32,000 nucleotides of DNA from Candidatus Electronema aureum. GTDB lineage: Bacteria; Desulfobacterota; Desulfobulbia; Desulfobulbales; Desulfobulbaceae. This document shows, in pieces, positions 1 to 32,000 of the stretch. The stretch lies in NCBI GenBank assembly GCA_004284765.1, contig NQJD01000010.1:30275-62274 (forward strand). Direction: 5' to 3'. The notes below the pieces were generated by a model. That model did not search any database. It saw only the letters and a list, made by a program, of their open reading frames with translations, and had not been told where the DNA came from. The first letter of the stretch is position 1; every line of letters begins with the position of its first letter. The translations under genes and the position numbers were made by a program.

Positions 1-414
1 GATCGCTGGATGCGGCAAGACTAACCGTTCTGTCTGTATGATGCGCTGATCAAATAGCAGTAAATCCAAGTCAATCGTTCTGTCCTGATAGCCCTCTCGG
101 TCGGCAAAACGAACTCTGCCGAAACGGAGTTCAGTGGCAAGAAGAACCTCCAACAAGGCTTCTGGCGCAAGTGAAGTGTGCAGCAGCCCAGCAGCGTTAA
201 TAAACCAGTGCGGGCTGTCCATTGCTACCGGCTTGGTGCGGTAAGGCGAGGACAGCGTGTGCGGGAAAATATCCGGGTGTTCATCAAGGGCTTGCCAAGC
301 CTCAAGCAGGAGTTTGCGCGACTGGCCAAGATTAGAGCCAAGACCGATACAGGCGAAAGAACGAGGTAGCTGCATCACTGAACTACCACTGCCCGCCAAA
401 GACTGATTGTCCAT
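1..414 (-). CDS. folK: 2-amino-4-hydroxy-6-hydroxymethyldihydropteridine diphosphokinase (HPPK); 3' end runs off the window
   Basis: My own minus-strand translation from the ATG at 414 gives MDNQSLAGSGSSVMQLPRSFACIGLGSNLGQSRKLLLEAWQALDEHPDIFPHTLSSPYRTKPVAMDSPHWFINAAGLLHTSLAPEALLEVLLATELRFGRVRFADREGYQDRTIDLDLLLFDQRIIQTERLVLPHPAI. It carries the HPPK blocks GLGSNLG, Y.T.P, E...GR.R, RTIDLDLL and LPHP. It is absent from the ORF track because no stop falls inside the window. An alternative start is the ATG at 375 (MQLPRSF...). Confidence 0.85.
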   Translation of the reverse strand, partial: MDNQSLAGSGSSVMQLPRSFACIGLGSNLGQSRKLLLEAWQALDEHPDIFPHTLSSPYRTKPVAMDSPHWFINAAGLLHTSLAPEALLEVLLATELRFGRVRFADREGYQDRTIDLDLLLFDQRIIQTERLVLPHPAI

Positions 415-469
415 TTTCCATCCTTATGCTCAAGAAAACGCCGCCGCGCGTGTGGGAATAGCTCCAACG
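412..469 (-). repeat. 58-bp leader module, copy A (covers the SD-like GGATGGA and the ATG at 414)
   Basis: An ungapped alignment with 2273-2330 gives 47/58 identities by my count. Both copies end, on the minus strand, in GGATGGAAAATG followed by .. CAATC.G. Confidence 0.8.
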
Positions 470-549
470 TGTACAAGTCCGCCGGAGCAACGTATGTAAG
501 TCTCCAAGACTTACATATATAGCTGAAGCAGCATAAAGTGAACTTGAAT

Positions 550-620
550 GTCATTCCGAGCGGAGCGAGGAATCTCCTCTTCGTCCTTGGCATGAGATTT
601 CTCGCTTTGCTCGAAATGAC
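550..620. repeat. Palindromic REP/MITE-like element with 27-bp arms and a 17-nt loop
   Basis: The arm gtcattccgagcggagcgaggaatctc (550-576) matches the reverse complement of 594-620 (gtcatttcgagcaaagcgagaaatctc) at 23/27 positions. All 4 differences are transitions. The palindrome generates the spurious mirror ORFs 375..593(-) and 538..852(+). Confidence 0.75.
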
Positions 621-748
621 AGATATGACGGTTCAAATTATGTTGCTCTGGCTATACAAGTCCGGCGGACATATATACGTTCGAGCGGCGCGGCACTTCA
701 TGTCGCCAGCCAGTCAGTGCCAGCGGCTGGCCGCTTCCTCTTCAGCCG

Positions 749-2275
749 TTACTGCTGCCCCCGCAGCTTGGCGCGAACTGCCGCCAATGCCTCGCGCCAA
801 TCTTTCAGCTTCGGGTGTTCAAGTTGCTCCATCAACTCTACAGCCCGGCTGATGTATGGCTCGGCCTTGGCAAGCTCGCCTTGCTGGACGTACAGACTGC
901 CCATATTCCAGCTAATGCCAGCCTCTTCCGTTTTTGCGCCAATCTCCTGCGCTATGGCCAGAGCTTGTTCATACTGCTTCAGAGCGGCTGGGTAATCTCC
1001 TTTAGCCTTATAAATCGCAGAAATATTGTTCAGACTTCCTCCCTCGCCTCGTCGGTCGCCGATTTGCCGGGTGATCGCCAAGTCCTGCTCTGCATACTCC
1101 AAGGCGGCATCATAGTTTCCTTGCGCATGATACACTTGGCCGATGTTGTTCAACACCTTGCTTTCCGTAGCCTTATCCTTGATTTTGCGGGCTATAGCCA
1201 AAGCCTGCTTGTAGTAGTCCAAGGCTGCCGTATCGTCACCTTGCGCAAAGTGAATCGCGCCAATATTGGTTAAGGTGCTGCCTTCACCTTCCTTGTCATC
1301 TATCTCTCTCCGCAGCGGCAGGCTTTGTTCAAGATACTTCAGAGCCTGCGGATAATCGCCCTTGCTCCAATAAATTCCTGCGATATTGTTCAGTATCACG
1401 CCTTCAAATTCCTTGTCGCCGACTTCCAGGCATATAGGCAGGCTCTGCTCCAGATAGTCCAAGGCATTGTCGTACTCACCTTGGACATCGTAAATCTGGC
1501 TGATGTTATTCAGCATCTTGGCTTCACCCTTGCGGTCGCCGATTTCACGGTAGATGGACAGGCTTTGCTCATCTAAGCGCAGAGCCTCAGCATAGCGGGC
1601 AATATTGTCAAGGTCTTGTCCTGCCCAGCCAAGACAGTCCGCTCGTTCCCATTCATATCCTTCAGGCAAGGCAGCCGCAGCCTCTTGGAAATACTGGGCA
1701 GATTTCTCGTAGCGATATTGCAGCCGTTGCAGTCTGGCTTGGTCAATACAGCTTTCTGCTTCGGAGAGCTGCCGTTTCTCCAGCGCGGCCTGCTGTTCGG
1801 CCAGTCTTGCTTTCATCTTGCTAACAGCGGCCCGGTCGCGCTCCTTCGCCTGATTCAGCAGCTCATCCGCTCGGTCATATTCACCGTTCTCAATCGCTTG
1901 CCCGGCCTGCTCCTTCAAGGCTTTCACCTGCGGATCATCAGACGTGACCGACTCAAAGCGTTGCAGCAATTCCTTGTGCCGGAAGGCTATTTCCGGCAGC
2001 TTGGCACCCCATTCCTCGCGGGGAATGCTGCCTTGCTCCAGTATCTTGAAGAAGCTGGCAAAGGCTGCGTCGCCGATATCCAAGTCCTTCTTGATTTGCT
2101 CGTATCGCTCCAGCGGCACACCGTAGCTTATCGTCACCGTCTGCGCATTGACTGCCGGAGACTGATCGCCGGACGTGCTGATCACCGGGCCGTGGTTGTT
2201 CGTCTGGCTGCCAATGGCATGATCACCTTGCCCGATGCTCTGCGGGCCGCCTTTGCTCTTGAACAGATTGCTCAT
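749..2275 (-). CDS. Tetratricopeptide-repeat protein: Gly/Ser/Gln-rich N-terminus, a helical/coiled-coil middle, and about 7 TPR units of the kinesin-light-chain-like type
   Basis: The ORF is 749..2428(-). I place the start at the ATG at 2275 (MSNLFKSKGG...), which follows AGGAGGATGGAAA. The C-terminal half shows a 40-aa periodicity (LNNI..IY...G.Y..AL.Y.EQ.L.I.REIGD..GE). No catalytic motif was seen. Confidence 0.85.
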   Translation of the reverse strand: MSNLFKSKGGPQSIGQGDHAIGSQTNNHGPVISTSGDQSPAVNAQTVTISYGVPLERYEQIKKDLDIGDAAFASFFKILEQGSIPREEWGAKLPEIAFRHKELLQRFESVTSDDPQVKALKEQAGQAIENGEYDRADELLNQAKERDRAAVSKMKARLAEQQAALEKRQLSEAESCIDQARLQRLQYRYEKSAQYFQEAAAALPEGYEWERADCLGWAGQDLDNIARYAEALRLDEQSLSIYREIGDRKGEAKMLNNISQIYDVQGEYDNALDYLEQSLPICLEVGDKEFEGVILNNIAGIYWSKGDYPQALKYLEQSLPLRREIDDKEGEGSTLTNIGAIHFAQGDDTAALDYYKQALAIARKIKDKATESKVLNNIGQVYHAQGNYDAALEYAEQDLAITRQIGDRRGEGGSLNNISAIYKAKGDYPAALKQYEQALAIAQEIGAKTEEAGISWNMGSLYVQQGELAKAEPYISRAVELMEQLEHPKLKDWREALAAVRAKLRGQQ

Positions 2276-2330
2276 TTTCCATCCTCCTATCAAAGAAAAC
2301 GCCGAAGCGCGTGTGGAAAAATCTCCAACG
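2273..2330 (-). repeat. 58-bp leader module, copy B (covers the SD and ATG of the TPR gene)
   Basis: See copy A (47/58 identities). The distal 14-mer cgttcgagcggcgc is also shared, at 678-691 and 2448-2461. Confidence 0.8.
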
Positions 2331-2461
2331 CAGCTCAGAGAAAAACTCCATGCAAGCATGGACGAATTTTCGATGCTACGTTGGAGCCACCCTCCATGCT
2401 GGCATTGAGTTTTGCTCCATGCAAGCATGGACTTTTCCGGCCATGCTCGTTCGAGCGGCGC
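2324..2461. repeat. Array of six contiguous 23-bp units, each a 7-2-7 inverted repeat of type TCCATGC-NN-GCATGGA plus a 7-bp linker
   Basis: Units: 2324 tccaacgcagctcagagaaaaac; 2347 tccatgcaagcatggacgaattt; 2370 tcgatgctacgttggagccaccc; 2393 tccatgctggcattgagttttgc; 2416 tccatgcaagcatggacttttcc; 2439 ggccatgctcgttcgagcggcgc. The 18-mer ctccatgcaagcatggac is identical at 2346-2363 and 2415-2432. Confidence 0.8.
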
Positions 2462-2467
2462 AGCGCG

Positions 2468-2578
2468 TTATTTCGCTAACCACCCCGCGCCAATTCTCCG
2501 CAGCACATTGAACCCACCGCTGAGAACAAGGCTGTTCCGCTTGCCGATGTGCTCCAGAATATCGTGGTGCAGTTCCGC
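2468..2578 (-). pseudogene. Orphan 3' fragment (36 codons plus stop) of a rhodanese-domain gene, paralogous to the end of the 2949..4679 gene
   Basis: The minus strand reads AELHHDILEHIGKRNSLVLSGGFNVLRRIGAGWLAK*, compared with SYEVQVFLDHAGKRNSLVLSGGFNVLRRIGAGWLGK* at the end of the intact gene. An in-frame TAA lies immediately upstream (2579-2581). No start codon or upstream domain is present. Confidence 0.7.
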
Positions 2579-2657
2579 TTATAATATGCTATTGTTCCTG
2601 CTAGGCGGCGCGGGGAATGGCTCCAAAGCCGCATCCGTCACCAGTGGCGAGGTAGAT

Positions 2658-2861
2658 ATGAAAACTTTATGTATGAAAGTTGATGATAGCCTGTACAGCA
2701 TTCTGCTGGCAATGCTCAACGGACTGCCAAAGGACAAAATAACAATTTTGGAGACGGACAGTCAAGCTGCGTGCGCCAGTCTGATGCGCTACGCTGGAAG
2801 CATTGCCTGGCCTGTTGACGGCGTGGAGTATCAGCGGCAGCTCAGGGACGAGGAATGGTGA
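2658..2861 (+). CDS. Putative antitoxin (VapB-like partner of a PIN toxin), 67 aa
   Basis: The ATG at 2658 follows GAGGT. The product is MKTLCMKVDDSLYSILLAMLNGLPKDKITILETD...VDGVEYQRQLRDEEW. Its stop overlaps the next start (TGAGATG), as is typical of TA operons. The family could not be assigned by eye. Confidence 0.5.
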   Translation: MKTLCMKVDDSLYSILLAMLNGLPKDKITILETDSQAACASLMRYAGSIAWPVDGVEYQRQLRDEEW

Positions 2862-2862
2862 G

Positions 2863-2948
2863 ATGCTGATTTTAGACACGAACGCCGTCATCTATCTGCA
2901 AAAGGGGCTGCGGGCCGTCTCCAGCCCGCTTTGTTTTCTCCGCTTCCT
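2863..2948 (+). pseudogene. Truncated PIN-domain (VapC-like) toxin; only about 15-25 N-terminal codons are recognisable
   Basis: MLILDTNAVIYLQKG is a typical PIN N-terminus with the first acidic residue (D5). The frame then runs into the antisense of the neighbouring gene's 3' end (the 2949-3026 repeat) and loses any PIN-like sequence. Confidence 0.6.
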
Positions 2949-4679
2949 TTACTTCCCTAACCACCCCGCGCCAATTCTCCGCAGCACATTGAACCCACCA
3001 CTGAGGACAAGGCTGTTGCGCTTGCCCGCATGATCGAGGAACACTTGCACCTCGTAGGAGCGTGTGCCTGCGTCGCAGAGAATGATCAGCGTCTTGTCTG
3101 CTGGGATTTCCGCCAGCCGCGCCCGCACTTCCGGGTATGGCACTGACAGCCATTTCTCGTTGCCGAACTTCTCCACCAAGATTGCCGCATCTTTGGCATG
3201 GCGAATATCTAAGGCAAGCCAATCTGGTTCCCGATTGAAATCCTCCATCCACGCGAGGAAGCGGGCCACGCCCACCTTGCGCAGCAGGCCAGCGCAGATG
3301 TTGTCAGCCACAAACGCAGCTGCATTGAGCGAATCAATGGCTGAAGAGAAGGGCGGCGCATACGCCATCTCAGCCATGCTGAAGTCCTCAATCACCGCGC
3401 CCTTACTAATAAGGACAGCTGCCGCATCAATGCGAGCGGAGATCGAATCATTCATTGCGCCGAACGCCTGCAAACCCAATACCCGCCGCGTCCGTTTATC
3501 AAAGACCATTTGCAGGATAACTGCTGCGGTGTTCGGGAAGAAGTGGGCGCGGTCAGCAGGCGCAGTGAGTGAGTAGTCTGCGTCAAAGCCCTCTGCGACG
3601 GCGGTTTCATAGCTGATGCCAGTGGCCGCGATGCAGCGTTCAAAAGCCTTCATGATGAACGAGCCAACCACGCCGTCAAAGGTAGTGGCATACCCAGCCA
3701 TATTGTCCGCAGCCACCCGGCCTTCTCGATTGGCGAGCGAGCCAAGCGGGGCAAATGCCTGCTTGCCAGTGACAAGGTGGCGTGTGGCAATGCAGTCTCC
3801 GGCAGCGTAGATATCCGGGTCGCTGGTTTGCATCCTGCTGTTGACGACAATCCCGCCAAAGCCGGAGGCGATTGCCAGTCCTGCTTCTTTGGCTAATTCG
3901 TTGCGCGGACGCACGCCAGCAGCCATGATCACCAAATCCGCCTCTAAAGTACGCTGCGGGGTCTTGACCGCAATCGCCTTGCCCTCGCTGTTGCCAAGGA
4001 TTTCACTTGCTCCCTCGGACAGATATACCGCCACGTTCTTGTCGATCAAATGCTTCTTCAGCATAGCGGCAAACTCAGCATCAACAATGCGCGGCAGCAG
4101 CTGGGGCATGAACTCAATCAGCGCGGTCTCGATTCCCCACAGATCAGTGAAGGCTTCGGCCATCTCAATGCCAATCGCACCGCCACCGATAACCACCACC
4201 TTGCCCACCTTGCCGCCTGCGATACGCCGTTTGATCTCAATCGCCTTGTGCAAATCAGCAATGGTGAATACGCCGTCTAAGTCTGCGCCGGGTATCGGCA
4301 AAACAAAGGGCTTGGAGCCAGTTGCGAGCAGTAGCTTGTCGTAGTTCAGCTCGCTCTGCGCACCGGTTTGCAGGTTCTCGACCTTGAGCTTTTTGGCCTT
4401 GCGGTCAATCGATAAGGCTTTGGTGCGGGTGAGAACAGTCACGCCCTTGGCATTCTCGAAAAAGGCTTCGTCGCGTACCGCATGAAAGCTGGTGGAACGA
4501 AGAGCAGTCTCTTCCGCCACATCACCACTGACGTAGTAGGGAATGCCGCAGCCACCGTAGGAGATCAGAGAATCCTGATCCACGACCGTGATGTCCCAGC
4601 TCGGCTGGAGACGCTTGAGACGGCAGGCTGCTTTCGGGCCAGCGGCCACGCCGCCAACGATAACGATCTTCTTGCTCAT
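2949..4679 (-). CDS. Pyridine-nucleotide-disulfide oxidoreductase of the CoA-disulfide reductase/NADH oxidase family, with a C-terminal rhodanese domain (persulfide/polysulfide-reductase-like architecture)
   Basis: Motifs seen: KIVIVGGVAAG (FAD GxGxxG); the single redox Cys context SYGGCGIPYYV; a second dinucleotide fold VVVIGGGAIGIE; and the rhodanese active-site loop ILCDAGTRS near the C-terminus. An AAGGAGA SD precedes the ATG at 4679. Confidence 0.88.
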   Translation of the reverse strand: MSKKIVIVGGVAAGPKAACRLKRLQPSWDITVVDQDSLISYGGCGIPYYVSGDVAEETALRSTSFHAVRDEAFFENAKGVTVLTRTKALSIDRKAKKLKVENLQTGAQSELNYDKLLLATGSKPFVLPIPGADLDGVFTIADLHKAIEIKRRIAGGKVGKVVVIGGGAIGIEMAEAFTDLWGIETALIEFMPQLLPRIVDAEFAAMLKKHLIDKNVAVYLSEGASEILGNSEGKAIAVKTPQRTLEADLVIMAAGVRPRNELAKEAGLAIASGFGGIVVNSRMQTSDPDIYAAGDCIATRHLVTGKQAFAPLGSLANREGRVAADNMAGYATTFDGVVGSFIMKAFERCIAATGISYETAVAEGFDADYSLTAPADRAHFFPNTAAVILQMVFDKRTRRVLGLQAFGAMNDSISARIDAAAVLISKGAVIEDFSMAEMAYAPPFSSAIDSLNAAAFVADNICAGLLRKVGVARFLAWMEDFNREPDWLALDIRHAKDAAILVEKFGNEKWLSVPYPEVRARLAEIPADKTLIILCDAGTRSYEVQVFLDHAGKRNSLVLSGGFNVLRRIGAGWLGK

Positions 4680-4941
4680 TGTAGTTCTCCTTGTACAGTT
4701 TCAATCCACGCCCTCTTCGCGAGGGCGATTATACGTTGAACCGGACGCTACTCTTCGCACGGCCAATTCATCGAGTAATGTACTCGCAGTTCATCAGCAA
4801 TCGTACTTGCTGTTCGTCGTGTATATATAAGCTCTTAGAATAGAGCAACTTGCCACACTAATACATTTGCCGCGTCAGTGCCAGCATAAAAACCGCAAAA
4901 TACCAGCACAGGAAAGCGTCAGTTGAAAGATGATCCGTCAT

Positions 4942-4969
4942 TTGACGGAACGCATTTTTCTGTGATACT
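4942..4969 (+). promoter_or_regulatory. Candidate sigma70-type promoter (TTGACG-16-GATACT)
   Basis: Read by eye. It would place the transcription start about 20 nt before the strong SD GAGGAGGAG at 4979-4987, which supports the ATG at 4993. Confidence 0.3.
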
Positions 4970-4992
4970 TCTTTAAAGAGGAGGAGAGAAAT

Positions 4993-6489
4993 ATGCCTAC
5001 TCCTTCTTCCCGCGCACATTCAGCGGGTTCCCCCTCAGAAAACATGCGGCGCAGAACCTTCAGCCGCGCATTTGATGTGTATGTTCAACATGCAATTAAC
5101 CGCAGGAGCGGAGCCACGCCTCTTCCTGCATTCTTATCAGAAAATGTCCGAAACCGACGGCAGGAGCGCAGGATGTATGATATACTGATCGTCGATGATG
5201 ACCTGTTCGCCCTTGCGCTGATGGAGGAGCAGCTGAAAAGTTATGGCGATTTCTTTACGCCGGTCTATGCCAGCAATGGCAGAGAGGCAATAGAAATCTT
5301 AGGACAAGAGGATATTGCTCTTTTAGTGACAGATTTGATTATGCCCGGCGAGATCAGCGGCTGGGATTTGATCGACTACCTTGAGAATTTTCATCCACAC
5401 GTTCCGGTAGTTGTCATCACTGGCTGCACAGATAGGGCCAAACTTGAGCATCTGCAAAAAAGGGTACGACATATCTTACTCAAGCCGATCAAGGTGCGGC
5501 AGTTAGTCAAAATAGTCACCAATATCCTGAATGAGGATATCACCATTGGTAGTCTCAAAGGCATTTCTGTGGGCGCATTTCTCCAGTTACTTGAAATAGA
5601 CGGCAGAACCTGCCTCTTAGAAGTGGGGAATTCACCAAAAAACAAAGGACTTCTCTACATCAACCGAGGTAAGCTCTATGATGCAGAATACGGCGAATTG
5701 CGCGAACAAGAGGCAGCGGAGCGCATTATTGCTTTAGACAATGTTCGCTTTCAGATCAAAGCCCTGCCTAAAGTAGAAATCAGGCGGCGGATCAAAAGCG
5801 ATTTGATGTCGATCATCATGGAAGCCATGAAGTTGAAGGATGAGGAGGCGAGTCTTATAGAAGGATACAAGGAGAACAGCATTGATCCTTCGCAAGAGGA
5901 TATTGTTGTGGTCAACAATATTTTTGACTCTGCAAATCGACATATCCCTGCGGACGACGAAAGTCCAGCAGTGGAGTTGAAGAGAGATGAAAATGCAGAA
6001 GTGCAATTACCTGCAAAGTTGTCGCAGGCGAAAACAACCGCTCCTTGGCCTGCGCCAAGAACCATGCCGCAGGAGACAATACAACCGCAACCAAAGAATG
6101 ACATAAAGAAAATGAATATAACGACTCTTGAAAATATGTTCAACAATCTGCGCTGCATCAAAGGCTACAAAACTGCCGCACTGATGAATTTCTCCGGTGA
6201 AATACTGATTGCGGATTCGGTTGAAACAGATACTGATTTGGAAAATACTGGGCCGGTGTTCAATGATCTTTTCCGTTCTGCGGAAGAAGCAGCGGAAAAG
6301 GTAGGTTTAGATGCCTGCTTAGAGCTGGTGCTGAAAACACCGGGTGGTTTAGTGGTGATGTGCTGCTCTGGAATCAGCTCTTCCGTGCATTTTCATTTGA
6401 TCGCGCTGTTAGACAAAGACGGTAATCAGGCCTTGACCAAGATGCAGATGGCAAAATTAGTACCAATTATCATGCAAGAATTGGCGTGA
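4993..6489 (+). CDS. Response regulator: REC, then a DUF4388 (PATAN-type) domain, a long acidic/Pro-rich linker, and a C-terminal Roadblock/LC7-like domain
   Basis: REC: ILIVDDD...LLVTDLIMPG...LLKP. DUF4388-like: GSLKGISVGAFLQLLEIDGRTCLLEV...GLLYINRGKLYDAEYG, a close paralog of residues in the 19943 gene. The C-terminal 120 aa (LRCIKGYKTAALMNFSGEILIADS...GGLVVMCC...LIALLDKDGN) fits the Roadblock pattern by eye only. An alternative start is the ATG at 5173 (MYDILIVDDD). Confidence 0.8.
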   Translation: MPTPSSRAHSAGSPSENMRRRTFSRAFDVYVQHAINRRSGATPLPAFLSENVRNRRQERRMYDILIVDDDLFALALMEEQLKSYGDFFTPVYASNGREAIEILGQEDIALLVTDLIMPGEISGWDLIDYLENFHPHVPVVVITGCTDRAKLEHLQKRVRHILLKPIKVRQLVKIVTNILNEDITIGSLKGISVGAFLQLLEIDGRTCLLEVGNSPKNKGLLYINRGKLYDAEYGELREQEAAERIIALDNVRFQIKALPKVEIRRRIKSDLMSIIMEAMKLKDEEASLIEGYKENSIDPSQEDIVVVNNIFDSANRHIPADDESPAVELKRDENAEVQLPAKLSQAKTTAPWPAPRTMPQETIQPQPKNDIKKMNITTLENMFNNLRCIKGYKTAALMNFSGEILIADSVETDTDLENTGPVFNDLFRSAEEAAEKVGLDACLELVLKTPGGLVVMCCSGISSSVHFHLIALLDKDGNQALTKMQMAKLVPIIMQELA

Positions 6490-6513
6490 TCAGCAGGTGG
6501 CAGCTTATGGATA

Positions 6514-6541
6514 TTGACAATTTACTTTGGAGTTGTAAGAT
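6514..6541 (+). promoter_or_regulatory. Candidate sigma70 promoter for cobT-cobS (TTGACA-16-TAAGAT)
   Basis: A perfect -35 hexamer lies at 6514-6519 and TAAGAT at 6536-6541, about 60 nt upstream of the cobT ATG. Confidence 0.45.
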
Positions 6542-6603
6542 GTTAAATAGTCAACCAAACACAGTTTGAACTCCTTTGACTTTTAATCAACCTCCAAGCA
6601 GCC

Positions 6604-7707
6604 ATGCCCAGCACCTACAAACCCAGCAAACCCAACCACGTCGATTTTCTCGAAGCAACCTTCCGTAGAATTTTCCCTCAAGATACCGATGTTCGCGCCC
6701 AAGCCAAGGCAAGACTGGAGCAGCTGACCATGCCCTACTGGGCTTTGGGTGACCTGATGGATTTGGCCGTTGATCTATCTGGGATGACCCGTTCGCTGCG
6801 TCCGCCGGTACAGCGGAAACGAGTAGTGATCATGGTCGGTGATCATGGCGTGACAGCCGAAGGTGTGTCTAAGTTTCCGTCCGAAGTCACTGCGCAGATG
6901 GTCTATAATTTCGTTAATGGCGGCGCAGGCATCAACGCCCTTGCTCGGCAAGCACGGGCTGAAGTGACGGTGGTGGATATGGGTTGCGCAATTGATCTCT
7001 CCGCCTTAGTTACGGCAGGCAAAATTATCTCCAAAAAAATCGGCCCCGGCACGGCTAATATGGCTCTTGGACCAGCTATGACTCGCACTAATGCGGTCTT
7101 AGCGGTCGAGGCGGGCATTGAGGTAGCGGAGCAGTTGGCCTCGGAAACAGATATCTTTGCCACCGGTGATATGGGCATCGGCAACACCACCGCCAGCACC
7201 GCGATTGTCGCCGCCTTCACTGGCAAAAGCATTGACGAGCTGACCGGACGCGGCACCGGCCTTGACGATGCTCAATTTGAGCATAAGAAGAAGGTATTAG
7301 AACGCATCTTGCAAATCAACAAGCCAGATGCCAAGGACAGCTTGGATGTGCTAGCTAAGGTCGGCGGCTACGAGATCGCGGGCATTGCTGGGCTGATTAT
7401 CGGCGCAGCAGCGAATCGCAAGCCAGTGGTAGTCGATGGTTTCATCTCCAGTGCTGGGGCAATGATCGCCTGCAAGCTAGAACCGTTTGTTCGCGATTAT
7501 TTGATCTGCGCTCATCGTTCAGTGGAGCAGGGCCATGCGGCGATGCAGGAAAAGATTGGCTGCAAACCCCTGCTTGATCTGAAAATGCGTCTTGGTGAAG
7601 GCACTGGCGCGGCTCTGGCCTTCAATGTGGTCGAAGCAGCTGTAGCTGTGTTGACCGAGGTGGCCACCTTTGCCGAAGCCGGAGTGACCGGCACGCCGGT
7701 TTCATGA
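6604..7707 (+). CDS. cobT: Nicotinate-nucleotide--dimethylbenzimidazole phosphoribosyltransferase
   Basis: The GDMGIGNTTASTA motif, the overall CobT-like sequence (GVTAEGVS.FP.EVT.QMV.NF..GGAGIN) and the length all fit. The stop overlaps the cobS start (ATGA). Confidence 0.92.
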   Translation: MPSTYKPSKPNHVDFLEATFRRIFPQDTDVRAQAKARLEQLTMPYWALGDLMDLAVDLSGMTRSLRPPVQRKRVVIMVGDHGVTAEGVSKFPSEVTAQMVYNFVNGGAGINALARQARAEVTVVDMGCAIDLSALVTAGKIISKKIGPGTANMALGPAMTRTNAVLAVEAGIEVAEQLASETDIFATGDMGIGNTTASTAIVAAFTGKSIDELTGRGTGLDDAQFEHKKKVLERILQINKPDAKDSLDVLAKVGGYEIAGIAGLIIGAAANRKPVVVDGFISSAGAMIACKLEPFVRDYLICAHRSVEQGHAAMQEKIGCKPLLDLKMRLGEGTGAALAFNVVEAAVAVLTEVATFAEAGVTGTPVS

Positions 7708-8558
7708 ACCGCTGGCGAAAAAACCGGCGACGGAAGGAGCCACAGCCTCAGGAGGGCGGAGAGCAGAAGCAGGCTTTTCGTCCGATCTCGTTCGCTCCGC
7801 TCCTCCGTCCTTTTGGTTATCTTGCCGCTGCGTTTCGCTTTCTCACCCTTTTTCCTCTACCAGGCCGCCTCGGCACCACTGAGGAAGAGCTGGCTCACTC
7901 CGCCCCTTTTTTTCCCCTGATTGGCCTGCTGCTCGGCTGTATTGCCGCTCCCGCCGCCCAACTGTTGTTTTCGCTCCTGCCGCCCCTCCCTGCCGCTGTT
8001 CTACTCACTTTTATCCTGCTCGCCTTTTCTGGCGGCTTGCATTTAGATGGATTAGCTGACACCGCCGACGGCTTCTTCTCCGCCCGAAACAGAGAACGAA
8101 TGCTGGAAATCATGCGGGATTCCGCTGTCGGGCCGATGGGAGTCATCGCCTTAGTTCTTCTCCTTCTCTTTAAAACAGCCTGCCTTGCCTCTTTGAATGC
8201 GCAGCTCTTCTTCTCGGCAGCCTTTCTCATGCCTTTGGCGGGCCGCACCGCCATTCTCCTGCTCATGGCCCTGCTGCCCTATGCTCGCGAGGGCGGCTTA
8301 GGTAGTCTCTTTGCTGCCTATTTCAACAGCAGCAAAGCCTGGCTTGCTTCGTTGGCTGGCTTCCTCCTTTTCACTTGGGTTGCCCATGCTGCTGTCGGGC
8401 CACAGGGCATTGTTGCAGTCTTGGCAGTGTTGCTGCTGACTGTGCTGTTCGCTGTCCTCTGTCGCTGCAAAATCGGCGGTGCCACCGGTGACACCCTTGG
8501 CGCGGCTTGCGAGTTGGCCGAAGCTATCGCTCTTCTTGTTTTCGCCCTGAAAATTTAA
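7704..8558 (+). CDS. cobS: Adenosylcobinamide-GDP ribazoletransferase (cobalamin synthase)
   Basis: It is a polytopic membrane protein with FRFLTLFPLPG and GGLHLDGLADTADGFFS motifs. The charged 35-aa N-terminal extension makes the true start uncertain. Confidence 0.88.
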   Translation: MNRWRKNRRRKEPQPQEGGEQKQAFRPISFAPLLRPFGYLAAAFRFLTLFPLPGRLGTTEEELAHSAPFFPLIGLLLGCIAAPAAQLLFSLLPPLPAAVLLTFILLAFSGGLHLDGLADTADGFFSARNRERMLEIMRDSAVGPMGVIALVLLLLFKTACLASLNAQLFFSAAFLMPLAGRTAILLLMALLPYAREGGLGSLFAAYFNSSKAWLASLAGFLLFTWVAHAAVGPQGIVAVLAVLLLTVLFAVLCRCKIGGATGDTLGAACELAEAIALLVFALKI

Positions 8559-8693
8559 CTGCCGAGAAGGGCAAATTCAGACTATAATATATTCACGCGC
8601 TGTCCGTGCGGTAGGGAGAATCCTTGCCCTGCGCCACGAATCGAGTTTAGAACAGTATATTCCGCTGCACATCAAATTTATCGGAGGAACAAC

Positions 8694-9104
8694 ATGGCTC
8701 TTTATGACTGGAAAGATGACTATAGCGTCGGAGTTGCCCGTTTTGATAACCATCACAAACGGCTCTTTGACATTGCCAATCAGCTCCATGAGATGATGAA
8801 ACTTGGCAAAGGAGCCGATGTGATTGAACCCACACTTAGAGAATTAGTCGATTACACCAGATATCACCTTACCGAAGAGGAAAAGGTGATGGAGAGCATT
8901 GGTTACTCGAATATCGTTTCTCATAAAATGGCGCATAAAGTATTCACGGATCAGCTCAACGAGGCAATGGCAGAAGTCGATGCCGGAAAAACAATTTTTG
9001 TGGTAATCAAGATTGCCAAGACGGTTATTGACTGGCTGATCAATCATATTTACGTAATCGACAAAAAATATCTGCCGGAAATGAGCGCAGCAGGAATACG
9101 GTGA
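8694..9104 (+). CDS. Hemerythrin-like metal-binding protein (bacteriohemerythrin)
   Basis: It begins W.D.YSVGV..FDNHHKRLFD and carries the His/Glu/Asp ligand pattern (HH, H..EE, H..H, INHI..D). A GGAGGA SD lies 7 nt before the ATG. Confidence 0.88.
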   Translation: MALYDWKDDYSVGVARFDNHHKRLFDIANQLHEMMKLGKGADVIEPTLRELVDYTRYHLTEEEKVMESIGYSNIVSHKMAHKVFTDQLNEAMAEVDAGKTIFVVIKIAKTVIDWLINHIYVIDKKYLPEMSAAGIR

Positions 9105-9227
9105 GCAAGAGAAGCATTCTCTGACACCGCGCTGCCTTTCACCGCCTCATTTCCGCCCGCAGGCAAGAGTCAGCCGAGGGGCTGCGCAGAGTTGCGGACA
9201 GCCCCCTCCGCTCCTTTTCTATTCAGG

Positions 9228-12200
9228 ATGCTGATGCTTATTTCCATGCAACAGAGCGTACCTTTTTACCGAAGACTTCGTTTCAGCATGATCATGACCG
9301 TGCTGCTGCTCGTTACCATGATCAGCGGCACCAGCATTTTGATCAGCTATCATGTGACCGGCAGAAAAATTCAACGGGACATGAATGATGATTTTTTAAG
9401 CACAGAACAGGCGGTGGATACCTTTCTGACGCTTTCTGTCGGTCAGCTCCGCGCGGCTACCGAGGCTGCTGCTGAAGAGTTTGTCATTCGCACCACTGCC
9501 AAACAGCAATTTCTCCTTGCTGATGTCGTGCAAAATTGGGAGCAGAAAAGTGAGATTGATATTCTTTTCTTTTTTGACAGCAAGGAAGGAGTCATCGCTG
9601 TGTCGGATGAAAACCGCTCTGCTGCGCTGGAGCTGGCTGCTCATCCAACCATCATAGAAAAAATAACCCAAGCAGAGTCGTTCAGTTTAACTTTGCTCGC
9701 AGGCCCAGAAACAGGTGAGCTAAAACAGAAAAAATTCTTTTTAATCGCGGGCACACCAATCCAGAACGACATAGACCCGGAGAAAAAGCTCTTCGTCCTC
9801 AGCGGCTATATGTTAGACAGTGATTTTCTCAGTCGGATACCGGTGCACCGTCGCATGGGCATCAGTTTGGTGAGCAATAACACTTTATTGGCCACCAGCC
9901 TTGCTGTTGAAATTTACGGCCAGAATCCACAGAATGATCGGGTAGTTCTATTGCCAGGCGCATTGGACATGACTTACGAAAGCTCTTTTTTCAAAGAAAA
10001 GATGCATATAAAAAGTAAGTACGTCCCTTTGATGAAGAACAGCTCACCTAATTTTCTCATTATCTCTCATCCTGCCAGATTGATTCTGGCAACAGACAAG
10101 GAATTTGGCCAGCATTTTCTTATCCTTTTCTTTGTTGGCCTTTGCTCTTCCTTGATTTCCGTTTTGTTCATTACTGGCTCAGTGCTCAATCCGATCAACG
10201 AACTCCAGCGGTTGGTAAGTAAGATCAGCAAAGGCGATTACAGCGACCGGATTGACACCAGCGTGAATAATGAGTTCACGCCTCTGACTATTGAATTCAA
10301 CAGAATGTTGGATTTGATCAAGAAAAAAGACGACGAGCTGTCCGATCGGGTTGAGGCAAAGACCAAAGAACTGCAACAACAAAATATTTTTATCGACAAT
10401 CTGCTTCGCTCCTCGCAGATCATGGCTATTGCCGCTACGGACATGGATTTTCATGTCACGTACTTTAATCCGGTGGCAGAAAAGCTGTTCGGCTATAGGG
10501 CAGCAGAGGTGATCGGCAAAAAAGTAACGCGCTTCCAAGTCCACATCAAAGATCAAGAAGAGGCCTTCAATCAGCTGATCGTGCAGGCGTTGGAAAAAGG
10601 CTCGCACACGTTTACCATCAGCACTTCAGACATGCTCACCTATGATCTGGCGGATACTGCTGGTCGCGATCTGAAAACCGGCAACCATCAGCGGACCATT
10701 GAAGTCTATCTTTCTCCCATTCGCGCACAGGATGGCGATCAAGCCACCGGCCTGATGCTTATGGCTCAGGACATCAGTAAAGCCAGAGAGATGGACGAAC
10801 GCTTGCACGCGGCACTTGCTGAACTCCAAGTGATCATTGACAACACCATGCTTGGCCTGATTTTGGTGCAAGATGACCGAATTGTCCGAATTAATACCAC
10901 CTTTGAAGGCATGTTCGGCTACAGCTATAATGAAATCAAGGAAACATCTTGGCCCGTGTTCTACACCTCTGTTTTTGCAGGAAGAGAGGCCGAGTGCTGG
11001 GATGGCAGCGGGCGAATGTTTTTCATGTTTCGCAAGGCGGTAGATGGAGAAGAAGCCCAGCCGTTTTGGAGCAAAGTGCGGCGAGTCGCGATTAACGATG
11101 AGCATCAGCCAGACATGCGGCGAGAACTGTTCCTCTTTGAGGATATGAGCAGTCAGAACGAGATGTTTGAGAAAATCCAGCGTCTTAGTCAAGCAGTGGA
11201 GCAGAGTTCCAACTCAGTGGTGATCACTGACACCCAAGGCGTGGTGGAGTATGTCAATCGTACTTTTGTCAAGCTAACCGGCTATCAGGCGACTGAAGTC
11301 ATTGGCAGAAATCTTTCCATGCTTTCGCCTGACCCAGCAGTGTACGAGATTATGTGGGCGGCAGTGCGGGCTGGACAGGAATGGACTGGCGAATTAGTCA
11401 ACCGCAAGAAAAACGGTGATCTCTATGAAGAGAATGTAGTGGTTTCGCCGATCCGCAACGAGCAAAACGAGATCACCCATTTTGTTGCCACCAAAGAAAA
11501 CATTACTGACTTGAAAAAGGCTCGGCAACAGGCAGATGCGGCCAACAAAGCCAAGAGCGAGTTTCTTGCCAAAATGAGTCATGAAATTCGCACGCCGATG
11601 AATTCTATCATCGGCATGACCGAAATTCTCTTGGACAGCAAGCTGCCGCAAGAGCAGCGCGGCTATCTGGAAAACGTCAACAGCTCGGCCTCGGTGCTGC
11701 TTTCGCTGATCAATGATATTCTTGATTTTTCTAAGATCGAAGCCGGGCGGTTGGAGTTAGACAGGCACCCCTTCAGCATCCGCCATCTGGCCGAGGAGAT
11801 CATCGCCACGCTCAAGATACTGGCCGAGCAGAAAGGCATCGAGCTGGGGTTAGAGATCAACGATGACAGCAGCTGTTCACCCTTAGGCGACTCCCTGCGC
11901 ATCCGGCAGGTGCTGCTCAATTTAGTCGGCAACGCGATCAAGTTCACCCGCAGAGGCTATGTAGCATTGGAGATAGATGTTCATGCCGATGGCGAGCATG
12001 TCTGCGCGGCGGATTTCAGGATTGTTGATACCGGCATCGGCATCGCCAAAGAGCAGCAGGAGAAAATTTTCGCCGATTTCACGCAAGCGGATAACTCAAT
12101 CACCCGTGATTACGGCGGCACGGGTCTCGGCTTATCTATCAGCAGCCGTTTGGTGCAGATGATGGGCAGCAAAATTGAGCTGGAAAGTGAGCAGGGAAAA

Positions 12201-13112
12201 GGTAGCACCTTCTCGTTCTCCCTATTGTTAGAGAACGGCGGGGACAAGGCAGCAGCGGATATGCGGCGAGCAGAAGAACATATCAGGCCGGTGGTGAGAA
12301 GATTAGACATTCTCTTGGTTGAAGATAATCCGGCCAATCAGCAACTGGCGGTTATTCTGTTAGTCAAGCAGGGACATCGAGTTACAGTGGCAGGTAGTGG
12401 TGCGGAAGCCTTGGTTTGCTTGAGCAAATACCGTTATGATCTGGTTTTCATGGACATGCAGATGCCGGTGATGGACGGCCTCACCGCCACCCGGCATATC
12501 CGGCAGATTGAGCAAGGGCAACCTGCTGACTTGCCCAAGGATTTGGCTGAAATTGGAGAACGCCTCAAAGATCAATTGGCAGACGGGCATCTGTATATCA
12601 TTGCAGTAACGGCTAATGCCCTCCAAGAAGACCGGCAGCAATGTCTTGATGCAGGCATGGACGAATACCTGAGTAAACCGTATAAAAAAATTTCCATGCT
12701 GAGAGTCTTGCAAACCTTTGATCGGTGCGAATTAGAGCCGCAGGCTCATCAAACCAAAAGCGTACCAGCGCAGGCAAAGGAAGAGACAGCGGCAGTGTCG
12801 CGGGCAGCGGTCAAGCAGCACATTATTAAACAGTTTGAGTTAGAGCAGGATGATGCCGAGGAAGTGTTGGCCGCTTATGCTGATTCCCTCAAGGAAAACC
12901 TCCGTAATTTGCGGCAGTGTCTTGCGGACGAACAAGGAGTGGAAGCCGGACGGCAGGCCCATGCGATTAAGGGAGGACTGCTCAACCTTGGTTTAGAACA
13001 GCTGGCGCAGACGGCTTTGGTTTTAGAAAAAGAATTGCCGAAAAACATCGAAAGCAGGCACCTAAAGATGATCGATCAATTATTCGCGGCACTCGAGGAG
13101 TTCATGGCATGA
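9228..13112 (+). CDS. Hybrid sensor histidine kinase: TM, ~270-aa extracytoplasmic domain, TM, HAMP, 3 PAS, HisKA, HATPase, REC, Hpt
   Basis: H-box MSHEIRTPMN; N-box LVGNAIKFT; G-boxes DTGIGI and GGTGLGLSIS; REC LVFMDMQMPVMDG...SKPY; Hpt HAIKGGLLNLG. PAS example: VVITDTQGVVEYVNRTFVKLTGY. The ORF track starts at a TTG at 9192. I prefer the first ATG at 9228, but the start is uncertain. Confidence 0.9.
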   Translation: MLMLISMQQSVPFYRRLRFSMIMTVLLLVTMISGTSILISYHVTGRKIQRDMNDDFLSTEQAVDTFLTLSVGQLRAATEAAAEEFVIRTTAKQQFLLADVVQNWEQKSEIDILFFFDSKEGVIAVSDENRSAALELAAHPTIIEKITQAESFSLTLLAGPETGELKQKKFFLIAGTPIQNDIDPEKKLFVLSGYMLDSDFLSRIPVHRRMGISLVSNNTLLATSLAVEIYGQNPQNDRVVLLPGALDMTYESSFFKEKMHIKSKYVPLMKNSSPNFLIISHPARLILATDKEFGQHFLILFFVGLCSSLISVLFITGSVLNPINELQRLVSKISKGDYSDRIDTSVNNEFTPLTIEFNRMLDLIKKKDDELSDRVEAKTKELQQQNIFIDNLLRSSQIMAIAATDMDFHVTYFNPVAEKLFGYRAAEVIGKKVTRFQVHIKDQEEAFNQLIVQALEKGSHTFTISTSDMLTYDLADTAGRDLKTGNHQRTIEVYLSPIRAQDGDQATGLMLMAQDISKAREMDERLHAALAELQVIIDNTMLGLILVQDDRIVRINTTFEGMFGYSYNEIKETSWPVFYTSVFAGREAECWDGSGRMFFMFRKAVDGEEAQPFWSKVRRVAINDEHQPDMRRELFLFEDMSSQNEMFEKIQRLSQAVEQSSNSVVITDTQGVVEYVNRTFVKLTGYQATEVIGRNLSMLSPDPAVYEIMWAAVRAGQEWTGELVNRKKNGDLYEENVVVSPIRNEQNEITHFVATKENITDLKKARQQADAANKAKSEFLAKMSHEIRTPMNSIIGMTEILLDSKLPQEQRGYLENVNSSASVLLSLINDILDFSKIEAGRLELDRHPFSIRHLAEEIIATLKILAEQKGIELGLEINDDSSCSPLGDSLRIRQVLLNLVGNAIKFTRRGYVALEIDVHADGEHVCAADFRIVDTGIGIAKEQQEKIFADFTQADNSITRDYGGTGLGLSISSRLVQMMGSKIELESEQGKGSTFSFSLLLENGGDKAAADMRRAEEHIRPVVRRLDILLVEDNPANQQLAVILLVKQGHRVTVAGSGAEALVCLSKYRYDLVFMDMQMPVMDGLTATRHIRQIEQGQPADLPKDLAEIGERLKDQLADGHLYIIAVTANALQEDRQQCLDAGMDEYLSKPYKKISMLRVLQTFDRCELEPQAHQTKSVPAQAKEETAAVSRAAVKQHIIKQFELEQDDAEEVLAAYADSLKENLRNLRQCLADEQGVEAGRQAHAIKGGLLNLGLEQLAQTALVLEKELPKNIESRHLKMIDQLFAALEEFMA

Positions 13113-13615
13113 GGCCGCTAATCGTTACTTTTATTGGCTGGCACAGCTGCGGCAAGACCACCTTAGCCGCCCACGTTGTCCGCCAATTCAAGAAACGCGG
13201 CTATCGGGTGGCAGTGGTCAAATCGACCAAAGACCGTGGCCTTTTTCCTGATCAGGCGGGTACAGATACCGCTATTCACCGACAGGCGGGTGCAGACGCA
13301 GTAGCCTTGGTTACGCCAGACCGAATGCTGATCACAGTAGAAAATCAGGCCAAAGATTTAGCCGCCATTGCCCGCTGTTTTTTTGCCGATATGGATATCG
13401 TCATCGGCGAGGGCTTCAAAGAAGCGGAAGGTGTTCCTAAGATCGAGGTCTTCCGGGGCAGCGGCCCACGCCTACGTGATCAGGTGAGCGGCGTAATTGC
13501 CGTGGCCTCTGACTGTGGCTTGATTGAAGAAAACAGCTTCGGCTTGCACGAGAGCAGCAGGCTTGCCAATTTTATTGAAGAACACTTTTTAAATTTCCCA
13601 AGGAAACCATCATGA
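13109..13615 (+). CDS. mobB: MobB-like P-loop protein (molybdopterin-guanine dinucleotide biosynthesis adapter family)
   Basis: Walker A GWHSCGKTT is present. It is collinear with E. coli MobB blocks (G.RVAVVK.T, G.D....R.AGA, VIGEGFK, PKIEVFR, VIAVASD). The start overlaps the kinase stop (ATGA) and the stop overlaps the next start (ATGA). Confidence 0.8.
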   Translation: MRPLIVTFIGWHSCGKTTLAAHVVRQFKKRGYRVAVVKSTKDRGLFPDQAGTDTAIHRQAGADAVALVTPDRMLITVENQAKDLAAIARCFFADMDIVIGEGFKEAEGVPKIEVFRGSGPRLRDQVSGVIAVASDCGLIEENSFGLHESSRLANFIEEHFLNFPRKPS

Positions 13616-14787
13616 TTCACACTCAATCATTCACCGTTACCCAACCTACCCGTATCCGCTTCGGTGTCGGTGCCGTCAACGAACTCGGCAGCACGGTGAA
13701 GGAGTTCAAGGGCAGCAAGGTACTGCTGGTCATTGATCCCGGTTTAGTCAAGGCGGGCCTGTTGCCTAAGCTCACCGCCTCGCTGGAGCAGGAGCAGCTT
13801 TCTTTTGTTGTTTATGACCAAGTTGACCCAGAACCGGGCTTGAAGCTGGCCGACCAAGCCTATGCCATTGCCAAAGAAGCAGGCTGCGACTGCGTGATCG
13901 GCGCGGGCGGCGGCTCGGCAATGGATGTAGCGAAAGCGGTGTCCATCCTGCTGACTAACGGCGGCAAGGCGGCGGATTACCTCGGCCTGGGCTTGATTAA
14001 AAAAGCGGGTGTGCCAAAAATCATGGTGCCGACTTCGGCAGGCACTGGCGCGGAAGTGACCTTCACTGCTGTCTTCATCAACGAAGAAACCGGCTCCAAA
14101 GGCGGTATGAACGGCGACCCGCTTTACCCGGACGCAGCTATTCTCGACCCAGAGCTGACAATCAGCCTACCGCCAAAAGTCACGGCCTACACTGGCATTG
14201 ACGCGCTTACTCATGCGCTGGAGGCTTACACCTCCACTCAAGCGCACGTGCTTTCCGAAATGTATTCGCTGGAGGCGATCAGTTTGATTGCCGAAAACCT
14301 ACCAGCAGCCTGCGCACATGGCGGCAATATAGAGGCAAGATCAGCCATGCTGATGGGTTCGCTACTTGGCGGCAAAGCACTGGCTATCGCTGGAGTTGGG
14401 CTGGTTCATGCAATGGCCTATCCGCTGGGTGGCATGTTCGGTATTCCGCACGGCTTGGCTAACGCGGTGTTGCTGCCCTATGTGGTGCAGTACAATCTGC
14501 CCGGCAATTTGAAAAAATTTGCAACCTTGGCCGAGGTGCTGGGTCAGAATACCGACGGACTGTCCTTGCGCGAGGCAGCCCAGCTTTGCGTTGATGCACT
14601 TTTTGCCCTCAATGCTGACGTGGGCATTCCGGCCACGCTGGAAGAATTAGATATTCCGGCAGACAAAATTCCAGAAATGGCTAAAATTGCCCTCACTGTG
14701 GCCCGTCCTGTGGCTAATAATCCCCGCAGGCCGACGCTGGATGAGGTCATTGCCCTGTACGAGCAGGCGTGGCGACCTGCTGCCTAA
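13612..14787 (+). CDS. Iron-containing (group III) alcohol dehydrogenase
   Basis: Motifs GAGGGSAMDVAK, DALTHALEAY and VHAMAYPLGG.FGIPHGLANA are present. Substrate is not assignable from sequence. Confidence 0.9.
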   Translation: MIHTQSFTVTQPTRIRFGVGAVNELGSTVKEFKGSKVLLVIDPGLVKAGLLPKLTASLEQEQLSFVVYDQVDPEPGLKLADQAYAIAKEAGCDCVIGAGGGSAMDVAKAVSILLTNGGKAADYLGLGLIKKAGVPKIMVPTSAGTGAEVTFTAVFINEETGSKGGMNGDPLYPDAAILDPELTISLPPKVTAYTGIDALTHALEAYTSTQAHVLSEMYSLEAISLIAENLPAACAHGGNIEARSAMLMGSLLGGKALAIAGVGLVHAMAYPLGGMFGIPHGLANAVLLPYVVQYNLPGNLKKFATLAEVLGQNTDGLSLREAAQLCVDALFALNADVGIPATLEELDIPADKIPEMAKIALTVARPVANNPRRPTLDEVIALYEQAWRPAA

Positions 14788-14820
14788 TTCAGGCCAGCGG
14801 GAAAACTTCAGCCGTGTCGG

Positions 14821-14846
14821 TCCTTTTTCCTTTACAAGAAAAAGGA
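14821..14846 (+). terminator. Hairpin after the ADH gene (9-bp stem TCCTTTTTC/GAAAAAGGA, 8-nt loop), a possible terminator
   Basis: It lies 34 nt after the stop codon. There is no canonical trailing U-tract, so the assignment is weak. Confidence 0.3.
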
Positions 14847-14931
14847 TACGCCTACAATGTACAGTCAGCAGAAACCGTCGCCTTCTTGGGTAGCGGAACG
14901 GTAGCGTTCCTCTGCCGAGACATACGCCAGC

Positions 14932-17900
14932 ATGAAGAAAAACAGCACATTATTCATTCGCTACGCCATGATGGCGGCAGGTCTGGTCGGATTAGTCCTT
15001 CTGGGCGGGATGTTTGTTGTCTATAATCACCGACAGCATCTTACCCAAGATGTTAAGATTTATCGTTACGCCTTGGCGCAAGAGGCTGAGGCTCTTCGCC
15101 AGACTTACAATCAGCTGATCAGCATTTCCAATCTCTTAGTCAAAAATCCGGTGGTGATTAACTCATTAGACCGGCATTTGAACGGACAGGAAGCTACCGA
15201 AATTGCTACAGGTATGGTGGACAGAAATTTGGAGGCCATTGCTGCGATTGAAAACGTTTCCTCGGTCTTCCTCGTTAGCTTAGATGGAGCCTGTCTCTAT
15301 TCCAGCCAAAAAGAGCAGGTAGGGAAAAATTACAGCGAGAGCAATTACGTCCGCAACACGCTCAGAACCGGCAGCGGCCTCTATGCGATGATGAATGTCG
15401 CCTCAGGTCGCACTGGTTTGTATTATGCCCAAGCGATCAAAAACGGCAGTCTGAGAATTGGCGTAGCCGTGTTAGAAATCAGGCCAAGTTTCTTCTATCT
15501 TCATTCGTTTACTACTCCTTTCACCGAAGAAACGCCCCAGTCTTCAGATGTCCGCATCGGCCTGAGTACAGACAGCAACATCTTACTCAACACCACAGAA
15601 GGATCGTTGGTTTCAATCCAACCGCTGCCCGACGATTTTTTGCCAAAGGCTCTGCCTCCGCAGTCTGTGATTCAGTCGTTAGATTTTCCTAACTACAACA
15701 AAGAGGCACTGATCAGCTCTGGCTTCCTTAAACTGAAAAGCAACACCGGCAGCACATATTATTTTTTTCACCAAGCTATTGTTAGCAGAAGCCTTTCTTT
15801 GATCCATATAATCAGCAAGGACTGGTTTCATCGCAACTACCATCCTGCCTCATCTGATTATTCTGGCTACTTGATCATGCTCGGCGGTATGCTTTCGGTC
15901 ATGCTTGGCCTGCTTTGGATGGTCAATCGGCGGCACAGCCAAGTTTTACTGGCTGCTGAGACCCTCAAAAACGAGGCCGAGCAGCGAATTGTAGATAAAG
16001 AAAAATATGAAGCGATCATCAACCGCAATCCGCAGGGTTTTTGGTTGAACGACTTTACCACAGGCATCATTCTGGAGGTCAACCAGAGCCTTTGTCAGCT
16101 GCTGGGTCTTGAGGCCGAAGATATCGTCGGACATTATCCTGATGAGTTCATTATCCGCAGTGAAGAGGAAAATACTAATACCTACACTGAAAGCAGGTAC
16201 CAAGGCGACATCTCATGTGAAGGCAAACTGCGGCTGCGCAGCCAAGTTGCTAATGTGCTGATCAACTCCTCCTGCATCTTAGTGCCTGGTTATGCTGACA
16301 GAATTTGTTTCTCCTTTTTTGCTGATATCTCCGAGCGAAAAAAAGAGCAAGAACAGCTTTTTCTCTTTTCGCAGGCGGTGGAGCAAAGCACCAGTGCTAT
16401 TGTCATCACCGACCAGTACGCCTGCATTGCCTATGTTAATTCAGCTTTCACCGAACTGACCGGCTGGAGTCGAGATGAAATTCATGGCACTGATCCGGCT
16501 CTCTTGACCGCAGGCGAACGAGATACCGCTCTCAGTCAAGAAATTTGGCAAAAAATCACCAATGGCGGGACGTGGAAGGGATTTCTCCTTGGTCGAAAAA
16601 AAGACGGATCAACCTACTGGGAGGGGCAGACCGTCTGTCCATTATATGATGACAAAGGCCGAATCACCTATTATCTTGCCATTAAGAACGACATCACCCA
16701 GCGGCTGGAGCTGGAAAGAAAATTCAAGGCGCAGTTGGCCAAGTTAGAGCTGATGGTCGAACATGCGGCTATCGGTATCGCTCATGTAGTGGAGCATCAG
16801 TTCGCTTGGGCCAGTCGGGCAGCGGTGGAAATGTTTGGTTATACGGACTGGGAAGATATTGCTTCGCTACCCCTTGCCGTGATTTTTGAAAACGAGGAAG
16901 CGCATCAAAACACACTCCGCCTTTCGCAGGAACTTTTTGCTCAAGATCAGATTTTTCATGCCGACCAGCAGATGCGGCGCAGAGACGGTAGTCTGTTCTG
17001 GTGTTCGCTGACCGGTAAAATCATTGATCCTTTGGCCCCAGAACAAGGTGCGGTCTGGTTGACCAAAGACATCAGCCGCCAGAAGGAAGAGGAACGACAA
17101 CTTCAGTTAGCCAAAGAGCGGGCCGAGCAGGCGAATCAGGCAAAAAATGATTTTCTTGCCAACATCAGCCATGAAATTCGCACACCGATGAATGCCATCC
17201 TCGGCATGAGCGACTTGGCACTAAAAAGCAACCTGAACGAAGAACAGCAGAAGTATATCACTACAGTGAACGAAGCAGCGGCTTCGCTTATGGGTCTGCT
17301 GAATGACATTCTTGATTTTTCTAAAATAGAATCGCCCTCATTCCAGCTGGAGCCTGCACCATTTAAATTGGAACGAACGGTGAATGATGCAGTACAAACC
17401 TTCAAATATCCGGCAGAGAAAAAGGGGCTATGCCTGCGCTGGGTTATCGAGCCAGATGTCCCGGCTTTTGTTGAAGGAGATGCATTGCGTTTGCAGCAGA
17501 TTCTTGTTAAGCTGCTCAATAATAGCATAAAATTCAGCGAGCAGGGACGAGTGGTAGTCCGGGTAGCAGTGCAGGAGCGCGATGCGGAGAACATTGTACT
17601 CATGTTCCAAGTCAGTGACAAGGGCATCGGGATTGCCAAAGATAAACAGGAAACCATTTTTGACCTGTTTGTCCAAGTTGATACCAGTCTCCGCCGCGAA
17701 AATTCTGGTACGGGCCTCGGGTTGACCATTTGCCGCAAGCTCTGCGAATTGATGGGTGGCACGATCAGTGTGGAGAGCGAGCTGGGGCAAGGCAGTGTTT
17801 TCACCTTCACCGCGCGGTTAAAAAACATCAGCGGCGAGACAGCGGCAGAGATGGAGGATGTTGTGAATCGCATCGGAACGCTGCGTGTTTTAGTGGTTGA

Positions 17901-18360
17901 TGATAACAAGGCTAATCGTTTTCTCGCCACTACTATGTTACAGCGTGATCGTCACCAAATTGTCGAGGCCAACGACGGGGTAGAGGCTCTTAATATGCTG
18001 CTGCATCACCAGTTCGATTTAGTGTTGATGGATGTGCAGATGCCGATCATGGACGGTTTGGCCGCGACCAAGATCATTCGCGCCTGCGAGCAGGAATCGT
18101 GCTGTCTGTCTGGCTTGGAGATGCCAGAAGAATTCTGCGAGGAATTGCATCGCCGCCTGAAAGGTAGTCATCTGCTGATAGTTGCCTTGACCGCTAATAA
18201 CGTGAAAGAAGACAAGCACCTTTGCTTGGCTGCTGGCATGGATGCTTACAATCTCAAGCCCTTAGCAATCAATGATATTTATCGGACGGTTCAGCAGTTA
18301 TACTGCCACCGAAAAAACGCGCTGTCGTCATCAGTCTGCATGTGCATGGCGGAACAATAA
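14932..18360 (+). CDS. Hybrid sensor histidine kinase: TM, ~280-aa extracytoplasmic domain, TM, PAS domains, HisKA, HATPase, REC (no Hpt)
   Basis: H-box ISHEIRTPMN; N-box LLNNSIKFS; DKGIGI; SGTGLGLTIC; REC LVLMDVQMPIMDG...LKP. It is paralogous to the first kinase through the PAS-HisKA region (SQAVEQS...VITD...YVN..F..LTG). Confidence 0.9.
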   Translation: MKKNSTLFIRYAMMAAGLVGLVLLGGMFVVYNHRQHLTQDVKIYRYALAQEAEALRQTYNQLISISNLLVKNPVVINSLDRHLNGQEATEIATGMVDRNLEAIAAIENVSSVFLVSLDGACLYSSQKEQVGKNYSESNYVRNTLRTGSGLYAMMNVASGRTGLYYAQAIKNGSLRIGVAVLEIRPSFFYLHSFTTPFTEETPQSSDVRIGLSTDSNILLNTTEGSLVSIQPLPDDFLPKALPPQSVIQSLDFPNYNKEALISSGFLKLKSNTGSTYYFFHQAIVSRSLSLIHIISKDWFHRNYHPASSDYSGYLIMLGGMLSVMLGLLWMVNRRHSQVLLAAETLKNEAEQRIVDKEKYEAIINRNPQGFWLNDFTTGIILEVNQSLCQLLGLEAEDIVGHYPDEFIIRSEEENTNTYTESRYQGDISCEGKLRLRSQVANVLINSSCILVPGYADRICFSFFADISERKKEQEQLFLFSQAVEQSTSAIVITDQYACIAYVNSAFTELTGWSRDEIHGTDPALLTAGERDTALSQEIWQKITNGGTWKGFLLGRKKDGSTYWEGQTVCPLYDDKGRITYYLAIKNDITQRLELERKFKAQLAKLELMVEHAAIGIAHVVEHQFAWASRAAVEMFGYTDWEDIASLPLAVIFENEEAHQNTLRLSQELFAQDQIFHADQQMRRRDGSLFWCSLTGKIIDPLAPEQGAVWLTKDISRQKEEERQLQLAKERAEQANQAKNDFLANISHEIRTPMNAILGMSDLALKSNLNEEQQKYITTVNEAAASLMGLLNDILDFSKIESPSFQLEPAPFKLERTVNDAVQTFKYPAEKKGLCLRWVIEPDVPAFVEGDALRLQQILVKLLNNSIKFSEQGRVVVRVAVQERDAENIVLMFQVSDKGIGIAKDKQETIFDLFVQVDTSLRRENSGTGLGLTICRKLCELMGGTISVESELGQGSVFTFTARLKNISGETAAEMEDVVNRIGTLRVLVVDDNKANRFLATTMLQRDRHQIVEANDGVEALNMLLHHQFDLVLMDVQMPIMDGLAATKIIRACEQESCCLSGLEMPEEFCEELHRRLKGSHLLIVALTANNVKEDKHLCLAAGMDAYNLKPLAINDIYRTVQQLYCHRKNALSSSVCMCMAEQ

Positions 18361-18378
18361 CAGACCAAAGGTGCTGCA

Positions 18379-18738
18379 ATGGTGGAAACGAAAGAAAAAA
18401 AGAGCGACAATCTGGTGACAAAAGTTGCCGAACATCTCAAAAATATATACAGTCTCAACCCAGAGCAGGTAGAGCAGATGGTGCAGATTTCGGCCAGCTC
18501 GATCAGCGAGAGTTTAGTCGAGGCCCGGCAGAACGTTGCCGCAGGTGATCTGGTCGCTCTTTCTGGTCAAGGTCACAAGGTTAAAGGGGTACTGCTCGGC
18601 ATCGGCCTCAATGAGGAAGCTGAGATAGCCCGACAAATTGAATTGAACGGTCGAGAGGGCAAAGAGATGGATTATAGTTTGCTGATCGACCAACTGGAAG
18701 CAAGGACGCAGCCTCTGTTGGCTCTCTGTGGAGACTGA
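18379..18738 (+). CDS. Stand-alone Hpt phosphotransfer protein
   Basis: It is 119 aa and carries GHKVKGVLLGIGL (the Hpt H-K-x-K-G motif). It sits 18 nt after the Hpt-less hybrid kinase. Confidence 0.75.
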   Translation: MVETKEKKSDNLVTKVAEHLKNIYSLNPEQVEQMVQISASSISESLVEARQNVAAGDLVALSGQGHKVKGVLLGIGLNEEAEIARQIELNGREGKEMDYSLLIDQLEARTQPLLALCGD

Positions 18739-18744
18739 AATCAG

Positions 18745-19902
18745 ATGAAATTGATTTTTTGCGAGGAGTGCGGCGGGCGGAATAACGTCAAGGACGAGCT
18801 GTTAGAGAATATCGACAGCCAGCCGATTGTCTGCCAGTTCTGCGGTAATGTGATGTCCAAAGAGACGATCATACCGCATAAGTTTCCGGCAAAAACGATC
18901 AATACCCTGCATTATCATTTACTCTTTATTGATGATGACGTATTTCATCTCCAGTTGATGAAGAAAACGCTGGAAAAAGAGTACATGGTTTCCATCGCCT
19001 CTACTGGCATCCACGGTCTTGATTTGGCGGCGGAGCGGCAGCCTGATTTGATTTTACTCGACTTGAACATGCCGGGCATGGACGGTTATGAGGTTTGCAA
19101 ACGACTCAAGGAAAATCCAGCCACTCGTAAAATTGCAGTCATTTTTGTCAGCGCACGCGACCGCGAGGACGATGAGTGCCGTGGCTTCGGCCTCGGCGCG
19201 GTGGATTACATCAGCAAGCCGATCAACCTCCAGATTCTCAATGCCCGAATTATGGTGCAGCTCCGCATTCGGCAGCTGCTCCAGCAGCAGAAACAGCAGG
19301 CGGACAGCATGATTCAGTCTCTCCAGCAAAATAGCATGGAAGTTGAGACTGAGCAGGAGCGACTCAAGCGAGAGAACACCGGTCTGATGGCCATTCTTGA
19401 CAGCTTGCCAGAAAAAGTGCTGATTGAGGACAAAGGGCGACGGATATCTTGGGCCAACCGACTCGCGTTGGAAATGTGCGGAATACAGCTCAACGAGATA
19501 GCTGGCCGAAGTAGCGCGGAAATCCTCAGTCGCAGCCATGCAGCCTGTGACGAATGTCTGCCCGACGCGGCTCCGCAGCTGCCCCGCTTTGTTCATCTGC
19601 CGCTGTTTGACGAAGACGGCGAACCAGAAGGCACGGCCCATATTCTGTCTGAAGACAGAGAGCATCCGGCCCAACTGTGCCAAGCAGCGGAATCAGCCAT
19701 CAACAGCTTTATCGACACGAACCGGCAGGCAATCCGAGAAAGCCTTGCCACTATCCTGTTCGGCATCGACGCTATCGGCAGTATACTGAGAAACAATAAA
19801 GAATTTGAGACAATAGGCCGTCCTGTGATCAAAGCAGCAGAGCAATTAGACCAAATGGTTTGCTCGTTGCTGGATTTTGAACGGCGGGACAAGGACGACT
19901 AA
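18745..19902 (+). CDS. Response regulator: N-terminal CxxC...CxxC zinc ribbon, REC, Q-rich coiled coil, PAS-like region, and a degenerate DHp-like C-terminus
   Basis: Zinc ribbon: FCEECGG...VCQFCGN. REC: LLFIDDD...LILLDLNMPGMDG...SKP. The C-terminus FIDTNRQAIRESLATILFGIDAI...AAEQLDQMVCSLLDFER resembles a HisKA helix pair with Q328 where the phospho-His normally sits. No ATPase domain follows. Confidence 0.8.
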   Translation: MKLIFCEECGGRNNVKDELLENIDSQPIVCQFCGNVMSKETIIPHKFPAKTINTLHYHLLFIDDDVFHLQLMKKTLEKEYMVSIASTGIHGLDLAAERQPDLILLDLNMPGMDGYEVCKRLKENPATRKIAVIFVSARDREDDECRGFGLGAVDYISKPINLQILNARIMVQLRIRQLLQQQKQQADSMIQSLQQNSMEVETEQERLKRENTGLMAILDSLPEKVLIEDKGRRISWANRLALEMCGIQLNEIAGRSSAEILSRSHAACDECLPDAAPQLPRFVHLPLFDEDGEPEGTAHILSEDREHPAQLCQAAESAINSFIDTNRQAIRESLATILFGIDAIGSILRNNKEFETIGRPVIKAAEQLDQMVCSLLDFERRDKDD

Positions 19903-19942
19903 TCCGCTCCCTTTTGACCAACTCCTTTCAGCCGCATGAAAC

Positions 19943-20635
19943 ATGAAAAATGTGCTTATAGTGGATGATGATCTGGGCTTTCAGCGTTTGCTGGGGATCA
20001 GTCTCAAAAAATACAAACAGGATTTTGAAATCATTCTTTCCAACAACGGCGAGGAGGCCATTGGTGTACTGAATCGCAAGCCGGTTGATCTGATTATTAC
20101 CGATCTCCAGATGCCGAAAATTGATGGGCTGACGTTGCTCGCCTACATCAATGACGCATTTCCAAAAACGCCTTGTGTGATCATGACTGCTCACTCCACG
20201 CCGGATATCGAGAAGCAGTTCGGGCAAACTGGTCAGTTATTGCTGAAAAAACCCTTCACCATCAACAAATTGGTGGAAGCGATTCAGAATGCGTTGGCCA
20301 AGCCGAAATCAGCGGACGGGATGCTGAAAGGTATTTCTGTGGCTAATTTTCTCCAGATGATTGCCTTAGAACAGAAGACCTGTCTGCTCGAAATCACGGC
20401 ACCTGATCAGGAAAAAGGCTTTTTCTACATTGAAAACGGCGAAGTCTATGATGCAGCTTTTCAAGGACTGACTGGCGAAGAGGCCGCCTACGTCCTGATT
20501 GCCGTGGAAGGCGCGAGCATTCGTTTTACCGACATCCCGGCCAATAAGAAAATGAAAAAACGCATTCAAGCAAGTCTGATGGCCCTGATCATGGAGGCCA
20601 TGACCCGCAAGGATGAAACGATTGGTAACTCCTGA
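19943..20635 (+). CDS. Response regulator, REC plus DUF4388 (PATAN-type) domain
   Basis: REC: VLIVDDD...LIITDLQMPKIDG...LKKP. DUF4388-like: GMLKGISVANFLQMIALEQKTCLLEI...GFFYIENGEVYDAAF. Confidence 0.85.
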   Translation: MKNVLIVDDDLGFQRLLGISLKKYKQDFEIILSNNGEEAIGVLNRKPVDLIITDLQMPKIDGLTLLAYINDAFPKTPCVIMTAHSTPDIEKQFGQTGQLLLKKPFTINKLVEAIQNALAKPKSADGMLKGISVANFLQMIALEQKTCLLEITAPDQEKGFFYIENGEVYDAAFQGLTGEEAAYVLIAVEGASIRFTDIPANKKMKKRIQASLMALIMEAMTRKDETIGNS

Positions 20636-22361
20636 ACCGGCGGCGGTGCCCGACCGCAGTGTTGACGAAACTCCCTCCTATATCTTGATCGTTGATGACC
20701 GGCACAGCGATCTCCGCCTGTTAGAGGCCATACTCAAAGGTCATGGCTACCGTTCGTTGTCCCTCACCAACCCCACCAAGGTGTTGAAGCAGTGCCACAG
20801 CGAGCCGCCAGAAATCATTCTGTTGGATATCAGTATGCCGGAGTTAGACGGCTTTCAGGTCTGCGCCCAGCTCAAGGCTGATCCGCAGTTAGCGGATATT
20901 CCGGTGCTGTTTCTCACTGCCATGCGCGATGTGGCCAACCGGATACGCGGTTTTAAAGCAGGTGGTTCGGATTTTTTGATTAAGCCCTACGAGCCGTCAG
21001 AGCTGATTGCTCGGGTTTCTACACATATCAAGCTGCGCAAGATTCAGCTTGAATTAGCCGGGCGTAATCAAGAACTCAAAGAGAAAATCAGCGATTTAGA
21101 ACGTACTCACGCGGCCTTGCTCAAGAGTGAAGCTCGCACCGAGGCAGTGTTGAACAACGCGGGCGTGTGCATCGGCGTGTTAGATGTCGGCTGCACGTAC
21201 CAGAAAGTCAACGGCATGTATGCACAGATTTTTGGCTACACGCCAGAAGAGTTCCGTTCCATGCGGCTCTGGGATATTCTCCACCCAGATTTTGCCGACC
21301 AAGCTCAAGAGACGGTTGCCCGGCTCCGTGGCGGCGAGTTAGAACAGCATTATGCGGACAAAGTTTTTGTTCGCAAGGATGGAACTCAGTTTCCCGGCGG
21401 CCATTGGCTCAGTCCGCAGCGGGACAGTGATGGCAGGTGCAGCGGCTTTGTTTGCGTGATCAGTGATTTAACAAAGCAGAAAGAGGCGGAATACAAGCTG
21501 CGACTCGCGCATACCGTTTTTGAAACCAGCTCCGAAGGAATGTTGGTCACAGATGCGAACAATTGCATTATCATGGTCAATCCGGCCTTCACTGCTATCA
21601 CCGGCTACCGGAGCGAAGAGGTTATCGGGCGACAGCCCTCGTTCCAACATTCTGAACGTCATGATCAAGAATTCTACCACCAAATGTGGGATGAGCTACT
21701 GGTCAACGGTCGGTGGCAGGGAGAGATCTGGAATTGCCGTCAGAACGGGGATATCTATCCTCTCTGGCTGTCCATCGCCCTGATCCGCAATCAGGAAGGC
21801 AGCATAGTTAATCATGTGGCTCTGTTCTGCGACATCAGCGAGCGAAAAAAGGCTGAGGAAATCCTCCGTTATCAGGCCATGCACGATCCGCTGACCAAGC
21901 TGCCTAATCGGGCCATGTTTGATGAGCGGCTGCGCGGTGCGTTGTCGCGTGCCAAGCGGAAGAAGAAGTTAGTTGCCCTGCTTTATTTAGATTTGGACAA
22001 TTTCAAGACTGTCAACGATACCCTTGGCCATTTGGCTGGAGACCGCTTCCTGCAATTGGTCGCAGAAACCATGCAATCCTGTTTGCGGGCTGAAGACATG
22101 GCAGCGCGGCTCGGTGGTGATGAATTCTGCGCTATTTTGGAGGATGTCAGCTCAATCAGCCAAGCAACGGGCATTGCCGAACGCATCATCACCGAACTCG
22201 GTAGCCTTGATTGCTTTCCTGACGGCTGCGGTCTGCGTACCAGTATTGGCATTGCCGTTTATCCCAACCACGGCATCGACGCGGAGAGTCTGCTTCGCTG
22301 TGCTGACCACGCCATGTACACAGCCAAACGACTCGGTAAAGGCCGCTGTCAGATGGCATAG
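20613..22361 (+). CDS. Response regulator / diguanylate cyclase: REC, coiled coil, 2 PAS, GGDEF
   Basis: REC: ILIVDDR...IILLDISMPELDG...IKP. The catalytic domain has an intact RLGGDEF with an RAED (RxxD I-site) 5 residues upstream. It overlaps the previous gene by 23 nt. Confidence 0.9.
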   Translation: MKRLVTPEPAAVPDRSVDETPSYILIVDDRHSDLRLLEAILKGHGYRSLSLTNPTKVLKQCHSEPPEIILLDISMPELDGFQVCAQLKADPQLADIPVLFLTAMRDVANRIRGFKAGGSDFLIKPYEPSELIARVSTHIKLRKIQLELAGRNQELKEKISDLERTHAALLKSEARTEAVLNNAGVCIGVLDVGCTYQKVNGMYAQIFGYTPEEFRSMRLWDILHPDFADQAQETVARLRGGELEQHYADKVFVRKDGTQFPGGHWLSPQRDSDGRCSGFVCVISDLTKQKEAEYKLRLAHTVFETSSEGMLVTDANNCIIMVNPAFTAITGYRSEEVIGRQPSFQHSERHDQEFYHQMWDELLVNGRWQGEIWNCRQNGDIYPLWLSIALIRNQEGSIVNHVALFCDISERKKAEEILRYQAMHDPLTKLPNRAMFDERLRGALSRAKRKKKLVALLYLDLDNFKTVNDTLGHLAGDRFLQLVAETMQSCLRAEDMAARLGGDEFCAILEDVSSISQATGIAERIITELGSLDCFPDGCGLRTSIGIAVYPNHGIDAESLLRCADHAMYTAKRLGKGRCQMA

Positions 22362-22369
22362 AGAAGAAC

Positions 22370-22813
22370 TCACTCATTGTGCGCTCCTGCCTGAGCCGCC
22401 AGCAAGAGGGTACGCACGATCTTATATTCTTCTAACCGGGCCATATCTTTCGCTGTTGGCTGCGCAATACGGCTGACATCCATATTCTCGCTGTTGTCGG
22501 CTAACTTGACTGTCAAGGCGATGGCGTTCTCTGCCGCTCGTGCTGCGGCCTCACGTCGTGACTCCCCTGGCAGTTTCGTCAATGCCTGTACCGCATCAAT
22601 CACAACAGGCGGGAAGCCTTCAGCGATCAGCTGTGCAAGCGTCACCGAGCTGTCCTCAACTACATCGTGCAGAACAGCGGCTATGCGTTCATGTTCACCC
22701 TGAACACGCAGCATAACCCGCAACGGATGAAGAATGTAAGGCTGACCGGCTTTGTCGATCTGACCTGCGTGGGCTGCTGCGGCAATCTGAAGAGCGCGTT
22801 CAAGGGTTGACAT
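22370..22813 (-). CDS. Small HD-domain phosphohydrolase, similar to the RelA/SpoT hydrolase domain (small alarmone hydrolase-like)
   Basis: The sequence AHAGQIDKAGQPYILHPLRV...AAVLHDVVEDS...KLAD matches the (p)ppGpp-hydrolase HD-domain pattern. At 147 aa it has no synthetase domain. Confidence 0.75.
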   Translation of the reverse strand: MSTLERALQIAAAAHAGQIDKAGQPYILHPLRVMLRVQGEHERIAAVLHDVVEDSSVTLAQLIAEGFPPVVIDAVQALTKLPGESRREAAARAAENAIALTVKLADNSENMDVSRIAQPTAKDMARLEEYKIVRTLLLAAQAGAHNE

Positions 22814-23671
22814 TTATCGTTTTTTTCCTTGGGCTACACGGGGGCGACCAACCCAATCTGGGATGATCTCAATCTGCTCAAACGCACCCGTTTGCAGCAA
22901 GGCCGCTTTCACGTCTGCTTCAAGATCAGCCCCGATCTCCATAAACAACCAACCACCGGGCCGCAGGTGCCGCGCCCCCTGCGTGCAGATTAGGTCAATG
23001 ATTTCCATACCTGAAGTGCCGCCAGAGAGGGCTAACTGCGGCTCCCAGTCGCGTACTTCCGGCTCAAGAGTAGGAATGTCATTTGCCTTTATGTACGGAG
23101 GATTACTGACGATCAAGTCAAACTGTGCTTCCGGGCGCAAGGCAGTGAGCAAATCAGCGCAGAGGAAGCTAATGAGGCTTTCTAACTGATGACGGAGGAC
23201 ATTGTTTCGTGCTACCGAGAGGGCTGCCAAGGAGCAGTCGAGCGCAGTCACTGTGGCATGAGGTAACTCCTTTGCCAAGACCGTCGCAATCACTCCGCTG
23301 CCAGTACAAAGATCAAGTATCTGCTGCGGCTGGCATTGCTCCACAGCTAAGACAGCCAACACATGTTCGAGGAGAAACTCGGTCTCTGGGCGGGGAATCA
23401 GCACCGCCGCGTTGACAAGGAAGGTCAGCGACCAGAACTCGCAACTGCCGGTGATATACTGGAGGGGTTCGCGTTGGCAGCGACGGCGCAACAGCTCATG
23501 GAACTGCCGCGCTTGCTCCGGTGTTACCTCGTGCTTGTGAAGAAGAAACAAGCCACTCCGAGACACGCTCAGGCAATGCCGCAACAGCAGCTCTGCCTCC
23601 AAATGGCTGTCTTCTACTCCAGCCTGAGCCAGAGCGGCAGCTGCTGTTGCCAGAAGGGAATAGAAAGTCAA
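22814..23671 (-). CDS. prmC: Release factor glutamine N5-methyltransferase
   Basis: SAM motif ILDLCTGSG, catalytic VSNPPYI, and overall HemK/PrmC collinearity. The only in-frame start near the N-terminus is a TTG at 23671, so the start is uncertain. Confidence 0.85.
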   Translation of the reverse strand: MTFYSLLATAAAALAQAGVEDSHLEAELLLRHCLSVSRSGLFLLHKHEVTPEQARQFHELLRRRCQREPLQYITGSCEFWSLTFLVNAAVLIPRPETEFLLEHVLAVLAVEQCQPQQILDLCTGSGVIATVLAKELPHATVTALDCSLAALSVARNNVLRHQLESLISFLCADLLTALRPEAQFDLIVSNPPYIKANDIPTLEPEVRDWEPQLALSGGTSGMEIIDLICTQGARHLRPGGWLFMEIGADLEADVKAALLQTGAFEQIEIIPDWVGRPRVAQGKKR

Positions 23672-23691
23672 GCGAACTGACTACGAGTTGA

Positions 23692-24180
23692 TCACAAGAA
23701 AGAAAGCAGCACTGAAGCCCGCTCTGGTACGAACCGCCTACACCGCACGCCGGATTTGGCAAACATGAGTTTAGCCGCCCGAACTGAATCCGTATCCTTG
23801 TATTTATCAGACAGGTAAATGATTTCCCGAATACCGGATTGGATGATCACTTTGCCGCATTCGTTGCAAGGAAAGAGAGCCACATAAATTCGGCAATCAT
23901 GCAAATCGCGCACGGTCGAATTCAGCACCGCGTTCAGCTCGGCATGGCAGACGTAGGGATATTTAGTGTCCAAATACTCGCCTTCGCGGCTCCAAGGTAG
24001 ATCGTCGTCCGAGCAGCCCCAAGGAAAGCCGTTGTAGCCCACGCCGATGATCTTATTCGCCGCGCTGGCTACACAGGCCCCAACTTGGGTGCTGGGGTCT
24101 TTGGAGCGCAGCCCGGAAAGCAGGGCCACGGCCATGAAATATTCATCCCAAGAAAGATAATCTGTGCGCTTGCTGACCAT
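23692..24180 (-). CDS. dCMP deaminase (ComEB/deoxycytidylate deaminase family)
   Basis: Zinc motifs CHAELNA and PCNECGKVI are present. The N-terminus WDEYFM..A.L.S.RS.DP is typical of the family. Confidence 0.9.
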
Positions 24181-24188
24181 GCTTTACT

Positions 24189-25109
24189 TTACTCCTGCCC
24201 AGCTTGCGCTGCCTTGAACTGCTTGCGTCGTCTCCGCCAGTCGTCCGCGCCCGTGACTTGGCTGACAAAGCGACTGATCGCTTGAAAGTAGTATTTCCCG
24301 CCCACCGCAATCAGCGAGTTGTGATCAGCACCGGGCACAACTTGTAGCTCTTTACTTCGCGCCCCGCATTCGGCGTGCAGTTTCTCTGCCTGCCAAAGCG
24401 GAATCAGCGTATCGCGCTGCCCGTGCAGCAGAAAAGTCGGTTTGGTTACGGTGCTGATTTTACCAGCGTTGTTGAAGGTTTGCTCCTCGTTCATCCCCAC
24501 ATCCTTCAGTTGCTCGCCTAAGCCCAAAGTCTCGGCCAAAGGCAAAGTGAGAGCGAAGCCGCTTTCGATGATCAGCCCGCTGATCTCGGTGTTGTGTGCG
24601 GCAGCAAGTTCAATCGCGCAAGCAGAGCCAAGCGAGCGCCCCATGAGAAAGAGAACAGGACTGTAGCCGTTTTCCTGCAAATACTGCTTGAGCTGGGCGT
24701 AGAGAACACGGCTATCTGCTAGGAGGGTAGAATAAGACGGGCTGCCGCTGCTCCAGCCGTAACCTCGGTAATCAACAACAAGAAAGTTAAGACCAACCTG
24801 CATGTAAAGCGGGCCGATCTCATCGTAGTCAGTGACGATTTCACCATTGCCGTGGAAGAAAAGGATGGTCGGAGCAGCCTTGTCTGCGGTGAACAGGCGA
24901 CAGCCGATGCTGATGCCCGGTTCCACCTCAATGTCGATATCTGCCGCGCCAAGCGGCAGGGCAGTTCTGGCCTCTACGCGGGGACGAAAGAGGACGCGCT
25001 GCACTTCTGGTCGGTTCATGGGATTTCCGTTGATCTCTGAGGGGGATTCCGGGCCGGTGCAGCTCCAAAGCAAAGTGATGAGGATGATCAGACAAAAGCC
25101 TTGCCTCAT
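24189..25109 (-). CDS. Secreted, possibly lipoprotein alpha/beta-fold hydrolase
   Basis: The nucleophile elbow is GRSLG and the fold order is typical (HGNG...GxSxG...D...H). The signal peptide MRQGFCLIILITLLWSC has a lipobox-like Cys. I prefer the ATG at 25109 over the GTG at 25121 used by the ORF track. Confidence 0.75.
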   Translation of the reverse strand: MRQGFCLIILITLLWSCTGPESPSEINGNPMNRPEVQRVLFRPRVEARTALPLGAADIDIEVEPGISIGCRLFTADKAAPTILFFHGNGEIVTDYDEIGPLYMQVGLNFLVVDYRGYGWSSGSPSYSTLLADSRVLYAQLKQYLQENGYSPVLFLMGRSLGSACAIELAAAHNTEISGLIIESGFALTLPLAETLGLGEQLKDVGMNEEQTFNNAGKISTVTKPTFLLHGQRDTLIPLWQAEKLHAECGARSKELQVVPGADHNSLIAVGGKYYFQAISRFVSQVTGADDWRRRRKQFKAAQAGQE

Positions 25110-25117
25110 TGTTACTA

Positions 25118-25948
25118 TCACCGGGCGGATAACTTTCGTTCTTTCTTGCAGATGCCGGGCAGATTAGTCACTTCCGCTGAAAGCTCCTCAATTGATTTGC
25201 CCTCTGTATGCACAATCTGAATGCCATGCTGCATGTAAAGCTGCTCCGACCGTTGCAGCTCGGCTCGACAAGTGACTAACTGCGCGTATTTGCTGCCCCG
25301 ATAGCGTTCTTCCCGAATGCGGTGGAGAAACTGCGGGGTAACAGTTAAACCAACGGCCCGCGTCCGGTTACGGAGGATATCCGTAGGCAGTTCATAGGCA
25401 TCCAAATGGTCGGCAGTCATAGGAAAATTAGCCGCCTTCAGGCCCATGTGGGTGGCGATATAGACGCTAACCGGAGTCTTACCTGTGCGCGAGACCCCGA
25501 TTAGGATGATATCAGCCTGATCATAGCCTTCCGTTTTTTTACCGTCGTCATGCTCCAAGGTGTAGCGGATCGCCTCGACCCGCTTTTCAGTCTTGGCATC
25601 GTCGCGGTTACGATAAAAACCCGGTTGATGGAGAGCTTTAGCCTCCAACGTGTGTTCTAACCGGTCGAGAAAGCCGCCGTAAAGGTCAATAAGCTCTACT
25701 TCGGCAACGGCAAAGACCTGCCGCACCTCCACCTCCATGATCGTGCAGAAGATCAAAGGCTGGAGACCGCCCGATTGCTTCATGATCCGGGCTAAAGTCA
25801 GCTCTGCATCTCGTTTCTCGCGGACAAAGGGAATTTTCTCTTCATTAAAGCCAATCTCTGGAAACTGACAAAGCATCGACCTGCCCATTTCCTCAGCCAG
25901 CAGGGCAGTTGAATCGGAAATATAATAAACATCCTTCGTATTCCACAT
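25118..25948 (-). CDS. ppsR: Kinase/pyrophosphorylase of the PpsR/PDRP family (regulator of PEP synthase or pyruvate phosphate dikinase)
   Basis: YYISDSTALLAE at the N-terminus, the P-loop ILIGVSRTGKTPVS, and the length all fit. The start is either the ATG at 25948 or the GTG at 25957, which overlaps the upstream stop. Confidence 0.85.
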   Translation of the reverse strand: MWNTKDVYYISDSTALLAEEMGRSMLCQFPEIGFNEEKIPFVREKRDAELTLARIMKQSGGLQPLIFCTIMEVEVRQVFAVAEVELIDLYGGFLDRLEHTLEAKALHQPGFYRNRDDAKTEKRVEAIRYTLEHDDGKKTEGYDQADIILIGVSRTGKTPVSVYIATHMGLKAANFPMTADHLDAYELPTDILRNRTRAVGLTVTPQFLHRIREERYRGSKYAQLVTCRAELQRSEQLYMQHGIQIVHTEGKSIEELSAEVTNLPGICKKERKLSAR

Positions 25949-25953
25949 GGCAT

Positions 25954-26226
25954 TCACCGTATTTCGGTTCGTTTATGACAGAACAAGCAGCGGTAGGTCG
26001 GGGGATGATCTTTTGGTAGAGGCATTTTGCCTTCGCCGTGACATTCGCTGCAATGCTTTTCTGCCTCTTTCTTCTCCATTGCCATGAGTTGTTCATGCTT
26101 GTTGTCATGAGGCAGGTGAGCCGTGGTTTCCGGCGGGGCATTCCAGAGAAAGAGAAAGATGCCTGCACAGATGGCAACGAAGAGCAGATTATAGATGAGA
26201 AGGTTCTTCTTTTTGTCTTCTGGCAT
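25954..26226 (-). CDS. Small membrane-anchored diheme c-type cytochrome
   Basis: One N-terminal TM helix (LLIYNLLFVAICAGIFLFLW) is followed by two CxxCH motifs (CSECH, CLFCH). The start is the ATG at 26226 or the GTG at 26235, which overlaps the upstream stop. Confidence 0.7.
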   Translation of the reverse strand: MPEDKKKNLLIYNLLFVAICAGIFLFLWNAPPETTAHLPHDNKHEQLMAMEKKEAEKHCSECHGEGKMPLPKDHPPTYRCLFCHKRTEIR

Positions 26227-26231
26227 GAGAA

Positions 26232-27293
26232 TCACGGTTCAGTTGCGGAGCGCGGCGCGGGAGCCATCTCCAAGGCATGAAAACCAAGCAGCTTACACCG
26301 CAGCAACAAGAGCAGCAACTCAGTGAGCAGGAAGGAGCAGGCCGGGTGGCGGGCCGTGAGATTAATCACCCGACGGTGCTGCGCCTGTTTTTTCACCATG
26401 TCGGTGATGGCATTGTCGCTGCTTTGTGGATCAAGAATCCGACGAGCAACTGTCTTACCAGAAACCACTGCCGGATAAATTCCCTCACCAGTCAAGCCGG
26501 AAGCCAGCCCAGCAGCATCGCCAACCAACCAGACCGGACCGAACTGATAGCCTCGGTAGTCGTAATTAATCAGGGCAGCTTGGCAGGGCAAGTCCTTGAG
26601 CTGAAAGCCGCGTCCGTCCGCCCATCTGAGCAGATTTCGTTTCAACCTACCTGCGGACATATCCGACTGCGGACTGTATGCACCTACCGAAACGGTATTC
26701 TTGTGCGGAAAAATCCATGCGTAGCCACAACCAAAGGCCCGCGCACTGAGGTGCCATTCCATCTGCTCTGCGGAACGCGGTACCTGAAAGTTGATGCCCG
26801 GCCCTCGGTCTTCAGCAGGAATGCCGAGATATTGCCTTACTAACGAGTTAGCCCCGTCTGCGCCAACTAACTGCGTACATGTGAAGGTTTTACATTCTCC
26901 GTTGCCGGTTTCAGTCATCACGCGCAGGCCGTCTATTGATCTCACCTTGATATCTGTAATGATCTCGGCACCGGCTTGCACTGCCTGCTCTGCCATCCAT
27001 TGGCCCAGCACGGTTCTGTTAATAGTGGCGATGATCGGATTTTTTTCCCGCACCACTGTCTTCTGGCAGGATGAAACGATGTGCTGCTCGCAAAAGCTGC
27101 GTTCAATCAACGCCTCTGGTACCAGCCGCAGCAGGCCATCCCACGTGATTCCACCTGCGCAGACCTTTGGCCCAATTTCCTTTCTCCGCTCCAGCACCAG
27201 CACGTGGCGACCTTGCTCGGCCAAAACTTTGGCACAAGCCAGCCCGCCTGGCCCGGCTCCAATGATGAGTATATCTGTGCTGATGGAGAACAT
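26232..27293 (-). CDS. FAD-dependent oxidoreductase of the geranylgeranyl-reductase family
   Basis: DILIIGAGPGGLACAKVLAEQGRHVLVLER...CAGGI and a later GDAAG motif are present. I prefer the ATG at 27293 (MFSISTDILIIGAG) over the TTG at 27368. Confidence 0.8.
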   Translation of the reverse strand: MFSISTDILIIGAGPGGLACAKVLAEQGRHVLVLERRKEIGPKVCAGGITWDGLLRLVPEALIERSFCEQHIVSSCQKTVVREKNPIIATINRTVLGQWMAEQAVQAGAEIITDIKVRSIDGLRVMTETGNGECKTFTCTQLVGADGANSLVRQYLGIPAEDRGPGINFQVPRSAEQMEWHLSARAFGCGYAWIFPHKNTVSVGAYSPQSDMSAGRLKRNLLRWADGRGFQLKDLPCQAALINYDYRGYQFGPVWLVGDAAGLASGLTGEGIYPAVVSGKTVARRILDPQSSDNAITDMVKKQAQHRRVINLTARHPACSFLLTELLLLLLRCKLLGFHALEMAPAPRSATEP

Positions 27294-27449
27294 GGACAAC
27301 AGCAGAGGTCTGAGGATAAGATTACGCCACACGCAGGGGAACAGTTTGCGCCTTCTTTTTACCAGCAATAGAGGATTTCCGCAACAGGGCAGGGCGGCAA
27401 ATCGTTCTGCTGCGACAGAAGGGCTAATTTGGTCAGAAGCCTTCTGGCG

Positions 27450-27932
27450 CTACTTCCCTGTTTGCTGCCACGGCCTGACCTCAATTGCCGAGATGGAATT
27501 TTTCGGTGAGCCATCAATCAGCTTGTCTGAATAGGTCAAATAGACCAAGACGTTGCGTTTCTTGTCGTAAAAGCGCACCACTTGGAGTTTCTTGAACAAG
27601 ATTGAGGTGGATTTGCGAAAGACCCGCTCACCGTCCCGTTCACCATTGACCACATCTTCTGGCAGGGTGATTGGGCCTGTTTGACGGCACGCAATAGAGG
27701 CATCCGTGGTGTCTTCCGCTAATCCCAGCGAACCTTTGACCCCGCCGGTTTTCGCCCGACTGACATAGCAGGTCGCGCCTGCGATATCTGGGTCGTCAAA
27801 AGTATCGATCACAATCTTGTGATTTGCACCCAGCAGTTTGAAGGCCGTGCTAACTTCGCCAATTTGCTCGGCCTGTGCTACAGTAGCAACAAAAATGGCC
27901 AACAGGGTTGTTCCTGAAAATATTCTTTTCAT
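27450..27932 (-). CDS. creA: CreA family periplasmic protein
   Basis: A signal peptide [21 protein letters not shown] is followed by the CreA-like core (FKLLG.NHKI.I..FDDP...G..CY.S....GG...). The ATG at 27932 lies 1 nt after the leuA stop. Confidence 0.75.
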
Positions 27933-27933
27933 A

Positions 27934-29625
27934 TCAGCGTCCAGCCTGCATTCTATTAATGGCACTGAGGAGTGCCTTGATTGAGGAAATGATGATGTCC
28001 GTATCGATTCCAGCACCCCACCACGCTTCACCATGATCGCTGCCCAGCACCTCAATATAAGTCACAGCCTTAGCGGATGAACCCTCGGTCAGCGCGTGTT
28101 CGTGGTAAGAGGTAAGGGCGAAGTCCAATCCTGCGTCCCTTCTTAAAGCGGCGCAGAAGGCATCCAAAGGACCGTTGCCGCTTTCCTGTAGATGTAGCTC
28201 TCTGTTGTCAACCTCGACCACCGCTTCGATGTTCGCAACCGACATTTCTTCATGCTGATCAACATGCCGCTTGACCACGTTAAACTGTTTCAGTCGAATG
28301 CCGCCCTGTTGCTGGCGCAAATATTCTCGTTCAAAAACCGCGAGTACAGCCTTGGCAGACAACTCGCTCCCCACTCGCTCAGTCTCTTCCTGCACTAAGC
28401 GACCAAAGCCAGGCCGCATCTTCTTCGGTAGCTTATAGCCGAATTCTTGATTCATGATATAGGCCGCACCGCCCTTGCCCGACTGGCTGTTGATGCAGAT
28501 AATCGACTCGTAGCTGCGGCCCACATCCTTGGGGTCGATGGGCAAATAAGGCACAGCCCATAGACCAGATTTATCGTTCTCCAACGCCTCCATGCCTTTA
28601 CTGATCGCGTCCTGATGCGAGCCGGAAAAAGCGGTATAGACCAGCTCACCCACATAGGGATGGCGGGGATGCACGGGCAGTCCGGTGCAGCGTTGATAAA
28701 CCTCGGTCACCCGGTTGATGTTAGAGAAATCAAGTTTGGGATCAACGCCTTGACTGAACATGTTCAGAGCCAAGGTGAGAATATCAACATTGCCGGTGCG
28801 CTCACCGTTGCCAAAGAGGGTGCCTTCAACCCGATCAGCTCCGGCCATCAGGGCCAACTCGGTGGCCGCAACCGCACAGCCTCGATCATTGTGGGCGTGC
28901 AGACTGATGCGAATGCTGTCGCGCTGTTTCAACTTGCGGATGAACCACTCGATTTGGTCGGCGTAAATATTGGGCGTGGACATCTCGACTGTGGCAGGCA
29001 AATTAAGAATCACAGGTCGCTCCGGGCTTGGCTCCCAGACAGCAGCCACGGCTTCGCAAATTTCCAAAGCAAAATCAAGCTCAGTGCCTGTGAAGCTCTC
29101 TGGTGAATATTGATAACGAATATCACCGTCAAATCGGGCCGCTTCCTCGCGGATAACCTCCGCGCCTCGCACGCCCAATGCGATGATTTCCTGCTGTCCC
29201 ATTTTGAAGACCACCTCACGCTGCAAGGTGGAGGTAGAGTTGTAGAGGTGAACGATGGCTTTTTTTACACCGCGCAACGCCTCAAAGCTCTTGCGGATCA
29301 ACGGCTCGCGGGCCTGAGTCAGCACCTGCACAGTTACATCATCGGGAATATGCCCCTCGTCAATCAGTTTACGGAGAAAATCGTACTCAATCGTGGAGGC
29401 CGCTGGAAAACCAACCTCAATTTCCTTAAAACCGATCTCCACCAGCAGTTCAAACATCTCTAATTTTTGCGCAATGTTCATTGGCTGGCGCAGGGCTTGA
29501 TTGCCGTCGCGCAGATCGACCGAACACCAAGCTGGCGCAACAGTGATGGTCTTGCTCGGCCAACTGCGGTCGCGCAGCGGCACGGCGGGACAAGGGCGGT
29601 ACTTACTCAATTTGTCAGCCTGCAT
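27934..29625 (-). CDS. leuA: 2-isopropylmalate synthase (long ~560-aa form)
   Basis: [38 protein letters not shown] and a C-terminal regulatory domain are present. The start ATG at 29625 follows an AAGGAAA SD. Confidence 0.93.
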
Positions 29626-29654
29626 TGCATTTCCTTTGAAAAGATTGCACGAGT

Positions 29655-29693
29655 AAATAAAAAAAGCCACGATTCATGCGCTGAACCGTGGCT
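29655..29693 (-). terminator. Intrinsic terminator hairpin plus U-tract, 30 nt upstream of the leuA start (the attenuator terminator)
   Basis: The minus strand reads AGCCACGgTTCAgcgcaTGAAtCGTGGCT followed by TTTTTTTATTT. That is 7+4 bp of stem with one internal mismatch and a 5-nt loop. Confidence 0.7.
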
Positions 29694-29717
29694 GCGGATT
29701 ACTTTGCTCTTTGATCG

Positions 29718-29804
29718 TCAGAACAAAGTTCCTCCTTCAGCCCCGGCTGCACAAAGCAGGCGGGGAAGTAGTACGAAATGAAGGAGGCAACTGATAGAGA
29801 TCAT
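29718..29804 (-). promoter_or_regulatory. Candidate Leu-rich leader peptide ORF of a leuA transcription attenuator
   Basis: The minus-strand ORF encodes MISISCLLHFVLLPRLLCAAGAEGGTLF*, with 7 Leu in 28 aa including three LL pairs. Its codons overlap a 9/10-bp hairpin CCCCGCCTGC/GCAGCCGGGG (29741-29765). The segment CCGGGGCTG (29738-29746) can instead pair 8/9 with the terminator 5' arm CAGCCACGG (29686-29694). No SD was seen. Confidence 0.5.
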
Positions 29805-29827
29805 ATGCTGATTGGTGTAACGGATTG

Positions 29828-30139
29828 CTATTCCTGTCTACCAAGCCAGTTGATATGCCATTCAACTTCATTGGCATACTCCGGTGTGATAGGGCTGCCG
29901 TCTATCCACCTGACAAATACACGAAAACGCTTATGTGTTGCCTTGTAAATAGAAGTGGCTCCTGTTGTTGCCCAATGCTGGTTCTTGCCGCCTAGCGATG
30001 TGATGTACACTGGTATATTTTCCGTGACATCAAAAGAAGCATCAGAAGTGTCAACGTCAACATAGACACCACGACCATTAGAAACTTGTTTCCAATCTGT
30101 GTTGCCGGGTTCGGTCCGTCCTGCATAAGCTTTAGACAT
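29828..30139 (-). CDS. Hypothetical 103-aa protein, no signal peptide, no family recognised
   Basis: A strong SD (AAGGAGGA) precedes the ATG at 30139, and a candidate promoter TTGACA-17-TAGTAT lies upstream. The product is MSKAYAGRTEPGNTDWKQV...PVYITSLGGKNQHWATTGATSIYKATHKRFRVFVRW...WHINWLGRQE. Confidence 0.7.
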   Translation of the reverse strand: MSKAYAGRTEPGNTDWKQVSNGRGVYVDVDTSDASFDVTENIPVYITSLGGKNQHWATTGATSIYKATHKRFRVFVRWIDGSPITPEYANEVEWHINWLGRQE

Positions 30140-30202
30140 TTGTGCATCCTCCTTTCTCAGGGCCTTAACAGCCTGCTCTCCCTGTGAGAACAGTGTATCT
30201 CT

Positions 30203-30231
30203 ATACTATGGAAAGCAAATTCTTTTGTCAA
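30203..30231 (-). promoter_or_regulatory. Candidate sigma70 promoter for the 103-aa gene (TTGACA-17-TAGTAT)
   Basis: Read on the minus strand: -35 at 30231..30226 and -10 at 30208..30203. Confidence 0.4.
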
Positions 30232-30269
30232 GGAGGAACGTATTCTTTCGTTTCAGCAAGAGAAACTGA

Positions 30270-30297
30270 TTGACAAGTCGCTGTGAGTGGCTATGAT
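30270..30297 (+). promoter_or_regulatory. Candidate sigma70 promoter for feoA (TTGACA-16-TATGAT)
   Basis: The -35 lies at 30270-30275 and the -10 at 30292-30297. It is divergent from the promoter above. Confidence 0.4.
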
Positions 30298-30370
30298 AAC
30301 CTGCGGTTACGACGCATAAGGCTTTTCCTTATGAGCATTGCTAACAATCTGTGTGTACACAAGAAATGTC

Positions 30371-30607
30371 ATGACTGAACTCAACCTGCGCCAGATGGCG
30401 GTCAATCAGAGCGGCACTATCACTGCGGTCCGAGTCGGTGGTGAGCTGGGTCGCCGCATCCGAGAAATGGGCCTTGTGCCTGGCACTGAAATTACGATCA
30501 AGCAGCGCGCCCCGCTCAATGATCCAGTAGCCTTGCGGGTCATGGGTGGCACTCTTACCCTGCGAAATCAGGAGGCAGATTTTATCACCGTAAAGGTCGC
30601 CGACTGA
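30371..30607 (+). CDS. feoA: FeoA-family small protein (SH3-like), with no feoB adjacent
   Basis: LNLRQMAVNQSGTITAVRVGGELGRRIREMGLVPGTEITIKQRAPLNDPVALRVMGGTLTLRNQEADFITV fits the FeoA pattern. I prefer the ATG at 30371 over the TTG at 30338. Confidence 0.8.
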   Translation: MTELNLRQMAVNQSGTITAVRVGGELGRRIREMGLVPGTEITIKQRAPLNDPVALRVMGGTLTLRNQEADFITVKVAD

Positions 30608-30614
30608 ATCAAGT

Positions 30615-31388
30615 TCAAGCCTCGGCCAGCGAGCGGATAAACGGCCCAACTGCCGCTGCACCCTCGCGATCAACCAGCTTTATCGTGGCTGTACCGATCA
30701 CCGCCATATCCGCTCGACCGTGTAACAAGGCCACGTCCTCGCGATTAGCTATGCCAAAGCCCACTGCTAAAGGCAAATCCGTAGCCTTCCGACATCGGCC
30801 AAAGTATTCGACAAGTGAATCGTCCATTTCAGTATGCTGACCAGTCACGCCTTTACGGGCCACGCAGTAAATGAAACCGCTGCCCTGCCTTGCGATCTCA
30901 GTCATTCGCTCGTCCGTGGAAGTCGGGGTGAAAAACATGATCGCCGCCAAGCCGTGTTCTTTGGCCAACTGGAGATATTCGTTACCCTCTTCCGGCGGTA
31001 GGTCAGGAATAATGAAGCCCTTCATGCCAATTTCCGCTGCTCGCTGGATAAAATCCGCCAGCCCGTAACGAAAGACAATGTTGTAATAGGTCATGAAAAG
31101 AAAGTTGACTTGAGGAAATTCACGAGCCATTTCAGCGGCAAAGGCGATGCAATCGCGTACCTTGATGCCCGCTGCTAATGCCTCCTGATTGGCTTTGAGA
31201 ATCACCGGCCCATCGGCCATCGGTTCGGAAAAGGGTATTTGGAGTTCGATGCAATCCACCCCATTTTCCGCCATCTGCCGGATCACCTCCCGGTTGACAG
31301 CCAAAGAAGGATAGCCCAGCACTAAATGAGTCATCAACAGTAAGGGCTTCTGCGTCAGCCGCTGCTGCAAATTCTGCTGCAAATTCAT
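30615..31388 (-). CDS. trpA: Tryptophan synthase alpha chain
   Basis: IELQIPFSEPMADGPVI is present, along with later GFIYCVARKGVTG and overall TrpA collinearity. No trpB lies upstream within the window. Confidence 0.9.
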   Translation of the reverse strand: MNLQQNLQQRLTQKPLLLMTHLVLGYPSLAVNREVIRQMAENGVDCIELQIPFSEPMADGPVILKANQEALAAGIKVRDCIAFAAEMAREFPQVNFLFMTYYNIVFRYGLADFIQRAAEIGMKGFIIPDLPPEEGNEYLQLAKEHGLAAIMFFTPTSTDERMTEIARQGSGFIYCVARKGVTGQHTEMDDSLVEYFGRCRKATDLPLAVGFGIANREDVALLHGRADMAVIGTATIKLVDREGAAAVGPFIRSLAEA

Positions 31389-31542
31389 GATAACCTGTTG
31401 TTCTGTTTGAAACGACGGGCCGAAGAAATACGTTCTCGGCGAGCTGCTATTGTAACCGCAGGGTGAAAAAAAAGGTATCTTTGATTTGCACAGGCGGGCT
31501 ATTTTCCAGATGGCACAACTTTTTTGAACTATCCACTATTAG

Positions 31543-31653
31543 ACCTCTTGCATAAGCCGCAACTTGAGTAGGGGGGCGAAAAATTTTTTGCCCCCCTACA
31601 TCACACATATGCTTGGTGCAGCCGCTGTGCGCAGGGGTTGTTATGCAAGAGGT
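31543..31653. repeat. 111-bp unit bounded by perfect 13-bp inverted repeats and containing a 32-nt near-perfect palindrome
   Basis: acctcttgcataa (31543-31555) is the reverse complement of ttatgcaagaggt (31641-31653). CAAC/GTTG extends the stem after a 4-nt bulge. The inner palindrome is gtaggggggcgaaaaa/ttttttgcccccctac (31568-31599). Confidence 0.7.
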
Positions 31654-31736
31654 TTATTTGGTCACGCCGATTTTGAACCCACGCACGATGGATCCGATGG
31701 TCTTTGATTGCCGTGCAGGGGCCGCCCTTGCTTGCT

Positions 31737-31874
31737 GTACTGTACATGAACCAAAAAGTTTCATGTACATGGATCGAAGCGTTCCATGTACATATACCCG
31801 ACTCGTCCATGTACTTAGGCGAGGTTCATCTATGTGCTTAGGTGAGACCCATCTATGTACATAGTTCTGATTCT
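31737..31874. repeat. Array of six contiguous 23-bp units with core TCCATGTACATGGA (iteron-like)
   Basis: Units: 31737 gtactgtacatgaaccaaaaagt; 31760 ttcatgtacatggatcgaagcgt; 31783 tccatgtacatatacccgactcg; 31806 tccatgtacttaggcgaggttca; 31829 tctatgtgcttaggtgagaccca; 31852 tctatgtacatagttctgattct. Units 4 and 5 are 17/23 identical. Confidence 0.8.
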
Positions 31875-32000
31875 ACCTAATGTGCAACTCTTTTAAACTT
31901 GATTAGGCAGCAATCAAGCCATCCAAGTCAAGTGGAGGGCGGTTATAGACCAAATTAAGGAAGACACAAACAGTGTGCGCCAAAATTTTACGAATCAGAC

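Follow-up and report, generated by a model that had tools for sequence, protein, structure and literature searches.

Six head-to-tail 23-bp units upstream of a TPR gene of Candidatus Electronema aureum (array A) belong to a real, conserved and lineage-restricted family of arrays, found in E. aureum and close relatives, which is apparently undescribed. They are palindromic repeats of the interspersed kind, unusual in that their geometry is fixed at 23 bp. The family was shown to recur at unrelated loci and to travel with the 5' region of TPR-family genes, its arrays gain and lose whole 23-bp units in the manner of minisatellites, and they are landing sites for IS and MITE insertions. Tentatively, we regard array A as a REP/BIME-like interspersed array that would act as a multi-site platform for a putative dimeric DNA-binding protein. 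Like the sequence-only reading, which had not recognised the element, we found no description of 23-bp palindrome arrays in the literature; the cable-bacterium genome paper catalogued only repeats longer than 250 bp (PMC10926707).

The window analysed in this work is the whole stretch of 32,000 nucleotides, within which array A has the following composition (unit sequences as on the plus strand):

2323 to 2460, no strand assigned: array A, six head-to-tail 23-bp units
2323, plus strand: unit 1, CTCCAACGCAGCTCAGAG-AAAAA
2346, plus strand: unit 2, CTCCATGCAAGCATGGAC-GAATT
2369, plus strand: unit 3, TTCGATGCTACGTTGGAG-CCACC
2392, plus strand: unit 4, CTCCATGCTGGCATTGAG-TTTTG
2415, plus strand: unit 5, CTCCATGCAAGCATGGAC-TTTTC
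2438, plus strand: unit 6, CGGCCATGCTCGTTCGAG-CGGCG

Each unit is an 18-bp palindrome of 8-2-8 layout (CTCCATGC-NN-GCATGGAG) followed by a 5-bp linker. The six contiguous units proposed from the sequence alone were confirmed, except that they start at 2323, one position away from where they had been placed, and that only five of the six are clear, unit 6 being a weak hybrid with a register off by 1 nt and a poor match to unit 5; the inverted repeat is likewise present, but 8-2-8 describes it better than the 7-2-7 originally suggested. The variant half-site CTCCAACG/CGTTSGAG occurs in the hybrid units 1, 3 and 6, and identities between neighbouring units along the array are 12, 12, 11, 18 and 5 of 23 positions. 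Over 2323-2460 the autocorrelation reaches 0.504 for lag 23 and 0.467 for lag 46; the maximum at any lag from 7 to 60 among 2000 dinucleotide shuffles was 0.474, so that none reached the lag-23 value. The two identical 18-mers that had been reported in units 2 and 5 (2346-2363 and 2415-2432) are real; since they lie 69 bp apart they are not the source of this peak, and the predicted 23-bp signal beyond them therefore holds. Among lags 7 to 60, strong local self-similarity occurs in the window at lag 23 alone, and Tandem Repeats Finder also called period 23 at array A. The pattern CTCCATGCNNGCATGGAG, with up to three mismatches, has four matches in the window where 0.34 are expected, three of them inside array A. 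The linkers are A-rich in the 5' half of the array and T-rich in the 3' half, a gradient which makes the whole of array A one long imperfect palindrome. Periodicity and palindromy are far beyond chance, and array A is, as first thought, neither coding nor CRISPR.

The surroundings of array A comprise a gene and three further elements:

749 to 2275, minus strand: TPR gene of 508 aa, with its ATG at 2275-2273 and the RBS GGAGGA at 2287-2282
2262 to 2322, minus strand: gene-proximal flank of array A, conserved with copy B (401-461), not repeat
2448 to 2476, no strand assigned: distal flank of array A, CGTTCGAGCGGCGCnGCGCGTTATTTCGC, overlapping the last half-site and also present in copy B and at locus L006
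401 to 700, no strand assigned: copy B, a paralogue of the element, past the 3' end of the TPR gene and upstream of folK

Within the gene-proximal flank are CCACACGCGC, a short hairpin (CGC-loop-GCG) accompanied by a T-run, and the RBS and ATG of the TPR gene together with roughly its first four codons. Weaker in-phase units had been suspected at about 2302 and at 2278; these positions fall in this non-repeat flank of about 60 bp, which recurs, conserved, in a second element copy at 401-469. The flank holds no repeat units, and the phased sites do not extend onto the ribosome-binding site. Nor does the array fill the whole upstream region, as had been supposed, for the intergenic space continues past it to 2657. 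In copy B the proximal flank (about 60 bp) agrees with that of array A at 38 of 38 specified positions of AAGAAAACGCCGnnGCGCGTGTGGnAAnAnCTCCAACG, and the distal flank CGTTCGAGCGGCGC is also common to both, but the interiors differ, the 23-bp units of copy B being of the CTCCAACGTATATAAGTC type. Since its proximal flank includes an RBS, an ATG and about four codons, copy B looks like the leftover upstream region of a lost tandem TPR paralogue. Ca. Electronema nielsenii carries an unbroken orthologue of copy B (L006), with five CTCCAACGTATATAAGTC-type 23-bp units in both orientations; in E. aureum copy B is split by a MITE-like element of about 130 bp (521-652) with inverted ends of about 35 bp (GCAGCATAAAGTGAACTTGAATGTCATTCCGAGCGGAGCGAGGAATC...), which is missing from L006. 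A role of the flank as the end of a high-copy mobile element was rejected, as 13 of 14 matches in a scan of the genome collection were chance matches in unrelated taxa and only the one in L006 was real.

The TPR protein is predicted to be disordered over residues 1-50, followed by a conserved helical segment and by TPR repeats over the remainder; the AlphaFold model (pLDDT 77) likewise has a disordered N-terminus and then helices. Pfam reports TPR families only, and the N-terminus has no Foldseek match against the PDB at E<0.001. As neither these searches nor the model give any sign of DNA binding, the TPR protein was discarded as the array binder. The only sigma-70-like match in 2200-2720, TTGCCA-18-TATCAT at 2712-2683 on the minus strand (10 of 12 positions), lies within a vapB-like ORF and is aimed at array A and the TPR gene; if this were the TPR promoter, which is possible, array A would lie in a 5' leader of about 400 nt. 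In the leader of a TPR paralogue at L020 (2857-2980) a hairpin-containing segment of about 46 bp (GCTGGGTTACTCAACCCAGGATGAATTCTACGCTCGATGAA) is tandemly duplicated. TPR-family genes are often broken: that of Ca. Electronema sp. VV (L018 3001-4458) is split into three ORFs, that of L020 (3001-4622) into two, and that of L023 (1543-2907) is truncated by an IS. Turnover of the TPR gene family appears to be fast.

Ca. Electronema sp. VV has the order CoADR, single unit, TPR gene, and its unit, CTCGAACG-AG-CGTTCCAG, begins 12 nt after the CoADR gene (L018). When the two genomes are aligned on the flanks, the six units of E. aureum against the one of VV amount to exactly 115 = 5x23 bp of extra sequence, and the outermost half-sites are alike (CTCGAACG ... 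CGTTSSAG). This difference by whole units between the same outer half-sites identifies the locus as a variable-number tandem repeat. The VV unit at L018 2937-2954 (CTCGAACGAGCGTTCCAG) also holds CGAAC-N4-GTTC, which looks similar to the Gram-positive-type LexA (Cheo) box.

Further loci were gathered through homologues of the TPR N-terminus and through a two-unit pattern scan of metagenomes, in which seven of seven matches proved to be multi-unit arrays. The consensus of array A and its 23-bp period recur in related contigs at loci of six further kinds, with three to eight units each, in a sample that is biased in that most loci were fetched through TPR homologues or the motif itself:

L023: seven to eight units CTCCATGC-YR-GCATGGAG + 5, upstream of a 55%-identical TPR paralogue
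L020: three units, then TGCTATAAT
L024: eight units, with a 2-hydroxyacid dehydrogenase gene on one side and a TPR gene on the other
L025, L026 and L030: six, six and seven units at orthologous loci, flanked by a ferritin-like gene and an unknown one
L028 and L029: seven units, between nifH and nifI1
L027: a variant array, unit CCTATGCAGGCATGGGG

No array was present upstream of the TPR homologues of L021 and L022. The occurrence of arrays at the ferritin-like, nif and other loci means that the family is confined neither to TPR genes nor to vapB nor to a single type of promoter. Orthologous arrays at L025, L026 and L030 vary by whole units, with obvious unit duplications. All of the arrays seen lie in an intergenic region containing the start of a downstream gene, and none among them is between convergent genes. 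Sigma-70-like promoters follow several arrays directly (for instance the promoter-like site TTGACR-N17-TAATAG after the arrays of L025, L026 and L030), at a distance which is not conserved, and no conserved neighbouring regulator gene was present at the array loci examined. No conserved termini or target-site duplications were found at the type-A arrays beyond loci homologous by descent, and the arrays were therefore rejected as MITEs. A sigma-54 enhancer was also rejected: GG-N10-GC follows the nif array of L028, whereas the equivalents in the window, L023 and L024 are without GG or GC.

The period is shared more widely than the unit sequence. All fetched DNA was scanned over lags 7-60 for a self-match of at least 60% in 46-bp windows; by far the commonest lags were 23 and 46, the latter a multiple of the former. 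About 100 kb of control DNA from fourteen unrelated loci yielded no lag-23 arrays, nor did 21.7-kb samples of the leuA region of E. halotolerans, two Electrothrix species and Desulfolithobacter, and the arrays thus appear lineage-restricted. Besides array A, at least three further 23-bp arrays are present in the window. In addition to copy B, the arrays with other unit sequences are:

4763 to 4831, no strand assigned: array C, three 23-bp TTCATCGAGTAATGTACTCGCAG-type units that are partial palindromes, between CoADR and a PatA-type response regulator gene
31735 to 31878, no strand assigned: array D, six units of 23 bp sharing the core TCCATG-TA-CATGGA, continuing outside the window across an IS (continuation at L033 8403-8510)
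L022 2426-2517: array E, GAGTCAGC-AT-GCTGACTC, directly after a TPR stop codon
L024 3006-3120: array F, CTTGGTGT-nn-ACACCAAG, downstream of a TPR gene
L028 5903-6063: array G, CGACCACT-CT-AGTGGTCG, between nifD and nifK

At least six types of unit sequence keep the 23-bp palindromic geometry. In every array, dyad centres recur at 11.5-bp intervals, two to a period, that of the unit falling between bases and that of the linker on a base. About 52 kb of E. aureum sequence contain five arrays, and L024 and L028 have two per contig. Array D originally had about ten units and is split by an IS4/IS5-type element (DDE_Tnp_1; L033 8511-9505); this IS has its own inverted ends (ACCTAATGTGCAACTCTT), is flanked by an apparent 8-bp duplication (AGAATCAG) and merely splits a longer array, so that array D was rejected as a set of IS-end repeats. 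Clusters of ATGCWWGCAT, some exactly 23 bp apart, were seen upstream of a P63C-like phage gene in the viral contigs L031 (about 4380-4450) and L032 (about 2330-2430); these are probably phage operators unrelated to the cable-bacterial arrays.

Constraint on the units was assessed with a PWM built from 48 type-A units of seven arrays. Positions 2, 3, 5, 7 and 8 and their mirrors carry 1.2-1.75 bits, positions 4 and 15 carry 0.3-0.7 bits, the central dinucleotide (TA preferred) 0.6-0.75 bits, and the linker close to nothing (about 0-0.1 bits), apart from a preference for W at the middle base with 0.72 bits. Of 384 mirrored pairs of positions, 268 are complementary, as compared with an expectation of 262.8 from shuffling the right halves between units (p = 0.22), in a covariation test of limited power since decayed units may be dead copies; in the alternative register, pairing a right half with the left half of the next unit over the 5-nt linker, the figures are 224 against 232. 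Non-Watson-Crick pairs in the 48 units showed no excess of G.T (15 G.T against 18 A.C). Hybrid non-palindromic units (CTCCATGC-TA-CGTTGGAG) recur and persist in several arrays, and the central dinucleotide is uniform inside arrays and different between them, a pattern that indicates concerted evolution. This pattern of conservation points to independent sequence-specific constraint on each half-site, as would be expected for a dimeric protein, and not to selection for base pairing.

The favoured reading, a platform for a dimeric protein, would work as follows. The half-sites (yTCcATGC) would be held by sequence-specific recognition, most likely by a putative dimeric DNA-binding protein, several dimers of which would sit side by side at a pitch of 23 bp, slightly more than two helical turns, loading in a manner akin to lambdoid operators or to REP/BIME elements that recruit host proteins. 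Array A, placed between the CoADR stop codon and the TPR gene, would probably be a protein-loaded boundary or an upstream element modulating TPR expression. Sites for a cooperative dimer had already been proposed by the sequence-only reading; the conserved half-sites and the free centre and linker fit that part of the proposal, and the PWM and shuffle test show the dyad sites with free spacer that are typical of transcription-factor operators, but a gene-specific operator or a plasmid-type centromere is unsupported, and an operator would not account for the lack of a fixed promoter distance and of a conserved regulator gene at the loci examined. Several observations count against the protein reading as well. 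With at least six unit types at the same geometry, it needs either several paralogous binders or a protein that reads structure; placement inside the nif operon is what REP-like RNA or selfish elements typically show, and an operator has no need of it; the variable distance between array and promoter counts against it; and the palindromy kept across unit types still needs explaining.

A possible but unlikely alternative is that the arrays work as REP-like hairpins in RNA or ssDNA, tandem or nested stem-loops which terminate, insulate or stabilise the 3' end of the upstream mRNA. The array A region folds on both strands, as RNA or as DNA, with z about -4.1 against shuffles, and many arrays begin 0-35 nt past an upstream stop codon between co-directional genes (nifH-nifI1, nifD-nifK). 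The linker gradient suits such an element, and palindromy that is kept while the unit sequence differs amounts to covariation between families. The strong folding of array A, however, follows from its being palindromic; a terminator-like score, with a T-run behind it, was obtained for one unit only, and no Rfam family matched the array. Within the family, complementarity stays at the PWM expectation in either register, so that the compensatory changes of an intrinsic terminator or structured RNA were not found, and there is no sense-strand G.U bias; the persistence of non-palindromic hybrids also argues against hairpins. Three arrays lie in divergent promoter regions without the 3' end of an upstream gene, strong termination at the nifD-nifK junction, or 48 bp ahead of the TPR start codon, would prevent expression, and the fixed period of 23 nt would be left without a reason.

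It is rather improbable, in our judgement, that the arrays are a selfish or neutral palindrome-prone minisatellite that spreads by slippage, template switching or gene conversion with no host function, its fixed period merely inherited from a common ancestral unit. The variation in unit number between orthologous loci and the homogenisation within arrays are what such an element would produce, as are the restriction to one lineage, the toleration of IS and MITE insertions and the frequent degradation of neighbouring TPR genes, and the E. aureum unit types share TCCATG, CTCCAACG, GTATATAAG and ATGTAC, which suggests one ancestor. Against this, the half-site core is kept across loci and organisms while centre and linker are free, which is not expected from drift and concerted evolution; palindromy in every diverged type needs selection or a regenerating mechanism; and no array was seen between convergent genes.

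The gene that had been nominated as the source of the binder, a divergent vapB-like ORF about 200 bp from array A, lies in a segment with its own history:

2468 to 2535, minus strand: remnant of a duplicated CoADR 3' end, GFNVLRRIGAGWLAK and stop, with its partner at 2949-3015
2536 to 2948, plus strand: inserted module with the vapB-like ORF (2586 or 2658 to 2861) and a 56-aa ORF (2863-3033)

The CoADR gene ends at 2949, and a direct duplication of its 3' end (67 bp, about 94% identical) brackets a segment of about 410 bp with both ORFs. The 67-bp bracket resembles an unusually long target duplication or the att-like repeat of a small insertion. The duplicate at 2468-2535 implies that array A originally lay 12 nt past the CoADR stop codon, as in VV, and to judge from this arrangement the vapB-like module is a later insertion which was not ancestrally linked to the array. 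The 56-aa ORF occupies the position of a toxin gene, as a vapBC pair would have it, but neither ORF has a match in Pfam or NCBIfam. A locus-specific operator or centromere-like array bound cooperatively by the VapB-like antitoxin or another local regulator is thus very improbable: palindromes at about two helical turns beside a small divergent gene do recall antitoxin operators and plasmid centromeres, but the protein would need to bind CTCCATGCnnGCATGGAG specifically, its ORF belongs to no known family, sits inside the bracketed insertion and has its own TATAAT (2581-2586) across the gap of about 200 bp, the sister genome has no vapB between CoADR and the TPR gene, the arrays at six other locus types are without such a gene and are not co-inherited with an antitoxin gene, and the presence of the family inside the nif operon and of sister arrays in many other intergenic regions gives it the distribution of an interspersed repeat rather than that of a gene-specific operator or plasmid-type centromere.

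Of the known systems, REP/BIME elements (including the SMAG of Stenotrophomonas) are similar in that short palindromic units lie in intergenic and intra-operon DNA, form clustered arrays of variable copy number, are targets of IS insertion and are able to recruit host proteins or act as RNA hairpins. According to PMC3733652, their hallmark is a conserved tetranucleotide, GTAG or CGTC, that marks one side of the palindrome, and, as portrayed there and in PMC2817692, REP, BIME and SMAG are tagged, longer imperfect stem-loops. The 48-unit PWM of the 23-bp arrays contains no GTAG or CGTC tag, and no IS200/RAYT-like gene was found in the 52 kb examined. Array units are 18 bp with a 2-bp centre, in contrast to the 20-40-nt imperfect stem-loops of REPs; SMAG periods are locus-specific (50-103 bp) while the cable-bacterial arrays have a fixed 23 bp everywhere, and the sequence of the cable-bacterial unit, unlike that of REP/BIME, changes from array to array. 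GTAG-tagged REP-like hairpins, GTAGGGGCGAA-N-TTCGCCCCTAC (GTAGGGGCGAA...TTCGCCCC), form a separate repeat family often adjoining the 23-bp arrays:

31568 to 31599 of the window: GTAG-tagged REP-like hairpins
L028, about 3170-3240 and 3440-3470: the same
L024: the same
L006, about 960-1000: the same

Lambdoid operators and plasmid centromeres or iterons (sopC, parC, RK2) consist of 17-18-bp palindromes with short AT-rich linkers at about 22-24 bp from centre to centre, and are single-locus systems with a cognate gene. The arrays share with them this layout, multiple sites that would suit cooperative dimers and the combination of conserved half-sites with a free centre, but occur at dozens of chromosomal loci with three to ten sites each, have several unrelated site sequences, lie also inside operons, and have no cognate repressor, Par or Rep gene nearby; their context is chromosomal housekeeping (folK, cobST, leuA, trpA, nif) and not that of a plasmid. 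Mycobacterial MIRUs are also dispersed intergenic or intercistronic tandem arrays of a characteristic unit length that vary between strains by whole units, but they are 46-101 bp long, non-palindromic and oriented with transcription, with small ORFs for translational coupling. CRISPR arrays have short, partly palindromic repeats at a strict period, whereas the arrays described here have only 5-bp linkers and no unique spacers, their repeats are non-identical and diverging, and they are without leader or cas genes. The sole Rfam CRISPR match of the region, a sub-threshold match to CRISPR-DR9, is a hairpin at 4698-4751 beside array C.

More speculatively, and in our estimation doubtful, the arrays may represent a new prokaryotic repeat class, in which the 23-bp 8-2-8+5 geometry would be imposed by a diversified dimeric DNA-binding or processing protein acting as a 'ruler', each unit type being read, and perhaps amplified, by its own paralogue, and in which the role of the arrays would be to organise the transcription units or the chromosome of the filamentous polyploid cable bacterium. 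A repeat whose period is conserved while its sequence is not would differ from the known REP, BIME and MIRU families. For annotation, phased palindromes of this kind should not be taken as locus-specific operators of the neighbouring gene. Cable bacteria have so far no pure culture, and very little is known of how they regulate their genes or how their genomes change; a repeat family in a noticeable share of intergenic regions would offer a handle on an unknown DNA-binding activity, and the arrays would supply VNTR markers for strain typing.

Follow-up and report, generated by a model that had tools for sequence, protein, structure and literature searches.

An IS982-family insertion divides a tandem array of 23-bp palindromic units upstream of trpA in Candidatus Electronema aureum

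The array and its surroundings

The window, i.e., the whole stretch of 32,000 nucleotides analyzed here, carries ordinary chromosomal genes (leuA, prmC, cobT/cobS, mobB, and trpA), together with a big cluster of PAS histidine kinases and response regulators. The product of trpA (30615-31388, minus strand) is also encoded on OW818638.1, the 2.94-Mb chromosome of GCA_942492785.1, which is the assembly of Candidatus Electronema aureum GS, a freshwater cable bacterium (PMC11976967). The sequence past the window edge was read as L001, which covers, in reverse complement, the window end and the 9.4 kb that follow position 32000; an L001 position equals 41389 minus the window position, and window coordinates above 32000 are called extended. 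The features found at this end of the window are the following:

30615..31388 (minus strand): trpA, the nearest intact gene, with the array about 350 bp upstream of its start codon
31540..31656 (no strand): nested palindromic element between trpA and the array, with 16-nt outer arms at 31540-31555 and 31641-31656
31568-31599 (no strand): inner hairpin GTAGGGGGGCGAAAAA/TTTTTTGCCCCCCTAC, 32 bp, whose REP-like GTAG/CTAC ends are part of the stem
31736..31740 (no strand): extra half-core TGTAC at the outer edge of the array, the degenerate terminal unit A10
31741..31874 (no strand): left part of the array, units U1 to U5 of 23 bp each and U6 of about 20 bp, core (C/T)ATGTACAT(G/A)G
31867..31874 (no strand): left copy of the target-site duplication CTGATTCT, 8 bp, with the right copy at 32890-32897 (extended)
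31875..32000 (minus strand): left end of an IS982-family element, not array sequence; the whole IS is 1015 bp long (31875-32889, extended)
31903..32000 (minus strand): 3' end of the IS982-family transposase gene (297 aa; L001 8593-9486; stop codon 31903-31905)

The element that begins at 31875 is a complete IS982-family insertion sequence. It is bounded by a perfect 16-bp terminal inverted repeat, ACCTAATGTGCAACTC, which begins with AC and starts at 31875, its inverted copy ending at 32889 (extended). The transposase scores 201 bits against the NCBIfam model NF033520, well over the cut-off of 130, and is also matched by Pfam DDE_Tnp_1_3; the size of about 1 kb, the inverted repeats, and the target duplication agree, moreover, with the norms of the family. 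Given the perfect inverted repeats and the target duplication, the insertion appears to be recent. It divides the array into six plus four units, and the apparent copy number of six is thus a product of the insertion: the full array counts about 10 units of 23 bp, six inside the window and four past the IS, outside the window. Once the IS and one copy of the target-site duplication are removed, the 23-bp register runs on through TGTACATAGTTCTGATTCCCCCA, TGTGCATAGAACTTTTTTCCACA, TGTACATGGATGAAAAAGTTCCA, and TGTACGG... The match in copy number with a sister array near 2.3 kb, six against six in the original prediction, is therefore coincidental, as the units number about 10 here, and four strong plus two weak in the other. 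Other features cited in that prediction dissolve in the same way. The word tccaagt at 31922, taken to be an in-phase match, lies inside the IS and is shifted by one base from the register; the AT-richer stretch cttttaaacttgatta belongs to the IS terminal inverted repeat; and the possible gene start with AAGGAAG near 31960 falls in the 3' end of the transposase gene, which lies on the opposite strand and has its stop at 31903. The practical outcome is a correction: the origin-like and transposon-like features belong to an ordinary IS982-family insertion.

At the far edge of the array, the last unit is followed by a 23-bp flank, CCAAGGCGGAAAAGCAGATAACC (trpA-sense strand), then by the 3' end of an IS110-family transposase gene; this IS110 3' remnant, which abuts the far edge, is a perfect 273-bp inverted duplication. 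Beyond it lie a 450-aa C-terminal htpG fragment, toxin-antitoxin pairs, IS1, IS701, and a full-length htpG; the toxin-antitoxin island near the array is flanked by the duplicated htpG fragment. According to Pfam and NCBIfam scans, the transposases in the 10 kb past the array belong to IS982, IS110, IS1, and IS701 only, and no TnsA/B/C, MuA/B, rve-type gene, or integrase is present in the window or in the 10 kb beyond. No Rep initiator, ParA/ParB/ParR, ParM, TubZ/TubR, or phage replication gene was found within 10 kb on either side of the array. The extension past 32000, where Rep, Par, Tns, or integrase genes were to be looked for, yielded none of them, and the transposases met there are those of IS families.

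The upstream neighbor of trpA varies between genomes, and the E. aureum array is not conserved there. In several Electronema and Electrothrix, the gene usually found upstream of trpA is an NTP_transf_5 gene that ends a polysaccharide cluster; it is absent here in E. aureum, which makes the locus a rearrangement junction. Near-identical strains were compared as draft assemblies (L279, whose source name is Desulfobulbus sp. F1, and the Logan contig L002). Both assemblies break within the nested palindrome at 31540-31656, and as they end in this hairpin, 180 bp upstream of trpA, no IS-free allele was recovered. Disrupted and placed at a rearrangement junction, the array of E. aureum GS may be non-functional now.

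Units, core, and symmetry

The six units of the left part follow one another head-to-tail, with starts at 31741 (U1), 31764 (U2), 31787 (U3), 31810 (U4), 31833 (U5), and 31856 (U6), as had been described. The spaced pattern ATGTRC-N17-ATGTRC has six matches in the window, every one of them in the array at 31741-31874, where shuffled sequences would give 0.02. The 14-mer TCCATGTACATGGA matches four units of the array with at most three mismatches, and the near-perfect 14-bp palindrome reported for one unit is indeed present (ttcatgtacatgga at 31760-31773), as are the two occurrences of TGTAC at 31736 and 31741. Within the 41 kb of E. aureum read, YATGTRCAT clusters solely in the two halves of this one array; the inverted copy that would form the other end of a transposon is, thus, not found in these 41 kb. 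Words resembling DnaA boxes amount to a single 7-of-9 match around 31527, about 210 bp from the array.

A unit consists of a palindromic core of 10-14 bp, with the consensus yCATGTACATrG and often GAAC behind it, and of a spacer of some 11 bp whose sequence varies; on the minus strand, which is the sense strand of trpA, the units read core, GAAC, spacer. In what follows, A units are numbered from the far edge along this strand. To build a profile, we pooled the 10 units of E. aureum with six units from a homologous array of Electronema sp. KV described below (n = 16). The information content reaches 1.5-2.0 bits at the eight core positions ATGTACAT and about 1 bit at the flanking y...rGA, against 0.1-0.5 bits at seven positions of the spacer. 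The spacers repeatedly carry A5/T5 tracts at one fixed position. The GAAC side of the core is better conserved than the opposite side, which gives the array a polarity, and this polarity relative to the conserved flank is identical in E. aureum and KV. A palindromic consensus core conserved against variable spacers is what phased operators would show, and such a contrast is not what a uniformly decaying minisatellite would be predicted to give. Two pairs of internal units, U4/U5 and U6/U7, resemble local duplications.

One has to ask whether the palindrome acts as DNA or as a folded strand. Unit by unit, the arms do not compensate for each other: 68.0% of the cells are paired in the 16 units versus 68.5% in column shuffles, and the covariation score of the arms is 0.099 versus 0.100 when shuffled. 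The arms, thus, pair only as the composition of the columns predicts, and the palindrome is a property of the consensus, as a symmetric dimer would select; judging from these 16 units, the absent covariation speaks more for a DNA site bound by a dimer than for a hairpin. The folding of both strands far exceeds that of shuffles (z = -5.4 and -5.0), but the predicted minimum-free-energy pairs join cores from different units and form no unit hairpins, a pairing between units which any repeated self-complementary word would trivially produce. No RNA family was detected at the arrays when the window end and eight related loci were scanned with Rfam and for tRNAs.

A homologue in Electronema sp. KV and a class of 21/23-bp arrays

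A scan of one genome per species with the pattern CATGTRCAT-N14-CATGTRCAT gave, among the matches listed, one relevant locus, a homologous array of six units on contig L101 of Candidatus Electronema sp. KV. Its units are close to those of E. aureum at the ends (K1 vs. A1, 22/23; K3 vs. A8, 21/23; K4/K5 vs. A9, 19/23), and a 53-bp block made of the 23-bp flank and adjoining units is 98% identical between the two. Overall, the end units and one flank are 91-98% identical between the species, whereas the middle units differ in number and sequence. The two loci are non-syntenic and their surrounding genes are unrelated. In KV, a small DUF2442-like ORF and a hairpin whose stem measures 17 bp precede the array, and the two copies of an 11-bp perfect direct repeat, GCCAAGCCTTG, spaced by 194 bp, enclose the hairpin and array. 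About 50 bp downstream of the end of the array is a predicted promoter, TTGACA-17-GATAAT (11/12 matches), behind which lies a gene for a cytochrome-c-like, secreted protein of 449 aa with a CxxCH motif; apart from this strong KV promoter, sigma-70 and terminator scans around five arrays were uninformative. Orthologues of the cytochrome-like gene in Electronema JM and in a Logan contig have similar promoter-like sequences and lack the array, which is, thus, no conserved part of the control region of this gene. The 41 kb of E. aureum and 8 kb of KV that were read contain no second copy of the array, the 22-mer common to both Electronema species has no match in the metagenome collection, and spurious ORFs translated from the arrays have no homologues, the sole match being the query. 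The homology at the end units, combined with unrelated gene contexts, shows that the array is a conserved module in its own right, bound to no single gene, and possibly mobile. Conservation in a syntenic position is not what we see: the array is not conserved upstream of trpA in relatives, and the KV copy lies elsewhere.

Arrays of the same geometry, with other cores, are found in the window and in other Electronema genomes:

2322..2459 (no strand): sister array, 23-bp period, four strong and two weak units, core CTCCATGC-N2-GCATGGAG
4767..4830 (no strand): third, small array, 23-bp period, 2-3 units, palindromes CGAGTAATGTACTCG and CAGCAATCGTACTTGCTG, between divergent genes
Electronema sp. 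V4: array with core GAGCATAnnnnTATGCTC, about nine units, upstream of a Roc-COR-LRR gene
Electronema: array with core TTTCAATnTnAATC, 13 units of 21 bp, upstream of an fn3 gene
Electronema sp. PJ: array with core AAACTCCTTTGC, about 14 units of 21 bp, about 110 bp upstream of trpA; the orientation flips mid-array
Electronema: array with core CACAAACRCCTTAGCGTTTATAA, three units, between convergent genes

The sister array ends 47 bp upstream of the start codon of a TPR-protein gene (2275, minus strand). As originally proposed, it shares with the array at 31741 the 23-bp period and the half-site TCCATG; the center between half-sites is, however, 4 bp in the sister array (TCCATGCAAGCATGGA at 2347 and 2416) and 2 bp in the other. 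One of its units scores as terminator-like, and the array at 4767-4830 looks like hairpins with covarying stems. The window of 32 kb, thus, holds three arrays with a 23-bp period. We then scanned 126 kb of Electronema DNA from about eight genomes, collected around the loci studied, for self-similarity at lags of 10-40: the only lags that pass the threshold are 21 and 23, and no lag passes it in 41.5 kb of Electrothrix communis and a Desulfolithobacter relative. These 126 kb contain about nine arrays of 21/23 bp, i.e., about one per 15 kb sampled, all of them intergenic, and 8/9 sit 50-350 bp upstream of a start codon. Each array has its own core, 10-18 bp in length; the period stays constant despite this variation, which suggests a geometric constraint, for example, the spacing of bound proteins. 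The PJ array occupies the same position upstream of trpA as the E. aureum array, but with a different core and a 21-bp period. An array just after trpA (L280 10788-10920) is made of hairpins with covarying stems and GAAC between them, and as it differs in this respect, the class is possibly mixed.

The E. aureum array belongs to this genus-typical class of 21/23-bp intergenic arrays. The suggestion that the two arrays first noticed stand for a dispersed family, or for related binding proteins, gains support from the non-syntenic KV homologue, from the third array of the window, and from the 21/23-bp arrays found elsewhere. In the literature searched, such arrays are not described for cable bacteria; the multicopy sequences known from Geobacter are of another kind, with repeats of 7-8 nt.

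What the array could be

The structural side is secure: about 10 units in the array, an IS982-family insertion, an IS110 remnant, a homologue in KV, and no replication, partition, or Tn7- or Mu-type genes. As to its role, the explanation that we put first, and to which we give an even chance, is that the array would be a phased platform for the cooperative binding of a putative sequence-specific dimeric protein, acting on nearby promoters or on DNA architecture. Dimers of such a protein (e.g., of the helix-turn-helix type) would bind side by side, spaced by two helical turns or slightly more, and could thereby form a cooperative nucleoprotein complex, which in turn may regulate or insulate a neighboring promoter or organize the local DNA. 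Several observations speak against it. We found no candidate binding protein, and no DNA-binding gene consistently adjoins the arrays; 23 bp are two helical turns plus 2 bp, so that neighboring sites are not exactly on the same face of the DNA; the E. aureum array tolerates an IS and lies 350 bp from trpA, with the REP-like element in between; and near-identical end units in different gene contexts would also fit mobility.

Mobility is at the heart of another explanation, which we consider unlikely: the array, its short flanks, and the REP-like hairpin would form a non-autonomous mobile or dispersed module (MITE- or REP-cluster-like) copied between intergenic sites, and any binding would serve its own mobility. 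It would account for end units and one flank that are 91-98% identical in the unrelated gene contexts of two species, for the 11-bp direct repeat around the KV hairpin and array, for the position of both loci at synteny breakpoints or beside accessory genes, and for the IS982 and IS110 insertions in or beside the array. However, terminal inverted repeats are absent, the 41 kb of E. aureum and 8 kb of KV hold no further copy, the shared 22-mer is absent from the metagenome collection, the translated array ORFs match nothing but the query, the number of units differs between species, and the 11-bp repeat overlaps a hairpin arm and could be a REP remnant. The resemblance to REP sequences, which are imperfect 20-40-bp palindromes carrying GTAG or CGTC as an unpaired tag (PMC3733652), is partial. 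Like REPs and BIMEs, the units are short palindromes clustered between genes and are IS targets, as REPs frequently are (PMC3733652; PMC2817692), and a REP-like GTAG/CTAC hairpin (31568-31599) sits 140 bp from the array. In contrast, the array units are palindromes of 10-14 bp only, without the unpaired GTAG/CGTC tag and without compensatory changes in their stems, and they are direct with a strict 23-bp period, whereas BIMEs alternate the orientation of their units. An action at the level of RNA or single strands is decidedly unlikely; the array would then be a string of small hairpins (UCCAU-GUAC-AUGGA, some with U-tracts) serving as a terminator or insulator, as an RNA-stability element, or as the target of an RNA-binding protein. 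The folding of both strands well beyond shuffles, the terminator-like unit of the sister array, and the covarying stems of other Electronema arrays (L280; window 4767-4830) are in its favor, but the 16 units of this array family do not covary, the predicted folds pair cores across units, the stems would reach just 4-5 bp, the KV array precedes the promoter predicted for the next gene, and no Rfam family matches. We regard it as very unlikely that the array is a decaying, functionless minisatellite, born from slippage or unequal crossing-over and tolerated at an IS-rich junction. The disruption by an IS, the IS remnants at the border, the locally duplicated look of U4/U5 and U6/U7, and a unit count that varies by species would all be expected of it; the sharp contrast in conservation between core and spacer, the conservation of the end units across species, and periods limited to 21 and 23 bp over many independent arrays with different cores would not.

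Among known systems with a similar geometry, plasmid iterons (RK2 oriV, R6K gamma ori, pPS10) are head-to-tail repeats of about 22-23 bp in 4-10 copies, usually with asymmetric cores, and partition sites such as F sopC (12 x 43 bp, each with a 16-bp palindrome), pSK41, or R1 parC are arrays as well. Either an iteron-type origin with an operator, as originally proposed, or a centromere-like site of an integrated plasmid or phage remnant is nonetheless highly improbable here. The head-to-tail period of 23 bp and the 6-10 copies match arrays of the iteron and sopC/parC types (RK2, R6K, F sopC), and the toxin-antitoxin island flanked by the duplicated htpG fragment is nearby. With iterons, the array shares the period of about 22-23 bp, the copy number, the conserved core with variable spacers, and the presumed cooperative binding of one protein per unit; with partition centromeres, it shares tandem, evenly spaced sites (palindromic in sopC) that would nucleate a higher-order nucleoprotein complex. 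Yet no rep, par, or phage gene lies within 10 kb, and what was taken for an AT-rich region and a gene start is sequence of the IS. Neither an adjacent unwinding element nor a cluster of DnaA boxes accompanies the array, whose core is palindromic and which is chromosomal, beside housekeeping genes. No parAB or parMR operon is found among the neighboring genes, and the period differs from that of partition centromeres. An origin would also be expected in few arrays per replicon, whereas here many arrays with differing cores are present in one genome, and at about one per 15 kb they are too numerous for each to be an origin. A BLAST search of the array against 72,556 plasmids gave no match, nor did one with a Bacteroides element presented below. 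With the cognate genes missing and the arrays too many, the geometry is like that of iterons or sopC, but membership of these families fails. The last explanation, a multi-site end of a Tn7-like or Mu-like transposon, is scarcely credible. In such ends, head-to-tail sites of about 22 bp, each starting with TGT, are closely packed; the array units begin with TGT too, their period of about 22-23 bp is like that of TnsB or MuA sites, and a DDE transposase gene follows the array. This transposase is, however, of the unrelated IS982 family, part of a self-contained IS that has inverted repeats of its own and has left an 8-bp target duplication inside the array; TnsA/TnsB/TnsC, MuA/MuB, and rve-type genes are absent, the inverted partner array is missing from the 41 kb read, and ten direct sites exceed the number in any known transposon end.

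We tentatively suggest that Electronema could have a previously undescribed, lineage-specific system of dozens to hundreds of strict 21/23-bp intergenic arrays with array-specific cores, either attended by filament-forming DNA-binding proteins of a diversified family or made by a new repeat-generating mechanism; these arrays would be mobile between loci as modules and could act in gene regulation or in the chromosome organization of multicellular filaments. To our knowledge, cable bacteria have neither been grown in pure culture nor genetically manipulated yet, hence little is known of their regulatory logic. If the arrays are binding platforms, they would offer a ready-made catalogue of cis-elements, whose core groups could reveal regulons and regulators through comparative genomics and DNA pull-down; if they are mobile modules, they would represent a new kind of small repeat and would help explain the rearranged, IS-rich genomes of Electronema. 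Taken alone, the E. aureum locus is a repeat damaged by an IS and of modest interest; its broader value is as a representative of the genus-wide 21/23-bp arrays.

The pattern scan that led to KV also returned, among the matches listed, in which a dispersed Bacteroides element predominated, dozens of loci in Bacteroides, Prevotellaceae, Olivibacter, and Treponema with 3-10 CATGTACATG units at 23 bp. As the search pattern fixed the spacing, this resemblance across phyla is at least partly a selection bias and allows no functional inference. When the gap was left free at 4-30 bp, exact CATGTACATG pairs showed no 23-bp peak in viral or metagenome contigs, and the idea of a universal binding protein across phyla was rejected on this basis. 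A four-unit ATGTRC pattern had nine matches in viral contigs, all of them ordinary, perfect 23-bp phage tandem repeats unrelated to the array. The Bacteroides loci have the core, the 23-bp period, and the variable spacers of the E. aureum array, but their array lies inside a longer, multi-copy element and always counts four units: the 4 x 23-bp array of CATGTACATG is central in a dispersed element of 330-560 bp, which is present in at least 25 copies in B. nordii.

Arrays in other Electronema genomes and their possible structural constraint

The intergenic arrays found in Electronema DNA, in the window and in loci fetched for comparison (L-numbers), share a narrow range of periods; when we scanned lags of 10-40 over 126 kb of Electronema DNA, none besides 21 and 23 rose above the threshold. 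The arrays are as follows:

L135 5600-5890 (Electronema sp. PJ): period of 21 bp, core AAACTCCTTTGC repeated about 14 times, roughly 110 bp upstream of trpA
L133 11300-11507 (Electronema sp. V4): core GAGCATAnnnnTATGCTC, about nine times, intergenic, upstream of a Roc-COR-LRR gene
L134 1484-1757, L134 10068-10137 and L132 4819-4941: other intergenic arrays, period 23 or 21 bp, each with a core of its own, among them TTTCAATnTnAATC (13 times, 5' of an fn3 gene) and CACAAACRCCTTAGCGTTTATAA (three times, between convergent genes)
Window 4767-4830: third small array of the window, 2-3 units with a 23-bp period, intergenic
L280 10788-10920 (Electronema-like Logan contig): period of about 22 bp, directly 3' of the trpA stop codon

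The PJ array, in which the orientation of the units switches mid-array, shares its position relative to trpA with the E. aureum array, whereas its core is unrelated and its period is different. The small array at 4767-4830 lies between two divergent genes, coding for a CoA-disulfide-reductase-like protein and a PATAN-domain response regulator, and its palindromes (CGAGTA...TACTCG and CAGCAA...TTGCTG) differ in sequence yet stay symmetric, which hints at a structural constraint. The array that follows trpA in L280 consists of small hairpins joined by a conserved (T)GAAC linker; their stem sequences vary while complementarity is kept, including T-G wobble on the sense strand, and this array looks like an element selected for structure, at the RNA or single-strand level.

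23-bp arrays outside cable bacteria

Two kinds of arrays with a 23-bp period were found in other bacteria:

L017 5343-5901 and about 40 other loci among the matches listed (Bacteroides nordii, Bacteroides sp. HRGM_Genome_3638 and others): 330-560-bp element in dispersed copies
L016 6464-6671, L045 2731-2961, L125 7765-7903 and L116 5845-6006: intergenic arrays present in a single copy, 5-10 units with CATGTACATG-type cores

The dispersed Bacteroides element has at its centre an array of four units whose core is (C/G)ATG(T/C)ACAT(G/C), and some copies lie between inverted arms of roughly 200 bp; at least 25 copies belong to B. nordii among the matches listed, and the element has no match in Rfam and none among plasmids. 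The four CATGTACATG-type arrays are hosted by a Prevotellaceae MAG, where the array lies just upstream of gyrB, Bacteroides intestinipullorum, Olivibacter sitiensis and a Treponema MAG.

Palindromes, duplications and probable insertions in the window and beyond it

Several palindromic or repeated segments occur in the window and beyond it, the latter in L001 (the reverse complement of the window end and of the 9.4 kb that follow):

Window 31540-31656: nested palindrome, 16-nt outer arms around a 32-bp hairpin
L001 7727-7999 and 8119-8391: perfect inverted duplication of 273 bp, spacer of 119 bp
L001 133: end of the full-length htpG
L001 6367-7719: second htpG copy, C-terminal 450 aa, same orientation
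Window 2468-2545 and 2949-3026: 78-nt direct repeat, copies 94% identical and 481 bp apart

The inner hairpin of the nested palindrome (arms GTAGGGGGGCGAAAAA/TTTTTTGCCCCCCTAC, ends GTAG/CTAC) looks REP-like; similar GTAGGGG...CCCCTAC hairpins are present in Electronema sp. KV and JM, and two independent draft assemblies end inside this palindrome. The duplicated 273 bp are the 3' end of a transposase gene of the IS110 family; one arm adjoins the flank of the E. aureum array and the other the stop codon of the partial htpG, a pattern that either a genuine palindromic rearrangement or an assembly artefact could explain. Within L001 1-7719, the two htpG copies enclose a roughly 6-kb island, which contains BrnT-like and UPF0175/DUF3368 toxin-antitoxin pairs, IS1 and IS701 elements and genes for two proteins without known domains, a layout that looks like integration through homologous recombination or IS-mediated duplication.

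Near the other end of the window, the 78-nt repeat encloses two genes, one vapB-like and the other a truncated PIN (vapC) gene, and its copy at 2949-3026 is the 3' end of a pyridine-nucleotide-disulfide oxidoreductase/rhodanese gene. Thus a small toxin-antitoxin cassette appears to have entered this site, with the 3' end of the host gene duplicated in the process.

The window also holds an unusually dense signalling gene cluster (4993-22361), whose products include three PATAN-domain (DUF4388) response regulators, two hybrid PAS histidine kinases each longer than 1100 aa, one Hpt protein and one response-regulator/PAS/GGDEF protein; cobalamin, molybdopterin and alcohol dehydrogenase genes are interspersed among them.
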